A stretch of 64,000 nt of DNA, from sequence record PX393109.1; one strand, given 5' to 3'. Both the position numbers and the translations under genes were made by a program. The notes under the pieces are model-generated. The model had not been told where the DNA came from, did not search any database, and saw nothing but the letters and a program-made list of their open reading frames with translations. Shown piece after piece: positions 1 through 64,000 of the stretch (positions are counted from its first letter, which is position 1; every line of letters starts with the position of its first letter). The DNA comes from a phage.

Positions 1-101
1 AACAACCATGGTGGAACCTAGACCAGGAACACTGTACGGTTAGCATAGCCTATAGGGTATTTCGGTGCCCTATGTGAAATGTTAACGTTAGGAGTAATCA
101 A

Positions 102-290
102 ATGCATACGTTAGATATATCTGACGAGGCTAAACGAATTTTAGAAGAGTTAGACGACTGGAGTGGTCCTATCTCTAAGCTGATCGCCAAGCTGAAAGAT
201 GTAGAGAACATTGAAGGTGATATCGATGTTACCTTCGATGCTGGTTATAATAATGTATCTATAATTGCAGGAGTTGATGATGAACAGTAA
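102..290 (+). CDS. hypothetical small protein
   Basis: 62-aa ORF, ATG preceded by AGGAG RBS. Confidence 0.45.
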   Translation: MHTLDISDEAKRILEELDDWSGPISKLIAKLKDVENIEGDIDVTFDAGYNNVSIIAGVDDEQ

Positions 291-834
291 ACTTAGGTTA
301 GCTCCTCATCTGTACAATAGAATGCTGAAAGAGTTGATGGATGCCGTAATGACTTATGGCCAGACTCAGCAGCTCCGTACACATCTGGCTAAGGTAGTGG
401 ATCAATACGTAGAGCCGGACCATCCACATACCAGACCCGCTCCTCAGTTTTATCAGGCAACATGGTCTTGGCGTAGCTGGGAAGTAAATGCCGTAATTAC
501 TGCAGAAGATTACAAACTACTAGAATCTCGTCCGGATGTTAAGGTAGTCATGAGAGACTTCCGTGGCTATGGTAACGATGAGGAGTTCTCCTTCTCAGAT
601 TTATCGTTTACTCCCATCGATGCTGGTATGGCATCTAACTTCGCGGTAATGAGTTGCTCAGTAAACGAAGAGGTACTATTCGATCTCTTATCCGCAGTTA
701 AGTTACAGATTCAGAGAGATGAGGTAATTGAAGAGATCGGATGCAACCGCTGCGGTGGTGCTGGTCAAGCAGTGATAGACCATGGCGAGCTCGGTATTGA
801 GCATATGGTATGTCCTCATTGCAATAAGAAATAA
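277..834 (+). CDS. hypothetical protein with C-terminal CxxC...CxxC zinc ribbon
   Basis: ORF track 265..834 (TTG); ATG at 277 after GCAGGAG; C-terminal CNRCGG...CPHCNKK. Confidence 0.5.
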   Translation: MMNSKLRLAPHLYNRMLKELMDAVMTYGQTQQLRTHLAKVVDQYVEPDHPHTRPAPQFYQATWSWRSWEVNAVITAEDYKLLESRPDVKVVMRDFRGYGNDEEFSFSDLSFTPIDAGMASNFAVMSCSVNEEVLFDLLSAVKLQIQRDEVIEEIGCNRCGGAGQAVIDHGELGIEHMVCPHCNKK

Positions 835-844
835 GGAAGTATCT

Positions 845-1399
845 ATGAGTAGTAATCGTAATGTAGTGGAAGAGACTCTGGACTTAATCAACAATCTCTT
901 CCGCAGTAAATTAAGTGGTGATCTCAATGCTATGGAGTTCACCATGAGCCGTAAAGAAGTAGCAGACATCCTCAATCACGTGAAGATGTCTATCACGAAT
1001 AACTGCGTCGCTATTCCTGATGGTCTGCATCCTGATACTCGTGAGTTGGTTCTGGACTTCGCTGGGAAGATGGCTAAGAAGTTACATAAAGCCCAGGTTA
1101 AGTATGGATTCACCAACGGATGGCGTCATCCTAACTGGGATACGGCTAAGGGTAATGATCAGTTCGAAGACCCTACCCAGTGCATCATCGCATTTAGCCA
1201 CCATATCGATAAGGGTGATCCTGTCGACGTGGCTAACTACTGCGCATTCATGGATTGGCATGGATGGTCCGCTAAATATGTCCCTGCCCCACACACTGTC
1301 ACCATCGACAATAAGGGTATGGTAGGGTCCATTAAACCAGCAACCGAGCCTGGATATGGGACCGATTATGTTGGTAGCATAGGAGACATGCCTCAGTGA
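845..1399 (+). CDS. hypothetical protein
   Basis: ORF track 782..1399; in-frame ATG at 845 preceded by AAGGAAG RBS. Confidence 0.5.
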   Translation: MSSNRNVVEETLDLINNLFRSKLSGDLNAMEFTMSRKEVADILNHVKMSITNNCVAIPDGLHPDTRELVLDFAGKMAKKLHKAQVKYGFTNGWRHPNWDTAKGNDQFEDPTQCIIAFSHHIDKGDPVDVANYCAFMDWHGWSAKYVPAPHTVTIDNKGMVGSIKPATEPGYGTDYVGSIGDMPQ

Positions 1400-1623
1400 A
1401 TAAAATAATGATGATGGGTATACTCGAAAATATTGTAACCCTTATCTGCATGACTGTTCTAGTATTGGGCCTTTATTATATGGGAGCATCATGGTGGTCG
1501 GCTATACCTGGGCTATTGGTATTCAATCTTAGTTCTGTTAAGTATAAGGAAACTAAGTCTGTTGGTCACCCAGAGAATACCACACCAACTGGGGAGGTTG
1601 CTGCTCCTCCTAAGGACAGATAA
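1396..1623 (+). CDS. small hydrophobic membrane protein
   Basis: 75-aa ORF, hydrophobic core ILENIVTLICMTVLVLGLYYMGASWW; GTG start with AGGAGA 9 nt upstream. Confidence 0.4.
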   Translation: MNKIMMMGILENIVTLICMTVLVLGLYYMGASWWSAIPGLLVFNLSSVKYKETKSVGHPENTTPTGEVAAPPKDR

Positions 1624-1934
1624 TGGAACAGTTCCGCATTGAATTAAAGATATGGAGCGCAGATATCGGGGAACGCCCTCCGGAGGGGGACGTTAACTGG
1701 AGAACTGCCTACTGCATTTTAGGTCCTGTTAATGAAGAAGACTGGACTTTAGATAAAGATAAGGCTACTTTGCTTAGTTATGACCGTCTGGATGAGCTAA
1801 ATCTGTTCGGTTTAGCTGCAAGATGCCGTAATTCCCTACGTTTATCTAACTGGGAACTAGGCTCCGTGAACATAATTAAGCTGGTAGATCCTGAGCTTAT
1901 CCATATCAACATAACGATAGATAAAGAGTATTAA
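1623..1934 (+). CDS. hypothetical protein
   Basis: 103-aa ORF, start overlaps upstream stop (TAATGG). Confidence 0.5.
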   Translation: MEQFRIELKIWSADIGERPPEGDVNWRTAYCILGPVNEEDWTLDKDKATLLSYDRLDELNLFGLAARCRNSLRLSNWELGSVNIIKLVDPELIHINITIDKEY

Positions 1935-1944
1935 GGAGCTTAAA

Positions 1945-2178
1945 ATGGATAAAGAGTTAAATGGTGCAGAAGAAGATGTTCTGTACAAATTATTCTGGTT
2001 CGGACCAGCAGCAGACGGAGACCTACCATCTAAATCTGGAGCATCTGGCTTGGTAGATAAAGGATTAGCTGCCTGGTTTAAGGGTAATAATCTCTGCCCT
2101 AAGATTTATGATGACCGTAACATGTGTATGCTTACTTCCCTTGGGGTAGACTTAGCCAGAAATAAGTATACTAAATAA
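1945..2178 (+). CDS. hypothetical protein
   Basis: 77-aa ORF with AAGGAG RBS. Confidence 0.5.
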   Translation: MDKELNGAEEDVLYKLFWFGPAADGDLPSKSGASGLVDKGLAAWFKGNNLCPKIYDDRNMCMLTSLGVDLARNKYTK

Positions 2179-2180
2179 AA

Positions 2181-2216
2181 CCGCTCTTTTGTACGGTCAA
2201 AAGGCTGTTAAACTGT
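2181..2216 (+). promoter_or_regulatory. conserved intergenic motif copy 1 (putative phage promoter)
   Basis: CCGCTCTTTTGTACGGTCAAAAGGCTGTTAAACTGT. Confidence 0.5.
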
Positions 2217-2290
2217 AGAGGTTATTCCTATAGAGCATCTGATGGTGCTCTATGTGAATAGTCTTAGGAGATATTAGGAGATATTAAGAT

Positions 2291-2650
2291 ATGTTTGAGA
2301 AATTAAAATCTATATTTAAAACTGTTCCAGCAATTCCCTTACTGACTAAATCGGAAGAGCGACTAGCTTATGAGAATATGATCCGTACTGGGGACCCTAC
2401 CGAATTTATCAGAATGTTGGATAATGACGAAATCCGGATGATTCGTAAAGATACATGGACTTGGGTAAGCGCTAATGGTGTAATCCATGTCTATAACGAT
2501 ATTTACGGTCCGGAAGTTAAGCTGGGAGGAGTAAGTGCGTTAATTGACTGTAATGGTGATGCTTACGGTCTATCTTACGAAGATGGTAAGAGAGTATATA
2601 ACGCAATCTGGGACTCCTGCGACCGCTCCAGGAGGATGGCTCATGTTTAA
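2291..2650 (+). CDS. hypothetical protein
   Basis: 119-aa ORF downstream of motif copy at 2181-2216. Confidence 0.5.
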   Translation: MFEKLKSIFKTVPAIPLLTKSEERLAYENMIRTGDPTEFIRMLDNDEIRMIRKDTWTWVSANGVIHVYNDIYGPEVKLGGVSALIDCNGDAYGLSYEDGKRVYNAIWDSCDRSRRMAHV

Positions 2651-2813
2651 GTTACTTATTATAAGTAGTATTGTTGCTCGGGATGCTCCATCAGTTCACT
2701 CGGTAATTGCGGAATTTGAGACTAAAGATCAAGCAGATCGTGCCTACGACAAAATGGTGGAATCTGCCAACCCTCAGTCCTGGGTATCTAACAAAGTAGT
2801 GAAACTTTACTAA
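2644..2813 (+). CDS. hypothetical small protein
   Basis: ATG at 2644 after AGGAGG; ORF track lists a longer alternative-frame start at 2544. Confidence 0.35.
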
Positions 2814-2869
2814 TAGCTGAGTTCTATTAAGGCACCTAACGGCCTAATAGTTGCTCTTCCGTAAAACAG

Positions 2870-3270
2870 ATTCGATAGTCTGGGAAGAGCAGCTATATAC
2901 TCTCATTAAGTAATGCGTATACATAGGGCACGATTAAGTTACGTCTCCGGCTATGGTTGCATTACGAATAGTTAGGTAGTGTCCCTATTCAGATTGTCCG
3001 GAACTGGATAGAGGATGAAGGTATTGTCGAGACCTTAGTGGGGACTGATGCGAACTACACTAAGGTTTATACCCTCTCAACATTCTTAGGGGCATCTACG
3101 TAGTATACCTTGCGTCACGCGTAGGGTGAGCGAGTTAAAGCCCAAAGTGGCTTTAGGGAGCGAATCCCAGGGGGAGGCTCGGGTGGGCAAGGTCAGAGTC
3201 TCCGGAGGAGCTTAGTCTCGTGTACGCGGCGGCTCTGCCAGCCGCCGCTACACTCCAATTGGTTAAATTA
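2870..3270 (+). ncRNA. candidate large structured RNA element, copy A (paralogue of 56070-56490)
   Basis: ~500 bp with no ORF >=60 aa in any frame; GC-rich; perfect hairpins (GCGGCGGCT/AGCCGCCGC, AAAGCC/GGCTTT); shares blocks of sequence with the second element at equal spacing. Confidence 0.4.
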
Positions 3271-3342
3271 GATAAGGGGCCGGTAGTTCCTACGTCCATT
3301 AGTTTAGGAGTTATTATTTGATTATGTTGAGGAACACTATTA

Positions 3343-3576
3343 ATGATCGTAGTTACTGAAGAGTATATTACCTCCCAGTCTAAGGCTGGTGGGAAGGCTG
3401 TTGGAAGAGTAGCAATAGCTAAACTAACCAATATGGGTTATGTTCCTAAGGACACTCCTAAGCCACCAGCACCATGGATATGGGAAAAGGAGAATGGCAG
3501 GATTATGGCTATTACCCAGTATATGGGGCCATTCAGACTCAAGATCGAATACTTAGTAGATCTGGAAGATTCGTAG
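3343..3576 (+). CDS. hypothetical protein
   Basis: 77-aa ORF. Confidence 0.45.
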   Translation: MIVVTEEYITSQSKAGGKAVGRVAIAKLTNMGYVPKDTPKPPAPWIWEKENGRIMAITQYMGPFRLKIEYLVDLEDS

Positions 3577-3577
3577 G

Positions 3578-3616
3578 CCGCTCTTTTTAGGTGCTGAAAG
3601 GCTGTTAAGGTGTCAG
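3578..3616 (+). promoter_or_regulatory. conserved intergenic motif copy 2
   Basis: GCCGCTCTTTTTAGGTGCTGAAAGGCTGTTAAGGTGTCA. Confidence 0.45.
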
Positions 3617-3636
3617 AACTACTGTTAGGAGAAATT

Positions 3637-3831
3637 ATGACTACTGAAGAAAAGATGATCCATATGTACAATCAGGTTCATGGTCCTATCTCTGCTTCCT
3701 GTTACTGGGAGTATGATGAAGAGACTAACGAATTGATCTGCATGAAAGATGGCCATGAATGCTGGCGGACATCTAGAGAAGAGATTCTGTTTGACTATAT
3801 CACTAAGGATATGACAGATGCCACAGTTTAA
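3637..3831 (+). CDS. hypothetical protein
   Basis: ORF track 3610..3831; ATG at 3637 after TTAGGAGAAATT; follows motif copy 3578-3616. Confidence 0.45.
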   Translation: MTTEEKMIHMYNQVHGPISASCYWEYDEETNELICMKDGHECWRTSREEILFDYITKDMTDATV

Positions 3832-3953
3832 GTGCTCCTGGTGTAAACAACATAAGGATGAGACTCCTATCGATATGTCGGAGTATGGTCTCGAACCAGT
3901 ATGTCTTACCTGTATGCAGGTAATCGAAGAGCAGGCTATGGGAGGAGGCTCCG

Positions 3954-4175
3954 ATGATGACGAGGAGTAATCCCGTACAGATTAATGCTCTCTGTCTAGA
4001 TGGTGTCTGGATGGCGAGTTGGGAATATTACAAAGCTAAGGATGCTAAGAAAGAGGCTGAGTTTACTGGAGAGCCGAAAGTAATTAAGCGTAGTAAGGCT
4101 AACGAAGATTGCTACTGCGGATCTGGCAAGAAGGTAAAGAATTACCCATGTAAACAATACGTCCTGAAAAGATAA
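3954..4175 (+). CDS. small protein with SEC-C-like metal-binding motif
   Basis: CYCGSGKKVKNYPC resembles the SecA/YecA SEC-C motif (CxCGSGKKYKxCC); GGAGGAGG RBS. Confidence 0.5.
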   Translation: MMTRSNPVQINALCLDGVWMASWEYYKAKDAKKEAEFTGEPKVIKRSKANEDCYCGSGKKVKNYPCKQYVLKR

Positions 4176-4184
4176 GGAATAATT

Positions 4185-4439
4185 ATGTACTTTACTGATA
4201 ATATGATCGTAGGACTGATGATTGCTTATGTCATCGGTGGGATCATCGTTTATCCGATTGCTGCTTATGTTACTGGCAGATTCCGTATTAAGCATGGTGG
4301 CTACACAGTATTGGCTACGGTATTTTGGCCGTTAATCCCTTTCGTGATCGTGGCAGTTATCATAACTAAACTGGCCGAAATAGCTTGCACGAAAGGGTTC
4401 CACTACCTCCGCGATCTCGGTGAGAAACATGCCAATTAA
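4185..4439 (+). CDS. small membrane protein (two predicted TM helices)
   Basis: hydrophobic stretches IVGLMIAYVIGGIIVYPIAAYV and VLATVFWPLIPFVIVAVIITKL; AAGGAATAATT RBS. Confidence 0.5.
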   Translation: MYFTDNMIVGLMIAYVIGGIIVYPIAAYVTGRFRIKHGGYTVLATVFWPLIPFVIVAVIITKLAEIACTKGFHYLRDLGEKHAN

Positions 4440-4998
4440 TTTCAGTATGCAGAGTCTTGAAGACTTTGTACCAGAGCATGGTAAGAGCGTAGTAGTCTTC
4501 TACCACGAGCGATTCTATTCCCGAGTAGAAATGCTACAGATGCAAGTAGAGTTCCACTACCAGATGATAGATGGCGATGGCTGCCCAGTTCCTCAGTGGG
4601 CATGCTATGATAATCGTGACGACATACCGTTCGATAAGCCATTCATCTGGAAAGATAAGCAGGTTAAGTTCCTTACTCTGGACGACTGTATGGAAATACA
4701 TAATCGTCATCCCAAGCACCACTATCGTTACTGGTGGGTTAAGGACTGGTTCCTAACTGGCGGAGGAAATAGCCAGTTAAATAGGGAACAGCTGGCGGAG
4801 ATGTCGTTAGGGATTATGAGTGCCGAACAGTTTAGTGCTGAGCTGGATAAGGGATGTGCTGATCTGGAAGCCAAGCGTATCTTACGTGAATTAACTCGTG
4901 AATCCCGTACTGGATATTGTGAGAAGCATGGCACTCGTCAGCTGGGTAAGGACCTATGTGATGTGTGCCGTATTGAACGTGCATTTATGGAGGGATGA
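4429..4998 (+). CDS. hypothetical protein
   Basis: ORF track 4420..4998 (GTG); first ATG at 4429. Confidence 0.45.
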   Translation: MPINFSMQSLEDFVPEHGKSVVVFYHERFYSRVEMLQMQVEFHYQMIDGDGCPVPQWACYDNRDDIPFDKPFIWKDKQVKFLTLDDCMEIHNRHPKHHYRYWWVKDWFLTGGGNSQLNREQLAEMSLGIMSAEQFSAELDKGCADLEAKRILRELTRESRTGYCEKHGTRQLGKDLCDVCRIERAFMEG

Positions 4999-5654
4999 TG
5001 CGGATCTGGACCGACAAGAACTCTATTCTGGAGTTTATCGGAGAGTACCGATTCCTATCTAACTTTTATCCTGTTCCTATTGAGGATAAGAATCCTTACG
5101 GGAACGAGACTCTTCCCTCCCTTACTTACCCTAGTGTGGAGCATGCCTATCAAGCATCTAAGTCTCCATCACTAGCCCATCGTCTTATCATAGCTAGACT
5201 TCATACTCCTGGTGAGGCCAAGAGATATGGACGTAAGCTGCCCATTACTGAATCGTGGAAGGAACAGAGAGTAGATGTGATGGAACACCTACTCCGGATT
5301 AAATTCGCGAAAGGTGGGGAGCTAGCTCAAAAATTGACCGATACTTGGCCTAAGGAGCTGGTCGAAGGAAATACCCACGGAGATTCCTTCTGGGGTATGA
5401 CTCGTGAGGAGTACAAGTCCGTCCTCACTGGTATTAATATGCTCGGACGATTACTGATGAAACTTCGGGAGGAGTTAGTTATGGAACAAATGACCAAGGA
5501 GACAGGATCGTTTGCGGAGTGGCATAAACTGCTGCACCAATACGCTCAGTCTCGTGGCGGTAGCGCTGCTGATGCGGAAGCCTGGCGGGATGATTACGAT
5601 GAAGGTAAGACCCCTAAGCAGGCCTACGACGATGAGTGGGGCGAAGAAGACTAA
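4995..5654 (+). CDS. NADAR / YbiA-like N-glycosidase domain protein (candidate ADP-ribosylation reversal enzyme)
   Basis: FLSNFYP...PSVEHAYQASK...ESWKEQRVDVMEHLLRIKF...LVEGNTHGDSFWG aligns by eye with E. coli YbiA motifs (FSNFAAWP...SEHYFQAQK...LVEHTENDAYWGDG); acidic C-terminal tail. Confidence 0.75.
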   Translation: MMRIWTDKNSILEFIGEYRFLSNFYPVPIEDKNPYGNETLPSLTYPSVEHAYQASKSPSLAHRLIIARLHTPGEAKRYGRKLPITESWKEQRVDVMEHLLRIKFAKGGELAQKLTDTWPKELVEGNTHGDSFWGMTREEYKSVLTGINMLGRLLMKLREELVMEQMTKETGSFAEWHKLLHQYAQSRGGSAADAEAWRDDYDEGKTPKQAYDDEWGEED

Positions 5655-5662
5655 CCTATCTT

Positions 5663-5690
5663 AGCGCTCTTTAGGGAGCGCTATTTTTAT
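5663..5690 (+). terminator. rho-independent terminator after NADAR gene
   Basis: AGCGCTC/GAGCGCT 7-bp stem, 6-nt loop, followed by ATTTTTATTT. Confidence 0.55.
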
Positions 5691-5708
5691 TTAATGTTGG
5701 GAGTAATT

Positions 5709-5948
5709 ATGGAACAACCTATCCAAGCAGTAACTAATGCGGTTGGGAGCATGCAGATCGTGGGTTATGATACCTATGAGCAAGTAGCTCAATCAGTTAA
5801 ACTCGATCCTCGCAAGAAGCGTCGTGGTCATCGTCGAGCAGCTAAGAGTCTGCTTAGTAATGGTGGGGTCTTCAATAACTACTCTGCACCAGGAACTACA
5901 TTCTGGTGGGTCGCACAATGGCATCTTAAGAAGGCACGTAATGGCTGA
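5709..5948 (+). CDS. hypothetical protein
   Basis: ORF track 5694..5948; ATG at 5709 preceded by GGGAG RBS. Confidence 0.45.
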   Translation: MEQPIQAVTNAVGSMQIVGYDTYEQVAQSVKLDPRKKRRGHRRAAKSLLSNGGVFNNYSAPGTTFWWVAQWHLKKARNG

Positions 5949-6294
5949 AGATACTGGGATTCATGACGGACGCTGGGAAGATCGATATAACTCAGTACGA
6001 CAGGAATTAGACACTACTAAGGCTAATCTGAGTAAGGCTAGAGTAGAGAATGCTGAAAACCGAGCTATGCATCATCGTATTATTCAGATGGCTATTGATG
6101 ATGGCTGGACTGGTGATCATAATAGTAATGTTGAGGATGCAGTAAAATTCCTATCGGGTAGAGAGCGTAAAGTAACTACCCCTAAAATTCATTACACAGA
6201 TCATATCACAATAGGTAAGGCATCTCCAGTATATGATGCCGTTGAAGTAGATACATTATTAACCAGTCTAGGGTATACTGTGGATAAGGATTAA
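5941..6294 (+). CDS. hypothetical protein
   Basis: ATG at 5941 overlapping upstream stop (ATGGCTGA); ORF track lists 5824..6294. Confidence 0.45.
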   Translation: MAEDTGIHDGRWEDRYNSVRQELDTTKANLSKARVENAENRAMHHRIIQMAIDDGWTGDHNSNVEDAVKFLSGRERKVTTPKIHYTDHITIGKASPVYDAVEVDTLLTSLGYTVDKD

Positions 6295-6296
6295 TT

Positions 6297-6334
6297 CCGC
6301 CGTTTCTTACCCTCGAAAGGCTGTTAAATTGTTG
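6297..6334 (+). promoter_or_regulatory. conserved intergenic motif copy 3
   Basis: CCGCCGTTTCTTACCCTCGAAAGGCTGTTAAATTGTTG. Confidence 0.45.
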
Positions 6335-6358
6335 CACCTCAACTGATAAGGATAACCG

Positions 6359-7072
6359 ATGTCTACTAAGATGATGCCACACCATCTGGCTCCGAATAAA
6401 CTGTTTAACCGATTCCTGTCATATCACGACTCCTACCACTGCGCAATTGACATCGAGACCGAGTATCTCGATTTTAAAGAGCCTGGGGTAGTTCTATCTG
6501 TAGGTATGGTGACGGTTGGTCCTGATCACTACTCCCACGTCTACTTCACTATTGATCGAGAAGAGTCGCTGGCTCTGGGTATGAAGTCTGACCCTAACGT
6601 AGTTGAATGGCTCAACACTCTCCCGAAACCCGTCCGTGATGCTGCATATGCTAATCCAGTATCTGTTGACGAAGCTCTGGATATCATCGAAGAGTACGTA
6701 GCTAAGGTACTACAGGATCCTGGTTGCCAGATGTTGAACTTCATCGGTAACGCACCAGAGTTCGACCAGGGATTCCTGGATTGGTACTTTAAGGCTAAAG
6801 GACGTAAGACCCCGTTCCTACACTGGATGAATCGAGATTACCGCACTCTGGCTAGTCTGCAGCTGATCTCATTCGATGATCGTCGCATGATTAAAGAAGA
6901 ACTGAGTAGCCAGCACGAGTCTATGTCTGATCACCATGCATTGTTCGATGCGATGCTGGAAGCTAAGACTTGGGTTCGCACCATCAATCGTGTAAAAGAG
7001 TTACAGGATCTGGAGCACGAGGTGAATACCATGATTGCTATGCAGGGTAACTCTGTGGAAGATGGAGAGTAA
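6359..7072 (+). CDS. DEDDh-type 3'-5' exonuclease (DnaQ/RNase T-like)
   Basis: Exo I-like CAIDIETEY, later NAPEFDQGFL, C-terminal HHALFDAMLEA (H-x4-D motif III). Confidence 0.6.
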   Translation: MSTKMMPHHLAPNKLFNRFLSYHDSYHCAIDIETEYLDFKEPGVVLSVGMVTVGPDHYSHVYFTIDREESLALGMKSDPNVVEWLNTLPKPVRDAAYANPVSVDEALDIIEEYVAKVLQDPGCQMLNFIGNAPEFDQGFLDWYFKAKGRKTPFLHWMNRDYRTLASLQLISFDDRRMIKEELSSQHESMSDHHALFDAMLEAKTWVRTINRVKELQDLEHEVNTMIAMQGNSVEDGE

Positions 7073-7385
7073 GCTTTGTCGGGTGGTTAATATACGTACC
7101 AATCCTAACTACGATTTATATGTTGGGAGAGGTACTATATTCGGGAATAAGTGGAGCCATAAAGATTTACCTAACGCTATTAACGTAGGTTCCCGAACAT
7201 TAGCCATCGCGAAATACAGACTATGGTTCCACCAGCAAGTAAAAGATGGCCACATAAGCATCTCCTACTTACGGACTCTTAAGGGTAAGACTTTAGGGTG
7301 CTCCTGCTTACCGTTACCATGTCATGCTCAAGTTATAGCTGACTTCGTTAATTCATTACCTGACGAAGATTCCGCTCTTTCGTAG
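7062..7385 (+). CDS. DUF4326-like protein (CxC...PCH motif)
   Basis: YVGRG...GNKW...LGCSCLPLPCHAQVIADF resembles the DUF4326 signature; family assignment from memory. Confidence 0.4.
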   Translation: MESKLCRVVNIRTNPNYDLYVGRGTIFGNKWSHKDLPNAINVGSRTLAIAKYRLWFHQQVKDGHISISYLRTLKGKTLGCSCLPLPCHAQVIADFVNSLPDEDSALS

Positions 7386-7410
7386 CCTCCAAAGGCTGTT
7401 AAACTGTTGG
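7372..7410 (+). promoter_or_regulatory. conserved intergenic motif copy 4
   Basis: CCGCTCTTTCGTAGCCTCCAAAGGCTGTTAAACTGTTGG; 22 nt before ATG 7424. Confidence 0.5.
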
Positions 7411-7423
7411 AAAGGAAATCTCT

Positions 7424-7648
7424 ATGCAATCACGTCGTATTGGTTTGTTAAGCGGTATCGGTATGGTTCTGGCTGGATTAGGTCATATGTGGCCCACCCC
7501 AGCAGTGTCTGCTAAAGGCTATGACGGATTCCGTCGCGCCTGTACCAAGGTAAGCTGCCCTAAGACTACTACAGCATCTGCATTAAAGCGTGCGGCTAAG
7601 AAGGCTAAAGGCCGTAAGGTTAATAAGCAACGTCACAAGGGTAAATAA
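7424..7648 (+). CDS. small basic protein with N-terminal hydrophobic segment
   Basis: 74-aa ORF, GLLSGIGMVLAGLG then lysine-rich tail. Confidence 0.45.
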   Translation: MQSRRIGLLSGIGMVLAGLGHMWPTPAVSAKGYDGFRRACTKVSCPKTTTASALKRAAKKAKGRKVNKQRHKGK

Positions 7649-8028
7649 TGTCTCATATGACCCGAGAAGAAATCGTATTGATGGTGGCTAAGGTGTGTCA
7701 CGAAGCTAATCGTGCATACTGCCATTCTATCGGAGACTTCACCCAATTAAGCTGGGAAGCAACATCCGATGAAATAAAACAGTCGGCTATTGATGGAGCG
7801 TATAACTGCTTACACAATAACCGTATCAGCCCAGAAGAGTCCCATGAATTCTGGGTTAAAACTAAAAAGGAGCAGGGCTGGAAGTATGGAGAAATCAAAG
7901 ATCTCGCAGCTAAGACGCACCCGTGTATGGTTCCATATTCACGGTTGCCGGAAGAGCATCGAGTCAAAGATCACCTCTTCACCAGCATCTGCGCAGCATT
8001 CATTAAACAGTACAAAAGGGCATCATGA
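7648..8028 (+). CDS. RyR-domain protein
   Basis: [43 protein letters not shown] matches the RyR domain core (W..GW.YG......HP.LVPY..L). Confidence 0.55.
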
Positions 8029-8495
8029 TGACCGTAGTTCAAGTAAAGAAAACTATTAACTGGGACGACTCTCTGGAGTTACCGAAATACGCTAAAGCTG
8101 GTGATGCTGGTCTTGATCTTCGTGCGATGATTAAGACTGACGAAATCGATAAAATCGCTGTAAATCCTGGCGAAACTATCCTGGTCCCTACCGGTCTAGC
8201 GATCAACATCGGCGATCCGAACATCGCTTCTGTGATTCTTCCCCGCAGCGGCCTCGGCCATAAAAATGGCATCGTACTGGGTAACTTGGTTGGTCTTATC
8301 GACTCCGGCTATCAAGGAGAACTGATGGTGTCTGTGTGGAACCGTAGTAACGAATCTTTCGTTATTAACCACGGCGACCGTATCGCTCAAATGGTGTTTC
8401 TTCCCGTTATCCATCCAGAGCTCCAGCTTGTGGATAAATTCTCTGATGTTTCTGAACGTGGCGACGGTGGGTTTGGCCATTCCGGGATTAAGTAA
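8025..8495 (+). CDS. dut: dUTP diphosphatase
   Basis: [55 protein letters not shown]: all five dUTPase motifs in order. Confidence 0.85.
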
Positions 8496-8526
8496 TCCTG
8501 GGGTAGTTAGACTACGGTAATTACTA

Positions 8527-8550
8527 TTGACCTCTTTGCGGAGAGGTCAA
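8527..8550 (+). promoter_or_regulatory. perfect 9-bp inverted repeat (operator- or terminator-like hairpin)
   Basis: TTGACCTCT-TTGCGG-AGAGGTCAA between dut and the next gene; no T-run. Confidence 0.35.
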
Positions 8551-8577
8551 TGTTATTCTACCATAGAACCGAGGAAT

Positions 8578-8781
8578 ATGATGGATATTGAGCAACTAAC
8601 TAAGGATCTTAATCGTAACCAGATTACGGTTATTCGTTCGGAGCACTTAGCTCCCAAGACTATGATCGTGTCTGATGATATCTGGGGCACATTCAAGAAT
8701 AATAATAATAATAATAATAATAATGCTACTGTAGAAGCTACAGATGAAGAATCTGTTAAGAACATGCTGGAGCATCCGTAA
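8578..8781 (+). CDS. small protein with poly-Asn tract
   Basis: ORF track 8527..8781 (TTG start lies inside the hairpin); ATG at 8578 after GAGGAAT; 9 consecutive Asn encoded by (AAT)9. Confidence 0.45.
   Translation: MMDIEQLTKDLNRNQITVIRSEHLAPKTMIVSDDIWGTFKNNNNNNNNNATVEATDEESVKNMLEHP
8698..8724 (+). repeat. (AAT)9 trinucleotide microsatellite inside a CDS
   Basis: 27 nt of perfect AAT repeats, in frame. Confidence 0.9.
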
Positions 8782-9404
8782 TGATCCTTGGTAAATCTTA
8801 TATTGAGCAGGCAATTACTCAAGGATTATGGACCTATCACAGTTATCTGGACAATCAGGAACCACGAATCGGACAGAATAGTGTAGATGTACGCTTAGCT
8901 CCGTTCTTCCTGGTTCCTCAAAAGATGCCTGATGGCCATGTAGTAGATCCCTATAAACCATGTACTCTTCCGGAGTATCGCGAGGTAGAGGCACTATACT
9001 ACGATCTTAAACCTGGGGAGTTCATCTTAGGCTCAGCATCTGAACGTATCGACTGTACTACCATGTTGCCTGAGAAGTGGTTCGAGCATTATGACCCACG
9101 ATACCGTAACAGCACTGTAGACCGTGGTGTGGCATTCTGTCAGCATTACGACGGTCGCAGCACTATGGGTCGTCTGGGAATACTGAGCCATGTCAGTGCA
9201 GGTTTCGGGGACTTTGGATTCAAGGGAGCATTTACTCTAGAGATTGTTAACCTAAGCCCTAACACTATCCGACTGCGTTCTAACATGCGCATCGGTCAGA
9301 TTTACTTTACTGAGGTTGCTGGTGGTGGCTACGACCTTTACAAAGGTTACGACCAGACTGACTTTAAACCAGTCGCACCAATCATAGGTCGCGATCGTTT
9401 CTAA
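8781..9404 (+). CDS. dCTP deaminase-like protein (dUTPase superfamily)
   Basis: VDVRLAPFF, GSASERIDCT, RSTMGRLGI, GFGDFGFKGAFTLEIVN, MRIGQIYF resemble Dcd motifs; adjacent to dut. Confidence 0.55.
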   Translation: MILGKSYIEQAITQGLWTYHSYLDNQEPRIGQNSVDVRLAPFFLVPQKMPDGHVVDPYKPCTLPEYREVEALYYDLKPGEFILGSASERIDCTTMLPEKWFEHYDPRYRNSTVDRGVAFCQHYDGRSTMGRLGILSHVSAGFGDFGFKGAFTLEIVNLSPNTIRLRSNMRIGQIYFTEVAGGGYDLYKGYDQTDFKPVAPIIGRDRF

Positions 9405-9416
9405 TTAGGAGAAATT

Positions 9417-9794
9417 ATGTACAACGCATTCAACGGACCTCATCCAGAGGCTCTGCCGGTAATCGACGAAGCTAATCTGGTAAAGCGCTTCCGCGAGAGC
9501 TATGCTAGCCAGGTTGATTTAAAACAAATCATAGTTCTGGCATGTAATCAGCGTAAAGCTGCTATCCAGGATAAAATCGACCAGTTAAATAAGGCCAAAG
9601 TTCGTTTAATCGACAGTCTGGCTGGTGAAGGTACTAAGTTGGGTGCGGCTGATATTAGCGACCAGGTCAGAGGCATGGTCGCAGATACCAATAATCTCCA
9701 ATCGTTAATCAAAGAGATTGACGACTCGGTGAACATGGTATTCTCAGCTCTGGGTGGGCTACTGGAAGAGCCCACCACAGAGAAATCTCTGTAA
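9417..9794 (+). CDS. hypothetical protein
   Basis: 125-aa ORF, GGAGAAATT RBS. Confidence 0.5.
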   Translation: MYNAFNGPHPEALPVIDEANLVKRFRESYASQVDLKQIIVLACNQRKAAIQDKIDQLNKAKVRLIDSLAGEGTKLGAADISDQVRGMVADTNNLQSLIKEIDDSVNMVFSALGGLLEEPTTEKSL

Positions 9795-9825
9795 TCCGTC
9801 ACGGATGATTAATTTGGAATGAACT

Positions 9826-10188
9826 ATGACTTCTGCCGATTGCGTAGCTATGGTCGTCTACTATGAGGCCAGGGGAGAGTCGGAACGTGGGCAGTTAGCT
9901 GTAGCCCACGTGGTACTCAACCGAGCGAAGAAATACGGTATAAGCCCATGTAAGGTAGTTAAAAACAGGAATACCTTTCCGTGGTACCGTCACATCTCTT
10001 ACCAGAATATGAAAGATCCTAAATCTAAGGCATCTGCTATTCATATTGCGGCAAGAGTTAAATACAGTGAAGATCCCACATTCGGGGCTACTCACTTTCA
10101 TAATGTAAAGGTTAGGCCTAACTGGAAGGGCTATAGAATGACAGCCAGAATAGGCGACCACAAGTTCTATAAGAAGGTAAAGAAATGA
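9826..10188 (+). CDS. SleB/CwlJ-like cell-wall hydrolase domain protein
   Basis: YYEARGESERGQLAVAHVVLNR is the hallmark N-terminal motif of the Hydrolase_2 (SleB) family. Confidence 0.55.
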   Translation: MTSADCVAMVVYYEARGESERGQLAVAHVVLNRAKKYGISPCKVVKNRNTFPWYRHISYQNMKDPKSKASAIHIAARVKYSEDPTFGATHFHNVKVRPNWKGYRMTARIGDHKFYKKVKK

Positions 10189-10739
10189 CTTTGAGTAATA
10201 TGGATATAGACAACCTAATCGGTATGTTGGGAGGTACAGCAGTACTCGTTCTAACAGTCCGTCCTATCGACCAGGCTGAGAGCTATGATATAGTAGTCCG
10301 AGAGTCTAGCTTTGAATTCGAGCAAGCTCTTCGTCATGCTATGCACGATCTGACTATTACCAATAACGGTATTAAGCACCGTCTACTTAAAGTGTCGATA
10401 GGTATTAAATCGTCCGATGTATTCGCTAATCCTGATATCGTAAAGACCTGGGAAATCTGCGATAATCCACACACTCCTAAGATGAACGAAGCTATCGAGC
10501 GCGACCAGCAGTATCAAGAAGTCGTTCATCAGGCGGTAGAGCTAGTATTTTTACTTAGCAACTGCCAGACTATTTATTCAGCGTATGAAGGCAAGGTCGA
10601 TATGACTCAAGAGTCGGTTCGGGAGGCCGTTCGTGTATCTCTTTTCAATATCTTATCTGGTAAGTCAGAAACCAAGATGGATGCTGAAGTAGAGAAGGTA
10701 ATTAAACCATTCCGGGAATTATTTGTACGGAGTATCTGA
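10185..10739 (+). CDS. hypothetical protein
   Basis: 184-aa ORF overlapping upstream stop. Confidence 0.5.
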   Translation: MTLSNMDIDNLIGMLGGTAVLVLTVRPIDQAESYDIVVRESSFEFEQALRHAMHDLTITNNGIKHRLLKVSIGIKSSDVFANPDIVKTWEICDNPHTPKMNEAIERDQQYQEVVHQAVELVFLLSNCQTIYSAYEGKVDMTQESVREAVRVSLFNILSGKSETKMDAEVEKVIKPFRELFVRSI

Positions 10740-10981
10740 TGGACTTGATGAAATTAAACATCAAACTAGAGGGAGTGTGTAAGGCAGGGATAGTGAAGGT
10801 ATGCTATAACTGTAAAGAGCACCCCACTCTACGTCTTGACGAGAATAACCACTTACATCTGGAGTGTCCTAACTGTAAATGGGACGACCATGAAGTGGTT
10901 ACTGATTTAGATATGGAAGATGAAGCAGTTGCTGATCGTGAGCTGGGGCTTATGGTCGAGATGTGGAATCGTCATAACTAA
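10739..10981 (+). CDS. small zinc-ribbon protein
   Basis: CYNCKEH...CPNCKW. Confidence 0.5.
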   Translation: MDLMKLNIKLEGVCKAGIVKVCYNCKEHPTLRLDENNHLHLECPNCKWDDHEVVTDLDMEDEAVADRELGLMVEMWNRHN

Positions 10982-10993
10982 ATTAATCTACAC

Positions 10994-11035
10994 AAAAATG
11001 GGACTCACTCTATCACGAGTGAGTCCCATTTATTT
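10994..11035. terminator. bidirectional rho-independent terminator at early/late boundary
   Basis: perfect 15-bp stem AAATGGGACTCACTC/GAGTGAGTCCCATTT, 6-nt loop, A-run on left and T-rich on right; sits between convergent gene blocks. Confidence 0.8.
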
Positions 11036-11366
11036 AGTGCTTAAAGATGCCGATGATGGCGTCGTTAAACAATCCTACCAGTACACTAATAATTGCTAAC
11101 GCACCACTCCAGAATTTAATCTTGTCATTTACTTCCTTAATCTCCTTCCTTAGATCATCCTGCTCATCTTCAAGGTCAGAAATCTTCTTAGACATGAAAT
11201 TCTGTGCAACGACTAGCTCACGGATATCCGCTAATATCTCCGTCTGCTTACGAGAAGACTCCATAAGTTGATCAAGGATTACTCCCTGAAACTTCTGGTT
11301 AGATTCAAGTCTCGCTAGCCTATCGAGTTGGTGTCCACCGAACTCAGACTCTTCCCTCTCGCGCAT
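11034..11366 (-). CDS. coiled-coil protein with C-terminal TM helix (lysis-associated?)
   Basis: 110-aa ORF; C-terminal FWSGALAIISVLVGLF; position in lysis cassette. Confidence 0.35.
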   Translation of the reverse strand: MREREESEFGGHQLDRLARLESNQKFQGVILDQLMESSRKQTEILADIRELVVAQNFMSKKISDLEDEQDDLRKEIKEVNDKIKFWSGALAIISVLVGLFNDAIIGIFKH

Positions 11367-11376
11367 ACAAGATTCC

Positions 11377-11586
11377 TCACTTCTGATTGCTCTCTAGGCA
11401 ATCTATATAAGATACCAATTTAGCTAATTCAGCGTTAGGAATCCTGATCCCGTCTTTTTCCGCTATCGCTGCTATCGGTGGACGGTCGCACCTTACCTTC
11501 GGCGTCTGCATCTGTACCGGTAGGCTGTTGCAGCTTACCAAACTTAGACTCCCAAGCACCAGTAGGGTCATTTTTAATTTCTTCAT
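11377..11586 (-). CDS. outer-membrane lipoprotein, o-spanin candidate
   Basis: signal peptide with lipobox LVSC (MKKLKMTLLVLGSLSLVSC), small size, near endolysin. Confidence 0.5.
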   Translation of the reverse strand: MKKLKMTLLVLGSLSLVSCNSLPVQMQTPKVRCDRPPIAAIAEKDGIRIPNAELAKLVSYIDCLESNQK

Positions 11587-11665
11587 CTTTCTTCTCCCGA
11601 GAGCGAGTCTGCATAGCAGATACGAGTAGGGTAATAAGCTGAAGAATAAGAGTAAGAGCTTTCAT
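11435..11665 (-). CDS. N-terminal TM protein overlapping o-spanin in another frame (i-spanin-like, uncertain)
   Basis: MKALTLILQLITLLVSAM then charged domain; overlapped arrangement like Rz/Rz1 but short. Confidence 0.3.
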   Translation of the reverse strand: MKALTLILQLITLLVSAMQTRSREKKDEEIKNDPTGAWESKFGKLQQPTGTDADAEGKVRPSTDSSDSGKRRDQDS

Positions 11666-11668
11666 ACC

Positions 11669-12085
11669 TTACTCCTTTTTACCCTCTGGATTTTTGATCA
11701 GAGACTTACCGTAATCAAGGGCATCAATAGCCTGGGTAGCCTTACTCACTAGGTGCGGATCATCCTGAGTTTGGACTACGTCGGAAAGAACCTGCTTAGC
11801 TTTATCCATGGTCTGCACTTTCTGCTCATCCTGAGCGGCAGCTTTCTTATCTACCCTGGCAGCTGATTTAGGCAAGTTCAGAGCGACGAAGTTTAAGATG
11901 GACGATGCATAACCGAGGTATTTCTTAATTACCCCAATGTATTCGTCGTCTTTAGTATTAGGAGTGATCTTAGCGATCTTCTCCAGAGCTTGCACCAGCA
12001 CTGATGCGAAGCCGATGATGGCTAGTGCAAGAGCGATGTAATCATCGATCTTGGATCCATCAAGTACATCCAGGATATTGTCCAT
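11669..12085 (-). CDS. holin-like membrane protein
   Basis: two hydrophobic segments and a charged C-terminus, immediately downstream of endolysin. Confidence 0.4.
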   Translation of the reverse strand: MDNILDVLDGSKIDDYIALALAIIGFASVLVQALEKIAKITPNTKDDEYIGVIKKYLGYASSILNFVALNLPKSAARVDKKAAAQDEQKVQTMDKAKQVLSDVVQTQDDPHLVSKATQAIDALDYGKSLIKNPEGKKE

Positions 12086-12099
12086 TATTGATCACCATA

Positions 12100-12747
12100 T
12101 TAAAGAGTTAAAGTCTGATTTGCTCTGCGTAGTACAGGCAGTCGGTCAGGTACGGTCGCAGCAGACCCATTTATCTTCTGGGTTACTTTGGTGAATGCGT
12201 CCTGATCTGCTAATTGATTTAATTTATTTTTATCCCAGAACCACCCTGCAGTAAGCATGATCGTTTCGAAATCCGTCTCTACTAACTCTGGATCTTCTAC
12301 CAAACGGTCATCGCCAAAGATACTCAAAGAGGCCTCTCGATAGTTAGCTTTGCCAGTTAGATGCATAGCTCCACGGCCAATGTACTTATACCCATCTCCG
12401 CTAGCTGGAGTTCCGTTACCCATGCGATTAGCATACACCTGATTGGCTAACTTCTCAGGGTCGCGTATGTAAGCATTAGCATTAAGCTTACCAGGTTCAC
12501 CGCGAAGAGTAAATCTACTCGGCCACACAGCTACCAGACGAGACGCAGAGGTATAATACAGGGACTCCACAAACTTAGTGTAGTCCCGAGTTTCAAAGGC
12601 AGTCTGCGCCATAAAATAGCGCAGACGACGATTGGTATTGATACCGTAACGCTCGATAGTAGTATTAATGGCGGGTAGCAGCTTTTCCAGCACTTCCGTT
12701 GAAGTTGTCGGGAGGAACTTCTTCAGCTGGTCAAGTGTAACGCTCAT
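12100..12747 (-). CDS. endolysin, glycoside hydrolase family 19
   Basis: FMAQTAFET, YIGRGAMHLTGKANY, AGWFW: GH19 (class I chitinase-like) catalytic motifs. Confidence 0.85.
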   Translation of the reverse strand: MSVTLDQLKKFLPTTSTEVLEKLLPAINTTIERYGINTNRRLRYFMAQTAFETRDYTKFVESLYYTSASRLVAVWPSRFTLRGEPGKLNANAYIRDPEKLANQVYANRMGNGTPASGDGYKYIGRGAMHLTGKANYREASLSIFGDDRLVEDPELVETDFETIMLTAGWFWDKNKLNQLADQDAFTKVTQKINGSAATVPDRLPVLRRANQTLTL

Positions 12748-12771
12748 ATTATACCCCTACCTAGTTAAGGC

Positions 12772-12948
12772 TCACTTCTGAGCCTGTTTTCTCTGGAGAG
12801 CCACCTGTAGTGACTCTATTTCGACCCATCCCTGGCCATCGAATCTCCATCTTTTACCCTGCAAAGACTGGAAGATTGAGTTTACCGGCGCTACTGCCGG
12901 TATTTCTGTTTCGAATCCAGTCTTGAACCATGGTTCGTTGCTAGACAT
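12772..12948 (-). CDS. hypothetical small protein (58 aa)
   Basis: ATG with AGGAGTAAAC RBS between endolysin and fibre gene; below the 60-aa ORF-track cutoff. Confidence 0.3.
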   Translation of the reverse strand: MSSNEPWFKTGFETEIPAVAPVNSIFQSLQGKRWRFDGQGWVEIESLQVALQRKQAQK

Positions 12949-12957
12949 GTTTACTCC

Positions 12958-15900
12958 TTAACTAAAGTATGCGCGAACGTTCTTAACGAACGGACGGTTA
13001 ACTGGGTTGGATAGAGACAGGGTGATACGGATGCGGGTATTAGCCACATTTACTCCTGACAGTTTGTAAGGTACAGTGTACCACCCATCTCCCAGAGCGG
13101 TTCCGGTACTCCCTGACAAGGCTACCCATTCGCTATCCTTCTGGTACTGAACGGTTACGCTAGCACCAGATGGTACATACTGATCCAGGATGACGTTAAG
13201 AGTTACCGGAGTAATGTTACCGTTAGGGATACTGAACTGACGCTGGGTATATACCCCAGGAGTATCAGTAGTACCAGAACGGAAGATGACGCCACCGAAG
13301 ACCTTCGGAGATACGGTAGGATCACCGGTATTAAACTCAGCCATCAGACTGAAAGTACCAGAGAAGTTCTCAGTATACGTTTCAGAGTTAACGTTGAGGT
13401 TAATGTTATCAGTACCGTTAGTGAGATAGAATCTCACGGAGGTATTTGCCGGAGTCTCAATATCAGCAGTAAGCGAAAGACTGTTGGTATTGCTAGCTAC
13501 CGTTACAGAACCCAAGTTAACAGTGCGAGTAGAACTATAGTCAGCAGCATGGAGACGATACACCAAGTCTTCATCCTGAACTGGAGACCAGGTAGATTCG
13601 TTCGCAGAAGTCAGAAGAACACCCTGAGCTGGCTGATTCACTACATACTGCTGCTTATCGGGATCATATCCGTTTATCTTAGCTGTGGCTACCTTACCCT
13701 GATAGTTAGCCGTAGCAACTATGATGGCATACTCAGTACCACCAGTCACTGTTACTGGATAACGAAGATTGATCTTGTTCCACCCCAGTACACACTTATT
13801 AGCCGGAACTTCACCGAAGCCATAAAGCTGAGTGGAGTTAGGGATACCTACCAAAGTAGGGACCAGTTTAATCTGGAGTGTGTTAGTAGGCAGCTCAGTC
13901 AGATAGATAGATACTGCGTTAATATCACGAGTAGCCTGGATAGTGAAGGTCTGAGCCACTGGATCGTAACCCCACGGAACAGCACCACCAGTCCAGTTCT
14001 GACCGTAGTCGACTTTACCAGAGTTGTAGATGGTTACGGTACCGCGAGTAATAGCCTTAGTGGTCTTACCAGTAGCAACATACTGATACGTACCGTTAAC
14101 CAAACCACCAGACAGCATATGAGCATACTGTACAGCACCGTTATCATCCGCAGTCAAGGTAACCACTGGCAGGTTACGGAAAGTAAGATCAATCTGTTCG
14201 TTGGCAGCATACCCAGATAGCTTAATCGTGATCGTAGTATCTACCGGCAGAAAGCCACCATGGAAGTACGACCAGAAGCTACGAGTATCGATCTTAGCTG
14301 GTGAAACAGAGATCATCGCCTGAGGTACCTGACCAGACCCAGCATACGGGTTGATGCGGGTGTCCTTAGTACGGAATTCCTGAGACTGAATTACGGTATC
14401 AGTGAATGATAACATAATACCATCAGGAGCCAGACTGGACTGCCGTGAGAAAGATGCTCCGATGAACAGCTGACCATCATCGATAATGGCGTTGTTGGTT
14501 AATCCAGCATCACGCATGTTACCGTTAAGCAGGGAGTCAACTACTACACCTTTCTTAGTCGTAGTCGGATCGGTAGAGCGAGTTTCATCACGGAGCGAAA
14601 GCTGGGCGATGTTGTACTGCATGTCGCTTACCAGAGACATCAGATCTTTTAGCTCATTATAAGTAACCACTTCGATGCGGTCATTGTTAATGACCGGATC
14701 TTGACCCTTAGTCAGACGAACAGTTGCGATAGACAGCAACGTAGCTGAAGTACCTGGTAACTGAGCGTTTGCCAAGATTGCCGGAATACCCTTAGTGATC
14801 TGAACCGCACCAGAGGCATCGATAGATACACGGTCATAGCGAGACAGGAAGTAAGAGTAGGTTACGTAGAACGTAGACCCAGATACCAGAGCATCACTGG
14901 TGGAAATAGTTATGGAGGTATCGTTCCAGGTCGGGATGAACTGATCAATGTACTGATACGTAACCTGGTAAGTAGAACCAGGAGATGGTTCGTTACCAGT
15001 AGGTGACCAGTCTACAGAGTCCCCGTTCTGTACATAGTCACTACCTTTAACATAGACAGTACCACCCTGCTGTACAGAAATAATCTGCAGAACAGGAGTA
15101 TCCGGAAGTAAGTCAGACGAACCCGTTGCGGAACCATGAGTCACCGTACGAGTCACCTGCTTAGTACCGGATACAGCAGTTACCTGATCAATTACAGAGT
15201 AGCGCAGTTGATAGGTGTAAGTACCTGCTGTAAACACGTATGGCTCTGAAGCTACGTTACCAGTATCGTTGATAGGGTCCAGACGCACGGTACTTTCATA
15301 GGCGAACAGTGCTTCGTTTCCGAGTACACGAGCCTTGCCCGCAGACATGTTCAACATAATCTGCTGGGTAGAGCCATCGATGCCTGCATAGGACAGAGTT
15401 AATCCGTCCAGAACATAGTTACCGTGAGTATCAGAATCGTAGCGACCAAGAAGACCAGAGAACTGGTCGAGATCATTACGAGACTTGGTGGTCTTAACCA
15501 GTACGCCATTCTTGAAATAGAATACTGGGAAGAAGGTATCTCCTTCTGGAACATCATCGGCCAACAGCCAAGTAGTTACCTTCTGGAGACGGTCAGCACC
15601 AGCTGAACCATAGCTCGGAGAGTTCTGATACTGCATGAGGAGCTCAGGATCTTCGAGATAGGTGATTACCTTATCAGAGATAGATACACCTAAAACAGCC
15701 TCACCAGCAGTAGGAAACGATGCATCCGTAACAGCAGGTACATTCATAGCCATACCGGCATAGATTAGCGTACCTTCGGTTATAGAGATTACACCGTCTC
15801 CAAGAGCGGAAATATCCGCCCCATCAGTAATGGCACCATCACCGACCAAGAAGCCGGACAGTGTAGAGACGTTATTGAGCTGCTGATCCTGAATTTCGTT

Positions 15901-16002
15901 TAGCTCCGAGCTCTGGAGCGGCCTGTCCGCGATAAACAGATGCTTGGCGTAGTTCTTCTTAGCCGCAAATCTGTTAAAGTAATCAGACGGTAAAGTTGCC
16001 AT
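12958..16002 (-). CDS. tail fibre protein (1014 aa)
   Basis: very large Ser/Thr/Gly-rich beta-type protein at the distal end of the fibre locus. Confidence 0.65.
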   Translation of the reverse strand: MATLPSDYFNRFAAKKNYAKHLFIADRPLQSSELNEIQDQQLNNVSTLSGFLVGDGAITDGADISALGDGVISITEGTLIYAGMAMNVPAVTDASFPTAGEAVLGVSISDKVITYLEDPELLMQYQNSPSYGSAGADRLQKVTTWLLADDVPEGDTFFPVFYFKNGVLVKTTKSRNDLDQFSGLLGRYDSDTHGNYVLDGLTLSYAGIDGSTQQIMLNMSAGKARVLGNEALFAYESTVRLDPINDTGNVASEPYVFTAGTYTYQLRYSVIDQVTAVSGTKQVTRTVTHGSATGSSDLLPDTPVLQIISVQQGGTVYVKGSDYVQNGDSVDWSPTGNEPSPGSTYQVTYQYIDQFIPTWNDTSITISTSDALVSGSTFYVTYSYFLSRYDRVSIDASGAVQITKGIPAILANAQLPGTSATLLSIATVRLTKGQDPVINNDRIEVVTYNELKDLMSLVSDMQYNIAQLSLRDETRSTDPTTTKKGVVVDSLLNGNMRDAGLTNNAIIDDGQLFIGASFSRQSSLAPDGIMLSFTDTVIQSQEFRTKDTRINPYAGSGQVPQAMISVSPAKIDTRSFWSYFHGGFLPVDTTITIKLSGYAANEQIDLTFRNLPVVTLTADDNGAVQYAHMLSGGLVNGTYQYVATGKTTKAITRGTVTIYNSGKVDYGQNWTGGAVPWGYDPVAQTFTIQATRDINAVSIYLTELPTNTLQIKLVPTLVGIPNSTQLYGFGEVPANKCVLGWNKINLRYPVTVTGGTEYAIIVATANYQGKVATAKINGYDPDKQQYVVNQPAQGVLLTSANESTWSPVQDEDLVYRLHAADYSSTRTVNLGSVTVASNTNSLSLTADIETPANTSVRFYLTNGTDNINLNVNSETYTENFSGTFSLMAEFNTGDPTVSPKVFGGVIFRSGTTDTPGVYTQRQFSIPNGNITPVTLNVILDQYVPSGASVTVQYQKDSEWVALSGSTGTALGDGWYTVPYKLSGVNVANTRIRITLSLSNPVNRPFVKNVRAYFS

Positions 16003-16013
16003 TTATTACTCCA

Positions 16014-16835
16014 TTAGAACGTGAGGATGACAGAATGACCTTCGCGGGTAGTGGACTCACGAATAATTAGGGTGTGGTTCTCGATCCCGAGCATCTCTCC
16101 CTTGTCCTTAATCATGTCTGGGGTTAGGTAAAGAGAATTCTCATTACCACTCGTGGGTACAGTTCCGATGAAGATAGCGAACTGATAGATCATGTCATCC
16201 GCAGCATCAGTATAGTTAAACTGAACATGCAGATACAGATGCTTAGTTGGCTTATCGGAGATAGACCACTTCCCTTCTGACGTTTCGATGGTACCGTTAG
16301 GATCCGGTTTCACATATTCCTTGGTGAGGATCTTACGACGTCCGACTTCAGCATACAGATCAGGCAGCGTCGGGTCCGGATTAGGTGCAGGTTTAGTCCA
16401 TGCAGACGGGAATGTAGTGTTCGTCGTAGGAGGATTAACCTTGCTATCTGGAGTAGTGCTACCATTGTCAGTAAAGCTATTGGAAGTAGACTCACCAATT
16501 TTATCATAGGAGTTGGCACCCTGGCGATAGATGATGTATTTCTCAGCATTCGCAGATGCACCCCAGTTTAACTGAATAGACTGCTGAGAAGCCGAAGCAA
16601 CGATAGTAGCAGTGGCTGCCATGGAGGCAGTAGTTTCACCGAATTTGTTAGCTGCAGTAACCACATAGGTATACGTGGCGGGATTTAGAGTACCCCCATC
16701 TACCGCGGAGGCAGACAGGGTTTCTGGAGCAGCTACAGCATCAGGGATGGTACCCCATGCAAAGTGCAGAGTCGCATCATGCACTGTTTTAGCTAAAGCG
16801 ATGTGGCCACTTTCGGCCAATACCATAAAGGACAT
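16014..16835 (-). CDS. tail-fibre-associated protein with FN3-like domain
   Basis: IQLNWGASANAEKYIIYRQG pattern typical of fibronectin type III. Confidence 0.45.
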   Translation of the reverse strand: MSFMVLAESGHIALAKTVHDATLHFAWGTIPDAVAAPETLSASAVDGGTLNPATYTYVVTAANKFGETTASMAATATIVASASQQSIQLNWGASANAEKYIIYRQGANSYDKIGESTSNSFTDNGSTTPDSKVNPPTTNTTFPSAWTKPAPNPDPTLPDLYAEVGRRKILTKEYVKPDPNGTIETSEGKWSISDKPTKHLYLHVQFNYTDAADDMIYQFAIFIGTVPTSGNENSLYLTPDMIKDKGEMLGIENHTLIIRESTTREGHSVILTF

Positions 16836-16851
16836 AGTAGTCTCCGTTTAA

Positions 16852-18306
16852 TTAACTTGCCCAGGTACCCTGAACAGTATCCATCTCCCAGTAACCGGAG
16901 ATAGCACAAACTAAGCGTAACCAGGATCCCTTATCCGAGTTGGAAATAGTGGCTTTCCCATTACGGAAGAGATCTGTACCACCAGTTTTTACTGATACGC
17001 TGTAGTTGGCACCTACAAGAACATCATAGGTCATACCAGGAACAGCGACTGGCAGGGTAACGGTAACAGCAGAAGTGGCACCATCGGTAGTGCAGATAGC
17101 ACCGGTATCAGCTGCGGTAAGAGTTACATTAGCTGTAGACGTGATGATCTTCTTAAGAGCACCAGTCATTACACCATCTACTATCTTGATGGTATCCTTA
17201 CCATTCTGGGTCAGGACTACTGATCCATCGCCTTTATGGGTTACCTTAGAAGTAAGAGTAGGTCCGTGATAGTAGGTATGAATGATATCATAGCCAGTAT
17301 TCACTGCATCGTATCGAAGAATATGATCCTCTGATGCTCTCTTACCGAAGTGGTAATCGACACCTTCAACTATGGTATCTCGGTTCCATGCGTGAGTCTG
17401 GGAAGAGGCTACCACACGATAACGAGATTCAGCTCCGCGAAGAACATGCCAGTCACGGTTAGAGTCATCGCTCATACCCGATTCCCAGATCTTAGTTCCG
17501 CTTACGCTGTAAGATACCTTAGCTCTGGCTAACCCGTTATTACTGTTAAGGTTAAGGTTAGCGTTGGACGCAGACGAGATAATTAAACCATCAGTAGAAT
17601 TACTGATGAATCTCACTGCAGCCGTCCATGAACTACCGTCCCATCCAGACATATCCAGAATCTGGACACCAGGCTTGATGGTTAAATTAGCGAGGGTATA
17701 CTTAACACCAGGGTCGATTATAGCCAGACCAGTGGTGATAGTGGTAAGCATATCCTGAACCTGGCCAGTAGAGTCGGTGAGTTTATCAGGAACAGCACCG
17801 AATTCAGTAGCTCGAAATTCTTTGCTACGACGGACTCTTACCCAACCATTCACTACGTCTTTACTATCAGATGCTATGGAGTCGTTTTCTGTTTTAACTC
17901 TGAACTCACCACCACCAGGGGTACCCTCCCCGAAGTAGCCTTTCACTATCACTCTGTCCCCATCTTTAGGAGTGATAGTTTTCAGATCTTCTACAGAGTT
18001 TACCTGACCAATGTAGCGCCAGGAAGTAGAAGACCCGAACATTGAAATAATGAAGTCTACTGCATTAGTCTGGGCGAAGATCTCGTATCCAGCTTTAAGA
18101 GTAGTTTGTTCGGCATCGGCATACGGAGTTTCACCGTCGGTGGTGTGGGGGATATCCCCCACCCACTTAACCAACACCTTCTTACCATCAGTGCGCACAA
18201 ATCTGAGAATGCAGTGGTTACCGTTTAGATAGATACCAGCCGCATAGTCACCTTTGTACTTAAGGCTGCTTAACTGCAGACTATCTGGCAATTGGGTGGA
18301 CATCAA
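16852..18306 (-). CDS. tailspike/fibre protein
   Basis: N-terminal xWxGDxP adaptor-like motif (LVKWVGDIPHT), then FGAVPDKLTDSTGQVQ beta-helix-entry-like motif. Confidence 0.55.
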   Translation of the reverse strand: MMSTQLPDSLQLSSLKYKGDYAAGIYLNGNHCILRFVRTDGKKVLVKWVGDIPHTTDGETPYADAEQTTLKAGYEIFAQTNAVDFIISMFGSSTSWRYIGQVNSVEDLKTITPKDGDRVIVKGYFGEGTPGGGEFRVKTENDSIASDSKDVVNGWVRVRRSKEFRATEFGAVPDKLTDSTGQVQDMLTTITTGLAIIDPGVKYTLANLTIKPGVQILDMSGWDGSSWTAAVRFISNSTDGLIISSASNANLNLNSNNGLARAKVSYSVSGTKIWESGMSDDSNRDWHVLRGAESRYRVVASSQTHAWNRDTIVEGVDYHFGKRASEDHILRYDAVNTGYDIIHTYYHGPTLTSKVTHKGDGSVVLTQNGKDTIKIVDGVMTGALKKIITSTANVTLTAADTGAICTTDGATSAVTVTLPVAVPGMTYDVLVGANYSVSVKTGGTDLFRNGKATISNSDKGSWLRLVCAISGYWEMDTVQGTWAS

Positions 18307-18327
18307 GAATCTCCTCAGTTTAATCTA

Positions 18328-20949
18328 TTAAACTGTCTTAAAGGCTGGCGTATCTACGGAAGTTAATACTGCGCCATCAGGAACGTTAGACTGAAGTGCT
18401 GGGTACACATCAAAGTAATAATTACCACCATTGACATAACCACTGCGGACGATAGTACCGACGTAATCAGCGCCATCCGCACCACCACCTCCTGCTATTT
18501 TAACCTTACATCCGGCAGTCTTATAATACTGGCCAGTCCAGTTAAGGTTAGTCTTAGAGCGAATAGAGTTAGATCCAGAAGTAGCGGCAGCGACAGTTTC
18601 GTTGGAGTAGAACAGAGCTCCAGGAGCAGTCACAGTAAACATAGTTCCGTCACTAGCAACAATAGTGTCGCCAGCCAGCAGAGCCATGCCATAAGGAGTA
18701 CCGGTCTTGGTATGGTAAATCACACCGTTCTGACGCCATGCTGGAGTACCACGGTAATGAGTCGCGGTAGTGGTCTTCTGAATAGGGAAGTTACAATCAG
18801 AGACCTCCAGAGTATCCACCGTGATGTTCTGGACAGTAACGTTAGCCGCACCGGTATTAGGATCAAGGCATTTCATGTTGGAGATGTTAGCAACCATCCA
18901 CTTGTTACGGCGGTAGTTATCTCGAGCATCACCAGACGTGTATCGGAAGTCGAGAATGATTTTCTCAGCTGACCAGTCCGAGAGACGATACTCGGATGCC
19001 ATACCCTGGAGAGATATGGTGGTAGCTTTGATATTCTTCATCTCGACAGTAGAGTTCAGAGTATCGGTAGTACATACCTCAACATGAACAGTACCAGTGA
19101 TATTTACGTTACGAATACGGATATTACGATGAGCGAAGGTATAGGCATTACTCACTGTACCCCACAGGAAGCGAATCATTTCCTCAGTACCATTAACTGG
19201 GGAGCCGATTACGCCATCCACATCGATATCCTTACAACCGTAGGCGATAAGGCCTCCAGTATCCAGACCTACACCAGTTGACTTATTGGCATCTGGGTAA
19301 ATCTCGATGTCTCGGATAGTGATGTTGCGGCATTTCTCCATATGGATACACTGCTTAGCACCCTTAACCTTAACGTTACTGATTACCACGTCTGACATAT
19401 ACTCGGAATCTGGAGCAGTCAGAGAGTAGTTACCAGTACCAGCCAGACCAATTGCAATACCCCAGTTGGCGTTACCAGTGCTAGTTGCGTCGACATTATC
19501 TACAGTGATGTTATCGATTCTGGTATTGGTATCTGCTACTGCCAGGTTAATCTCAATAGGGTCGCTCTTCATGTCGAAGAACTGCAAGTTCTGCAGCAGA
19601 GTCGCAGTGAGCGGCTTGGAGGATGCAGGACTACCCTGACGGAGGTAACCATAATTACAGCGACGCATAATACCGTTAGTGACGAACAGCTGGCTATTAG
19701 CCGCTAATTGCTGACACAGCAGAGCAGCAGTCGCAGAACAGTCATTAATCTCGAACTGGTCGAGTTTAAAAATACCGTTTATGTGACGAATACCGCATTT
19801 GCTAAGGTTCAGCTTAGTTATGTCAGTATCACCATTAACCAGCAGCTGTGAACTAGCACCGGTACCAACTATGGTTAGGTTCTCGATCACTACACCGGAG
19901 ATATCCACCGATTGGTTAGCGATCTTGTAAGTACCCATACCCATAAGCTTAAGACCATAAGTCTTAGCCAGAGTAACAGCGGAGCGAAGAGCTGCTGTAT
20001 CGTCCGTAGTACCGTCGCCTTTAGCTCGAGCCATTTCTGGGGTGATGTATCGAATACCATCAGCCACCGTGCCACCATATCTCAGATAGACAATAGCAGC
20101 ACCAGTAGTTTCGCCAGCAGTCATGAGCTCTGACTTAAGAGCACCAGAACCTACAGGAATCCACTTACCAGTCCCCTGTTCAGACTGAGATGGCTCCGGA
20201 TCTCCATAATTAACAACTTTAGGAAGAACACCATCCCATTTATAATACTCCCCATTTACTGAGAAGCTTACAGTCTGGACTCGGGTAGTGAGAGTCAGGC
20301 TCTGACCTTCAGACAGATCAGTAAGTTTATAATTAACGAAACCTACTTTTTCTGAGATCTCTCTGGTAAGGCTATCGATGCGATCCTGGGTAACGCTAAG
20401 AGCATCACGAGAGTTCAGCTCGGCAGTCACCAGGACGCCCTTCGACAGCTTAATCTTAGTAAGAGTGATCTTGCGACTAATAACATCGATAGTGTAATCT
20501 TCTACGCGAGTAAGGCGGACACCACCTACGAATAGACGTACGCTGGTAAAGGAATAAGGAATATTAAACTCGAATTCCCCATCCTCCTGTACCTCGTAAC
20601 TCCACTCGATACCGCTCTGTACTCCTCCAGTCCAGTAGGATTCTTCGTAGAAGTTACCAGTAGTGGTAAACGGTACAGGACCAGTCCAGTAGTACAGCAG
20701 ATTATCATATCTGACATACTGGCGGTCGTTCTCGATCACCATTCCGGAGGCATAGTTACCGAGGATATACATAGACTGACCAGCAGTCTGTTGCAACTCG
20801 TTAACGTTGCCTATTGTTTCGGCAAGAGTCTCGTCTAATACTTTCTGCTGATTTTCTAACTCTCGAATATCGAGAGTCTGGTTATCATGCTGATAAGTAT
20901 TAAGAGGAGCTCCGCCTAGTTCGCTAAATAACTTAGAACGACCGCCCAT
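18328..20949 (-). CDS. tailspike with pectate-lyase-like right-handed beta-helix (putative polysaccharide depolymerase)
   Basis: KGDGTTDDTAALRSAV (pectate lyase 3-type motif), repetitive beta-helix-like body, N-terminal YKWDGVLPK adaptor motif. Confidence 0.7.
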   Translation of the reverse strand: MGGRSKLFSELGGAPLNTYQHDNQTLDIRELENQQKVLDETLAETIGNVNELQQTAGQSMYILGNYASGMVIENDRQYVRYDNLLYYWTGPVPFTTTGNFYEESYWTGGVQSGIEWSYEVQEDGEFEFNIPYSFTSVRLFVGGVRLTRVEDYTIDVISRKITLTKIKLSKGVLVTAELNSRDALSVTQDRIDSLTREISEKVGFVNYKLTDLSEGQSLTLTTRVQTVSFSVNGEYYKWDGVLPKVVNYGDPEPSQSEQGTGKWIPVGSGALKSELMTAGETTGAAIVYLRYGGTVADGIRYITPEMARAKGDGTTDDTAALRSAVTLAKTYGLKLMGMGTYKIANQSVDISGVVIENLTIVGTGASSQLLVNGDTDITKLNLSKCGIRHINGIFKLDQFEINDCSATAALLCQQLAANSQLFVTNGIMRRCNYGYLRQGSPASSKPLTATLLQNLQFFDMKSDPIEINLAVADTNTRIDNITVDNVDATSTGNANWGIAIGLAGTGNYSLTAPDSEYMSDVVISNVKVKGAKQCIHMEKCRNITIRDIEIYPDANKSTGVGLDTGGLIAYGCKDIDVDGVIGSPVNGTEEMIRFLWGTVSNAYTFAHRNIRIRNVNITGTVHVEVCTTDTLNSTVEMKNIKATTISLQGMASEYRLSDWSAEKIILDFRYTSGDARDNYRRNKWMVANISNMKCLDPNTGAANVTVQNITVDTLEVSDCNFPIQKTTTATHYRGTPAWRQNGVIYHTKTGTPYGMALLAGDTIVASDGTMFTVTAPGALFYSNETVAAATSGSNSIRSKTNLNWTGQYYKTAGCKVKIAGGGGADGADYVGTIVRSGYVNGGNYYFDVYPALQSNVPDGAVLTSVDTPAFKTV

Positions 20950-21073
20950 TGGTGATCTCCATAAAAATATTACATGATGTACAAATACTTAGTAACTTTA
21001 GGGTAGTGATTAGTTTAAGTTAAATCTTAAATTGAAGCCTCTCCCTTCTACTACCTACGGTAAAAGTCTTTAT

Positions 21074-24061
21074 TTACTGCTTCTTTTCAAGATCGGAAAG
21101 TCTGGCTTCGATTCTTTCCAGTCTTCTTCTCTGGAATGCTGCCTCAGCAAAGAAAATTCCATCAGGTCTCACTCCCCACTCCTCACCCTCTTCGTGAATA
21201 ACCACCTCGGTGTATACAGGCTCTTCCGTGGTAGTGACATTACCCTCCTCGTCAGTATGTTCAACGACTTCATAGTGAGAGAATACCATGTCTGTCATGC
21301 GAGGATATTTGTCGTAACACAGAACAGCATATCGGCAATCCGTGCTGTCCTCATCCATCAGACCGTGAGCAATGAATACATCACGGATCTGCTGAGCAAT
21401 TACGCCAAAATGGATTCTAGCTTCATTCCCTTTTAGGTGTACAGAATCCAACCACTGGTACATAATGTAATGAACGTCTCCCCAAGCATCTAAAAAAGCA
21501 TCATCAAAAACTACCGGCTCTGTTTTCTTCTCTCCGTTAGAAGTAACAATAGGGTTGCTTCCGAGGTATGCAGTGGTGAAACGGTTGCTAGGACCACCAA
21601 GCGCAATGACGTTATCGTTATAAGGCTTAACATCAGCACTCCGAAACAGGTGCTCATCTCCGTTGTAAACTATCCTGCGAGAAGCTGTGTTACTCGCACC
21701 GTAAAGCGTAATCTGTGCACCAGTAGAAGAACTGGTGCCGTCTCCTCCGCAAAATATGATACGCTGTCCTGCGGGGTTATTAGTCGGTACAGATTTCCCG
21801 ATAAACCCATACTCACCCTCCATTAAAACTTCAGAGCGAATGTTACTACTGGTGCTGGCTCTAATGACCACATGACCTAAACCCAAATCCCCTGTAAATT
21901 CCATTGGCGCAGGAACAGTGCGAGTTCCATTCGTATCAAAAAACACTGGAACCGCTCTGTCAGGTACAGCACCATACCTGAAATCACGAGAAACGCGATT
22001 GTCTGGACCGATTTTCATTTTGTAACAATACAAATCTGAGGGATGACCGTCTGATTTGAATGGGTCCTTCTCTAAGTTATCTCCATACGTCCATGGGTTC
22101 AGATGGTCTTCCCCACCGAACATGTAATAGATATAACTATCTTTCACGACAACCGATCCGACACCGACTCCAGAGTTAACAATACCACCCTGATAAATCT
22201 GATCAGAGATGTTTACCCACTGAGTATTATCCAAGTTCCAGGTGTCGAGGTTCACTCGCGTGTAGAACGTTCGTGGGTAAGAACTGAAATATCGTTGATC
22301 CGGTGCGTTTGCTTCCCACTCGTTGTCTGCGCGTTCAGTACCGAAAAGAATCAGTTCGTTTCCTACCTTAGCGAATGGCAGGGTAGAGTGGTGTACGTTA
22401 TTCGGAAACCTCAGCGATTGCCAGGTAATCCCCAGGTCGTTACTGCGATGAAGAGAACTACCAAGACGATCAGACCTGGTTCCACGGGTTACAACATAAA
22501 GAACACCGTCAAAATACTTAACGCAGGGTTCTGACGCATCTGGCTCATATTCAGCAGGAATACGTCGTTTCTGGTAAAGACCAGGATTGTTGAACGCATC
22601 AGGGAAATACAACATACCTACTTCACGCGGAGCAACATCACCCTGGTGGTACCCCATCATGAATGAGTCGTTATTGATGGCGGTAAAACTATGAACCTCG
22701 GTAACCATAGGGATCAATCCAAGACTGGTTTTACGCCATGGTGACTGATGGAACGATGTCCCCATATGCCAGCGGTTGGTAGAGTTATTTTGGTCGAATG
22801 CTTGTTGATTTGGTGTGGTAACTGTGAACGTGTTGCGGTCAATAACTGAAGTTACAGTCATATTCCCAGAAACTCCAGTCACCCCAGAGTTTGAGAAGTT
22901 AACAAAATCCCCAGCAAAAAGACCGTGTTCGGGGATGGTAATTACAGCCACAGACTGGTTGGCCGCTTTTGTTATACCACCTGTCAGATGGTAGTTACGG
23001 GACATGGGGCGATCCCACAACTCACAGGTCACTAATGCGTTAGCTGCTAAAGTACGGGTCTCAATCATCGCAAAGAGACGATTACGCATCACTCCCATAC
23101 TCATACAGTGGTAGTTAACTGTTGGGTAATTAGGGTGTAGGTCAGTTAGCCACTCCGGGGTCGTCCAGGTCTGCCCGTCATCTCCTGAGCGAACCCAGGA
23201 TACATGAAGCCTGCTAACCCCGTGCCGATCGCTAGCCATGAACGGACAGTAAATAACATCGTCGTAAACGAACGCTTTATCCTGAGGCCAAGCATTGTAA
23301 TAAGGGGTATCGGTTATTTTAATTAACTCGCCCTGAACAAACTCGTCAGACACATAATAAAGCGGCTGGCCAGGAATACGCTCATAAACGAAACGAGTGT
23401 TGACGAATCTGCTAATATCTGGAAGCGCGGATACTTTATAGGTTCTACCGTTACCATTAATTTTCTGACCTACTGGAGCAGCGCTTAACAGATTATTAAG
23501 AGCCACAGTATCATCGACTAATCCATCACCTTTAGCTCCCCAACCACGAGGGTCGAAAATGTCACGCCATCGAGCAATCTGCAATTCGGGGTATTTTGTT
23601 GCACCATCCGGGTCTGATATTTGCCCTCGCAGTGCGGTATCACCAATACTAGCCCAAGCATCAGAAGAGACACCACCAGTAGTTAGCGGTGATGAGTTAG
23701 CATATACAGTTTTAGGGAACACACCACCCCACACGTAGCACTGGCCACCATCAATATGCCAGACAGCATCCTTTTTACTGTTTACTGTAGCACCTTCTTC
23801 AAAAGTGCCAACAAGAGTTAGTCCTAAGTCACCTAGTAATAACTTCCACTGTTCTTTAGTATTATTAATTATCGATAAATTAGACTTTTTTAAAATGGAG
23901 GTTCTAGTAGCTAATTGGGTTATTGGATGATTAATATGTCCGGATACTGGTTCATCCTTAGAATTAGTAACTAGTTGACCGCCTTCTGCCCTATCCGTCT
24001 TTTCTAAGCGGCGAATAGTCTCGGGCCAAGTTGACCCTTCTACAATTGGATTATAAGACAT
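21074..24061 (-). CDS. tailspike with Asp-box repeats and C-terminal S74 intramolecular chaperone domain (endosialidase-like)
   Basis: GAKGDGLVDDTVAL; two Asp-boxes SGDDGQTWT and SNDLGITWQ; C-terminal TSNGEKK...IHFGVIAQQIRDV...YDKY resembles Peptidase_S74 autoproteolytic chaperone. Confidence 0.7.
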   Translation of the reverse strand: MSYNPIVEGSTWPETIRRLEKTDRAEGGQLVTNSKDEPVSGHINHPITQLATRTSILKKSNLSIINNTKEQWKLLLGDLGLTLVGTFEEGATVNSKKDAVWHIDGGQCYVWGGVFPKTVYANSSPLTTGGVSSDAWASIGDTALRGQISDPDGATKYPELQIARWRDIFDPRGWGAKGDGLVDDTVALNNLLSAAPVGQKINGNGRTYKVSALPDISRFVNTRFVYERIPGQPLYYVSDEFVQGELIKITDTPYYNAWPQDKAFVYDDVIYCPFMASDRHGVSRLHVSWVRSGDDGQTWTTPEWLTDLHPNYPTVNYHCMSMGVMRNRLFAMIETRTLAANALVTCELWDRPMSRNYHLTGGITKAANQSVAVITIPEHGLFAGDFVNFSNSGVTGVSGNMTVTSVIDRNTFTVTTPNQQAFDQNNSTNRWHMGTSFHQSPWRKTSLGLIPMVTEVHSFTAINNDSFMMGYHQGDVAPREVGMLYFPDAFNNPGLYQKRRIPAEYEPDASEPCVKYFDGVLYVVTRGTRSDRLGSSLHRSNDLGITWQSLRFPNNVHHSTLPFAKVGNELILFGTERADNEWEANAPDQRYFSSYPRTFYTRVNLDTWNLDNTQWVNISDQIYQGGIVNSGVGVGSVVVKDSYIYYMFGGEDHLNPWTYGDNLEKDPFKSDGHPSDLYCYKMKIGPDNRVSRDFRYGAVPDRAVPVFFDTNGTRTVPAPMEFTGDLGLGHVVIRASTSSNIRSEVLMEGEYGFIGKSVPTNNPAGQRIIFCGGDGTSSSTGAQITLYGASNTASRRIVYNGDEHLFRSADVKPYNDNVIALGGPSNRFTTAYLGSNPIVTSNGEKKTEPVVFDDAFLDAWGDVHYIMYQWLDSVHLKGNEARIHFGVIAQQIRDVFIAHGLMDEDSTDCRYAVLCYDKYPRMTDMVFSHYEVVEHTDEEGNVTTTEEPVYTEVVIHEEGEEWGVRPDGIFFAEAAFQRRRLERIEARLSDLEKKQ

Positions 24062-24136
24062 TTAATCACCCTATGATATTGTCAACACTTCGTTTATCAT
24101 AACCCATGTACAAGTTGCACCTGCTATTGTAGCTAT

Positions 24137-24760
24137 TTATTTAGCTCGAACGATGTACAGAAATGCTACGTTCTTTGGTACAATTTCATTGGTGCCGTTT
24201 CGTCCATATACTGAAGATGATCGTGATGCCAAGAAGTTAATTACTGTAGGATACTTAGAGGTATCGTTAATATCCATTGGAAGTCCAGCTAATCTATAAT
24301 ACTGACCTTTAGTATTAGTACCGTAGAGTGATCCAGAACCAAATCCTGATGCTGTGCTTTCCCAGATTGATGCATTCTCAGTATTAACAGTCCTGAACCA
24401 CCCAAATATTTCTGGGGCAGAATCTGACTGACCAGTATTGATCGTTCGCCCTGCATCCATGCCTCTGCCATCATCATAACCACGGATAAATTGTGCACGT
24501 AGATCTTGTAACTGATTAGTTGTCCATAGCTTAGCCAGTTCTGGGTATGTTTCTGGATCGAATACCTGACCATTCATCTTCAGAAATCGCATACCTTTCA
24601 TTGAGGTGAATATCTCATCAGGCATCTTGGTAGGATGGACCCATGGGAATGGTACTCCGATTAATGGAGCTCCATTACCGATACCTAGCTGGCGTAGATA
24701 TGCTTCAACTTCAGCATCTGTACCTTCGTTCATTAAGTACTTAAGACGAGTGAGGCTCAT
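24137..24760 (-). CDS. stand-alone tail-collar (receptor-binding tip) domain protein
   Basis: GVPFPWVHP...YPELAKLW...LQDLRAQFIRGYDDGRGMDAGR...NVAFLYIVRAK, paralogous to the C-terminus of the 25444-26886 fibre. Confidence 0.6.
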   Translation of the reverse strand: MSLTRLKYLMNEGTDAEVEAYLRQLGIGNGAPLIGVPFPWVHPTKMPDEIFTSMKGMRFLKMNGQVFDPETYPELAKLWTTNQLQDLRAQFIRGYDDGRGMDAGRTINTGQSDSAPEIFGWFRTVNTENASIWESTASGFGSGSLYGTNTKGQYYRLAGLPMDINDTSKYPTVINFLASRSSSVYGRNGTNEIVPKNVAFLYIVRAK

Positions 24761-24835
24761 AATGACACCTCACTTACAATCATGATACTATCTGGAGTCA
24801 TGTAATTAATTGACATAACTACCCCTTATTAAATA

Positions 24836-25444
24836 TTACTTGGCAGGTGCTTCTGGCCATACGATAGTATCAGGATCAGTAGTTTCAATAGCTTCTACTT
24901 CCTCTTGATAATCTAGCCATAAATTGAACTTGACTTTATCAGCATCGCTCAGTCGACCCATTGCCAGTTTGGATGGCCACTGCTTACTATTGATATAAGC
25001 ATTAGCATCTTCAATCAGTGCTACTTTCTTAGCATCAGCTGCAGCTACCTTAGATTCGTACTCGGCAACCTCATCCAGTACCCAAGCACTCGTATCTTCA
25101 TCCCACTTATCATGGATTGAAGTAGGTGCGATGATCGTATAAGTGTCATCGATAGGACCAAGCTCCTGGATAGTGACCTTAGTTTGATCATCTTTTGAGT
25201 AAACTTCTACTCCACGGTGATCTTCTACGTATTCCCACTTCTTGGTATCTTCATGATATACTCGTGCATATCCTTCACGTTCTTCAAGTACTGGAACGAT
25301 GGTGGAGTGAGCTGGTACTGATACGCCTACGTAGATAAACTCTTCACGATTAAACGTGAACTCATGAGTGTTCTCATTGTAGTTATAAACCATCACCTTA
25401 CCAGAAGTGGTGGCAAAACCTTGATCGTTAAATTCAATACTCAT
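24836..25444 (-). CDS. tail fibre assembly chaperone (Tfa-like)
   Basis: C-terminal ...LWLDYQEEVEAIETTDPDTIVWPEAP typical of Tfa/gp38-like chaperones; immediately downstream of a fibre gene. Confidence 0.65.
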   Translation of the reverse strand: MSIEFNDQGFATTSGKVMVYNYNENTHEFTFNREEFIYVGVSVPAHSTIVPVLEEREGYARVYHEDTKKWEYVEDHRGVEVYSKDDQTKVTIQELGPIDDTYTIIAPTSIHDKWDEDTSAWVLDEVAEYESKVAAADAKKVALIEDANAYINSKQWPSKLAMGRLSDADKVKFNLWLDYQEEVEAIETTDPDTIVWPEAPAK

Positions 25445-26886
25445 TATAATGCCCTTACAATAATGTTGTATGCGACGTTACGTGGACGTGTCTCATTCGG
25501 AAGATTATCAACTATGTTAGTAGTCCTCATATTCTTACTAAGATCATCCAACTCACCACGAGCTCCGGCATGTAGCGTGACATTGTAAGAATTACCTGGT
25601 AGCTGAACTGGACTGCCATTAGTTTTGATCTGAGTATTATGAATATGTTCCTGAATAGATTGTGATTGACTACTCAAGATAGTTCTTCCTGCATCAACGT
25701 TTCTACCGTCATCCCAACCACGTATAAATTCACCACGTAGATCAGGTAACTTATTAGTAGGATAAACAGTAGCTAACTTAGGATACAGTTCAGCATCGAA
25801 GTTATCACCACGAGCTTGGATGAAGTGCATACCTTTCAGTTCAGGATATACTTCATCCGGCATCTTATCCGATGGCCAGTAGAAGGGTACACCAATCATC
25901 GGTACACCGAATTCATACTTGGTCTTATCCATCTTACCAGCTAATGTGACCAGTACTTGCTGCAGATCTGCCACACCAGCATTAGCGATACCTGCGAATA
26001 ACTTGACTACCCAGCATCCAATAGCCGCATTAGGACGTACTTCATCAGTACCGTCACGACCATAAGATGGACTAGATACTGAAGCATCAATTCTTATATC
26101 TAGTACTCCACTATTAGTACTAGATACAGCATTAGACATTTTACCATTATACTCAGCGATTATCGATGAGTTAGATGGTACACCTGATCCGAAGATGTTA
26201 ACTATATTACTAACTGAGCCAGTAATATTAGGTGCACCATTCTGTAGTACTTTACCGGTACGAGCTGTATCACCATTATCACCACGGATGTGCAATCCCT
26301 TTATGGAATCACTCAGCTTACCATTTAGGTCAGGTACTCGAAAAGTAGTCGTACCATCACCAGTAGTATAACAGTGACGCTTAGTAGGATCAGCTACCCA
26401 GTCAGCTTCAGGACATACTTGTACTAGTCCAGCATTAATTGCTGCCCAAGTATCAGGATACAAGATACGTGAGAAGATACCACCATCAGCTGCTACGAAT
26501 CCACCCCATAATGGTGACCCTAATAACTTACGAGAGGATAACCACTTAACTTCCAATAAGTTACCAGCACCCATTTGGTCGATCGACCAAGGTACCCAGT
26601 TAGAATGGGTGATAGGTGCGTTTGCAATATCTACTGGGAAGTTACCCTTCCATGAATATGCACGCTGACGATCAAGAGATACTACTAGATCGAATCGGTT
26701 AGATAAGATACCACCGAACTCAAAAGTAGCTGCCAGATTGTAACCACAATCGGCTAAGTCATTCGCCCACAACTCGATGATGTTATCTTGGTTGTTCTTA
26801 ATCTTAGGAGTCAATTCATTACGAAGTTCACCAGCACCATCAGATGGATTGAAACCAATATAACCACCCATATTAGTTCTCCACAA
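25444..26886 (-). CDS. tail fibre with C-terminal tail-collar domain
   Basis: GVPFYWPSDKMPDEVYPELKGMHF...LPDLRGEFIRGWDDGRNVDAGR...NVAYNIIVRAL. Confidence 0.7.
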   Translation of the reverse strand: MWRTNMGGYIGFNPSDGAGELRNELTPKIKNNQDNIIELWANDLADCGYNLAATFEFGGILSNRFDLVVSLDRQRAYSWKGNFPVDIANAPITHSNWVPWSIDQMGAGNLLEVKWLSSRKLLGSPLWGGFVAADGGIFSRILYPDTWAAINAGLVQVCPEADWVADPTKRHCYTTGDGTTTFRVPDLNGKLSDSIKGLHIRGDNGDTARTGKVLQNGAPNITGSVSNIVNIFGSGVPSNSSIIAEYNGKMSNAVSSTNSGVLDIRIDASVSSPSYGRDGTDEVRPNAAIGCWVVKLFAGIANAGVADLQQVLVTLAGKMDKTKYEFGVPMIGVPFYWPSDKMPDEVYPELKGMHFIQARGDNFDAELYPKLATVYPTNKLPDLRGEFIRGWDDGRNVDAGRTILSSQSQSIQEHIHNTQIKTNGSPVQLPGNSYNVTLHAGARGELDDLSKNMRTTNIVDNLPNETRPRNVAYNIIVRAL

Positions 26887-27214
26887 TGGAAAGAGTCAGG
26901 TCTACCATGTTCGAGTTATTAGAAGTATCTACAGCGGATGCTGAAGCTACTACCTGATCACCATCCATGAGAATTACCTTAGCAGAATCGATATTCAATG
27001 CCGACTTCTGAGGAAGATTAGTGTCTTTACCTAGCAGGTAGACATCATTTCCAGATGCTGGTTTAATCTTAAGCTGGAACTGAGCTGCAGCATCTGTAAC
27101 ACCATTATGGGCTGCCAGGATTCCAACGATTATAGCACCAGTAGCCGGAGTAGTATAAATGGTAGATTCAGATTTAGTTAGCGTAGCGCTAGCTCGTTTA
27201 AATTTAGCTGCCAT
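26873..27214 (-). CDS. hypothetical virion protein
   Basis: 113-aa ORF inside the fibre locus. Confidence 0.4.
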   Translation of the reverse strand: MAAKFKRASATLTKSESTIYTTPATGAIIVGILAAHNGVTDAAAQFQLKIKPASGNDVYLLGKDTNLPQKSALNIDSAKVILMDGDQVVASASAVDTSNNSNMVDLTLSIVEN

Positions 27215-27223
27215 GAGTATTCC

Positions 27224-28141
27224 TTAGAAAATTAGAGCATTTATGAAAGCTGCATTTTCTACTTCGTTTATGCGAGTAGTTAGAGCATTCTCTACACTAT
27301 CTAACTGGGCAACAGTAGCATAGCGATACAGAGCACCAGTCTTAACAGGAACCCATTTACCATCACCAATACCGTCCGCTTCAGGAGTACTGTTAGCATT
27401 TACGGTCTTCGGAAAATCGCCATCCCAGCGATACAGAACACCATCATGCATAACTATGCAGTGGTTCTGACGTAGAGTAAAGCCAGTACTGAAGTCGCCT
27501 CCAGTAAAGTACTTATACTCTTCTAATTCGACGGCGTAAGCAGATAAGTCTACTCCACCATTGCTATGTACGAACCATCCGCCAGCTGTTAAGCTAACGA
27601 TAGTTGATCCCTCTGGAATACCCATCGGCAAACGATAGGCTTCCTGGGAGGCTAAGTCATACAATACACGAAAGCCGTCGAGAGGACGACCTACTTTCAT
27701 GAACTGGACTTCTTCGGTCTTAACTCGGAATGCCCGAGCAACCATGTCCACTTGACGTTGGTTTACCGGAATCACCTCAGTCCATAACCCATCAGGATTA
27801 CTTTCTGGGTCGAAAATCCCACCGGTATCTTCTGGAGATGAGTTCTCGGCGACCGATTTGGGGAAGGAGCCTAGCCAGTAATACCACTTGCCAGACACCT
27901 CGTCATACACACCATCCCCAGAGTCCTGGAGATCAAACCCTATCCCGAAAGTACCTACTGGGTTAATCCCATAGATATCCAGGAATGAATTCAATGCCAG
28001 ACTACGGAGATATGTAGTTCTGTCGGTAAGATTCTTAATGGGTACGTTATCAATACCGTCATCACCACCCGACACTTTGTCAGTACGTTCGAAGGTATAG
28101 ATGTCCTCTACGTACTGATTTTTACCCTGATAAGTACCCAT
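27224..28141 (-). CDS. tail fibre/baseplate-attached protein (paralogue of 28154-28921)
   Basis: shared N-terminal GGDDGIDNVPIKNLTDRTTYLRSLAL; internal duplicated WxGxFPK modules. Confidence 0.55.
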   Translation of the reverse strand: MGTYQGKNQYVEDIYTFERTDKVSGGDDGIDNVPIKNLTDRTTYLRSLALNSFLDIYGINPVGTFGIGFDLQDSGDGVYDEVSGKWYYWLGSFPKSVAENSSPEDTGGIFDPESNPDGLWTEVIPVNQRQVDMVARAFRVKTEEVQFMKVGRPLDGFRVLYDLASQEAYRLPMGIPEGSTIVSLTAGGWFVHSNGGVDLSAYAVELEEYKYFTGGDFSTGFTLRQNHCIVMHDGVLYRWDGDFPKTVNANSTPEADGIGDGKWVPVKTGALYRYATVAQLDSVENALTTRINEVENAAFINALIF

Positions 28142-28153
28142 TTCGATATCCTA

Positions 28154-28921
28154 TTATATAGTGTAAGAGAACGTGTATCTCAGAGACAGCTCGTCTGTAC
28201 TACCCTGATTAATCTCAAGAACAGCCACACTACTGTCCACATCGGCATAAATCTGACCAGCTACTATACCAACGCCAACTCCTGAGAGGCTTGAGTCATC
28301 TGAGAAGGTAGCGTTAATAGGTAAGCCAATTCCTATTTTCATTACTTCTCCGGCATCGGTAGCAGAAGCAGTGATCTTGCCGTTAACAGTAACCACATTC
28401 CCTAGTCGGGTATATATGGCTTCTGCTATGTCTAGATTGGAGACATTCTCAATCTTAACGAAGGCTGGATTGTACTTACCGCTATACAGATTACCAGGAG
28501 CAGCTGCTGTAGGGATCTTAACCCCAGCACCCAGGTCTAGAACACTGAGATCAATAGCCACCCACTTACCGCTAGGATTGGTGATCGGATCATAGATACC
28601 ACCAGTAGTTTCTGGCTTAGAAGACTTAACCACTACTTTAGGTAGAGATCCTGTCCACTTAAACCACTTACCGGAGATCTCGTCGAAGACCGCATACCCA
28701 GCCACGTTAATCTGGAATCCTTGTTTGAACGAGCCGAGAGGATTAAGATTGAACAGCTTAAGGAATGTAAAGTCAGCAAGAGCCTTAAGATAAAACGTAC
28801 GATCCGACAGCTGGGTAAGAGGTACGTTATCAATGCCGTCCGGGCCACCTTTAACCACATCACTTTCTTCAAATTGGTACACCTGAGCATGAAAGTTAAA
28901 TGCCCCAGTATAATTGCTCAT
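28154..28921 (-). CDS. tail fibre/baseplate-attached protein (paralogue of 27224-28141)
   Basis: GGPDGIDNVPLTQLSDRTFYLKALA and KWFKWTGSLPK modules. Confidence 0.55.
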   Translation of the reverse strand: MSNYTGAFNFHAQVYQFEESDVVKGGPDGIDNVPLTQLSDRTFYLKALADFTFLKLFNLNPLGSFKQGFQINVAGYAVFDEISGKWFKWTGSLPKVVVKSSKPETTGGIYDPITNPSGKWVAIDLSVLDLGAGVKIPTAAAPGNLYSGKYNPAFVKIENVSNLDIAEAIYTRLGNVVTVNGKITASATDAGEVMKIGIGLPINATFSDDSSLSGVGVGIVAGQIYADVDSSVAVLEINQGSTDELSLRYTFSYTI

Positions 28922-28929
28922 CTAATCAC

Positions 28930-30423
28930 CTATAGATTGGCATCGCGATAGTAAGTATCATCGTGACTAATAACGTCGTTGTACAGAGGTTCGAATCCGT
29001 AACGAGTTACTTTCTCACCGCGATTATAAGTTCCGTCATGGAGAATAGTCCCATCCCGTTTCTCTAAGAGTCTTTCGGTCTTATGAGTGGTTAGGAACAT
29101 AGCTTCTCGGTAGCTAGACCAATGAGTATACCAATCGTATACTTTGATCTTTTTAATGAACTCCTGGTGAAGATAACGAGTACCATCCAGCAGGTAAGAC
29201 CCATTAATGAAGTCCATACCTTCGAAGTGTAGCCAGTCTATTTCTGGCAATCCGTAATAAGCCGTCCCGCTACGCTGAGTTTGGCCATCACGATGAGGCT
29301 GAATTACATACAGGCTATCGTATTCGAAGCTCTGATAGTTAGTTAAATCGTAACCCTCAGCGTAATTACCACCTTCATATCCGTAGTTTACTTGCTCTAC
29401 TCCCTTGGATAAGTGGTCTATCTTCCTATCCATATAATTCTCGAACCCAAACTCTGATAGGTCGATATCCAAGAACAGGAAGATCTCACGCAGCATAGAG
29501 GACTTAAACTCCAACCCAGCTACCAAGTCTGATAAGTCCAGTAAGGACTCAATCTCAGTAGTTCTGGAATCGGCGCTTAAATCTACATTAAACTTAGCCA
29601 ATGAGCTATAGAGTCTGCTGTGAGCAGTGTCGGTATTCTGGAGATCTAAGTATGTACCCATATCCAGAATAAGACCATTATCTAGCTTGATAGTTCTCCT
29701 ATCGAATACAGTCAGATAAGAGTTCATCAGACGATCTGAGAAGCGATCAATCAACACTTCAAGAGGTACTTCCATCTCCGACATAATATCGAGACAGAAT
29801 CGCAGCCATAGAGTATCCGAAATATCTGGGACTCGTATACCTACTGAACCATCCAGGATTGATGTGTCTAGCAACCAACTGGTGTCCAAGGAGGCGCTTC
29901 CGAGAGATTCAACGCCATCTGGAAGACAGTTAGCGATACCGGTAAGTCTTACGCATATCGGAAATACCTTACGCGACAGACGATCAATTAGCTTAATCTG
30001 CCGAGTAGACAAGATCACGTTCTTAGGAAGCAGGATGGTTGCCAGTGAGCAGCCTTCCGGAGTCTTCTGATACAAGATCTCTTCTATCTCTACATTTATC
30101 AGCTTAAAGATAAGATCAACCCCATCCTTCATACCCTTGTTATCAAGGATACTTGGGAGGAGTACAGATACTGAGTTTTGGTCTACCTCTGTAGTTATGA
30201 GATCTGCTAAGTCTGGTTGACCCAGTAGCTCCAGGATGTAAATCGGATCATAAGACGGTTTACTAGGATCATAAATCGCCGTATTTTTATCCATCTCTGG
30301 AAAGACAACAGTCTCTAGACCATGATCCAGCACCTGCGAGAAGAACTTATATAACTCGTTCCCTCTAAGGTTAGGAGAGAAGTAATCTAGAGTGTTGAAC
30401 TTAGCCATACTCATACCCCGCAT
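28930..30423 (-). CDS. baseplate protein (gpI/Mu gp48-like position)
   Basis: 497-aa ORF directly downstream of the J-like gene; gene order only. Confidence 0.45.
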   Translation of the reverse strand: MRGMSMAKFNTLDYFSPNLRGNELYKFFSQVLDHGLETVVFPEMDKNTAIYDPSKPSYDPIYILELLGQPDLADLITTEVDQNSVSVLLPSILDNKGMKDGVDLIFKLINVEIEEILYQKTPEGCSLATILLPKNVILSTRQIKLIDRLSRKVFPICVRLTGIANCLPDGVESLGSASLDTSWLLDTSILDGSVGIRVPDISDTLWLRFCLDIMSEMEVPLEVLIDRFSDRLMNSYLTVFDRRTIKLDNGLILDMGTYLDLQNTDTAHSRLYSSLAKFNVDLSADSRTTEIESLLDLSDLVAGLEFKSSMLREIFLFLDIDLSEFGFENYMDRKIDHLSKGVEQVNYGYEGGNYAEGYDLTNYQSFEYDSLYVIQPHRDGQTQRSGTAYYGLPEIDWLHFEGMDFINGSYLLDGTRYLHQEFIKKIKVYDWYTHWSSYREAMFLTTHKTERLLEKRDGTILHDGTYNRGEKVTRYGFEPLYNDVISHDDTYYRDANL

Positions 30424-31774
30424 TCTTATCTGTGCCTCCGGAATCTACCAGAGTCCGATCTTCCGTATAACTGATCTCCAGTTTGCGGAGCTTATAGTAC
30501 TCATTGTACTTAGCCTGTCGGTCAAGAATAGGCTGCTTAATGTAGATACGTCTAACTCGAAGAGACTCTGGCAGAGTCATATCGTTAACCGTAAAGAATG
30601 CACCGTTAGTCATGCACTTTTTATTGATGGTTTCACGAATCTTCTTGGTAATGGCATCCGTATCAGCTCCGGAGTCAATAACCACTCGCATCTTAACATC
30701 GACCATGATCCTTATAGGGTCTATAACATTTATGTTAGAACCCAGCATGGCGTACTGCAGCATATACTTCTCGAAATCTGCCTTCATAGCATCATTCATG
30801 GTTAATTCGTCGGCTCGTAGGTACGAGACGTTAACCGAGCAGCAAGAAGTAGTCGGAAGAGCAGCGTTAGCACTTATCACACCCTGATAAGAAGCACCTA
30901 TCGAAGCGTAATCGTCCAGAGTAACCAGACGTCTCTTGGCTGAATAATAACCAGGAGCAACAGCAACGATCTTCTCAGGACTATCAGGGTCTGACCCAGG
31001 GTATTTAACTTCAGATGAGTAACTCGTATTTTCAACGTATAACTGAATCTTGGTAGGATCCAGAGTTAACCCATCTAGTTTATCAGCTGGAGCAACGTAC
31101 TCTATCTTAAGTACCTGGTTAACAGCAGCCTTCCTGCCCAGTGACCCGTTCCCGAAGATAATGAATATTCCCGAGAAGTAAGAACGAATTAGGACATTGT
31201 CCGAATCCATATCTTCCGCAGCTGTGGTGTAGGAGATCTTCTCTCCATCGATATACAGGTTAACCAGATTATTATCAGGCTGAATAGGTACGTTGATACC
31301 TTTAAAATCCTTAGCATCGGTGATGGTTATCTCTTGAGAGACCCAATCACCGATAGCAACTACAATAGTATTCACGCCAACTTCTATTTGGGTAGAGTTG
31401 GTGAGAACCATGGAACGACCCATGTAGTTACCGATGGGATCTTCCTTATCCCAGTAAACTTGCTCCGTAGATGTGAACGTAATCTGGAGAAGAGGAGCAG
31501 ACTTACGATTATATACATAACCTAAGGCTGAACCAATCGACACGATGGTCGAAGTCATGTTGCCGAAATCCAGTAATGAATCTCGGCGGTTCATGTAGGC
31601 AGCATAGGCCAGGAATGCTGTAATACCAGCACCGGTATTAAGTACCGTTTCGCCAGCACCAGCCTCGTAGAAGTCCTTCCACTTAGTCTCATAATCTGGA
31701 AGAGACTTAATATAGTTCTCTAAATCCGTTCTGATCTGGTCGAAGGATAGAGAGGAATCTTGAATTATGTTCAT
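30401..31774 (-). CDS. baseplate wedge protein (gpJ-like)
   Basis: 457-aa ORF following the W/gp25-like gene; gene order. Confidence 0.5.
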   Translation of the reverse strand: MNIIQDSSLSFDQIRTDLENYIKSLPDYETKWKDFYEAGAGETVLNTGAGITAFLAYAAYMNRRDSLLDFGNMTSTIVSIGSALGYVYNRKSAPLLQITFTSTEQVYWDKEDPIGNYMGRSMVLTNSTQIEVGVNTIVVAIGDWVSQEITITDAKDFKGINVPIQPDNNLVNLYIDGEKISYTTAAEDMDSDNVLIRSYFSGIFIIFGNGSLGRKAAVNQVLKIEYVAPADKLDGLTLDPTKIQLYVENTSYSSEVKYPGSDPDSPEKIVAVAPGYYSAKRRLVTLDDYASIGASYQGVISANAALPTTSCCSVNVSYLRADELTMNDAMKADFEKYMLQYAMLGSNINVIDPIRIMVDVKMRVVIDSGADTDAITKKIRETINKKCMTNGAFFTVNDMTLPESLRVRRIYIKQPILDRQAKYNEYYKLRKLEISYTEDRTLVDSGGTDKNAGYEYG

Positions 31775-32142
31775 CGTTTCAGACCCACCTCGTAGTTAAA
31801 TTCTTGACCATCGATTCCTTTAACAGAGAACCATAAGTCTACCCAGAATATGTGATTATCCGGATCAGGAGTAACCTTAGTTTTACCTCGGTCTAATAGG
31901 GCTCTTGGCTCCCATCTCGTAACAGCGTCGACCACCTCTGCATAAACTTGCAGGCCAGTGATATCGTCGCATGGTTCCATGATGATATCTTCGAGATTAG
32001 AACCAAACTCCATATTAAACATTCTGGTACCTTTGCGAGTCTTCAGTACATTAACTATGGCCTGAAATACTGCATCACCATCCTTAAGAGAGTTACGCTT
32101 AAGGGTCTGGTCTATATCTCGATAAATTGGCTGAACCATCAT
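31771..32142 (-). CDS. baseplate wedge protein, gpW/gp25-like
   Basis: ORF track 31771..32274; likely start at MMVQPIY; size and FNMEFGSNLEDII region; follows spike gene. Confidence 0.55.
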   Translation of the reverse strand: MMVQPIYRDIDQTLKRNSLKDGDAVFQAIVNVLKTRKGTRMFNMEFGSNLEDIIMEPCDDITGLQVYAEVVDAVTRWEPRALLDRGKTKVTPDPDNHIFWVDLWFSVKGIDGQEFNYEVGLKR

Positions 32143-32146
32143 GAAC

Positions 32147-32806
32147 CTACTGTTTAGAGTTAGGCGGAGATGTACTACCACCACTATCGCCAACATGATC
32201 GTGACCGTTGTAGATAGCGCGATCTTCCGACATCTTGCGAACCTTGTCCTTGATCTCTCCTGTTCCATCGACAAGAGGAGTATCCAGTTTGATATGCTCT
32301 TTGGCGATTATCTCCAGAGCTTTAGCGATATCGACCTTACCTCCTCCTGGGGTGGTAAGAGTAAAATTAGCTTCTTGGTCAATATCGAACTGAAATCCAG
32401 AACAGTGCTTAAAATGAACTTCCTTAGACACTTTATCTATATAGAATACAGTGCCGGTAGAATCCTTAAATCCATACCTGTTGGGATAATTCTCTTTAAA
32501 CTCTTCCGGTACTTCCTTAGAGTGCCATCTACCAGTGTAGAATGGGAAATGCTGATCTCCTGTGGGGAACGAGACAGATACCTCAGTACCTACTTCTGGT
32601 ATTTCAACACGGTCAGATTCCCCATCCCCCAGGAATGCAGATGCAATAGGAATGGCCCATGGGATACCATCACCATCGAGTACCCCAGGAACCCTAACCT
32701 TTACTCTGCATTTTTGGGCAGGGTCGTTATTATCAACGACTACCCCCTTATGGATGGCCTTCAGAGGATCCTGACCATTGCGCATGAGGTCTATAATATT
32801 TATCAT
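32147..32806 (-). CDS. baseplate central spike (gpV-like)
   Basis: GVVVDNNDPAQKCRVKVRVPGVLDG...GTEVSVSF: OB-fold spike N-terminus. Confidence 0.6.
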   Translation of the reverse strand: MINIIDLMRNGQDPLKAIHKGVVVDNNDPAQKCRVKVRVPGVLDGDGIPWAIPIASAFLGDGESDRVEIPEVGTEVSVSFPTGDQHFPFYTGRWHSKEVPEEFKENYPNRYGFKDSTGTVFYIDKVSKEVHFKHCSGFQFDIDQEANFTLTTPGGGKVDIAKALEIIAKEHIKLDTPLVDGTGEIKDKVRKMSEDRAIYNGHDHVGDSGGSTSPPNSKQ

Positions 32807-32808
32807 AC

Positions 32809-33933
32809 TTAAACCTCTCTGGAATTATTCATCCCATCTCTGCACAACGTAAGGACGGTACATAAGTCTTTATTAGTGAAGATCCTACACACCTTCTGGG
32901 TTAGCCAAAGACCGGACGAATCCATATTGGCTTCCTTACGACGAGCATCAGAGTCTTCTTTAAGTAACACAGAATCGAGAACTCGGATATTGAAATAATA
33001 CCCAGTAATCTCGACCTTGGCTTTCATCATGGATAATCGGAGGAGGTTTCGGATGTTGTAATCGAAGGACGAATGGTAGGAAGAATGTACATTCTCATTA
33101 AGGATGGATACTCCTCCCAGACGCCGTCCCGTATCCGAGACTTCCTGATTACTCGATACTGATAGGATAGGGGATCCCTGAGGAGTGGAGTAGAACGACT
33201 GATTGTCGCTCTGATTGTGAACAATCCTGGATTTGGCATAGCCACCAAGAGCATTTACTGCTCCTGAATCGCTATAGATGTTAGGTGGCTTATCGTAATA
33301 AATAGCACCAGCATCTTTGGTCTCTAGGGAAGTTAACTTCCAGTTAGGATTATTCCTGTCCACTGCTGTAGAGATAGACCGGACCCTAAACAAACCATCA
33401 GTAGTAATACCTACCAATGGAGTATCGGAGTTTAAATTACTGTGAAGCCATAACTGGTTAACGAAATCTCGATCGTTAATGTTATTCTGCAGCCAGTTCA
33501 TCTTGTTATCAGATGCTGGGCAGTTGAAGTCTGCCTTAAAATACTTAGAGACTATAGACTTCATCACCTCTATTGAGGTACCAGTATGACTTGCTGCCTG
33601 GGAATCTATTCTGTACGGAACAGCTCCGAAGACTCCCAGTACTCTGAGGATTTGAGACCCTACTCCGAAATTAGTTTTCTGACGTTTTAGGATGGCTAAC
33701 TTAACGTTAATCATGCTAGCTTCGTTACGACCGAAACTGGCATAAATGAAATTACCTTCCTTGAGTACTGAGACTATTTGCTCATCTCGGCACTCGAAAA
33801 CTAGCTCATAAGTAGGCATAACGTTACCAGCCTCTTCGATGATCTTAAACTGGATAAGATCTCTAGGGCCGATGAAGTCTTTAAAGTCGCCAATCTTAAA
33901 CATGGCAACATATTGACCTTTTACACCTATCAT
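32809..33933 (-). CDS. baseplate hub/tail protein (gpD-like position)
   Basis: 374-aa ORF between tape-measure-proximal genes and the spike; gene order. Confidence 0.4.
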   Translation of the reverse strand: MIGVKGQYVAMFKIGDFKDFIGPRDLIQFKIIEEAGNVMPTYELVFECRDEQIVSVLKEGNFIYASFGRNEASMINVKLAILKRQKTNFGVGSQILRVLGVFGAVPYRIDSQAASHTGTSIEVMKSIVSKYFKADFNCPASDNKMNWLQNNINDRDFVNQLWLHSNLNSDTPLVGITTDGLFRVRSISTAVDRNNPNWKLTSLETKDAGAIYYDKPPNIYSDSGAVNALGGYAKSRIVHNQSDNQSFYSTPQGSPILSVSSNQEVSDTGRRLGGVSILNENVHSSYHSSFDYNIRNLLRLSMMKAKVEITGYYFNIRVLDSVLLKEDSDARRKEANMDSSGLWLTQKVCRIFTNKDLCTVLTLCRDGMNNSREV

Positions 33934-34307
33934 GATAAGCTCTCCACTTTAGCAGTAGCGGAGACAGATGACACATCTGGAGTCAGCGAGAAGTAAATAT
34001 CTTCCAGATCGTCAATCAGTGGATATCTCAGAACTAAGTTCATGGTTAAGTCCCATGGGAACCGCAACTCATTCACCATCATAAGAATCCACCAGTACTG
34101 AGTCAATCCAGCACCATAGATTCGTTCTGAGAGTAGGTCGGGTCTACCCACTTCTGAGATCACTGTATATGTACCATACCGAGAAAGATTCTTCAGTTTG
34201 TACATAAATTCAGAATCAACAGAGTCCAAGATAGACCCATTCTCATTAGACATGAATTTAGAGATATCATACCTCTGAGCCAATTTGTCTGAGTCTATCT
34301 TGAACAT
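33930..34307 (-). CDS. hypothetical tail/baseplate protein
   Basis: 125-aa ORF, translationally coupled. Confidence 0.4.
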   Translation of the reverse strand: MFKIDSDKLAQRYDISKFMSNENGSILDSVDSEFMYKLKNLSRYGTYTVISEVGRPDLLSERIYGAGLTQYWWILMMVNELRFPWDLTMNLVLRYPLIDDLEDIYFSLTPDVSSVSATAKVESLS

Positions 34308-34314
34308 AAGTCAC

Positions 34315-34950
34315 CTATTTAATAAACCAGGATCTTACATGATCCTCATCCGGCAGATATGCTGGGGTGAAGGACAGTTGCACCTTAGCCCATAACGGCT
34401 GACCAGTAGAGCGAGCTATTTCCTTGCTGTACTGAGTCGACACGTTCACAAGTATAAGGCTAGTTGCCCTGAACCACTGGCCGATCTGCAGAGTCCATGT
34501 ACCTGTTATAGCGGTATCCGGATTGAAATTACCAGTCGCCTTGGTTACAGAGTACCCATTAGGAGCTCCGAACATAAGTCCGTTCTTGGTAGTGTATGTT
34601 ACCCCAGCCAGGAACTCTTTAACTATGTCCAAAGGTCTGATGGATGGATTGTATGAGATAATTGTCAGAGGCACTGGAAATACTGGTTTGGTACTTCCTC
34701 GCCACTGAGCGATAGTTTCACGAATATTTCGTATAACCATCTGATCCATACCCACGGTATTAGCTACCGCGTTAGCACCTCGCGTTAAGGTACCAGCCAT
34801 CAAGTTTTCACCAGATTCAAACAGAGACGAAATATCGAATCCGAAATCCGTCTCTATAAGACCTACAGTACGGGACTTGTTACCAGGATGGACTAAGACA
34901 ATTCTAGCATCTGGATTCGCGTATAGCTTCTCGATGTCTAATACTGCCAT
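34315..34950 (-). CDS. tail protein downstream of tape measure
   Basis: 211-aa ORF, start coupled to tape-measure stop. Confidence 0.4.
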   Translation of the reverse strand: MAVLDIEKLYANPDARIVLVHPGNKSRTVGLIETDFGFDISSLFESGENLMAGTLTRGANAVANTVGMDQMVIRNIRETIAQWRGSTKPVFPVPLTIISYNPSIRPLDIVKEFLAGVTYTTKNGLMFGAPNGYSVTKATGNFNPDTAITGTWTLQIGQWFRATSLILVNVSTQYSKEIARSTGQPLWAKVQLSFTPAYLPDEDHVRSWFIK

Positions 34951-37808
34951 TATGAGAACACCATCTTGTTGAAGAACGCCAGACCATAGTCATCAATAGT
35001 GTCACTCTTATCCGTAACCACTGAAGGTACGTTAGGAGTTATAGCAGCAGGATCCTGGTTCCTGGTGGAACCAGCAGCCATAGCGGCCAATTGATTATTC
35101 TGATCTTGACGTTGTTTATTAACATCGTCTGTAGGGGTAGGAGCCTTAGGGACCTCGAGAGGTACGTTCTGAGCAACCTGGGTAGCTCCTGACTTAGATG
35201 CCTCAGCATCAGAACCATTCTTCATCCATTCTGCAGTATATGCAGCACGGTCTGCTAACCCATTATACCCACCATTGACCGCCTTAGTTGCTACTTCAAC
35301 AGTAGCTCCTTTCTTCTCCATCTGTGGTCGCACACGATCTTTCCAATATGCAACCGCTAACTTATTGGCGATTTCAGGATCTTCAGCCATCTCAGGATTA
35401 TTTTCGAGATCTATACCCAGCATCTTACCATACTTCTGGTAATTAGCCCTACCAGTAAGCTGTATCCAGCCACGACCCTTATAACGAACCCCGTCCCCAG
35501 GATTTACGTTACCCAGGTCTTTACGACCCTCGTACGCTTTACCAGAGGCTAGTTCTTTATTATAACGGAAGTTACCAGACTCATGCTGAACCTGGCCCAT
35601 GAATAGAGCCAGTTCTTTATCGTCGATTCCCTGCTGCTTAGCATACTCTGCCAGACTATTCTTACGCTCCGTCTGCTCCTTAGAGCTGGGGAGGTATCGA
35701 GAGGCATTCTGCATAGCGGACTGTAGGATACTACCACCGGCATCAACAGCACTGTCATAACCATTGGATATTATTCCACCAACAGTTCTTGCGCCATTAA
35801 CTATGGAGGCACCTGCTCCGATAATCCCATTGGATACCGCAACAGCTCCTTTCTTAAGTCCTTTAAAGAAGTCACCGACTACCGGTAGGTCTGATAGCCA
35901 ATCAAATAGGCCACCAATACCTTCACCTATAGACTTCATAGGATCATTTATAAATTCTGTAACCAAGTTAGATAATTCACTGATTTCTCCGGTTATGGAC
36001 TTGGTTACCGAGTCGTAACTATCGGAGAACCACTTAGAGGTATCGGAGACGGACTTGGAAAGCCAGTCGGATGCATTCTTATACATCCCTGAGAATGACG
36101 CCGTTAGGTTATTTGCAATATTAACCGCACCTTCGTATGTCTTCTGTACAGTATCTACAGCAGACTTAGCGACATTCACTACATCCTCTGGAGAGGCTAA
36201 CCCGAAAGTTAACCCAGAGGCTAGTGAGGCTGCCGATGAGCCAGCCTTAGCCCAGTTATCATCGCTGCCGAATAGCTCCTTAGCCTTATCTCCATCCCAT
36301 CCAGAGACAGCATCGTAAACTCCCATACCAGCAGTTACGGCTAACCCAATTCCTGGAATGAACTTAGCTCCTCTAAGGCCAGCTCTCAGAAGCGCACCAC
36401 CTCCACGAGCAGCGCCTCTCGCAAGTCCTCCGGTGGCAGCTGCGTCGACTGCTCTGCCTGCCATCCTGCCAAGTCTACCGAACCTGCTGAGTCCACGACC
36501 GAGACGAGTCCTGCCTCTTCTTCCCCTACTTCTTCTACCTCTGCGGCCACGCTCATCGCCACCGCCGATAAGATCATCAAAGATAGAATCAGCAGCACCC
36601 TGCTTCTGTTCGTTAGCGAAAGGATCAATTTCTTCATGGTTAGCTCTTCCATTAGCTCTGGTTACCGATACCAGTTGCTCATCGATATCCACCAAAGTAG
36701 ACTGACCATTAATTAACTGAGTCTGCTTACGGGACAGTTCGTCCTGGCCAGACCTAGTCTCATTAATTAACTCTCGAATGCTGTTGTTAATCTCGTCCAG
36801 CTTCTGATTCTGCTCCTCTTCTGGAGTAGGTCCGAAACTGGGTTTTGGATTTACGGTAGCATCTGGAGTAGTAATCTCGACCTTAGTCTCTTTACCGTCG
36901 ACTTTAGCAGAGGCCTCAGTGGAAGATTCTCCATCGGGTTTATTTTCTGATTTAAGAATCTCTCGAGATATGGCCTTTAATTCTTCGTCAGTAGTATCCG
37001 GTTCGTCTTTCCTTTTACGGAACATGGATGATATTGCACCATCCAATTTATCAGATATACCGAATACACTATCCAGGTCCCCTAAACCTAAGGCACCTAG
37101 ACCAGATGAGAGTGCTTCCTTGCGGACAGAACCTACGGAAAACTGCGATGGGGTATTAAGGAACGAATCCCTTAAATTACGGCCAGTTTGACGTATGTTA
37201 AATCTGTCAAGAGTATCCCTCTCATCCTTACTCCTGTTCGTTAAGTTAGCAACCTTTACCGTATCAGAATATTTAATCTTTACGTTCTGATTGGCTAACT
37301 CAGCTCTAGCTTGCTCAATGATGCGGTTATTCTTCCGCATATTGATAGTACTAAGTGAGGAATTGGATACGTTAAGTACTCGAAGTAACCCACTCAGTTC
37401 TCTCATAGCAGTCATACGGACGCCACGAGTAAGTCTAGAGTCATTTAATATTGACTGATAGGTGTCGAGTAAAGATTCTGCAGCGATGGCCTTTTGATCC
37501 TCGGCAGTAGCGTACATATCCGCAACCTGGCCTACTTTATCTCTTAAGGAGATCAGCTGCTCAGCTTCCTGGGTAGAGAACTTAGCCCTACCGTAAAACT
37601 TACCCATCAGTGTATTCAGGGTCTTAACTTCATCAGAGCTAAGACCGACATCTACATCGTTGCTGGAGAGTATCTTAACAGTAGAACGAATCCCGATAAG
37701 ATCTTCTTCCAGTTTAGACCTGGCATGCTCGTAATCAGAGGCATCCTTAATCGGATCGGTAGCTTCTGTACGAGCAATCCCAGATATGCCTCTAACTATG
37801 CTAACCAT
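34950..37808 (-). CDS. tail tape measure protein with embedded GH19 lysozyme-like domain
   Basis: 952 aa; coiled-coil N-terminus, Arg/Gly-rich tract, then FMGQVQHESGNF...RYKGRGWIQLTGRANY (GH19 motifs) near the C-terminus. Confidence 0.75.
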   Translation of the reverse strand: MVSIVRGISGIARTEATDPIKDASDYEHARSKLEEDLIGIRSTVKILSSNDVDVGLSSDEVKTLNTLMGKFYGRAKFSTQEAEQLISLRDKVGQVADMYATAEDQKAIAAESLLDTYQSILNDSRLTRGVRMTAMRELSGLLRVLNVSNSSLSTINMRKNNRIIEQARAELANQNVKIKYSDTVKVANLTNRSKDERDTLDRFNIRQTGRNLRDSFLNTPSQFSVGSVRKEALSSGLGALGLGDLDSVFGISDKLDGAISSMFRKRKDEPDTTDEELKAISREILKSENKPDGESSTEASAKVDGKETKVEITTPDATVNPKPSFGPTPEEEQNQKLDEINNSIRELINETRSGQDELSRKQTQLINGQSTLVDIDEQLVSVTRANGRANHEEIDPFANEQKQGAADSIFDDLIGGGDERGRRGRRSRGRRGRTRLGRGLSRFGRLGRMAGRAVDAAATGGLARGAARGGGALLRAGLRGAKFIPGIGLAVTAGMGVYDAVSGWDGDKAKELFGSDDNWAKAGSSAASLASGLTFGLASPEDVVNVAKSAVDTVQKTYEGAVNIANNLTASFSGMYKNASDWLSKSVSDTSKWFSDSYDSVTKSITGEISELSNLVTEFINDPMKSIGEGIGGLFDWLSDLPVVGDFFKGLKKGAVAVSNGIIGAGASIVNGARTVGGIISNGYDSAVDAGGSILQSAMQNASRYLPSSKEQTERKNSLAEYAKQQGIDDKELALFMGQVQHESGNFRYNKELASGKAYEGRKDLGNVNPGDGVRYKGRGWIQLTGRANYQKYGKMLGIDLENNPEMAEDPEIANKLAVAYWKDRVRPQMEKKGATVEVATKAVNGGYNGLADRAAYTAEWMKNGSDAEASKSGATQVAQNVPLEVPKAPTPTDDVNKQRQDQNNQLAAMAAGSTRNQDPAAITPNVPSVVTDKSDTIDDYGLAFFNKMVFS

Positions 37809-37886
37809 TATTTACTCTCCGCAGCAACTATTTCTTGATAATGGTGGAACGCCTCGGAAAAGTCCATCCTTTTCACGTGGTAAAGA

Positions 37887-38717
37887 TCAACCATGTTTCT
37901 TCTTGCCAAAAGAGATGAGATGTTTAATAGAGACTTCATCTCTACGAAACGGTTCCGCCAGTTGGCTTACCCCCTTGACCGTTACTTCGGCCTTATGTCC
38001 ACACTTAGGGCAAGCACATTCAATATACTGGCGACCAAAGTCAAGAATCTCGTCGATCATCTGAAGAGCCTGAATTATATCAGAGTCTTTATTCTCGAGG
38101 ATAATCTTCTTGGCTTCTTCGTAGGTCTTATTACGGACCATCTTAGGCAACTCTACTTCCGCAGAGCGCTCGGGAGAGATACGACGGCACACCATCATAT
38201 CATCAACCGTAAACGGAGTGAATTCCAGAGTATCCCCATTAGGAAGATCGAGGATAATAGGCAATTCTTCTATTTCGGTTAAGTCCTGGAAGATAATCTC
38301 GCTTAAGCTACGGCTAGAGGAGATATATTCCTGGCAACCTGGGCATGTGTAGGAAAGACGCCACTCGTTCTTAGAGAACGTGGTTAACTTACGGAGTACC
38401 ATAATAAGGAGGAGATCTTCGAATACGATCTGTCCCTTAGTTATACCGCGAGTTTCGATGTTGGCGAAGGTCAGTTCGATCTTCTGCTCAAGAGTCATCT
38501 TACCGTGGGACCATCTTTCTACTTCGCCGAAGCTGTAGGGCTTATACGAAATAGTGGTACCAGCAGGGTAAGCTAAGAACCGAGACGGAAGCTGTTCCGC
38601 GGTAATCAGAATACCAGTAGAGTCTGACGTAGCCGGATCGACTACGGGAGTCGCAGCAACGACTTCCTCGGAAGCCTTCTGGGACGCTAATTCTTCACGA
38701 GATACAGTTTCCATCAT
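37887..38717 (-). CDS. zinc-ribbon protein in tail-assembly position
   Basis: YTCPGCQEY and ECACPKCGH pairs; located between tube/chaperone and tape measure. Confidence 0.4.
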   Translation of the reverse strand: MMETVSREELASQKASEEVVAATPVVDPATSDSTGILITAEQLPSRFLAYPAGTTISYKPYSFGEVERWSHGKMTLEQKIELTFANIETRGITKGQIVFEDLLLIMVLRKLTTFSKNEWRLSYTCPGCQEYISSSRSLSEIIFQDLTEIEELPIILDLPNGDTLEFTPFTVDDMMVCRRISPERSAEVELPKMVRNKTYEEAKKIILENKDSDIIQALQMIDEILDFGRQYIECACPKCGHKAEVTVKGVSQLAEPFRRDEVSIKHLISFGKKKHG

Positions 38718-38723
38718 TGATCC

Positions 38724-39200
38724 TTAGTTCTTACCTGCTATGATGAAGTTCATTGTGAAGTTGACTTGATCCGAATTGGACGAGCCACTTCTGTTTACCG
38801 CACCGTCTGGGAATACATAGAATGTCTCTAACAACACTCTCTGTCTTTGACGATTTAAGGTAGCTACTATAACTGGTCTAACGCACTCAGCTAAAGTAAG
38901 TACTCCGGAAGATTCCTGGTATATTTCATCGAACCAATGCTGATACCACTCATGGAGTGTCATCTTCTCATCGTCCAATACCTGGAATGTTAAATCCGGA
39001 GATCCCTTACTCTGGGGGAACTTAAAATCTCGCATGTAAAACTGCTGAGACATAGCTAACCCAGTTACTGAGTTCAACTGATAATCCGTAGCAGGAAACC
39101 AGTCGGAGAATGGGGACGGAGCATCAGGGAATCTTACATCCCACAAGTGCATTTGTCCCCATTCGATAGACCGTACTTGTTGAACATTATTCAAAAACAC
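38724..39200 (-). CDS. tail assembly protein (chaperone position)
   Basis: 158-aa ORF between tube and tape measure. Confidence 0.4.
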   Translation of the reverse strand: MFLNNVQQVRSIEWGQMHLWDVRFPDAPSPFSDWFPATDYQLNSVTGLAMSQQFYMRDFKFPQSKGSPDLTFQVLDDEKMTLHEWYQHWFDEIYQESSGVLTLAECVRPVIVATLNRQRQRVLLETFYVFPDGAVNRSGSSNSDQVNFTMNFIIAGKN

Positions 39201-39214
39201 GGTCTACCTCTCTA

Positions 39215-39739
39215 TTAAAGAGCTCCTTCCTTGAAGTCGTCGTAGGACAACGTCAGGACTGGTTTCAGTACGTCAGCCGAAGTAGAGCCCAGCTGGCCAC
39301 CAGCATCATAATCTTCCAGGAATACACCTTCGAGATCATAATACCAGATACCGACTTTCTGACGATTCAGGCGTTTAAGACGCAGTTTCGCCTTAACATC
39401 CTGAGTACGGCCAGCAACACCAGTACCAGTCTGGTAGCACATTTCACGCCAGTTAGCAATCTGCTGAGCGATTGCGTTATCCACAGTTTCGTTACAGGTT
39501 AGTGTAAGAGTCTGAGGAGGAGCGTAAATCCCAGGCTGTTTAACCGGCACCAGACCACGAATCTGGATAGATGTGGAAGTACCAGTCTTTTTCGGAATAT
39601 CCGAAGATTCGCAACGCAGGAAGACTGCATCCGACAGATTATTCAGGCCGGAAGGTACAGTGATGAACTGTAATTCCCAGTCGACGATCGTGGCGAAGTC
39701 TCCCAGATTGCGGACTTGATCCAAAGTAATAGGCGGCAT
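39215..39739 (-). CDS. tail tube protein
   Basis: ORF track 39215..39802; likely start at MPPITLDQ just after sheath stop; size and position. Confidence 0.6.
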   Translation of the reverse strand: MPPITLDQVRNLGDFATIVDWELQFITVPSGLNNLSDAVFLRCESSDIPKKTGTSTSIQIRGLVPVKQPGIYAPPQTLTLTCNETVDNAIAQQIANWREMCYQTGTGVAGRTQDVKAKLRLKRLNRQKVGIWYYDLEGVFLEDYDAGGQLGSTSADVLKPVLTLSYDDFKEGAL

Positions 39740-39749
39740 CCTGATCTCC

Positions 39750-41549
39750 TTACAGTGCTTCCGCGGCCAGATCGAAGTCCACACTGTTATTGGTAATACC
39801 AATAGTCAGAGGGATGTATTCGGTCGAGTTATTCGGGCAAACCAGCAGGCTTACTCGCAGGATATGGTTATCCACATCGCTTGCAGTGTTGTTGGTATCA
39901 TCACAGATAGTGACGTACTTAGTAACACCGCGACGAGCCATGATCGAATCCATATAGGTATCGACCATACCTTTAGCCAGTGCACGAGTATCCGCATCGT
40001 TGAATTCGAACAGGAAGTTCGCCAACAGTTTACGGATAGCCGGACCGATGGTAACCAGCAGGAGTCGGACGTTCAGGCGATCCAGCATGGAGCTAGCGTA
40101 CTGAAGAGTCTTCTGACCCCAGATCTTGATACCTTCGCCTTCTTCGAATACGATAGGGTTAATACCCGCATCATACAGAAGATCCTGGTCAGAGTCGAGC
40201 AGGTGTACGTACGTATCCAGCACGTTAACCACACCACGCTTGTTACCACCCACTGGGTACCAGATCTCGAAGTTAGACGCAGTATCGAAGATAGCCTTCG
40301 TCGCAACGCCGTCCGGAGATACCCACAGATTACGGTCGTTGTAACGATCGTAGATCTTAACGTGAGGTGCATACATGGCAGCATAACTGGTATCCCAGTT
40401 AGTGTCGTGCTTACGATAGTTAACCATAGACTGGGCAGGAGATACGCCACCCTGTGCAGTCAGAGGAACCGAGGTAATACCGACGCAGTCAGCACGGGAC
40501 TCTGCCAGTGCGATGATCGCTGAACCGTATGCCTGAGAAGTACGACCACCGTTCATGATCACTTTAATAGCGAATTCACGAGGGTTGTTGAGCTTATTCA
40601 GAGCACGAATACAGTCTCCATCGGTAACCGGAGATCCGTTAGAACCACCACCCAATGCTGCTGGGATAACGATGTCAGCCACCGGATCAGTGTTCAGAGG
40701 GTTATTAAACACCTGAGCATAGATATTGTCGGCAGTAACATCTTCGATGTACAGAGACTTATTGTCCTGATCCTTAAGACCATTGATCTTAGAACCGATT
40801 ACGTCCAGCACCGGATTAACCAGATCGTCCGCTTTAAATACCCGCAGATTGAAGGTATTGGGGATCTTGGTGTACTCCACAGCCGGAGATACGATAACTC
40901 CGGTAGCATCGGACACGGTCAATGTAACAGGAGTAGATGCGGTAGCATTAGCTCGGCTGGTTGCCAGCTTAATACCACCAGTAGCAGGTACTGCGAAGTA
41001 AGTGGTGTAATCATTAACTTCAGCAGGCAAGTTAGAGCCAGCCAGTTTAACCGGATAACCAGCACCCCATTTCTGGGTAGACTTAAGAATACCACCAGTT
41101 ACGGCGACAGTCTCAGTAGCTTTATAGCCGAGTACCTGGAAGCGGAGTTCATCACCCCAAAGACCCTGGTTAGCTGCTGCGATCAGGAAGGACTCGTCGT
41201 CCATATCCACTGCAGACGGATCTTTAATATCACTGGCAGTAACGACGGTACCGTCTTTATTTACCAGAGCGCCTGAATAGCGAGCATCAGCAGAAGCAGC
41301 ACGAACTACCACCACGCTGGAGTATTTCTCCAACACGGTTAGCGCAGAGAAGTGCGCAGTAGACATACCGATGTCGATTTGCTCATTTGGCGTAAAGATT
41401 TTCAGGAAGTTGGGAGCATTGCCAGGCACGATCGGTTTCTCTACCGGACCTTTAACAGCATCAACTACGATAGCCGCATAAATAGTCTCAGTGGCAGGAA
41501 CGTACGCACTCAGATCGCGCTCCGCATAGCTTACGCGTGGTGCAGACAT
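39750..41549 (-). CDS. contractile tail sheath protein
   Basis: 599 aa; C-terminal GINPIVFEEGEGIKIWGQKTLQ matches the conserved sheath C-terminal motif. Confidence 0.8.
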   Translation of the reverse strand: MSAPRVSYAERDLSAYVPATETIYAAIVVDAVKGPVEKPIVPGNAPNFLKIFTPNEQIDIGMSTAHFSALTVLEKYSSVVVVRAASADARYSGALVNKDGTVVTASDIKDPSAVDMDDESFLIAAANQGLWGDELRFQVLGYKATETVAVTGGILKSTQKWGAGYPVKLAGSNLPAEVNDYTTYFAVPATGGIKLATSRANATASTPVTLTVSDATGVIVSPAVEYTKIPNTFNLRVFKADDLVNPVLDVIGSKINGLKDQDNKSLYIEDVTADNIYAQVFNNPLNTDPVADIVIPAALGGGSNGSPVTDGDCIRALNKLNNPREFAIKVIMNGGRTSQAYGSAIIALAESRADCVGITSVPLTAQGGVSPAQSMVNYRKHDTNWDTSYAAMYAPHVKIYDRYNDRNLWVSPDGVATKAIFDTASNFEIWYPVGGNKRGVVNVLDTYVHLLDSDQDLLYDAGINPIVFEEGEGIKIWGQKTLQYASSMLDRLNVRLLLVTIGPAIRKLLANFLFEFNDADTRALAKGMVDTYMDSIMARRGVTKYVTICDDTNNTASDVDNHILRVSLLVCPNNSTEYIPLTIGITNNSVDFDLAAEAL

Positions 41550-41559
41550 TTAAATCTCC

Positions 41560-41751
41560 TTATTTCATCTTAACGCCAGCAGGAAGTTTGACATCTTCCA
41601 GCCACTCTTTAGGAACATCCTTCAGGATACCCTTAGGAGGAACGAGGATAGTTTGACCACCTTTAATGGTGATCTCGACGTCATAATCCACAATAGAGAA
41701 CAGGCGAACCTTTTCGCTAACTGGGGCGTCGGTTTTATTTTGTTCAGACAT
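41560..41751 (-). CDS. hypothetical small protein
   Basis: ORF track 41560..41889; internal start MSEQNK avoids overlap with the upstream gene. Confidence 0.35.
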   Translation of the reverse strand: MSEQNKTDAPVSEKVRLFSIVDYDVEITIKGGQTILVPPKGILKDVPKEWLEDVKLPAGVKMK

Positions 41752-41752
41752 C

Positions 41753-42418
41753 TTAATCTCCGAGATCTGTAATTGTAAACTTATCCGGAAGTACTCCGCC
41801 ATTACAGGACTGGAGTTGGAACTCAACCACCTCGATAAGGTTATTGAGGTCATCCTCACCCAGTTCCGTGGCTGATATAACCGGTCCACTAATCTCCGCA
41901 GAGCCAGTTAAGGCTTTGTAGTAATTAGTCTCCAGATTAAAGGTTATATCTTCCAGAGACATGCCCCAGTTTAAGGCGAAGGTAAATTCACCTAGCGACT
42001 GCCCCATGTTCACTGTAGCATTCGTAATCCCGTTTAACCCACGCTGCGTTAACCAGTCAACCTCAAACTGCTCAACATCTTTCATATTCGTGGCGAAGAA
42101 TACGAATCTGTAGTCCATCTTCATCATGGCTACAGTTACGTTGTACCATTTACCATCGGCGCCTTTCATCTTCTGAGATATGGTTTTACCCATATCCCCT
42201 CTGCGGAAGGGCGTCCGGTTCCACGACAGAATCGGCATCGTGGATTTAGCCTCACGATAGTTATTCAATTGAATACTCGTGGCTCTGACATTCTCTATGG
42301 ATGTTTCATAACCAGCCATAGGATCAAACACGATACTCTTAACAGTCTTATAGTTAGTAGCTAACCACTTATTAAGAGCAGCAATTACATCAGCAGGAGT
42401 GATCGCCAAACTAGCCAT
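41753..42418 (-). CDS. hypothetical virion protein (neck/tail completion region)
   Basis: 221-aa ORF between capsid and sheath genes. Confidence 0.4.
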   Translation of the reverse strand: MASLAITPADVIAALNKWLATNYKTVKSIVFDPMAGYETSIENVRATSIQLNNYREAKSTMPILSWNRTPFRRGDMGKTISQKMKGADGKWYNVTVAMMKMDYRFVFFATNMKDVEQFEVDWLTQRGLNGITNATVNMGQSLGEFTFALNWGMSLEDITFNLETNYYKALTGSAEISGPVISATELGEDDLNNLIEVVEFQLQSCNGGVLPDKFTITDLGD

Positions 42419-42419
42419 A

Positions 42420-42983
42420 TCAATCCCCTATGTTTGATAATTGGAATCTGGTAACGATATCCACTTTTCGACCAAGAGATACCGGCTTAATTACTCGGAA
42501 TCTCGCGAGAGCTCCGTCTTTCCTGTCGAACTCTACGACATCACCTGTCTTTAAGTCCTTGGAGGTAAGAGCAAAAGCATACCCGCTATCCTCGAGGAAG
42601 CCTCCCTCATAGCCCGCTACTATTCGCCATTGAGATGCGGTAAGCAGTACTCGGAACTCGTCTTCTACTTCGTAACCCGAAGAGACGTCGATTTCGTTCT
42701 GAGCTAGCGCACCGTCCTCTAAAGTACCCAAGCTGGATAAGTCCAGCGACGAACCTGATGCCGATGCAACTGCATTATCCATGCCAGAATACACCGAGTT
42801 CGCTGTAATGGGGATTAGTTCGTCGACTCCTCCGTAATTGCCGTAGACCTCATCACGTAGGTCGTTGACTTTACGATACAACCGACAATATATACCAGCA
42901 GTTTTCACTGCTAAAGGTATTTGAACTAATGCGAACTTGCGGGAAGCCTCCTCCAGTCTATCCTGGTGAGTTCTCTTCTCCAT
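42420..42983 (-). CDS. hypothetical virion protein
   Basis: 187-aa ORF, coupled. Confidence 0.4.
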   Translation of the reverse strand: MEKRTHQDRLEEASRKFALVQIPLAVKTAGIYCRLYRKVNDLRDEVYGNYGGVDELIPITANSVYSGMDNAVASASGSSLDLSSLGTLEDGALAQNEIDVSSGYEVEDEFRVLLTASQWRIVAGYEGGFLEDSGYAFALTSKDLKTGDVVEFDRKDGALARFRVIKPVSLGRKVDIVTRFQLSNIGD

Positions 42984-42992
42984 AAAAGCCTC

Positions 42993-43622
42993 TTACATAG
43001 AAGCCAACATGTAATCGCTCTGGGTTTTAAGATCTTCCATAGCCTGATCATACATCTGTTGGCCGTCCGCTATTAGTGCATCACCATCCATCAGTATAGG
43101 ACTATCACTGATCTGGAAGGCTCGTCGGGACCTGCCTAAGACTTGCATCATCTTACCATGAACCATGCTCATGAACGTAGTTGCTGTTAAGTCTAAGGAG
43201 TCGATTGACTTAGTTTCTTTATTATAGGTGTGCGCTACTGCATACTCACACAAGTACTGCCCATCTTCCATATACATATTGAACACTCCGTTATCGAAGC
43301 GCCAGTAGTTCTGGGAGATGGTACCGAATCTATTGTTGGTGATTAAGCGAGTAAAACCACCATTAACGAATAGTCGGTGAATTACGATAGGGATGGGCTC
43401 AGGATTACCGTGCTCATCCTTACCAGTAAATCTTCGGTTATTCCAGAGATTCAAAGCTCCAGTAACCAGATTAGGTTTATATCTGGAGTAGGTGGCCAGC
43501 TCTTTAGCTATGATAAGCTCCACTCGGTCCTGCGTAAGAGCAGTATCATCCAGACTATCCAGAATAAATTGCCCTGATTCTAACAGGAACGATTCAACGA
43601 GTTCATCATAGCTCAGACTCAT
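42993..43622 (-). CDS. hypothetical virion protein
   Basis: 209-aa ORF. Confidence 0.4.
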   Translation of the reverse strand: MSLSYDELVESFLLESGQFILDSLDDTALTQDRVELIIAKELATYSRYKPNLVTGALNLWNNRRFTGKDEHGNPEPIPIVIHRLFVNGGFTRLITNNRFGTISQNYWRFDNGVFNMYMEDGQYLCEYAVAHTYNKETKSIDSLDLTATTFMSMVHGKMMQVLGRSRRAFQISDSPILMDGDALIADGQQMYDQAMEDLKTQSDYMLASM

Positions 43623-43906
43623 AACCCCATAGCCTCTCTGCGACGAATTGATTTAGCGCGTTTCAGCTTAACCGTGGCCTTACGCTGTACCTTACGGACA
43701 GCTTTAGAACGCTTACGGTGCTCAGTAGCTGTCATCTTCTCGATGTTGCCAGTCTGAGGATTACGCTTAAATCCTGGCTTAGGTGCCGGACCAGCGTACT
43801 GACGCTTCTGACGAATCACCAGACGACCGTCACGAATCTGTTTGATGCGCTTGATCGTATAAGTGGCTTCGTCAACAGACGAAAGAACTTCTGCTGCAGT
43901 TACCAT
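43619..43906 (-). CDS. small basic protein (head-tail joining region)
   Basis: 95 aa, Lys/Arg-rich. Confidence 0.4.
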   Translation of the reverse strand: MVTAAEVLSSVDEATYTIKRIKQIRDGRLVIRQKRQYAGPAPKPGFKRNPQTGNIEKMTATEHRKRSKAVRKVQRKATVKLKRAKSIRRREAMGL

Positions 43907-44442
43907 TATATACTCCTAGTTGGTCTTGATAAGTACTCTTGTACCTGAGAATCAGGCTGGAGAACTCCCATAGAAAACAGATTCTTCACGAGAGCCAGAG
44001 CATGTTTACACATTCCTGGTACGTTGCCTGGGTTTCTAGGAGGACGATCCGTTGTTTTACGTACATACGGCTTAAATCTACCCAGGAGAGCACCCTTAGA
44101 CTTATTAGGGTACTGCCACATGAAATAATCGTCCTTACAAGAACATCTGATCTGGACAGTATTCCGAGTGGTAGGCTTCTGAAGATAAATCTTCCCGTTA
44201 GGAGAATTGTACGTCAGAGGGAAATCAGGAGACGGAACATCAGAATAACCTACTCCAGAGAATACAATCTGGGACTGATATGCCGAATACGATTCACCAC
44301 TGGAAGGGCGTGCCTGAGATTTAACGATGAGCTGTTTATTTCTCATAACATAGTTAAAATCGAACGAGCCTACTTTACCAGTAGGATATTGATTCTTCCT
44401 GAGAGTATCTGTTCCCTGGAGAACTAAACTGCGAATATCCAT
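43906..44442 (-). CDS. hypothetical virion protein
   Basis: 178-aa ORF. Confidence 0.4.
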   Translation of the reverse strand: MDIRSLVLQGTDTLRKNQYPTGKVGSFDFNYVMRNKQLIVKSQARPSSGESYSAYQSQIVFSGVGYSDVPSPDFPLTYNSPNGKIYLQKPTTRNTVQIRCSCKDDYFMWQYPNKSKGALLGRFKPYVRKTTDRPPRNPGNVPGMCKHALALVKNLFSMGVLQPDSQVQEYLSRPTRSI

Positions 44443-44475
44443 ACTATGCTCCGTAGGCTCGTTGAATTTTAGCTA

Positions 44476-45186
44476 TTACTTGGTTACTTTAGCATCCAGA
44501 ATAGCGGTGATCGCTTCACCTTTGTTGGTGTAATCAATACCGTTAGATTCCGCGATGCTCTTAACGGTGGCCCAGTGAGTAGATTCCAGCTCTTCGCGAG
44601 TGTACTGCTCACCTTCGCCATCTTCTTCAGATTTGGTGGGTTCTTCACCGGTAAACTGACGGATGCCAGAGTCGGATTTATCTGCAGAAGCATCTTCCGC
44701 ATTACCAGCACCCTGATCTTCACCACCAGCAGCAGCGCCAGCGTTATTTAATTCTGCGTCGGTCACTTCTTTAGGAGCGACGTTAGACTCGCCACCAGTT
44801 TTAGGTGCAGCAGCATCCTGGTTAGCGCCAACTACCGCAGTATCGGGCACTTTGTCATTGATCTTATGATCAGAGCGCTCAGCAGCAGTGTTAATTTCTT
44901 CTTTGGTCAGAGCAGTACCCTGGATAACAGTACCTGGCTCTTTGTCCAGAGAGTTCGGATGTTCAGGCTCAGCTGCGACCACTTCGTCTTTATCGGTCTG
45001 ATCGCCAGACGCATCACCACTTACTTCCGTATAGGAAAGCAGGTTAGATACGCGACCGATCTCTTTAACGAAATCGCGAGACGGGTTACGAATGGTCAGA
45101 CTCTCTTTAGGAGCGATGCTTACCGGACCGTCTGCGGACAGGTTAGCTTGAACAGTGTACTCGGACTTATTAGTTACCTTATACAT
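44476..45186 (-). CDS. acidic head-associated protein (decoration-like?)
   Basis: 236 aa, Asp/Glu/Ala-rich, immediately downstream of major capsid gene. Confidence 0.35.
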   Translation of the reverse strand: MYKVTNKSEYTVQANLSADGPVSIAPKESLTIRNPSRDFVKEIGRVSNLLSYTEVSGDASGDQTDKDEVVAAEPEHPNSLDKEPGTVIQGTALTKEEINTAAERSDHKINDKVPDTAVVGANQDAAAPKTGGESNVAPKEVTDAELNNAGAAAGGEDQGAGNAEDASADKSDSGIRQFTGEEPTKSEEDGEGEQYTREELESTHWATVKSIAESNGIDYTNKGEAITAILDAKVTK

Positions 45187-45269
45187 ATCTACCTCTTTGG
45201 TTGGTGGTTAGTGCTAGTGTGTCGTCCTGACTAAATTTAGTTTGACTAATCGAGATATGTCAAAGTAAA

Positions 45270-45309
45270 TTAAAACAAGAAAAACTACGGCCTCAATAAG
45301 AGGCCGTAG
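45270..45309 (-). terminator. rho-independent terminator downstream of major capsid gene
   Basis: perfect 10-bp stem CTACGGCCTC/GAGGCCGTAG with AATAA loop; U-run on the - strand side. Confidence 0.7.
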
Positions 45310-45335
45310 CTAATGCCAACTTAACGCATCAAATC

Positions 45336-46763
45336 TTAGCTACCAGAGAAGTTAGCCAGTTTGAAGGTCAGTTTGGTTACCAGGTTCGGGTTCAGCTGGG
45401 TCATACCAGCCCAAACGCCAGCAGCTTTAGTACCGCGGAACGGGTTGTTCGGGTTCTGGATGGTATCGGTAACGATCAGCGGCATGAACGGAGAGTATGC
45501 CAGCGGGCAGTTGAAATAACCGTCCGGGTTGCAGATCAGATAAGCAGCGTTATCTTCGATAACACCAGTTGCACGAATTACCGGCACGCCGTCGTAGAAG
45601 CCATACAGAGATACGGAAGTACCGACAGACTGACCTGCTGGGGTGAACTCAGGCATACCACGGAATACCGCAGCAGCAGAGCGACCGCAGATGATACGGT
45701 TCACCGAGCCTACACCAGCGTTGTTGTGCAACACGGATTCAGCACGAGCGAAGGTATCAACCAGAGTCAGTTTGTGTTCCGCATAGGAAACACCAGCAGG
45801 AGGAGTCTGATCCCAGATAGTTTCGCCGATAGCCATCGCAGCGATCTGTTTGATAGCACGAACGTTCAGAACGTTAGTGATTTCGTTGGACAGATCGGAT
45901 GCGACTTCATCTTCTGCAGAACGACCGAAGCGGTTCTGGAAGGCGAAGTTAGCGAAGGTACCGATATCAGCAGCCAGGGTCCAGATTTCCGCACGGATAT
46001 CTTTGGAGATCAGGCCAGCCTGGATTTTATCCAGGTTATCCAGCAGATCAACATCAACGTCGAAGCGAACAGCAACCTGAGCAGTGTTAGGAACAGCTGC
46101 TTTAGCTGCGATAGTGATCGCGCCAGTTTTGTAGTTGATGGTACCATCGAAGCCGAAGCCCAGGATCTTACCGTTACCGTCGTCCTGACCGTTACCAACA
46201 CCAGGGATGTTGACGAAGACCATGTTCGGACGAACCGGATACAGTTCCAGAGTAGCGGCGAAGTTAGTTTCGCTGCCGTTACCGGTACCAATTACCTGCT
46301 GACGACGCTGGGCACCCAGGGTACCTTCACCAGGATTATCACGAGACAGCGGATCACGGATCACGTCGCCTGCAGTGTAACCGCCGGAGGTCTGGGATGC
46401 TTTAATCTGGCGATAGTAAACAATACCATGCTCTTCAGGGATCGGCTGGATAGAGCAGACCAGAGGCAGGATAGAGTTACCGACAGATGCGGTGATAACA
46501 TCCAGAGCGATTGCCGGAATAGCACCCATAGATGCCAGGCCGCTCATGGATTCGTTGACATACTTCTGGTAACCTTGGTACTGGTCCAGAGTCTGACCTA
46601 CAGCGATCATTTCGAACGGAGACAGGCTTTCGTTAACGCGAGCCAGGATGGAGTTAGATGCGTATGCATCCATTTGTTCGCTGTATTTGTCGAAGTAGGC
46701 GTTAGCCATTACATCTGCGGAAGCCTCGTCGACGTTAGACAGCACGATATTCTGCTTAGTCAT
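45336..46763 (-). CDS. major capsid protein
   Basis: 475 aa, between protease/scaffold and decoration-like genes; followed by terminator; highly biased codon usage. Confidence 0.7.
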   Translation of the reverse strand: MTKQNIVLSNVDEASADVMANAYFDKYSEQMDAYASNSILARVNESLSPFEMIAVGQTLDQYQGYQKYVNESMSGLASMGAIPAIALDVITASVGNSILPLVCSIQPIPEEHGIVYYRQIKASQTSGGYTAGDVIRDPLSRDNPGEGTLGAQRRQQVIGTGNGSETNFAATLELYPVRPNMVFVNIPGVGNGQDDGNGKILGFGFDGTINYKTGAITIAAKAAVPNTAQVAVRFDVDVDLLDNLDKIQAGLISKDIRAEIWTLAADIGTFANFAFQNRFGRSAEDEVASDLSNEITNVLNVRAIKQIAAMAIGETIWDQTPPAGVSYAEHKLTLVDTFARAESVLHNNAGVGSVNRIICGRSAAAVFRGMPEFTPAGQSVGTSVSLYGFYDGVPVIRATGVIEDNAAYLICNPDGYFNCPLAYSPFMPLIVTDTIQNPNNPFRGTKAAGVWAGMTQLNPNLVTKLTFKLANFSGS

Positions 46764-46818
46764 GAAAATTAGTCCTTAATCATGGAAAGTCAAATTACAC
46801 TTACGGATACTGAGTCTG

Positions 46819-48255
46819 TTATCGACGAGACATCAGTTTACCGGCACGAGATTGAGGTGCGTCGGCAGTTTTACCGGCAGACTCGTCTACTTTCTGAGTA
46901 TTAATCAGATTGGTACGGATCTGTCTGGTAGACATCAGAGAACCCAGGCGATTTACGCGATTCAGAGACTCTTCGACTTTAGATGGAGTTTTCTTGGATT
47001 CATCAGCGTCGTCGCCTTTGTCATCCCCACCATCTTTCTTGTCGGATTTGTCATCACCCTTATCGTCTTTACCGTCGCCTTTATCTTCGCCATCGTCGGA
47101 TTCGTCGATTTTGATGCCCAGTTCAGCAGCTTCGGCTAACAGAGCTTCTTCGACTTTATCCAGACCACCCAACGCAGTCTGCATGGTTTTAATCATGTTA
47201 GGGCTACGTTTGAATTTCTTGGCCAGAGATTCGCAGACCTGGGTCTCTTTCTCTTCGATCAGTCCATTCAGGGTGGCGATAGCTTCAGAGATCTCTTCTG
47301 GAGTACCCAGCTCTTTATATTTCTCCAGAGCTTCTTCTACGACTTCCAGATCGTGGATGTCGTGAGCAGACTCTTCAATAGTCTCGTTCAGAGATTCTTT
47401 CAGAGAAGTGATAGTTTCAGCACCTTTAGTCAATGCCTCATCTACCTGCTCGAAGGTGCCCAGAGTCTGGTATTTAGCCAGGGACTCGCTAACTTCGGCC
47501 AGCTGGGTGGTAGCGGTAGCCAGTTGGGTCTTCGCTTCTTCCAGCTGAGTTTTCAGGACCGTATTGGCCTGTTTAGATTCATCAACCTGAGCCTTCAGCT
47601 GAGCATTCTCAGTCTTAAGGTGCTCAATGAATTCGTTCTGTTCCATTTTACTCTCCTCGACGGGATCTGGTAGTTGGTTACGGATTTTGTTCAGAGACTC
47701 TGCTACTTCGGGCAGTGCCTGCTCGAATCCGGGGGTAAGTACGAAGTCTATCCTTTTAAGATAGTAGCTTCTGAGAGTTTTGACCCCATTCTCATCTGGA
47801 TGGGATAGCGCTCCCTTAGCCTTTGTAGACACCCGCAGCTTAGAGCCTGCTCGGAGTAGCGTGTTGAGAATCTGACCAGTCGGGGTATTGACTACCAGAT
47901 ACTCAGCTCGACCTACACCAGCATCATCTACAAAAAGTTTAGTTACGATATGAGACAGTTCGCCTCGACGGATGACCTCGTCATTGATATCTTCAATGTC
48001 GTGACCAATCGTACCAAACATGGTACGGTTTTGCAGCCGGGAATTAACGTCCCCATCAGCCAGCACTTTTTCCCAGAGCGCCTCTGGGTAATAAACTTTA
48101 TTACCAGAGGTTTGACCAGGAAAGAACGCAGGACCTACGGCTTTAGCTAGGACGTATTTTCCATCAACTTCGGATGCATTTTCAACTACGTCGAATTGGA
48201 CTGCCTCGGATACCTCAACTAAGTCAACAGCATTGACCGAGTCTACTACTTCCAT
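46819..48255 (-). CDS. prohead protease / scaffolding fusion protein
   Basis: N-terminal globular domain, central coiled coil (LKTQLEEAKTQLATATTQL), acidic Lys/Asp tail; between portal and capsid. Confidence 0.55.
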   Translation of the reverse strand: MEVVDSVNAVDLVEVSEAVQFDVVENASEVDGKYVLAKAVGPAFFPGQTSGNKVYYPEALWEKVLADGDVNSRLQNRTMFGTIGHDIEDINDEVIRRGELSHIVTKLFVDDAGVGRAEYLVVNTPTGQILNTLLRAGSKLRVSTKAKGALSHPDENGVKTLRSYYLKRIDFVLTPGFEQALPEVAESLNKIRNQLPDPVEESKMEQNEFIEHLKTENAQLKAQVDESKQANTVLKTQLEEAKTQLATATTQLAEVSESLAKYQTLGTFEQVDEALTKGAETITSLKESLNETIEESAHDIHDLEVVEEALEKYKELGTPEEISEAIATLNGLIEEKETQVCESLAKKFKRSPNMIKTMQTALGGLDKVEEALLAEAAELGIKIDESDDGEDKGDGKDDKGDDKSDKKDGGDDKGDDADESKKTPSKVEESLNRVNRLGSLMSTRQIRTNLINTQKVDESAGKTADAPQSRAGKLMSRR

Positions 48256-48267
48256 AGCGGTTCCTTA

Positions 48268-48534
48268 TTACGACTTAGTGTAGCCGAAGCCGTACTTTTC
48301 CATGATATAAGTCAGACCATCGCCGAGGCGAGTAGTTACTATGAGATCGCCATTGTCATCGATAGATGCAGTAGCGCCAGCATCGTGGATCTGCACGTCA
48401 CGGAGGAAGTTATCCAGCACACCATTTACGGTATCGCTGTTATCTTTTGCAAGGCGAGTCAGCGTGTACGTAGTAGCAGCAGACTCATCAACAGCTTGCA
48501 TAAGCAGCTCAGATTTATTCATTCTCTTCACCAT
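48268..48534 (-). CDS. hypothetical small protein
   Basis: 88-aa ORF overlapping portal 3' end. Confidence 0.35.
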   Translation of the reverse strand: MVKRMNKSELLMQAVDESAATTYTLTRLAKDNSDTVNGVLDNFLRDVQIHDAGATASIDDNGDLIVTTRLGDGLTYIMEKYGFGYTKS

Positions 48535-50092
48535 CTTCTGGGGGAGCAGGAGGAGTCTGCTGGGTTACTGGTACCTCAGACTTAAGCTTAATTACTCCAT
48601 GGAACGGAGAGCCTATATCTGCGAGAGTATCCGCGACTACCTTAAGCAGAGCATCGTTATCAATAGTATAATTGGAGTTCTCGATCTCGTTCTTCAGAGA
48701 ATCCAGCATTCCAGTCATACCATTAATACTTGTGATAAGAAGATCTTGAGTCTCCATATTCTCAAGAGCATCTACGTTAATCGAGGACTTCAGGGTTACC
48801 TTAATTTCAGATAACTCTAGATCCAGATTTTCGTATTTAAAGCCGAAGTGTAACAGCAGCAGATACTGCAGCCATTTACACAGACTCTTACCGATGCGCT
48901 TGATCTTCTTAGCGTAACGAATATTCGTCCTTAGGTTATCCTTAGAGGAAAGGCTTCCAAGGAATAATTCCAGAGGAATACCATAGGACTGTAACAGAAC
49001 CTCTAACTCGGATCTGATCTTCTCCGGATCGATAGTGTTATCCGACTTACCAGTATCCAGGATCTGAGGTACAGACCGATCTCCAGAGATAGGAACGACT
49101 TTAACTGATACGATATCCTGCAGATTAAACTGGAGGTTACTCATATCAGCAGCAAACAGGTTAGTACTGTTAATGATTTGGTCATAGTCGTTGACTATAG
49201 ACTTCATCTGCTTAATGTCGTTATTGTTCGGAAGAGGAACACCGATTACAGACGGACTTAGGAGGTTAGCCAGCGTCTTATAGACGTTAACCTTATCCAG
49301 CATCAAGATATTCTTGAGCTTATCCAGAGATCCCCATAAGAATGATAAGGACGAACGAATTTTAATCGACTTACCCATGAGCTTAACCATGGGTTCATCT
49401 TCACCCAGCTCTTCCGTGATTTTACGCTTCATCTGGGCAGTGACTTTATCGGGAATCGGCAGCTTAATGAAGTTCTGATCCAGAGAGAGGTAAGATACCT
49501 CTTGAGGGCCTAGATACTCCATTTTCTGACGAGACTCATAGTCTATATACCCAGCATCCTTCGTCGTATAGTTTACGAAGAAGAAAATAGGAAGGCCGGA
49601 TGAATCAGTTACTGCGATAACATCACGAGGATCAAAATCATCCACCAACCCAATCAATCCCTCGCCATCTTCCAGTGACGGTCTTAAGGGGTATGATCCA
49701 TAATGCAGTAACTCCGGCAAAATGGAAGTGAGGAAGTCTGGGATAGCTAGAGCTTTAATTAGCTCATTTGCCTCCCGAGTCAGTTCTTCATCACCTTCAA
49801 TTTCTATGACGAATCCACCATCATCCGTATTGGTGAGCACGTCATTACAGATGATATCATAGATACCAGCTGTGATATAGTTATAGCGAAATCTCGCCAG
49901 CTCGTTGAAATACTTTTCACGAGTGGTTACCATATTGGTAAGGCGATCGGTAAGGTAAGCCTGTACCGTGCCCAACAATCCATCGCTATGCTTCATAGTG
50001 ATGGTATCGTCTAGCAACTTTGCTAAGACCTCCTGGCGAGAACCAGGTTTGTCATCTAAGTCTTGCTTAGAGACCACTTCGTTTTCTGCCAT
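48515..50092 (-). CDS. portal protein
   Basis: 525 aa, immediately downstream of terminase large subunit. Confidence 0.6.
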   Translation of the reverse strand: MAENEVVSKQDLDDKPGSRQEVLAKLLDDTITMKHSDGLLGTVQAYLTDRLTNMVTTREKYFNELARFRYNYITAGIYDIICNDVLTNTDDGGFVIEIEGDEELTREANELIKALAIPDFLTSILPELLHYGSYPLRPSLEDGEGLIGLVDDFDPRDVIAVTDSSGLPIFFFVNYTTKDAGYIDYESRQKMEYLGPQEVSYLSLDQNFIKLPIPDKVTAQMKRKITEELGEDEPMVKLMGKSIKIRSSLSFLWGSLDKLKNILMLDKVNVYKTLANLLSPSVIGVPLPNNNDIKQMKSIVNDYDQIINSTNLFAADMSNLQFNLQDIVSVKVVPISGDRSVPQILDTGKSDNTIDPEKIRSELEVLLQSYGIPLELFLGSLSSKDNLRTNIRYAKKIKRIGKSLCKWLQYLLLLHFGFKYENLDLELSEIKVTLKSSINVDALENMETQDLLITSINGMTGMLDSLKNEIENSNYTIDNDALLKVVADTLADIGSPFHGVIKLKSEVPVTQQTPPAPPEDGEENE

Positions 50093-51919
50093 TTAGCCAC
50101 CCACTCGTTGCTTAATAATGTTCCGAAACATCTCCTTCGCATCCCTAGACTTATTAAGTTCGTGGAGTGCAACTTGAAGATCTTCAACCGTGGCAGTAGA
50201 CCCTATCTTATGGATATTCTCTTTAACTGACCACTGAGATCCGCAGACAGCATCCGCGATATCTTTACTCCCCGACGGAGGGTGGTCGAACTTACCTTCT
50301 CCTTCCTCCAACTCTTTAAGCTCCTTGATCAGTTTAGGTACAGCAGGAATAGTGCTGCGACCTTCGAGAATCGAGTTTCTTAAGTAGTTATACGGGTCTT
50401 TAGTCCGGTCTACAGATAGCAGAGCAGTCTCGAACCCAGCCAGAGTTAAATCCTGACGTAAGTTCGTGGATTGGTATCCATCTGTGGTTACCATTTTAAT
50501 TGGGTAACCTTGCTGAGATGCTTCTATTAAGAAGTTCTTAATCTTGTAGATAGGGACTTCCTGACCAGGCTGGCAGGTAATTTCTAATGCCCACTCAGTA
50601 ACAATCTTAGGTTCACGAGTAACCATGCGAGTACTGGTCAGAGGATCATAGGTCTCTTGGTCTACATAACCATCGAGATAAGAACAGGCTATACCAGTTG
50701 AGTCGTTCTTAAGACCCAAGTCAATATGGATGAACCGATCCTTCTTATTAAGGAAGGCAAGTCTGGGGACATCTATAGTCTGGTGAAGAGTCTGCTCCTT
50801 ATCGAAGAAGTCCAGAACTACCACGTTAGATTCAGTAGGGTTAATGTGGTCAGCTGCTCGGTTAAGCACCTCGTAGGACGAGATGAACGACCATGTACCG
50901 AATGTAGACACACCAGCAAGATCCCTGAGAGACTTAACAATGTTAGTCTCGAATTCCTGTCTATGTTCAACAGGTACAGAGATAATACGAGATGGCTCCA
51001 GACCGTCTTTAATCTTGAGAGTATTCTCATCAAAGATAAACGGATCTCGATACTGGTCACCAGCATAGACGTAGAACATTTCCCCAGAATACCCTCCGAG
51101 GTGCCATTTAGCTTCCCAGTGGGCATATCTGAATAACAGATAGTCGTTAATTCCTTTCTTGGCTTTATCCTCTAGACGAACATCGATAAAGGAACGGTTT
51201 CCCTTATTCGAAGAGTCTAGAATCAAGTGGCCAATCATCTCTACCCCTTTACCCCCGAAACGAGAGTTCATACGAGTATAGATGGTGTCGAAGTTATCTT
51301 CTGCCTGACCATGAACTACGGTCATGTCGTTTATCTCTGAGAAGATAGCACCTACGGTAGCCTGCCCCAGAGCATCCTGACCACGAGAACCGAATCCTAA
51401 GTCCACATTCTTAATGAACAAAGTACGAGGATTCTTACCACCAGTCATCTTACCTTTGAAGAATGGACTGTTCTCTATCCACTCGATGATCTCTGCGTAG
51501 AGTACATCGTAGGATAGACCTTTAGTGGCGTTCATCAACATCCAACGAATTACTGTGGATGGCAGAAGTTTAAAATGAGCGCGAGGATCTCTAAGACATA
51601 GCAATTTGCACAGGTCGTAGAGAGTGATAATCTTAGCAGCAGTTGACTTACCCAGACCGATACCACCAGTTAGATAAATCTCTACAGCTGGTGAAGTGTA
51701 AGGAGTAGGGTAAATCTTAGCTAGAGCATCCATCCATATAGGATAGACCGAGCAGACACCGTCAGCATCTACCAGAGACTTACCCAGGTAGTACGGATCC
51801 ATTATGAAATCCTGGATCGTCGGAACCCGCTCCTCGTAGCCACTCATCAACGCTAACTGATGCATAGCTTCGAGTCTAGAGCCACATGCTTCAATAAACT
51901 CATCTAATGCATCAGTCAT
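50093..51919 (-). CDS. terminase large subunit
   Basis: Walker A LTGGIGLGKSTAAK near N-terminus, 608 aa, first large gene of late operon. Confidence 0.8.
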   Translation of the reverse strand: MTDALDEFIEACGSRLEAMHQLALMSGYEERVPTIQDFIMDPYYLGKSLVDADGVCSVYPIWMDALAKIYPTPYTSPAVEIYLTGGIGLGKSTAAKIITLYDLCKLLCLRDPRAHFKLLPSTVIRWMLMNATKGLSYDVLYAEIIEWIENSPFFKGKMTGGKNPRTLFIKNVDLGFGSRGQDALGQATVGAIFSEINDMTVVHGQAEDNFDTIYTRMNSRFGGKGVEMIGHLILDSSNKGNRSFIDVRLEDKAKKGINDYLLFRYAHWEAKWHLGGYSGEMFYVYAGDQYRDPFIFDENTLKIKDGLEPSRIISVPVEHRQEFETNIVKSLRDLAGVSTFGTWSFISSYEVLNRAADHINPTESNVVVLDFFDKEQTLHQTIDVPRLAFLNKKDRFIHIDLGLKNDSTGIACSYLDGYVDQETYDPLTSTRMVTREPKIVTEWALEITCQPGQEVPIYKIKNFLIEASQQGYPIKMVTTDGYQSTNLRQDLTLAGFETALLSVDRTKDPYNYLRNSILEGRSTIPAVPKLIKELKELEEGEGKFDHPPSGSKDIADAVCGSQWSVKENIHKIGSTATVEDLQVALHELNKSRDAKEMFRNIIKQRVGG

Positions 51920-51922
51920 GGT

Positions 51923-52453
51923 TTACCCCTTAGGACCAATGCCTTCCGCCAATTGCTTAATCAAGTTATTGGCGATAGTAGACATATCTTTACGATCCTT
52001 AGGAGACTGACCTTCATTGGCAGTCTCTATGGCGGAAGCCAGACTCAGCAGAGATACTTCGATAGCTGTCCAGTTAATCGAACCAATGGTCGATTTAACG
52101 AATGCTGCCGACTGAGATGCACTAGCTAATGCCAGTTGATATCTCTCGATCTGCTCCTTCTCGGTGAGTCTGTCCAGACGCTCAGGATCAAAGATTTTCT
52201 TTTCGAGGATCTCGATAATCCCGTTAAGCTTGGCTACTCGGTTAGCCTCAGACTCAGCCAGACCTAGCTGGAGAATCTGTAAGCCTATCTCTTTACCTTG
52301 TAGGGCTTTGACGTTAACGGATTCAGAACCCTCCGAATTAACTAAGGAAAGACCCTTTTGAATAGTACTTAAGTTTTGCTTAGCTAACTCGCCCATTGTA
52401 TTTCTCCTGTTTATAGTTGAAGACGTCCCGGACGGGGCTCGGACAACCTTCAC
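51923..52453 (-). CDS. hypothetical protein (small terminase candidate by position)
   Basis: 176-aa ORF directly upstream of the large terminase. Confidence 0.3.
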   Translation of the reverse strand: MKVVRAPSGTSSTINRRNTMGELAKQNLSTIQKGLSLVNSEGSESVNVKALQGKEIGLQILQLGLAESEANRVAKLNGIIEILEKKIFDPERLDRLTEKEQIERYQLALASASQSAAFVKSTIGSINWTAIEVSLLSLASAIETANEGQSPKDRKDMSTIANNLIKQLAEGIGPKG

Positions 52454-52540
52454 AAAAACACCCTTTTGAGGCCTATCTTTAGAGCGCAGGGGCGTCCTGT
52501 AAAGCTCAAAAACCTAATTTTAACACTCTTTTTGAATAAA

Positions 52541-52584
52541 AACCGCTCTTTTGTAAGGTCCAAAGGCTGTTAAACCGTTGGAGG
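52541..52584 (+). promoter_or_regulatory. conserved intergenic motif copy 5
   Basis: AACCGCTCTTTTGTAAGGTCCAAAGGCTGTTAAACCGTTGGAGG; ends in the RBS of the 52593 gene. Confidence 0.5.
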
Positions 52585-52592
52585 AATCAAAT

Positions 52593-52934
52593 ATGAAAAC
52601 TGCTGATATCATTACGTTCCTGGGTAACCTATCTTCCCTATATAATAAGGTAGGAGACAATCGTCGTGCTGGGTCATTCGCGAGAGCATCCCAGTCTATT
52701 CAACTTCACGTTAAGATCCCCGAAGTTAAGGATTTGTCGCAACTCGGCAAGTTACCTAACGTCGGCGGGTCGACCATCAACGAATTAATCGAGATGGATA
52801 CTAAAGGGACTACCGATCGTATGGAGTCCCTGAAGAAACAGCTCGAAGAAGATGGTCCGCAGGATACTTCTGCTAAACTGGCTAACGCATTGGCTTTAGT
52901 TAAGGCTAAGCAGGCCAAGATAGAGAAGAAGTAA
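52593..52934 (+). CDS. hypothetical protein
   Basis: ORF track 52578..52934; ATG at 52593 with GGAGG RBS 8 nt upstream; motif copy just upstream. Confidence 0.5.
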   Translation: MKTADIITFLGNLSSLYNKVGDNRRAGSFARASQSIQLHVKIPEVKDLSQLGKLPNVGGSTINELIEMDTKGTTDRMESLKKQLEEDGPQDTSAKLANALALVKAKQAKIEKK

Positions 52935-53428
52935 TGTTTATGTTCGTCACTGGTCATAGGCCAGATAAACTGGGTGGCTGGGATATCTTTAGCCATGATC
53001 AGCTTACCCAGTTTGCCGAACATCATATCCAGAGGTTGACCGAAGAAAATAAGGTCGACTGCTGGTTCGTGGGTATGGCTTTAGGATGGGACATGGCATG
53101 TGCTCAAGCATGTGCTAACCTCGGAATACCATATTTCGCAGCAGTCCCTATGATTGACCAGCCCAAGATGTGGCGATCTGCAGATGTAGAAAAATGGACT
53201 GAGCTCTGCAGGAGAAGTCGTCGCACAATTATAGTTTCCGAGCCTGGGTATGATTCTTTCAAGATGATGGTGCGTAACCGTTACATGGTTAACCGTAGTC
53301 AGAAGGGATTAGCCTTATGGGATGGCAGCAAGGGTGGTACAGGTAACTGTGTAACCCATGCTAAATCTCTGGGTAAGGAAGTAATTAATGTATGGGAAGA
53401 TTATGTCAAAATCACAGGATCTCCTTAA
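52934..53428 (+). CDS. SLOG-superfamily protein, YpsA/DUF1273-like
   Basis: VTGHRPDKLGGWDIF / FVGMALGWDMACAQAC / AVPMIDQPKMW / LALWDGSKGGTGN parallel the B. subtilis YpsA blocks (recalled from memory). Confidence 0.5.
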   Translation: MFMFVTGHRPDKLGGWDIFSHDQLTQFAEHHIQRLTEENKVDCWFVGMALGWDMACAQACANLGIPYFAAVPMIDQPKMWRSADVEKWTELCRRSRRTIIVSEPGYDSFKMMVRNRYMVNRSQKGLALWDGSKGGTGNCVTHAKSLGKEVINVWEDYVKITGSP

Positions 53429-53723
53429 TGCTGTTGGTGATGTCGATGAAGGAATATTCGTCAAAACCATAGCAGCTGGTTTAACCGATGATCAGTTACT
53501 GATGATAGCTTCGTCTAATGTTGATGATGTTACTGATGAGGAAGGTATTGCTATTTCCGAATCAGCTAACAGAATCAAGCGTAGGGCTAAAGCTGCCGGA
53601 CGACTCCTTAAAAATAAGGCTAAGTCCAAGACTTTACATAAGAAAGTTAAAGCTCATGTTAAGTCGGCTGCTAAGAAAGCTGCTATCAACGGTACTAAAC
53701 ATCTTGTCAAAATGTTCTTATGA
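53388..53723 (+). CDS. hypothetical protein with basic C-terminus
   Basis: 111-aa ORF; alternative ATG at 53403. Confidence 0.45.
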   Translation: MYGKIMSKSQDLLNAVGDVDEGIFVKTIAAGLTDDQLLMIASSNVDDVTDEEGIAISESANRIKRRAKAAGRLLKNKAKSKTLHKKVKAHVKSAAKKAAINGTKHLVKMFL

Positions 53724-53730
53724 GGAAACT

Positions 53731-53886
53731 ATGAGCAAATCTGCTGAAGAGTTGGACTTCAATAATATTCCTTCTCAGGAAGAACTCGACGAAGCATCTA
53801 AGCGTGTCGAAGATCGCATGGTTAACGTAGACGAAGTTATCAGCCAGCCTGGTGACGACGACTGCGGGGACGCATGTAAGATTTAA
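53731..53886 (+). CDS. small acidic protein (51 aa)
   Basis: ATG 53731 with GAGG RBS; stop immediately before motif copy 53887. Confidence 0.4.
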   Translation: MSKSAEELDFNNIPSQEELDEASKRVEDRMVNVDEVISQPGDDDCGDACKI

Positions 53887-53930
53887 AACCGCTCTTTTGT
53901 ACCGTCGAAAGGCTGTTAAAGTGTCGGAGG
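53887..53930 (+). promoter_or_regulatory. conserved intergenic motif copy 6
   Basis: AACCGCTCTTTTGTACCGTCGAAAGGCTGTTAAAGTGTCGGAGG. Confidence 0.5.
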
Positions 53931-54005
53931 TGGTTACCTCCGATGCTTACTCTAAATCTTTTACGAGAGACTTAAAGTAAGCAAACCACGTTAGGAGTAA
54001 TTATA

Positions 54006-54548
54006 GTGAATATTTTCCGTACTCACGAAGATGCGTTAGAATGTGCTATGGACCATTGTATGCCAATGCACCAGAATAAAATGATTATCGAATGTGCTCA
54101 GCTGTTGTCCACAGCTCATCATGTTCTGGATGGCGATCAAGCTATCGAGGGTATTTACAAACAGACTCACGTAAATCACCCATCAGCACGCTGGGTCCGT
54201 GAATCTTCCGGTAACTACAACTTCGTTAAAGAGCTGGCTAACTATCTGTGTATCCTGTTCTATGAACGTACCGGTCGTATGCATGCCACAGATATTATTC
54301 TGTCGCGACTCAGCAAACTGCCTAAGAACTTGAAGGTCGGTCCGGAGACTGACATGACACCTTATGCGTGTGTGGCAGGTGCTCCTGGCGAAACAGTTTA
54401 CGAGAAGTATCGTAACTACCTGAACGATAAATACTATATCTGGGAGAAAGAGGGTCGTACCATTACTTTCTACCGCACTCCCGAATGGTATAAACCCGCT
54501 CTTTTTACAGTTCCAAAGGCTGTTAAAGTGTCTGAGGCGAGCGTCTAA
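54006..54548 (+). CDS. hypothetical protein
   Basis: 180-aa ORF; its last ~15 codons read through a copy of the conserved intergenic motif. Confidence 0.5.
   Translation: MNIFRTHEDALECAMDHCMPMHQNKMIIECAQLLSTAHHVLDGDQAIEGIYKQTHVNHPSARWVRESSGNYNFVKELANYLCILFYERTGRMHATDIILSRLSKLPKNLKVGPETDMTPYACVAGAPGETVYEKYRNYLNDKYYIWEKEGRTITFYRTPEWYKPALFTVPKAVKVSEASV
54495..54537 (+). promoter_or_regulatory. conserved intergenic motif copy 7 (inside 3' end of a CDS)
   Basis: CCCGCTCTTTTTACAGTTCCAAAGGCTGTTAAAGTGTCTGAGG. Confidence 0.45.
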
Positions 54549-54552
54549 TTAC

Positions 54553-54595
54553 GCCGCTCTTTTGTACGGTCGAAAGGCTGTTAAAGTGTTCGAAG
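54553..54595 (+). promoter_or_regulatory. conserved intergenic motif copy 8
   Basis: GCCGCTCTTTTGTACGGTCGAAAGGCTGTTAAAGTGTTCGAAG. Confidence 0.5.
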
Positions 54596-54682
54596 TGCCA
54601 ATTCCGGCTTATCTAACTAAGAAGGTATATCGTATGTAACGGTTAATCACTTAGAGAAGAAGATAAAACTTAGGAATCGTTT

Positions 54683-54726
54683 CGCTCCCTATTTCCCATC
54701 ATCACAGTGCTCGGTGATAGGGAGCG
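54683..54726 (+). promoter_or_regulatory. long imperfect hairpin
   Basis: CGCTCCCTAT...ATAGGGAGCG 10-bp outer stem with inner ATCAC/GTGAT stem. Confidence 0.4.
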
Positions 54727-54735
54727 GGCAACTTA

Positions 54736-54773
54736 ACACTCTTTTGATGACTCGAAAGGCTGTTAAATTGTCA
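54736..54773 (+). promoter_or_regulatory. conserved intergenic motif copy 9
   Basis: ACACTCTTTTGATGACTCGAAAGGCTGTTAAATTGTCA; a terminator lies ~25 nt downstream. Confidence 0.45.
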
Positions 54774-54797
54774 TAAGTTGTTCATGGGATCCGTGGG

Positions 54798-54827
54798 ACC
54801 GACTGCTAGCGTACCAGTCGGTTTTTC
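54798..54827 (+). terminator. rho-independent terminator
   Basis: ACCGACTG/CAGTCGGT stem, 9-nt loop, followed by TTTTT. Confidence 0.65.
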
Positions 54828-55167
54828 GGTGGTCTGCAGTGCTTGAGTCTGTAAGGTATGAGTGGGACTCAAATTAAAAATAAACTAAACCGTATCAGCT
54901 GTCGGGACTCCTTACCCAGAGACAGTCGTATCCGAGGCCATACGAGAATGGCAAAGTAGGAAGCTATATGGGACTATCAATCCCGGATTTGGCGTATGGC
55001 TCTTCCTACCTCCTCAGGACAGGTTGACTGAGGGCTACAAGCCTATGTGATACCAGCCAATGGCGTTACGCGGTTGGCGAGATCGGCTTAATCGCCGATT
55101 GGTAATCTGGCGCGACGAACGGCGTCCCTGTAACAGTAAGCAGGATAATATTTCTCAGGAGAGTACG

Positions 55168-64000: not shown

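Follow-up and report, generated by a model that had tools for sequence, protein, structure and literature searches.

A stand-alone collar-type tip gene downstream of a hybrid tail fibre and a Tfa chaperone in an E. coli myophage

Results

The window (the whole stretch of phage DNA analysed here, 64,000 nucleotides of record PX393109.1) carries a tail-fibre module on its minus strand. The ORFs for p207, Tfa and the fibre were all found on this strand at the coordinates given by the first-pass annotation. For the fibre the coordinates of the ORF stood, while its start was revised from the TTG at 26886, which opens the mechanical ORF, to the likely ATG at 26871 (MGGYIG...). This ATG is preceded by GGAG, gives a protein of 475 aa, and is the start from which the fibres of the relatives are called. 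The features of the module are as follows.

26873..27214, minus strand: first gene of the fibre module, for a 113-aa protein (ORF list)
25444..26886, minus strand: tail fibre, mechanical ORF of 480 aa, 475 aa from the likely ATG (ORF list, PF07484, PDB matches)
26320..26871, minus strand: fibre residues 6-189, N-terminal attachment region of the fibre-A type and start of collar domain 1
25978..26496, minus strand: collar-type domain 1 of the fibre, residues 131-303 (8hqz match)
25702..26004, minus strand: linker helix and core of collar domain 2 of the fibre, residues 295-395 (pS/pN comparison)
25489..25701, minus strand: hypervariable distal insert of the fibre, residues 396-466 (alignments, DNA patch)
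24836..25444, minus strand: Tfa, tail-fibre assembly chaperone, 202 aa (PF02413, phrog_105, HK97 Tfa)
24761..24835, minus strand: 75-nt spacer with the Shine-Dalgarno sequence of p207
24137..24760, minus strand: stand-alone tip p207, running from the N-terminal peptide through the collar core and the variable insert to the closing strand
24665..24760, minus strand: p207 residues 1-32, MSLTRLKYLMNEGTDAEVEAYLRQLGIGNGAP
24179..24460, minus strand: variable insert of p207, residues 101-194

The gene for p207 is preceded by that for Tfa and followed by a tailspike gene. The GC content of the module is ~0.41, compared with ~0.45 in its flanks. The stop codon of the 113-aa gene lies one base ahead of the fibre ATG; its product, a candidate adaptor, had no match in Pfam, NCBIfam or PDB and a weak one to phrog_1276. 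NCBIfam gave zero matches for all four module proteins. Scans for promoters and terminators returned counts no higher than in shuffled sequence and are thus silent on transcription. The window also encodes an endosialidase tailspike, a colanic-acid depolymerase-like protein and Tail_spike_N adaptor proteins beside the fibre module. The N-terminal region of the fibre is weakly similar to the Tail_spike_N repeats of a 305-aa neighbour (E = 0.002 and 0.007).

The two tips had been described as clear paralogues, and BLASTP bore this out by aligning p207 residues 30-206 with fibre residues 327-479 at 40% identity over 177 aa (E = 2e-32); all the motifs quoted for the two copies were present. They had also been called duplicated, which is right as to paralogy, but the copies are ancient and have in common only patches of 19-40 nt at 75-79% nucleotide identity. 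Of the two proposed comparisons of the tips, the alignment was thus informative, while dN/dS was not, because synonymous sites are saturated (pS 0.72). A second, weak BLASTP match of p207 residues 87-205 to fibre residues 195-295 (E = 9e-5) indicates that the fibre has two tandem collar-type domains.

Judged by profile and sequence matches, p207 and the fibre tip belong to the tail collar or T4 gp37/gp12-type tip domain (PF07484). The fibre scored 35.4 bits against the Collar profile (cut-off 24), and p207 alone scored 16.9 bits, below the cut-off. Among PDB sequences, the fibre matched DT57C LtfA (8hqz, 1.5e-38) and the tip of T4 gp37 (2xgf, 1.5e-9), with its collar domain 1 on 8hqz residues 612-792 (domain E-value 3.3e-27), and p207 matched the same two entries (8hqz, 5e-6; 2xgf, 5e-5). 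In PHROG, p207 matched phrog_3100 (7e-37) and phrog_523, 'tail collar fiber protein' (2e-36), in both cases at the C-terminal end of a long fibre profile, and its tip is 43% identical to HK97 Stf residues 142-320. The collar is closed by NVAFLYIVRAK in p207 and by NVAYNIIVRAL in the fibre, strands that line up with gp37 NIAFNYIVR. In the T2/S16-type gp38 tip adhesin, hypervariable segments are separated by glycine-rich motifs; p207 had no match to gp38, and its Pfam and PHROG matches were all to fibre C-termini or collar families.

The insert of p207 aligns to DT57C LtfA residues 679-785 and to HK97 Stf, and terminates in the ASRSSSVYGRNGTNE motif of the collar-1/HK97 type. It lacks an HxH motif, having SAPEIFGWF there, while the distal insert of the fused tip has one (EHIHNT); among the stand-alone relatives HxH is present in some (P0008, P0009) and absent in others. 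An AlphaFold2 monomer of p207, computed from a 15-sequence alignment, was uninformative (mean pLDDT 40). A model of a single chain, built from so shallow an alignment, cannot answer how a presumably intertwined trimer would dock.

The gene between the two tips had been annotated as a Tfa-like chaperone, and its product is indeed a Tfa, with an E-value of 1.7e-18 to PF02413 and 1e-55 to phrog_105 and 38% identity to HK97 Tfa over the full length. Its start overlaps the fibre stop (TAATG). This 202-aa Tfa is 92-94% identical across related loci, and co-variation of the variable N-terminal Tfa domain with a cognate tip was not seen: the inserts of the fibre-B genes and of the stand-alone tips differ completely across the loci. 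The short Tfa of fibre A, by contrast, co-varies with the A tip. As the 202-aa Tfa is nearly invariant while the inserts vary, the alignments suggest that it most likely reads the conserved collar core. None of the stand-alone tips has a chaperone gene of its own, and a Tfa that reads the core could fold fused and stand-alone tips alike.

The phage is a member of a small E. coli myophage family (~112-116 kb), in which vB_EcoM_IME392 is the closest named phage; a literature search found no paper on the fibres of IME392 or on stand-alone collar tips. The comparison set comprised seven loci, namely the window and six related ones (IME392, L002, L003, L005, L011, and L013). Intact stand-alone tip genes of 176-211 aa are present in all seven. 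In the window, IME392, L003, L005, L011, and L013, the 202-aa Tfa is directly followed by one or two of them, and L002 has two in tandem. Pattern scans of viral_contigs, metagenome_contigs and genome_contigs with p207 or the family alignment as query gave no further relatives. The 113-aa protein is 90% identical to its homologue in L003, though the baseplate proteins of the two are only 24-27% identical, and it therefore travels with the fibre module. From this pattern of conservation, the 113-aa protein, at least one fibre, at least one Tfa and one or two stand-alone tips appear to form a conserved mobile host-recognition module.

Compared with IME392 and four other loci, the fibre of the window is a hybrid that joins a fibre-A N-terminus to a fibre-B body. 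The DNA for its residues 6-189 is 96-97% identical to that for fibre A in IME392, L003, and L013, and in all three comparisons the homology ends at residue 189 (junction ..TTFRVPDLNG / KLSDSIKG..). Beyond the junction, residues 295-395 are almost invariant among the fibre-B genes of the window, IME392, L003, and L005 (pS 0.22-0.31, pN at most 0.03). The variable insert of collar 1 (residues ~223-268) has 70% identity with that of L5_fibA434, fibre A of L005. The window lacks the tip and the chaperone of fibre A as well as the N-terminus of fibre B.

The tips are hypervariable between GWDDGR and RPRNVA. The distal insert of the window fibre, which we take to be the part that probably contacts the receptor, could not be aligned with fibre B of IME392, but over 70 aa it shares 83% identity with its counterpart in L3_tip183, a stand-alone tip of another phage. 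The matching DNA is a discrete patch of ~210 nt with 82-98% identity, while the collar core around it is at 50-70%. The alignments show that the putative host-binding inserts have passed between fused and free-standing tips. The first-pass annotation had proposed to look for cassette exchange in related phages, and such exchange is seen at this site in two forms, the insert common to the fibre and L3_tip183 and the A/B hybrid fibre.

The stand-alone gene is a real, selected gene and not debris. Between p207 and its IME392 orthologue dN/dS was 0.13, and for other orthologue pairs it was 0.10-0.34. A strong Shine-Dalgarno sequence precedes all eight tip genes checked; that of p207 is GTGAGGTG, 7 nt before the ATG. 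It lies in the 75-nt spacer, in which no terminator-like site was found and whose last 40 nt, including the Shine-Dalgarno sequence, are conserved before the first tip gene in the window, IME392, L003, and L005.

All stand-alone copies have the N-terminal peptide MSLTRLKYLMNEGTD in common, which is nearly invariant (n = 13 proteins). Over the first 33 codons, paralogues differ by pS 0.6-0.97 and pN 0.13-0.24; since the peptide is kept despite saturated synonymous sites, gene conversion and constraint at the nucleotide level are excluded as the cause. Residues 1-12 of p207 are specific to the stand-alone family, and residues 13-32 match a single unit of a repeat that is common in fibre shafts and linkers. 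The segment of residues 1-32 aligns with the HK97 Stf linker VADGGTGATNAADARTNLGLG as well as with the P0015 repeat. In an exhaustive HMMER search of 1.84 billion representatives, the only full-length matches to the N-terminal peptide were proteins of 176-191 aa. A profile of the 40-aa N-terminus found no matches in a word-indexed protein database, a search that missed the known members too. In p207 the near-invariant residues 1-32 are thus joined to a hypervariable insert, as in N-terminally anchored secondary receptor-binding proteins.

Discussion

The layout of the locus is partly familiar. A fibre gene directly followed by its Tfa gene is also found in the Stf-Tfa pairs of HK97 and lambda and in H-G of P2, where every tip forms the C-terminal end of a full-length fibre and its Tfa comes next. 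The window differs from these systems in having extra tips encoded as separate genes after Tfa, with a family-specific N-terminal peptide and no shaft, so that p207 itself is not directly followed by a chaperone gene. As in T4 gp37 (2xgf) and gp12, a collar core and a closing strand (NVAFxYIVRA as against NIAFNYIVR) bracket a receptor-binding insert, and the fused tip has an HxH motif. Unlike in T4, the inserts fall far short of the gp37 needle in length, p207 lacks HxH, and the chaperone is a lambda-type Tfa and not gp38 or gp57A.

Secondary fibres encoded next to a primary one (LtfA in DT57C, gp14 in phiEco32), with a conserved N-terminal peptide that is thought to anchor them to it, have been described as DT57C LtfB and phiEco32 gp15 (PMC4728585, PMC10713586). 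LtfA residues 612-792 of DT57C are homologous to collar domain 1 of the window fibre. LtfB is, however, a long fibre of ~770 aa, and its N-terminus (MSRNLMPKSG..) is unrelated to that of p207 (MSLTRLKY..). A homology of the p207 anchor to those of LtfB and gp15 was considered and rejected, as MSRNLMPKSGAMAPYVVV.. and MSRELMPKSG.. are unrelated to the p207 peptide. For phage phi92, several receptor-binding proteins per virion have been established, and stand-alone collar tips are not mentioned in the parts of that study available to us (PMC13450770). The tailspike and adaptor genes beside the fibre module resemble the TSP networks of the phi92 and Ackermannviridae type. Phi92 is not a near DNA match to the window; megablast of the phage collection returned IME392 only.

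We lean towards regarding p207 as an expressed accessory mini receptor-binding protein that is folded with the help of Tfa, docked on the virion by its N-terminal peptide, and equipped with inserts that are exchanged by recombination. The region would be the distal part of a mobile host-recognition module. The fibre of this module carries two collar-type domains, like those of T4 gp37/gp12 and HK97 Stf, each with a conserved core that frames a hypervariable insert, and Tfa is translationally coupled to the fibre. A p207 trimer would consist of a short N-terminal peptide with a helix, the collar core and the specificity insert. It would join the virion through the invariant MSLTRL.. peptide by docking on a conserved partner encoded within the module, and would thereby add a second specificity to the adsorption apparatus. 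Specificity inserts would move by homologous recombination at the collar motifs among fibre A, fibre B and the stand-alone genes, and the same homology may have given the A/B hybrid fibre of the window by deletion. The suggestion of the first-pass annotation that p207 is a second tip binding the fibre shaft fits the anatomy of the predicted proteins. Conservation of the N-terminus could instead reflect trimer nucleation or contact with the chaperone.

A docking partner should lie inside the module, because the module is at least 90% conserved across lineages whose baseplate proteins are only 24-27% identical. Collar domain 1 was considered as a docking platform by analogy with DT57C LtfA residues 223-471 and was rejected as a generic fibre domain, since a Kuravirus has it in its branch protein too. 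If the docking site was the fibre-B N-terminus that the window has lost, p207 may be orphaned in this phage; IME392 is the sole close comparison and is unable to date that loss.

A bolder and more doubtful version is that the stand-alone tips are interchangeable plug-in heads, each with the invariant peptide of 10-12 residues, that fit a conserved socket in the module and share one Tfa. If this were true, specificity could be changed or multiplied through the gain, loss or exchange of whole small genes, or once the fibre took up copies of their inserts. This would be a natural plug-and-play system for host range, different from inversion switches, DGRs and gp38 adhesins.

It is also conceivable, though improbable, that the tip genes are expressed but act mainly as donors of inserts to the fibres by gene conversion, with proteins that are dispensable or not bound to the virion, resembling silent pilin cassettes. 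The same insert sits on a fibre in one phage and on a free-standing tip in a second, within a discrete, highly identical stretch of DNA between conserved motifs; loci differ in having from one to at least two copies, and the hybrid fibre is evidence that the paralogues recombine. On the other hand, the start codon and strong Shine-Dalgarno sequence are kept in all eight copies examined, and all 13 proteins keep a constrained N-terminal peptide that the fibres lack. This weakens a pure DNA donor role, for which neither would be needed. The copies in the window are also poor substrates for frequent conversion, having in common just 40 nt at 75% and 19 nt at 79% identity. A donor function is compatible with p207 being an accessory receptor-binding protein, and the two do not exclude each other.

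We give still less credence to a soluble protein made late, whose free trimers would bind receptors on cell remains or neighbouring cells and so protect the progeny from futile adsorption or exclude competitors, a role like that of T5 Llp by a different mechanism. p207 is short and has neither a shaft nor a recognisable baseplate-attachment domain. It is under selection, its expression is predicted to come from the late fibre cluster, and none of the comparisons brought out a docking partner. Read directly, however, its sequence has no signal peptide or lipobox, so that p207 would reach receptors only after lysis. A soluble role leaves the invariant N-terminal peptide unexplained, and a structural role is suggested by its place at the end of an operon for fibre and chaperone and by the inserts it has in common with a structural fibre.

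That p207 is a remnant of cassette exchange, as the first-pass annotation had offered, is very unlikely. The ORF would then be the 3' end of an older fibre gene, open by chance, and p207 does equal only the last ~180 residues of fibres such as HK97 Stf and has no chaperone gene of its own downstream. Against this, the tips form a conserved gene class, intact in all seven loci and in two divergent phage lineages, with their own Shine-Dalgarno sequences, under purifying selection, and with a constrained, family-specific N-terminus that was kept through saturated synonymous divergence. Least credible of all is programmed switching by site-specific inversion (Mu G, P1 C, Min/Pin type) or high-frequency deletion: two alternative tips of one family around Tfa superficially recall an S-U/U'-S' cassette, as in Mu G, P1 C, e14 Pin and P2-like hin loci, and a P2-like relative of the tip (MET_P1_103_31) has hin and a second Tfa gene in inverted orientation, but both tips of the window lie on the same strand and can be made together and not alternately, tblastn with Hin over the 64-kb window found no invertase (best E = 1.6), the flanks have no long inverted repeats, only short imperfect inverted matches of 14-25 nt, and deletion between the copies would take away the only Tfa. 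The first-pass annotation had rightly judged inversion unlikely from the shared orientation and the missing invertase.

The host range of tailed phages is set by their receptor-binding tips, and engineering of tips is central to phage therapy and tailocin design. The stand-alone tips appear to offer a minimal natural unit of ~180-210 aa with clear exchange boundaries, GEFIRGWDDGR and RPRNVA, across which inserts have already moved naturally between a fibre and free-standing proteins, and one chaperone apparently serves several divergent tips. The short invariant N-terminal peptide may be a portable anchor. If p207 docks on the virion as we favour, peptide and socket would make a compact handle for attaching new binding heads. 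Even without docking, the locus documents recombination at tandem paralogous fibre genes, and the A/B deletion hybrid and the transfer of an insert patch are concrete routes by which host range can evolve.

The fibre, Tfa and stand-alone tip of the window

The region encodes a fibre, a lambda-type tail-fibre assembly (Tfa) protein called here Tfa202, and a stand-alone tip protein, p207, behind a gene for a 113-aa protein:

26873-27214, minus strand: 113-aa protein without family assignment
25444-26886, minus strand: fibre, mechanical ORF of 480 aa
24836-25444, minus strand: Tfa202, ORF of 202 aa
24137-24760, minus strand: p207, ORF of 207 aa

Pairwise BLASTP aligned p207 residues 30-206 with fibre residues 327-479 (40% identity over 177 residues, E = 2e-32). 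A weaker second match linked p207 residues 87-205 to fibre residues 195-295 (E = 9e-5), indicating that the fibre contains two tandem collar-type domains, collar 1 and collar 2. The Pfam Collar threshold was passed by the fibre, while p207 alone stayed below it (16.9 bits vs. a threshold of 24). p207 matched PHROG fibre families with E ~1e-37, always at the C-terminal end of long profiles, and its PDB sequence matches were the DT57C LtfA fibre, the T4 gp37 tip and a short tail fibre. The fibre, PHROG and PDB similarities place p207 firmly within the collar family.

Tfa202 was assigned to PF02413 (E = 1.7e-18) and phrog_105 (1e-55) and is 38% identical to the HK97 Tfa over its whole length. Reading of the junction showed that the fibre stop and the Tfa202 start overlap as TAATG. 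The true fibre start is probably the ATG at 26871 (MGGYIG..) and not the TTG at 26886 of the mechanical ORF, as this ATG has a GGAG upstream (site at 26869-26886) and agrees with the gene calls in the relatives. It lies one base past the stop of the 113-aa gene. The first-pass annotation had described the ORFs, the paralogy of the fibre tip and p207, and the Tfa-like gene between the two tips, and was right in every particular.

Gene order in related loci

In the phage collection, the single close DNA relative was Escherichia phage vB_EcoM_IME392 (94.8% identity over the aligned parts), whose locus is longer than that of the window. A large protein database contained stand-alone p207 relatives with lengths of 176-211 aa, and several of these lie on contigs of 112-116 kb. 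Contigs of such relatives, together with two more that were reached via Tfa, provided five extra loci in all, so that the family comparison rests on seven loci in total (window, IME392, L003, L011, L005, L013, and L002). The relatives carry up to two tandem fibre genes, fibre A and fibre B.

Gene order in the related loci (numbers are protein lengths in aa)
IME392: fibre A 453 (by ORF) - Tfa142 - fibre B 483 - Tfa202 - tip207
L003: 113 - A456 - Tfa143 - B489 - Tfa202 - tip191 - tip183
L011: 113 - A435 - Tfa139 - B470 - Tfa202 - tip191 - tip177
L005: 113 - A434 - Tfa142 - B486 - Tfa202 - tip176 - tip211
L013: 113 - A453 - B476 - Tfa202 - tip187
L002: tip205 - tip202, at the contig end

Every locus that has Tfa202 has at least one stand-alone tip gene directly behind it, and the tip gene is therefore a conserved component of the module and not a peculiarity of the window. 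In L013 (435-3238), no short Tfa separates the 453-aa fibre A from the fibre B directly behind it; thus, chaperone content also differs among modules. In L002 (51-1383), the sequence upstream of tip205 is similar to the one that precedes second-position tips (L005 tip211), so this contig may hold three stand-alone tips in a row.

Selection on the stand-alone tips and their N-terminal peptide

All eight stand-alone copies examined have GTGAGGTG or GAAGGAG 7-8 nt before the ATG. Between the window and IME392, p207 shows 21 synonymous and 10 non-synonymous differences (dN/dS 0.13); the corresponding values were 0.03-0.11 for its structural neighbours and 0.10-0.34 for the remaining orthologous tip pairs.

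Alignment of 13 stand-alone proteins revealed three zones. The N-terminal segment reads MSLTRLKYLMNEGTDxExxxYLRQLGIGNGAP, with residues 1-6 nearly or fully invariant and residues 1-15 mostly so. It is followed by a collar core with 40-50% identity between paralogues, and then by an insert between GWDDGRG and RPRNVAF that could not be aligned among the 13 proteins, and a closing strand. Over the first 33 codons of paralogues, pS was near saturation (0.6-0.97) and pN was 0.13-0.24; the N-terminal conservation therefore acts on the peptide, and the same pS values rule out recent gene conversion or a nucleotide signal as its cause.

When 1.84 billion representative proteins were searched exhaustively by HMMER with residues 1-40, this query was matched over its full length only by the N-termini of 176-191-aa stand-alone proteins. 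Weaker matches were internal repeats of long fibres, e.g., TATDVEAALQELGASTGAAIIGI, and the pre-tip linker of HK97 Stf (VADGGTGATNAADARTNLGLG) aligns with p207 residues 9-30. From these matches we conclude that p207 residues 13-32 represent one unit of a common shaft/linker repeat and that residues 1-12 are specific to the stand-alone tip family. The sequences thus mark the stand-alone tip as a genuine gene under selection, with a distinctive N-terminus.

Exchange of inserts between fused and free tips

The distal insert of the window fibre (residues 396-466) proved unalignable with its counterpart in IME392 fibre B, and it shares 83% identity over 70 of its 71 residues with that of the second stand-alone tip of L003 (L3_tip183). 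At the DNA level, identity between the two genes is 50-70% in the collar core, rises to 82-98% over ~210 nt covering the insert, and then drops again. Such a pattern is the signature of a patch transfer whose breakpoints fall within two conserved motifs, GEFIRG.DDGR and RPRN. Likewise, the collar-1 insert of the window fibre is 70% identical to that of L005 fibre A, and the distal insert of fibre B is common to L003 and L005 (98% identity) despite their very different baseplates. Inserts are thus passed around between fibres A and B and the free-standing genes. The cassette swapping for which the first-pass annotation had suggested comparing related phages at this site was thus found at the level of the insert.

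The transfer between fused and free tips also supports a possible role of the stand-alone genes as a recombination reservoir of inserts. This role is compatible with the receptor-binding role proposed below, but it leaves the Shine-Dalgarno sequences and the constrained N-terminal peptide unexplained. Within the window, the two tip copies share only patches of 19-40 nt at 75-79% identity, and active switching between them is therefore unlikely. That the stand-alone tip is a soluble receptor-masking protein seems improbable to us, since the invariant N-terminus would have no explanation. An inert remnant of cassette exchange, proposed earlier for p207, is contradicted by the conservation, selection, and translation signals of the stand-alone tips. 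Switching by inversion, already doubted in the first-pass annotation, is excluded, as both tips lie on the same strand, tblastn for an invertase in the window found none (best E = 1.6), and no inverted repeats flank its tip region.

A hybrid fibre in the window

The window fibre was compared with IME392 and four further loci. Its nt 1-567 (residues 1-189) share 96-97% identity with fibre A of IME392, L003, and L013. Residues 190-222 are of the B type, and the collar-1 insert is similar to the one in fibre A of L005 and L011. From about residue 267, the gene is 89-93% identical to fibre B, except for residues 414-466 in the distal insert. The A/B junction lies near window position 26320. Missing from the window are the tip of fibre A, the short Tfa that goes with fibre A, and the N-terminus of fibre B. 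As five relatives from two lineages have both fibres, the simplest history is a deletion in the window. It would most likely have resulted from recombination of the tandem A and B genes in their homologous collar-1 regions, and would have taken out these three parts. The window phage carries B-type tips on an A-type attachment domain.

Neighbouring genes

The module is embedded in a large same-strand cluster of adsorption-apparatus genes. The GC content of the fibre/Tfa/tip stretch is ~0.41 vs. ~0.45 on either side. The neighbours are:

upstream of the module, same strand: wedge-like 457-aa protein and 497-aa protein
28154-28921, minus strand: 255-aa protein, essentially Tail_spike_N domains alone
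27224-28141, minus strand: 305-aa protein, essentially Tail_spike_N domains alone
21074-24061, minus strand: full endosialidase tailspike (End_beta_propel E = 2e-204; C-terminal Peptidase_S74 intramolecular chaperone)
18328-20949, minus strand: 873-aa tailspike, IME392 homologue annotated as colanic-acid degrading
further downstream, same strand: 484-aa protein
16014-16835, minus strand: BW3TFN 'tail fiber network' protein
12958-16002, minus strand: DUF4815 protein, 1014 aa
12100-12747, minus strand: 215-aa protein, weak, partial Glyco_hydro_19 (chitinase class I) match (E = 4e-8)

The 305-aa and 255-aa proteins have no catalytic or binding body and seem to be nothing but adaptors within the tailspike/fibre network; the N-terminal 110 residues of the fibre weakly resemble their Tail_spike_N domains (E = 0.002). 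Both tailspikes, directly downstream of p207, have Tail_spike_N-type N-termini. At the tailspike position, the L003/L011 lineage has another stand-alone tip, its second, with DUF7338 and CHAP genes behind it. The BW3TFN, DUF4815, and 215-aa genes form the end of the structural cluster. IME392 is among the phages with a YerA41-like DNA polymerase, described in the context of hypermodified thymidine (PMC12686479, 2025), and the window phage may be a member of a group whose DNA is modified.

Proposed roles: a shared Tfa and docking of the stand-alone tips

Where a short Tfa follows fibre A, it varies in step with the A tip. Tfa202 keeps 92-94% identity across all loci, while the fibre-B inserts and stand-alone tips vary freely. 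Since the collar core is the sole thing those tips share, we infer that Tfa202 reads the core and would serve all collar tips encoded around it, which would explain why the stand-alone genes lack a chaperone of their own and always lie right behind Tfa202.

The N-terminal peptide is the same for every tip, whether it is the first or second gene after Tfa202. The baseplates of two module-sharing lineages are 24-27% identical vs. 90% for the 113-aa protein, which behaves as one of the genes of the mobile fibre module and is a possible adaptor. As the same peptide is found on all tips and the baseplates diverge, a docking partner should be encoded in the module; candidates are the 113-aa protein, a conserved fibre part, or Tfa202. 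Among the fibre parts, one candidate is the fibre-B linker with the collar-2 core (pN at most 0.03 at pS 0.22-0.31). p207 would dock, form trimers, and bind a receptor. Its predicted monomer structure has low confidence (pLDDT 40). A precedent for N-terminal anchoring is offered by DT57C LtfB and phiEco32 gp15, whose conserved N-terminus of 45 residues is believed to fix the protein to LtfA/gp14 (PMC4728585, PMC10713586), although these peptides are unrelated in sequence to that of the stand-alone tips.

The searchable literature yielded no description of such free-standing collar tips and no study of the IME392 fibres. The parts are all of known kinds, namely collar-type tips, a lambda-type Tfa, and mosaic fibres. 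What looks new is the arrangement: a shared, invariant Tfa precedes one to two free-standing collar tips, these tips have a family-specific invariant N-terminal peptide, and inserts have demonstrably moved between fused and free tips. With an anchor-like conserved N-terminus and a hypervariable C-terminal specificity element, the stand-alone tip has the anatomy of a receptor-binding protein cut to its minimum.

Follow-up and report, generated by a model that had tools for sequence, protein, structure and literature searches.

An internal GH19 lysin cassette in the tape-measure-slot protein of an IME392-type Escherichia coli myovirus

Tail module and architecture of the 952-aa protein

The window analysed here, meaning the whole 64-kb stretch of phage DNA, shares 99% identity with Escherichia phage vB_EcoM_IME392, and all of the features whose coordinates are given below lie on its minus strand. 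The ORF at 34950..37808 (stop codon included), already recognised in the initial annotation, codes for a protein of 952 aa, and its ATG is preceded by a GGAG-like ribosome-binding site. The counterpart in IME392 (AXY86112, 99.1% identical) is named in GenBank only as "putative glycoside hydrolase", while depositors have labelled this protein and its relatives "glycoside hydrolase", "MltD precursor" or "endolysin". We examined tail-module stretches of these GenBank records and found no gene annotated there as a tape measure.

The surrounding genes form a contractile-tail module. It starts with the genes for the tail sheath (599 aa, 39750..41549; phrog_23, E=2.2e-62, and Pfam Phage_sheath_1) and the tail tube (195 aa, 39215..39802; phrog_4542 tail tube protein, E=2.5e-5), followed by two genes (37887..39200) for proteins of 158 and 276 aa and by the 952-aa ORF. 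The baseplate genes come next (30401..34950), coding for a 211-aa protein, a 125-aa LysM/gpX-like protein, a 374-aa hub-like protein, a 219-aa gpV spike, a 167-aa gp25/W protein and a 457-aa gp6/J-like protein; this set was matched by PF04717 (E=3e-12), PF04965 (E=3.2e-8), phrog_261, phrog_219 and phrog_15542. The gpV spike has only an OB-fold domain, with no lysozyme domain. The 158-aa protein had no matches, and the 276-aa protein is weakly T4 gp26-like, having two CxxC pairs, a phrog_150 match (E=3.8e-6) and a PF12322 score of 23.5 bits, narrowly missing the cut-off of 24.5 bits; both size and position of this gene pair are kept in relatives. This arrangement of tail genes is repeated in five related genomes or contigs, being shared with EP_H11, Vibrio phage Va2, Acinetobacter phage Ab1-TPeters and the metagenomic contigs L010-L012.

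The 952-aa ORF is the sole long ORF between the tube and baseplate genes, and by synteny its product sits in the tape-measure slot of the module, in agreement with the earlier reading of this protein. Its direct match to a tape-measure PHROG is marginal (phrog_167, E=0.0011), no Pfam tape-measure family matched it, and searches of the PDB with the body alone and with the family profile found no tape-measure chain; with the profile, the body resembled only generic helical proteins (E>0.05). Relatives of the body match tape-measure PHROGs 58, 167, 4200, 1272, 1535 and 305, with E-values as low as 1e-21, and one of them matches Pfam Tape_meas_lam_C. Overall, it is mainly synteny that suggests the tape-measure assignment, the direct sequence matches being weak.

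The N-terminal body (aa 1-400, 36609..37808) is predicted to be mostly helical and is the putative ruler part. Relatives P0125, P0127, P0129 and P0133 align to it at 24-35% identity, and BLASTP against P0128 gave 28% identity over aa 63-595. The full-length AF2 model, derived from a 4-sequence alignment, is mostly helical by DSSP, but its mean pLDDT of 37.5 makes it unreliable, and the helical-rod character is thus suggestive only. The body is followed by the Arg/Gly-rich low-complexity tract to which the initial annotation had rightly pointed, RGRRGRRSRGRRGRTRLGRG (aa 420-439, 36492..36551), where local GC reaches 56-58%. The tract is retained in EP_H11, P0002-P0004 and Va2. A basic, Gly-rich tract recurs upstream of the hydrophobic core in the family, and the Arg/Gly stretch is an extreme case of it; 13 of 73 family members have the strict Arg/Gly form upstream of their core, where about 0.1 would be expected. 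The core itself (aa 480-542, 36183..36371), hydrophobic, Gly-rich and with the pattern AKFIPGxG...DAxxGWD...SGLTFGL, is conserved better than the rest of the body, being present in 78 of 88 family members (iterated HMM) and matching phrog_26249 (E=1.3e-13). On the Kyte-Doolittle scale, its most hydrophobic 19-mer averages 1.41, under the classical transmembrane threshold. A second Gly-rich hydrophobic stretch (aa 641-680, 35769..35888) averages 0.89 over the 40-aa block, with a best 19-mer of 1.31, likewise under that threshold.

At the other end of the protein, a linker of low complexity, in which Pro, Gln, Ala and Thr are abundant (aa 863-930, 35019..35222), differs among relatives in both length and sequence, and its pLDDT is mostly low except for one helix at aa ~892-912. 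The protein closes with a conserved C-terminal peptide (...TIDDYGLAFFNKMVFS; aa 931-952, 34953..35018). Among 88 family members, 23 have the motif [IVL][DNH]D[YLIVFM][GSN][LIV] within their final 30 aa, compared with 2 of 2105 control windows, and the motif is present whichever lysin type a family member carries. By analogy with the tape measure of phage P7-1, which corks the tail spike with its C-terminal helices (PMC13338283), this peptide is a putative anchor to the spike or hub.

The GH19 domain and the endolysin

Between the second hydrophobic stretch and the linker lies a GH19 catalytic domain of the compact subtype (aa ~716-862, 35223..35663). A lysozyme-like domain of this family had been proposed near the C-terminus; the family holds, and so does the placement in the C-terminal part, whereas the domain is in fact an internal cassette, followed by the linker of ~70 aa and the conserved peptide. 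Pfam PF00182 (GH19) matches aa 730-826 with 37.2 bits (E=3.7e-9), above the gathering score of 25.5 bits. PDB sequence matches are phage GH19 endolysins, the best being 9ms7 (E=4.4e-21). An AF2 model of the domain, based on a deep alignment, has pLDDT >90 across aa ~710-865, and the top 50 Foldseek matches of this model in the PDB are all GH19, again with 9ms7 as the best (target-normalised TM-score 0.79, rmsd 2.3 A). Among the matches listed, the closest sequence relatives of the domain are endolysin-type proteins of 190-250 aa, at 55-62% identity.

The active site can be followed residue by residue. The segments singled out in the initial annotation, FMGQVQHESGNF and RYKGRGWIQLTGRANY, correspond to aa 736-747 and 775-790. 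The alignment and the correspondence to PaGH19Lys both point to E743 (35580-35582) and E752 (35553-35555) as the predicted catalytic glutamate pair (35553..35582), spaced by 9 residues in an H-E...E motif; the Q-x-T and N...R residues are present as well. In an alignment of 120 sequences, E743, E752, Q783, T785, N845 and R854 are invariant and H742 is conserved at >=90%; these seven positions (in the order H742, E743, E752, Q783, T785, N845, R854) correspond to H50, E51, E60, Q127, T129, N188 and R197 of PaGH19Lys. The domain is complete, with its active-site set intact. Since PaGH19Lys is a proven muramidase that lacks chitinase activity and is inactivated by the E60Q mutation (PMC12329726), we infer that the domain described here would hydrolyse MurNAc-GlcNAc bonds.

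Two other origins of the domain or its product were considered and set aside. GC content is 46.3% in the domain and 46.5% in the remainder of the gene, and this absence of discontinuity gives no compositional signal of a recent horizontal insertion. An internal translation start yielding free GH19 was rejected, as none of the in-frame ATG, GTG and TTG codons at aa 560-745 was found to have a ribosome-binding site upstream.

The second GH19 protein of the phage is a 215-aa endolysin of the PaGH19Lys/SPN1S subtype (12100..12747). It matches Pfam GH19 (33.8 bits, E=4e-8), the endolysin family phrog_181 (E=8.4e-60) and, over its full length, PaGH19Lys in the PDB (9EOI, E=2.8e-31), with E52 and E61 aligning to E51 and E60 of the latter. 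The motifs FMAQTAFET and YIGRGAMHLTGKANY occupy aa 45-53 and 122-136. The rest of the lysis cassette (11377..12085) comprises a 138-aa membrane protein (11669-12085) and overlapping ORFs of 76 and 69 aa, the latter bearing the lipobox LSLVSC. A Pfam search of these ORFs gave zero matches, and it is by sequence features and position that we regard them as holin-like and spanin-like. The phage also encodes a third, SleB-like hydrolase.

As to the relationship of the two GH19 proteins, the motifs of the 952-aa protein do mirror those of the endolysin: both proteins score above the GH19 gathering score, and BLASTP aligned them with 33% identity over 106 aa (E=4e-9). As judged by sequence comparison, their resemblance is real though distant homology, and chance is excluded. 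To call the domains paralogous, as was done initially, nevertheless goes too far. Ranked by identity to the tape-measure domain, the endolysin comes last of 139 GH19 domains (29%), and when the endolysin is taken as the reference, the tape-measure domain comes 133rd of 139; moreover, the endolysin subtype has an insertion of ~36 aa, whereas the tape-measure domain belongs to the compact PWe2/JWF subtype. Because the endolysin is the least similar of the 139 and the subtypes differ, the comparison points to separate acquisitions rather than to duplication within the genome; the endolysin is, in particular, rejected as the source of the domain by a recent duplication. The division of labour suggested earlier, with one soluble GH19 enzyme for lysis and one virion-borne, fares better. 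The soluble endolysin does lie in a genuine lysis cassette, which makes a virion-borne lysin the best reading of the other protein, whose location and activity would follow from this assignment.

A family with interchangeable cassettes

Relatives were collected by an exhaustive HMMER search with the non-enzymatic body only, which 82 representatives match; tblastn of the body against annotated phages, affected by low-complexity masking, returned three records, Ab1-TPeters among them. The enzyme modules found in relatives are VgrG3-like_C (12), GH19 (8), VanY (5), Phage_lysozyme, Phage_lysozyme2 and GH46 (2 each), as well as glucosaminidase, NlpC/P60, SLT, Amidase_2 and M15_3 (1 each). They share one internal position, between the conserved hydrophobic core and the conserved C-terminal peptide, and in close relatives this lysin slot covers aa ~630-840. 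GH19 has been called uncommon for a tape-measure lysin. In the literature that we searched, coverage of which was limited, we found no precedent for a GH19 tape measure, so that it may be described as rare or unreported; within its own family, however, GH19 is the second most common of the interchangeable modules. The giant GH19 proteins of the jumbo phages PhiEaH1 and FLC9, together with GH19 proteins of cyanophages and of Motura, were inspected for the core and the C-terminal motif, carry neither, and were rejected as members of the same family.

It is tempting to go one step further and to suppose, quite tentatively, that the proteins of IME392, Va2 and Ab1-TPeters and ~80 clusters of metagenomic relatives sharing the phrog_26249 core represent an undescribed class of cassette-carrying tape measures in contractile tails. 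Such proteins would combine the basic/Gly tract, a KFIPGxG...SGLTFGL core that is possibly membrane-active, a swappable hydrolase slot sharing modules with endolysins and T6SS spikes, and an IDDxG(L/I)xxFN peptide for docking on the spike. If this is true, a single myovirus protein would unite ruler, wall-cutting and membrane-channel functions, and the class would offer a natural scaffold for engineering virion-borne lysins.

Proposed role and comparison with known systems

Overall, we consider it highly probable that this IME392-type E. coli myovirus uses the 952-aa protein as its tail tape measure and that this is a modular delivery protein, made up of a helical N-terminal body (the putative ruler), the basic Arg/Gly tract, the Gly-rich hydrophobic core, the internal GH19 muramidase cassette, a flexible linker and a C-terminal peptide of ~17 aa. 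During assembly, the C-terminal peptide would dock on the gpV-like spike or hub, with the body occupying the tube lumen. Upon sheath contraction and loss of the spike, the C-terminal end would leave the tube first and reach the periplasm, where the GH19 domain would open the peptidoglycan by cleaving MurNAc-GlcNAc bonds locally; the basic tract and hydrophobic core might then engage the inner membrane and aid the passage of DNA. With no lysozyme domain on the spike, the muralytic activity of the virion would come from the tape measure, which is likely to act locally as a muramidase in the periplasm once the tail has contracted. The 215-aa GH19 protein would serve as the soluble endolysin of the holin/spanin cassette. 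Folded GH19 domains of about 16 kDa each, three or six of them, would fit only tightly into the tube lumen.

A different view would make the 952-aa protein an ejected lysin of the tail lumen or baseplate, that is, a pilot protein, with tail length being set by another protein or mechanism. The missing Pfam and PDB tape-measure similarities fit this idea, as do the names chosen by depositors (glycoside hydrolase, MltD or endolysin) and the lengths of near relatives, which range from 633 to 1302 aa although their sheath proteins are similar in size. Most of this variation, however, lies downstream of the lysin slot, while the distance from the N-terminus to the slot is fairly constant in close relatives (~630-720 aa). 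As the tube-to-baseplate interval holds no other long ORF and relatives match tape-measure PHROGs, we consider a pilot protein improbable.

Marginally less probable still is that the cassette has no action during entry, serving instead as a non-catalytic peptidoglycan-binding anchor or, in unassembled copies, as a late auxiliary endolysin. A dedicated endolysin and the SleB-like hydrolase are indeed already encoded, and Piuri and Hatfull reportedly found in 2006 that the lysin motif of the TM4 tape measure is dispensable in exponential-phase cells. Yet the invariance of the full active-site set argues against a loss of catalysis, and the gene provides neither a signal sequence nor an internal start, preceded by a ribosome-binding site, for a free enzyme. 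Relatives, moreover, retain one kind of enzyme or another in this slot, implying that catalysis at this place in the virion is under selection. As for a true chitinase acting on a polysaccharide other than peptidoglycan, the Pfam family is named 'Chitinase class I' and the fold matches include chitinases of plants and bacteria; the closest relatives in sequence and fold are, however, phage endolysins, PaGH19Lys, the characterised enzyme of the bacterial/phage type, acts as a muramidase and has no activity on chitin (PMC12329726), and the host E. coli has no chitin, all of which leaves this reading with hardly any likelihood.

A tape measure with a muramidase cassette amounts to a sound correction of the recurrent mis-annotation of this family as "glycoside hydrolase", "MltD precursor" or "endolysin", and does not imply a new kind of system; the biology extends the established theme of tape-measure lysins and no new principle is claimed. 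Virion-borne lysins must act on intact cells from outside the cytoplasm, and the interchangeable cassettes (GH19, VgrG3-like, VanY, GH24, SLT and others) thus form a ready panel for enzybiotic mining, suited also to the study of how folded enzymes pass through a tail tube.

Tape-measure lysins are established for TM4, T5 Pb2 and phiIPLA35. Hydrolases are carried by the tape measures of TM4 (Rpf-like motif), T5 (Pb2, with a C-terminal metallopeptidase and a fusogenic region), phiIPLA35 (muramidase) and enterococcal phages (lytic transglycosylase). The 952-aa protein shares with them a muralytic module towards the C-terminal part, hydrophobic segments and presumed local action at DNA entry (PMC10194240). 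Those phages, however, are siphoviruses with other enzymes (Rpf/transglycosylase, M23 and other muramidases), whereas the present phage has a contractile tail, and its tape-measure-slot protein bears a GH19 enzyme as an internal cassette, followed by a conserved C-terminal peptide.

Among contractile tails, T4 gp5 (baseplate hub and tail lysozyme) provides muralytic activity at the tail tip, as is proposed here, and gp181 of phiKZ supplies such activity at the same place. The T4 lysozyme rides on the spike protein, whereas in this myovirus lineage the 219-aa spike is a gpV OB domain only and the wall-cutting activity seems to reside on the tape-measure-slot protein. In the Pakpunavirus P7-1, a myovirus whose tape measure was resolved by cryo-EM, a putative lysozyme-like segment lies upstream of the C-terminal helices that cork the spike (PMC13338283); that module is a short Cpl-7-like segment as opposed to a full GH19 domain, and PDB searches detected no sequence similarity of the P7-1 tape measure to the 952-aa protein. 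The C-terminal lysozyme-like domain of T6SS VgrG3 (PF21277), likewise carried by a contractile injection machine, is found more often than any other alternative cassette (12 of 81 relatives), but it belongs to a different enzyme family, is fused in T6SS to the spike rather than to a lumen protein, and is absent from the 952-aa protein. Finally, the GH19 endolysins PWe2 (9ms7), SPN1S (4ok7) and PaGH19Lys (9EOI), which come from phages and prophages, have the same fold and active-site residues as the tape-measure domain; they are free, soluble and holin-released enzymes, whereas the tape-measure domain lies within a 952-aa protein, at aa 716-862.

A GH19 domain in a probable tape measure protein

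The ORF at 34950..37808 (-) encodes a product of 952 aa, which the initial annotation had described as a tape measure with a GH19 lysozyme-like domain near its C-terminus. The domain is indeed there: its score exceeds the Pfam GH19 gathering threshold, fold and active site agree with the assignment, and the two quoted motifs lie where they were placed (FMGQVQHESGNF at aa 736-747 and RYKGRGWIQLTGRANY at aa 775-790). In a sequence search of the PDB, the best solved relatives of the domain were phage GH19 endolysins, headed by PWe2 (9ms7, E=4.4e-21). We also modelled aa 700-952 from a 120-sequence alignment, obtaining pLDDT >90 across aa ~710-865. All top 50 Foldseek matches of this domain model in the PDB were GH19 enzymes, including the SPN1S endolysin (4ok7), and the best was again 9ms7 (target-normalised TM-score 0.79, rmsd 2.3 Å). 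In the 120-sequence alignment, E743, E752, Q783, T785, N845 and R854 never vary, and H742 is kept in at least 90% of the sequences. Together these residues match, with equal spacings, the active site H50/E51/E60/Q127/T129/N188/R197 of PaGH19Lys, a proven muramidase lacking chitinase activity, whose E60Q mutant is inactive (PMC12329726). The domain is complete and is predicted to be catalytically competent.

Proteins of the window are 99% identical to those of Escherichia phage vB_EcoM_IME392 (MH719082, 116 kb), published by Hu et al. in Arch Virol in 2021; identity to phage EP_H11 is 91%. In GenBank, the 952-aa protein goes by "putative glycoside hydrolase" in the IME392 record and its EP_H11 homolog by "membrane-bound lytic murein transglycosylase D precursor"; neither record carries a tape-measure label at this gene. 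A 2025 paper places IME392 among phages with a DNA polymerase like that of YerA41-type phages, which have hypermodified thymidine (PMC12686479).

Gene order and the tape-measure question

The tail module, entirely on the (-) strand, encodes a sheath (599 aa; phrog_23, E=2e-62), a tube (195 aa; phrog_4542), a 158-aa protein of no assigned identity and without matches, a T4 gp26-like protein (276 aa, 37887-38717; phrog_150 and PF12322, both weak), the 952-aa GH19 protein, a 211-aa protein of no assigned identity (34315-34950; weakly PmgG-like), a LysM/gpX-like protein (125 aa, 33930-34307; phrog_15542), a protein that is hub-like by position (374 aa; matching unnamed PHROGs only), a gpV OB-fold spike (219 aa, 32147-32806; PF04717), gp25/W (167 aa; PF04965) and a gp6/J-like protein (457 aa; phrog_219). 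P2 and R-type pyocins have this gene order. The 952-aa ORF is the sole long ORF in its interval of the module, and the arrangement around the homolog is repeated in EP_H11, Vibrio phage Va2, Acinetobacter phage Ab1-TPeters and three metagenomic contigs.

Matches of the protein itself to tape measures are weak. It hit tape-measure phrog_167 weakly (E=0.0011) and none of the Pfam tape-measure families, and solved tape-measure chains in the PDB were matched neither by the body (the part outside GH19) alone nor by the family profile. Several of the 40 nearest body relatives match tape-measure PHROGs 58, 167, 4200, 1272, 1535 and 305, with E-values to 1e-21, and one also matches lambda Tape_meas_lam_C. 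AF2 gave a mostly helical model of the full-length protein, which at a pLDDT of 37.5 is unreliable. Overall, synteny speaks for a tape measure while direct sequence support is weak, and we consider it highly probable that the 952-aa protein is the tape measure.

The 276-aa protein encoded directly upstream contains two CxxC pairs and weakly resembles T4 gp26-type proteins for baseplate or hub assembly; its PF12322 score of 23.5 bits falls just short of the cut-off. In Va2, Ab1-TPeters and the metagenomic contigs, counterparts of comparable length occupy this place, and the protein may be a tape-measure chaperone. In Ab1-TPeters, automated labels call the counterparts of the 125-aa and 211-aa proteins 'tail sheath' (10957-11340 of its comparison locus, L009) and 'PmgG-like head morphogenesis protein' (10317-10949), respectively; given the baseplate context, both names are probably misleading.

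Two distant GH19 domains and a family of lysin cassettes

A second GH19 protein, also claimed initially, is encoded at 12100..12747 (-): its 215 aa contain matching motifs and score above the Pfam GH19 gathering score. This predicted endolysin adjoins genes of holin-like and spanin-like type. Together with a further gene they form the lysis cassette downstream (11034-12085, -), which encodes the holin-like protein (138 aa), the spanin-like products of two overlapping ORFs (76 aa and 69 aa, the latter with a lipobox, LSLVSC, typical of o-spanins) and a coiled-coil protein of 110 aa that has a hydrophobic segment at its C-terminus; profile searches of these cassette proteins returned no matches, and all were assigned from sequence features only. 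The window holds a third peptidoglycan-hydrolase gene, at 9826-10188 (+), on the strand opposite to the structural and lysis genes. Its 120-aa product matches Pfam Hydrolase_2 (PF07486, E=2.5e-20), a cell-wall hydrolase domain of the SleB type.

The two GH19 domains had been called paralogous. They are homologous (33% identity over 106 aa, E=4e-9), but as distant family members and not by duplication. In an alignment of 140 GH19 domains, that of the endolysin showed the lowest identity to the tape-measure domain (29%, rank 139/139); GH19 domains of homologous proteins in the tape-measure slot were 60-76% identical to the latter. In a separate comparison, its closest free-standing relatives, at 55-62% identity, came from endolysin-type proteins of 190-250 aa. 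The subtypes differ as well: the endolysin belongs to the PaGH19Lys/SPN1S subtype, with a full-length match to 9EOI (E=2.8e-31) and an insertion of ~36 aa past the second glutamate, while the tape-measure domain is of the compact PWe2/JWF subtype. Recent paralogy is thus ruled out by identity ranks and subtypes. No GC discontinuity was found at the GH19 domain of the 952-aa gene, from which we conclude that the fusion is old.

With aa 1-715 as the query, to the exclusion of GH19, HMMER yielded 82 representative clusters in an exhaustive search. Within the body, conservation is highest in a hydrophobic, Gly-rich core (aa 480-542, AKFIPGxG...DAxxGWD...SGLTFGL), present in 78/88 family members and corresponding to phrog_26249, a PHROG without assigned function. 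Pfam scans of 81 relatives detected VgrG3-like_C lysozyme in 12 members, GH19 in 8, VanY in 5, Phage_lysozyme, Phage_lysozyme2 and GH46 in 2 each, and Glucosaminidase, NlpC/P60, SLT, Amidase_2 and M15_3 in 1 each. Close relatives have the enzyme at aa ~630-840, where relatives without a Pfam-detected domain show matches to lysin PHROGs. One relative with a VgrG3-like module, P0128, occupies exactly the genomic slot of the 952-aa protein. At the extreme C-terminus of the latter is a conserved peptide, TIDDYGLAFFNKMVFS, the last 17 aa of the protein being IDDYGLAFFNKMVFS; the motif occurs within the last 30 aa of 23/88 family members vs 2/2105 control windows, independently of enzyme type. The lysin is thus an internal cassette, with the conserved body on one side and the conserved peptide on the other, joined by a variable low-complexity linker, and the family serves as a scaffold for interchangeable lysin cassettes. 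GH19 had initially been described as uncommon in a tape measure. Our literature searches turned up no tape measure with GH19, but within this family it is a common cassette (8/81 relatives).

The Arg/Gly tract reported earlier is present at aa 420-439 and is kept in close relatives and in Va2. A basic, Gly-rich tract recurs family-wide upstream of the hydrophobic core: 13/73 members have the strict Arg-rich form, vs about 0.1 expected, and many others a Lys/Gly version. From its position beside the core, one might speculate about a role at the membrane interface or in nucleic-acid contact. GC at the tract is raised to 56-58%; hence, a 115-aa antisense ORF inside this Arg/Gly/Ala-rich part of the gene (36358-36705, +) is, most likely, no gene but a by-product of the local base composition.

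GH19 was matched in 1,259 phage records, across which we sampled 60. Nearly all of the 60 were labelled endolysin or lysin A; in a few jumbo phages GH19 was part of giant proteins named "tail fiber protein", and none of the 60 had a tape-measure label. Large GH19 proteins are found in the jumbo phages PhiEaH1 (2222 aa, L003 1463-8131) and FLC9 (2239 aa, L007 2454-9173), with the domain near the C-terminus in both, in Synechococcus phage S-B68 (839 aa, L005 5192-7711, Peptidase_M15_3 plus GH19) and in Motura (498 aa). All four lack the core and C-terminal motif of the IME392 family (the 952-aa protein and its likes in EP_H11, Va2, Ab1-TPeters and metagenomic contigs); GH19 thus entered virion proteins more than once, in several independent events. 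The ~2,200-aa proteins of PhiEaH1 and FLC9, for which RefSeq uses the names 'tail fiber protein' or 'hypothetical protein', may correspond to phiKZ gp181 but with another kind of enzyme. The S-B68 protein adjoins a gp26-like gene in this T4-like cyanophage; it is a baseplate or tail protein with two enzyme domains and is not related to the body of the IME392 family.

A possible entry mechanism and known lysin-bearing tape measures

In myovirus P7-1, the C-terminal helices of the tape measure cork the spike (PMC13338283). By analogy, we infer that the gpV-like spike or the hub would be the docking site for the conserved C-terminal peptide of the 952-aa protein and that, upon contraction, the C-terminal end would exit the tube first. 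The GH19 muramidase would then be placed in the periplasm to cut peptidoglycan locally, after which the basic tract and hydrophobic core might interact with the inner membrane, a role also proposed for tape measures of other phages. The gpV/VgrG OB-fold is the sole domain of the spike which, unlike T4 gp5, lacks a lysozyme domain; this fits the tape measure as the source of muralytic activity.

Overall, the core of the initial reading is right, with two corrections, concerning paralogy and the frequency of GH19 in the family. The finding is valuable for annotation and enzyme mining; the interest would be greater if the cassette carriers truly form a distinct, multifunctional class, and modest otherwise. 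Mycobacteriophages offer a precedent for a domain type common to endolysins and tape measures (PMC3314691). Tape measures bearing lysins are already known, and the 952-aa protein is one more of them.

Follow-up and report, generated by a model that had tools for sequence, protein, structure and literature searches.

A promoter-like motif and a covarying hairpin at the head of a predicted structured RNA/tRNA unit in an Escherichia coli phage

The window, i.e. the whole stretch of 64,000 nucleotides analysed here, comes from an E. coli myovirus of a rare group and is ~87% identical to the Escherichia phages vB_EcoM_IME392 (IME392 in the following) and EP_H11. The genes on the + strand lie at 1-10.7 kb and 52.6-64 kb of the window, and these two blocks encode functions in nucleotide metabolism, helicases, RusA and a DenV-like glycosylase. 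The genes between the two + blocks are on the - strand and encode the terminase and structural proteins. The second + block contains a stretch of 2.1 kb (54549-56633) in which the coding capacity is almost nil. To this stretch, the tRNA island, belong four copies of a promoter-like motif (54515, 54573, 54755 and 55987) together with tRNA-Arg(TCT) and tRNA-Met(CAT). The region is empty in the annotation of IME392 and EP_H11, and the matching island in the Acinetobacter phage Ab1-TPeters is annotated as tiny hypothetical ORFs. Motif copy 9, the third of these copies, is followed by a hairpin, referred to as P1, and by a conserved stretch referred to as RNA A; a second conserved non-coding stretch, B, is ~575 nt long, 94-99% conserved and lies just 3' of tRNA-Met (Table 1). 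EP_H11 has only one of the tandem copies 7 and 8, and in this phage a tRNA-Gly lies directly 3' of the structured RNA.

Table 1. Features of the tRNA island around motif copy 9, in window coordinates, with the three alleles of hairpin P1.
Feature	Position	Strand	Remarks
Tandem motif copies 7 and 8	54495..54589	+	cores 54515 and 54573; 5' of copy 9
Motif copy 9, promoter-like	54736..54773	+	acactcttttgatgactcgAAAGGCTGTTAAATTGTca; 50.8 bits
CTC of copy 9	54739-54741		
Invariant stretch of copy 9	54755-54766		AAAGGCTGTTAA
TG of copy 9	54761-54762		
-10-like hexamer of copy 9	54764-54769		TAAATT
Leader, 22 nt	54776..54797	+	GTT(T)CATGG(G)ATCCGTGG; largely conserved among alleles
Possible extended helix	54791..54829	+	CCG 54791-54793 with CGG 54827-54829; GUGGG with the U-run via G.U
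Hairpin P1	54798..54822	+	8-bp stem, 9-nt loop
P1 stem, 5' arm	54798-54805		ACCGACTG
P1 loop	54806-54814		CTAGCGTAC
P1 stem, 3' arm	54815-54822		CAGTCGGT
T5 run (U-tract)	54822..54826	+	alleles A and C; then C54827
P1 allele A			window, L045; (A/G)CCGACTG..CAGTCGGT + TTTTTC
P1 allele B			IME392, L044; GTCGACTG..GAGTCGGC + TTCAT; T-run replaced (CTTCAT)
P1 allele C			EP_H11, L048, L051; GCTGGCT..AGTCAGC + TTTTTC; loop 11 nt
RNA A, body	54830..55144	+	about ten local helices
Helix H2	54843-50/54865-72		
A+T-rich stretch	54873-54890		
Helix H3	54892-903/54921-31		
Helix H4	54937-41/54948-52		
Helix H5	54956-70/54993-55009		
Helix H6	55011-17/55028-34		
Helix H8	55057-65/55069-77		
Helix H9	55082-87/55094-99		
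Helix H10	55114-17/55123-26		
Helix H11	55127-31/55140-44		
tRNA-Arg (TCT)	55541..55617	+	no motif copy between copy 9 and tRNA-Arg
tRNA-Met (CAT)	55763..55838	+	tRNA match
Conserved stretch B	56005-56580		3' of tRNA-Met

Copy 9 is one of a well-defined family. A search with the 17-base core AAAGGCTGTTAAAKTGT that tolerated up to three mismatches returned 13 copies, all on the + strand and each with at most two mismatches (0.23 expected; 0 of 100 shuffles), and a PWM finds exactly 13 sites at 38-60 bits with the next best at -12 bits. The score of copy 9 is mid-range among them. The motif is confined to the + blocks with all 13 copies on the coding strand, and it serves DNA-metabolism genes and a tRNA region. 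Most copies are 15-35 nt 5' of start codons that have a Shine-Dalgarno sequence. A copy in the divergent intergenic region at 52543-52578 precedes the first gene of the + block by 15 nt and counts as promoter evidence because the + block must start there. All copies share an extended -10-like element of the form TG-N-TAA(A/G)nT, in which TG and TA are present in 13 of 13 copies and the final T in 11 of 13 (TGT TAAATT in copy 9). The invariant bases, 12 in all, include the block AAAGGC at -21 to -16, and a conserved box CCGCTCTTTT is located at -40 to -31 (core GCTCTTTT, about -38 to -31). The -35 hexamer TTGACA is absent: positions -36 to -29 read TCTTTTGT with at most two of six matches in any register, and a sigma-70 consensus scan lists no motif copy within the 10 kb that it covered.

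A relative of the motif is present in Ab1-TPeters, the terminase (TerL) of which is 59% identical. This phage has eight copies of aaCTCaaaattgagttCAAAAGCTGTTTAAAGTgt, which are co-oriented with the genes and keep the distance from CTC to TAAAGT of the window motif (CTC-N22-TAAAGT), and four of them flank its own tRNA-Arg(TCT)/tRNA-Met(CAT) island. At one copy (L047, 17581), the promoter motif is followed by a hairpin and then by a U-rich stretch. In the Ralstonia phage RP13, the motif is absent from 42 kb around the terminase. A literature search on transcription of IME392, EP_H11 and RP13 returned no paper, and no transcriptome data were found for the phage group.

The best reading of these data is that copy 9 acts as a promoter. 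The support is indirect and comes from the co-orientation of 13 of 13 copies, their spacing to start codons, the extended -10 element, the related motif in Ab1-TPeters and the sensible placing of strong intrinsic terminators; to this extent, the promoter proposed in the original prediction holds. Going by the geometry of sigma-70 type promoters, transcription would start at 54775-54777, i.e. 6-8 nt after the -10-like hexamer. As for the polymerase, the annotation of the complete Ab1-TPeters genome lists no RNA polymerase gene and none was found in the window, and the idea of a phage-encoded RNA polymerase as the reader of the motif has no support for want of such a gene in either. The 12 invariant bases are more than sigma-70 alone needs, and P1 could behave differently as a terminator depending on the polymerase or factor that reads the motif. 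Thirty scans of + strand ORFs of the window, some ORFs being compared with both libraries, gave no Pfam or PHROG match to MotA/AsiA, the part of the genome outside the window amounting to ~50 kb. We suggest that the motif is probably a promoter for the host RNA polymerase together with a phage-encoded specificity factor.

In T4, middle promoters consist of a MotA box, (a/t)(a/t)(a/t)TGCTTtA, at -30 and a sigma-70 -10 element, and they are read by sigma appropriation. The motif resembles these promoters in having TAAAnT with an upstream TG, no -35 element and a conserved box 5' of it. By contrast, the sequence of this box is not that of the MotA box, and the invariant AAAGGC is extra. By this comparison, the layout of the motif is analogous to that of T4 middle promoters, but the motif itself falls outside their class. 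It would represent a phage-specific promoter class with no -35 element and with a 12-base invariant block, and this constrains the factor that reads it. We also considered that all motif transcripts carry a protective 5' hairpin and rejected this idea: over +1 to +50, the mean energy of the best hairpin is -6.1 kcal/mol for the 13 copies vs -6.5 kcal/mol for 150 control positions.

As described in the original prediction, copy 9 is followed by a stem-loop and a T5 run. A gap of 24 nt separates the motif from the stem, and P1 would begin ~22 nt downstream of the predicted start site. The stem of 8 bp has five G-C pairs (dG -10.5 to -12.5), P1 of the window folds with -12.5 kcal/mol and 4 of 200 shuffles are as stable. 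With its 9-nt loop, P1 is missed by a standard terminator scan, in which the loop limit is 8 nt. Hairpins that are followed by a T5 run and have a dG of at most -10 occur at two + strand sites (5684 and 54822) in the 22 kb of + blocks and at one site in 41 kb of antisense sequence. Such sites are few, and therefore the chance that one lies within 60 nt of any of the 13 copies is roughly 2%.

Further evidence on P1 comes from related phages. Seven sequences, including that of the window, are available at the site and they fall into three alleles, i.e. only three independent lineages. Across these lineages, 49 of 49 cells are paired (seven pairs in seven sequences). Two pairs change on both sides (A-U/G-C/G.U at 54798:54822 and C-G/U-A at 54800:54820), and two change on one side via G.U (C-G/U.G at 54799:54821 and A-U/G.U at 54802:54818). 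Because the G.U variants are A.C mismatches on the opposite strand, P1 is a + strand RNA element rather than a DNA cruciform or a - strand RNA. Given its conservation and the compensatory changes in relatives, we conclude from the alignment that P1 is not a chance hairpin. The loop core GCGUAC is invariant with a variable stem around it, and this is unusual for a plain terminator. In allele B, each of the three bases exchanged in the T-run can pair with the invariant 5' flank, which would lengthen the helix. An extension of the P1 helix via 54791-54793 and 54827-54829 is possible in general; the extended helix is imperfect, with 89.8% of cells paired.

Is P1 also a terminator? Intrinsic terminators have a GC-rich stem and a loop of typically 3-8 nt. 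P1 is like them in that its GC-rich 8-bp stem is directly followed by U5 in two of the three lineages, and real termination there is possible. It differs from them in that its loop of 9-11 nt is outside the usual range, the loop is invariant, the score is sub-threshold and the hairpin lies at the start and not at the end of an RNA unit. Using a discriminant of the d'Aubenton-Carafa type (d > 0), for which the threshold is approximate because it was calibrated with older energies and we used ViennaRNA energies, all alleles are sub-threshold: d ranges from -9.9 to -16.6 in alleles A and C and drops to -43.6 in allele B. Three terminators elsewhere in the window (5684, 10998 and 45284) lie above the threshold, with values of +27.2 to +41.7 (+27.2, +34.2 and +41.7). 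Strong intrinsic terminators of canonical form are found at the end of the - strand block and after a capsid-region gene. The U5 run is present in five of seven sequences and CUUCAU in the other two; the corresponding tail scores are 3.86 for the T5 run vs 2.1 for allele B. These data argue against P1 being a strong, essential terminator. At most, P1 is a weak and leaky terminator, and only in the lineages of alleles A and C. In other words, of the “clean” stem-loop in the original prediction, the hairpin is real and conserved, while a clean terminator is an overstatement in view of the 9-nt loop and the sub-threshold d.

Downstream of P1, the conservation of structure continues. In a seven-sequence alignment of 54830-55144, the helices of RNA A comprise 63 pairs with 97.7% of cells paired, a share that falls to 29-44% if the partner columns are shifted by 1-3 positions; double-sided changes occur in nine pairs, and the observed values were reached in 0 of 500 shuffles, with the proviso that the covariation counts are few events from three lineages and that shuffle and slide controls do not correct fully for relatedness. 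Helix H5 is the clearest case: it is rebuilt in alleles B and C from almost wholly different sequence, with ~11 double changes, and keeps its shape, which consists of a 6-bp outer helix, a CU bulge, an inner helix and a conserved apical GGGACUAUCAAUCCC. Many invariant G.U pairs suit the + strand only. The segment has single-base indels among relatives and no conserved ORF. With compensatory changes, strand-specific G.U pairs and non-coding character all found in the alignment, 54830-55144 is best described as a structured non-coding RNA. Taken as a whole, the 385-nt region has MFE z-scores that do not stand out (+ strand, -1.3; - strand, -1.9). RNAalifold also proposed long-range pairs (GGATCCGTGG with 55037-55049 and others); these involve invariant columns only and were not adopted.

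RNA A has no relative in the collections searched. In 54500-56700, cmscan with Rfam 15 gave no relevant match at E <= 5 and reported only the two tRNAs at the gathering threshold. IMG/VR scans with two words from the non-coding RNA, the motif and the terminase protein yielded no relatives, only single chance matches (e.g. L003), and in two JGI metagenome scans the word from the non-coding RNA had 0 matches and the motif 64 single chance matches. When the island was compared with Ab1-TPeters by nhmmer, or with E. coli genomes, the tRNAs alone matched, and exact sequence look-ups for further alleles found none that was new. Between 54830 and the tRNAs, we found neither a motif copy nor a sigma-70-like promoter. 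Copy 9 is the nearest promoter candidate for RNA A and the tRNAs, and a transcript from it would have to cross P1.

Based on these data, we suggest a model in which copy 9 is a promoter and P1 the 5' domain of a ~370-nt non-coding RNA/tRNA unit, with partial termination that gives a minor RNA of ~50 nt. We give this model an even chance of being correct. In the model, copy 9 would be active as a phage promoter of middle or early type that is used by the host polymerase and, probably, a phage specificity factor. Initiation would occur near 54776, and the nascent RNA would fold P1 first as the 5' domain of an RNA of ~370 nt that ends at about 55144. From the arrangement of the island, we infer read-through of P1 and co-transcription of RNA A with small ORFs, tRNA-Arg and tRNA-Met, in which case tRNA processing would free the tRNAs. 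In the lineages of the window and EP_H11, the U5 run 3' of P1 may cause weak, leaky termination with the ~50-nt RNA as a minority by-product, and in the IME392 lineage the same positions would lengthen the helix instead. According to this model, P1 is ordinary in kind, i.e. a promoter-proximal stem-loop and weak terminator that heads an unannotated and unclassified RNA/tRNA unit. Copy 9 is like the other twelve copies and would head an RNA gene unit, and this supports the whole motif family as promoters. If the hairpin and U-run are a leaky or regulated terminator, they would provide a simple natural dial on the dosage of phage tRNAs and non-coding RNA, and allele B would then be a built-in “terminator-off” control.

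The more novel part of the island is its unclassified structured RNAs. The island contains at least one covarying multi-helix RNA without an Rfam family and probably two, and RNA A and stretch B each follow their own motif copy. It is possible, even if we regard it as rather doubtful, that A (54776-55144) and B are members of an undescribed family of large structured tRNA-island RNAs, in which P1 would serve as the entry domain and the hairpin and U-run would gate the output of RNA and tRNAs. In T4, the tRNA region includes the small stable RNAs C and D, which have no known role and are transcribed together with the tRNA genes (PMC3014915). The structured RNA described here likewise lies between a promoter copy and tRNA-Arg/tRNA-Met. 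It differs from RNAs C and D in having no sequence relation to them, in being longer (~370 nt) and in having about ten helices, and its co-transcription with the tRNAs is a prediction. ROOL and GOLLD are large structured RNAs of phages and prophages that are “often near tRNA islands” and the function of which is unknown, and in one case a GOLLD RNA is located 3' of a Met-tRNA (PMC12286853). RNA A, which is 5' of the tRNAs, and stretch B, which is 3' of tRNA-Met, share this context only; they are not members of these families, since Rfam 15 includes both and gave no match at E <= 5. The island adds to the unexplained tie between large structured RNAs and phage tRNA clusters.

A different view of the site is that copy 9 with the hairpin and U5 run is a dedicated sRNA gene of ~50 nt, in which the terminator is efficient and the single-stranded leader serves as a seed of Hfq type that would pair with an mRNA of host or phage, while the downstream RNA would stem from infrequent read-through or an overlooked promoter. 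The elements are indeed found in the order promoter, conserved 22-nt leader, covarying stem and U5 tail, and the U5 run is widespread among the relatives. A conserved seed followed by a covarying terminator stem is the usual pattern of sRNAs. However, allele B drops the U-tail and yet keeps hairpin and leader, the terminator score is below threshold and the invariant loop core is atypical of a plain terminator. Moreover, a target search within the window identified no site for the leader that is consistent between alleles, and the conserved RNA and the tRNAs downstream would be left without another promoter candidate, the motif having no other copy there. We therefore regard a dedicated sRNA gene as unlikely and, for the loss of the T-run, the sub-threshold d and the downstream RNA and tRNAs alike, we do not follow the original prediction in taking an RNA of ~50 nt for the main product.

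The same short distance between promoter and hairpin could be part of a regulated attenuator or antitermination switch. Transcripts from copies 7-9 would then stop early at the U-run until, later, a phage factor or the transcript itself gives read-through to the non-coding RNA and the tRNAs. Such arrangements are known from lambda pR'-tR' (6S RNA, Q), oop RNA and HK022 put, in which an intrinsic terminator follows a promoter within tens to ~200 nt and the product is a short RNA unless read-through takes the polymerase into the downstream genes. The tRNA island has a promoter within 50 nt of a terminator-like hairpin and 5' of genes without another promoter, three tandem promoter copies that feed one site, and a comparable layout at the Ab1-TPeters copy mentioned above. 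Unlike in the lambda and HK022 systems, we found here neither a protein resembling Q nor a Q-binding element, a promoter-proximal pause signal or a double stem-loop of the put type. A search for an antiterminator gene, an alternative (antiterminator) fold or a pause element shared by the alleles was likewise negative. In addition, allele B keeps everything else without the U-run, implying that regulation at this site is not essential, and the terminator would be weak from the outset. Leaky and regulated termination fit the data alike, and a dedicated switch nevertheless appears improbable to us. Of the attenuator in the original prediction, what stands is that a leaky promoter-proximal terminator is possible in two lineages.

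As a third alternative, the hairpin and U5 run could end upstream transcripts, i.e. those of the operon with the DenV-like gene and of copies 7 and 8, with copy 9 being inactive or acting at the RNA level, e.g. as part of a 17-bp palindrome (54730-54769) in an RNA of ~230 nt that would extend from copy 8 to the U-run. For the + strand operon with its start at 52562, P1 is the first signal downstream that resembles a terminator. As RNA, copy 9 together with its flanking sequence folds into a hairpin of unusual stability (-15.8 kcal/mol vs -5 to -9 for most copies), and conservation extends from copy 8 to copy 9, a segment that includes an invariant hairpin. On the other hand, copy 9 scores like a typical copy with the PWM, lacks none of the invariant positions and is kept in seven of seven related sequences, with a single A>G change in EP_H11; it is as good as the other copies, which speaks against the option in the original prediction that the motif is not a promoter here. 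Furthermore, allele B lacks the terminator, which is weak in any case, and the downstream RNA and tRNAs would have no promoter of this class. We consider termination of upstream transcripts with an inactive copy 9 very unlikely. At the origins of T4 that use middle promoters, the promoter transcript primes DNA synthesis. A DNA-level element of this type, a protein-binding palindrome or a chance hairpin is scarcely credible for P1, even with an A+T-rich stretch following and copy 9 being palindromic in character, as the GC-skew profile of the region has no switch, conservation and the prior of roughly 2% make chance unlikely, and the one-sided stem changes all proceed via G.U and fit a + strand RNA only.

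Copy 9 of the co-oriented promoter-like motif forms, together with its upstream flank, an imperfect palindrome of 17 bp with the arms AAYTTAACA / TGTTAAATT plus TCTTTTGA / TCGAAAGG and with an energy of -15.8 kcal/mol when folded as RNA. Read on the reverse strand, this palindrome scores highest of all minus-strand sites against the motif matrix (10.7 bits), and most motif copies have only the inner repeat TCTTTTG-N6-CGAAAGG in common with it. Directly 5' of copy 9 lies a long hairpin with the arms CGCTCCCTAT...ATAGGGAGCG and the inner stem ATCAC/GTGAT, which has a dG of -23.6 and a z of -3.7 and is not followed by a T-run. Because the sequence of this hairpin is invariant among the sequences compared, covariation cannot be judged for it. 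Further upstream, motif copies 7 and 8 make up a 58-bp tandem duplication, in which copy 7 and the final 11 codons of the DenV-like gene overlap; the related phage EP_H11 has a single copy at this place. Downstream of copy 8, a start-stop mini-ORF (ATG TAA) is located 8 nt 3' of a GAAGG ribosome-binding site and is kept in all lineages.

Features described in this section, with positions in the window unless a contig is named
Feature	Position	Strand	Context
tandem motif copies 7 and 8	54495-54589	+	
GAAGG ribosome-binding site with mini-ORF	54621-54639		mini-ORF 54634-54639
long hairpin	54683-54726		
palindrome at copy 9	54730-54769		
replacement in contig L045	L045 1206-1328		window ~55046-55100
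13-bp hairpin	55276-55343		between two small ORFs
CxxC ORF	55360-55563		67 aa
motif copy 10	55987	+	
stretch B	56005-56580		non-coding
ORF downstream of stretch B	56633		
island of Ab1-TPeters	L047 16845-20100		
motif copy in Ab1-TPeters island	L047 17581		
motif copy in divergent region	52543-52578		
+ strand block ORF	4995-5654	+	NADAR domain protein
+ strand block ORF	6359-7072	+	Rv2179c-like 3'-5' exoribonuclease
+ strand block ORF	7648-8028	+	RyR-domain protein
+ strand block ORF	52934-53428	+	YpsA/SLOG-family protein
strong canonical intrinsic terminator	10998	-	convergent end of - strand block
strong canonical intrinsic terminator	45284	-	after capsid-region gene
strong canonical intrinsic terminator	5684	+	after ORF 4995-5654

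A second candidate RNA lies immediately downstream of tRNA-Met and 3' of motif copy 10. This stretch, here called stretch B, is 94-99% identical among the lineages and more conserved than the flanking genes, has a GC content of 50-56%, contains single-base indels and extends to the ribosome-binding site of the next ORF. A search of stretch B with Rfam gave no match. One helix within it shows G-C/G.U/A-U variation (TTGGCG/CGCCAA versus TTGACG/CGTCAA). We regard stretch B as a candidate for a large structured RNA or a giant 5' leader.

In the structured RNA 3' of copy 9, the window-like contig L045 carries ~120 nt of unrelated sequence in place of helices H8/H9. This contig is 99% identical to the window and the helices flanking the replaced part remain identical; the replacement is a module swap within the structured RNA. 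Between this RNA and tRNA-Arg, a perfect 13-bp hairpin (GATGACCTCTTAG / CTAAGAGGTCATC, enclosing ~42 nt) is retained in the related phage IME392 and has a changed 3' arm in EP_H11; its matches to microRNA-precursor models are weak and at chance level. The neighboring 67-aa ORF, whose CxxC...CxxC pattern is that of a DnaJ-like zinc finger, extends 23 nt into the start of tRNA-Arg and is also called in L045. It is absent from IME392 and EP_H11, which have a different sequence at the corresponding place, and EP_H11 has an additional tRNA-Gly there.

In the related Acinetobacter phage Ab1-TPeters, four copies of a related motif flank a tRNA-Arg/tRNA-Met island, and a 6-bp hairpin and a U-rich stretch lie 3' of one of the copies. 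The island is annotated as a string of hypothetical ORFs of 30-60 aa located on the two strands; these are probably RNA genes that lack annotation.

The starts of four independent Logan (k=31) contigs (L052, L053, L054 and L057) fall within the motif copy located in the divergent region. In the corresponding phages, this copy matches another motif copy exactly over at least 31 nt, and the breaks are an assembly effect caused by the repeat and do not mark a genome end.

Four ORFs of the + strand blocks encode proteins with domains that may be linked to nucleotide signalling or anti-defence. Finally, the strong terminators have d scores (d'Aubenton-Carafa type) of +27 to +42 and suggest that this phage depends on a polymerase of the host type, which responds to terminators.
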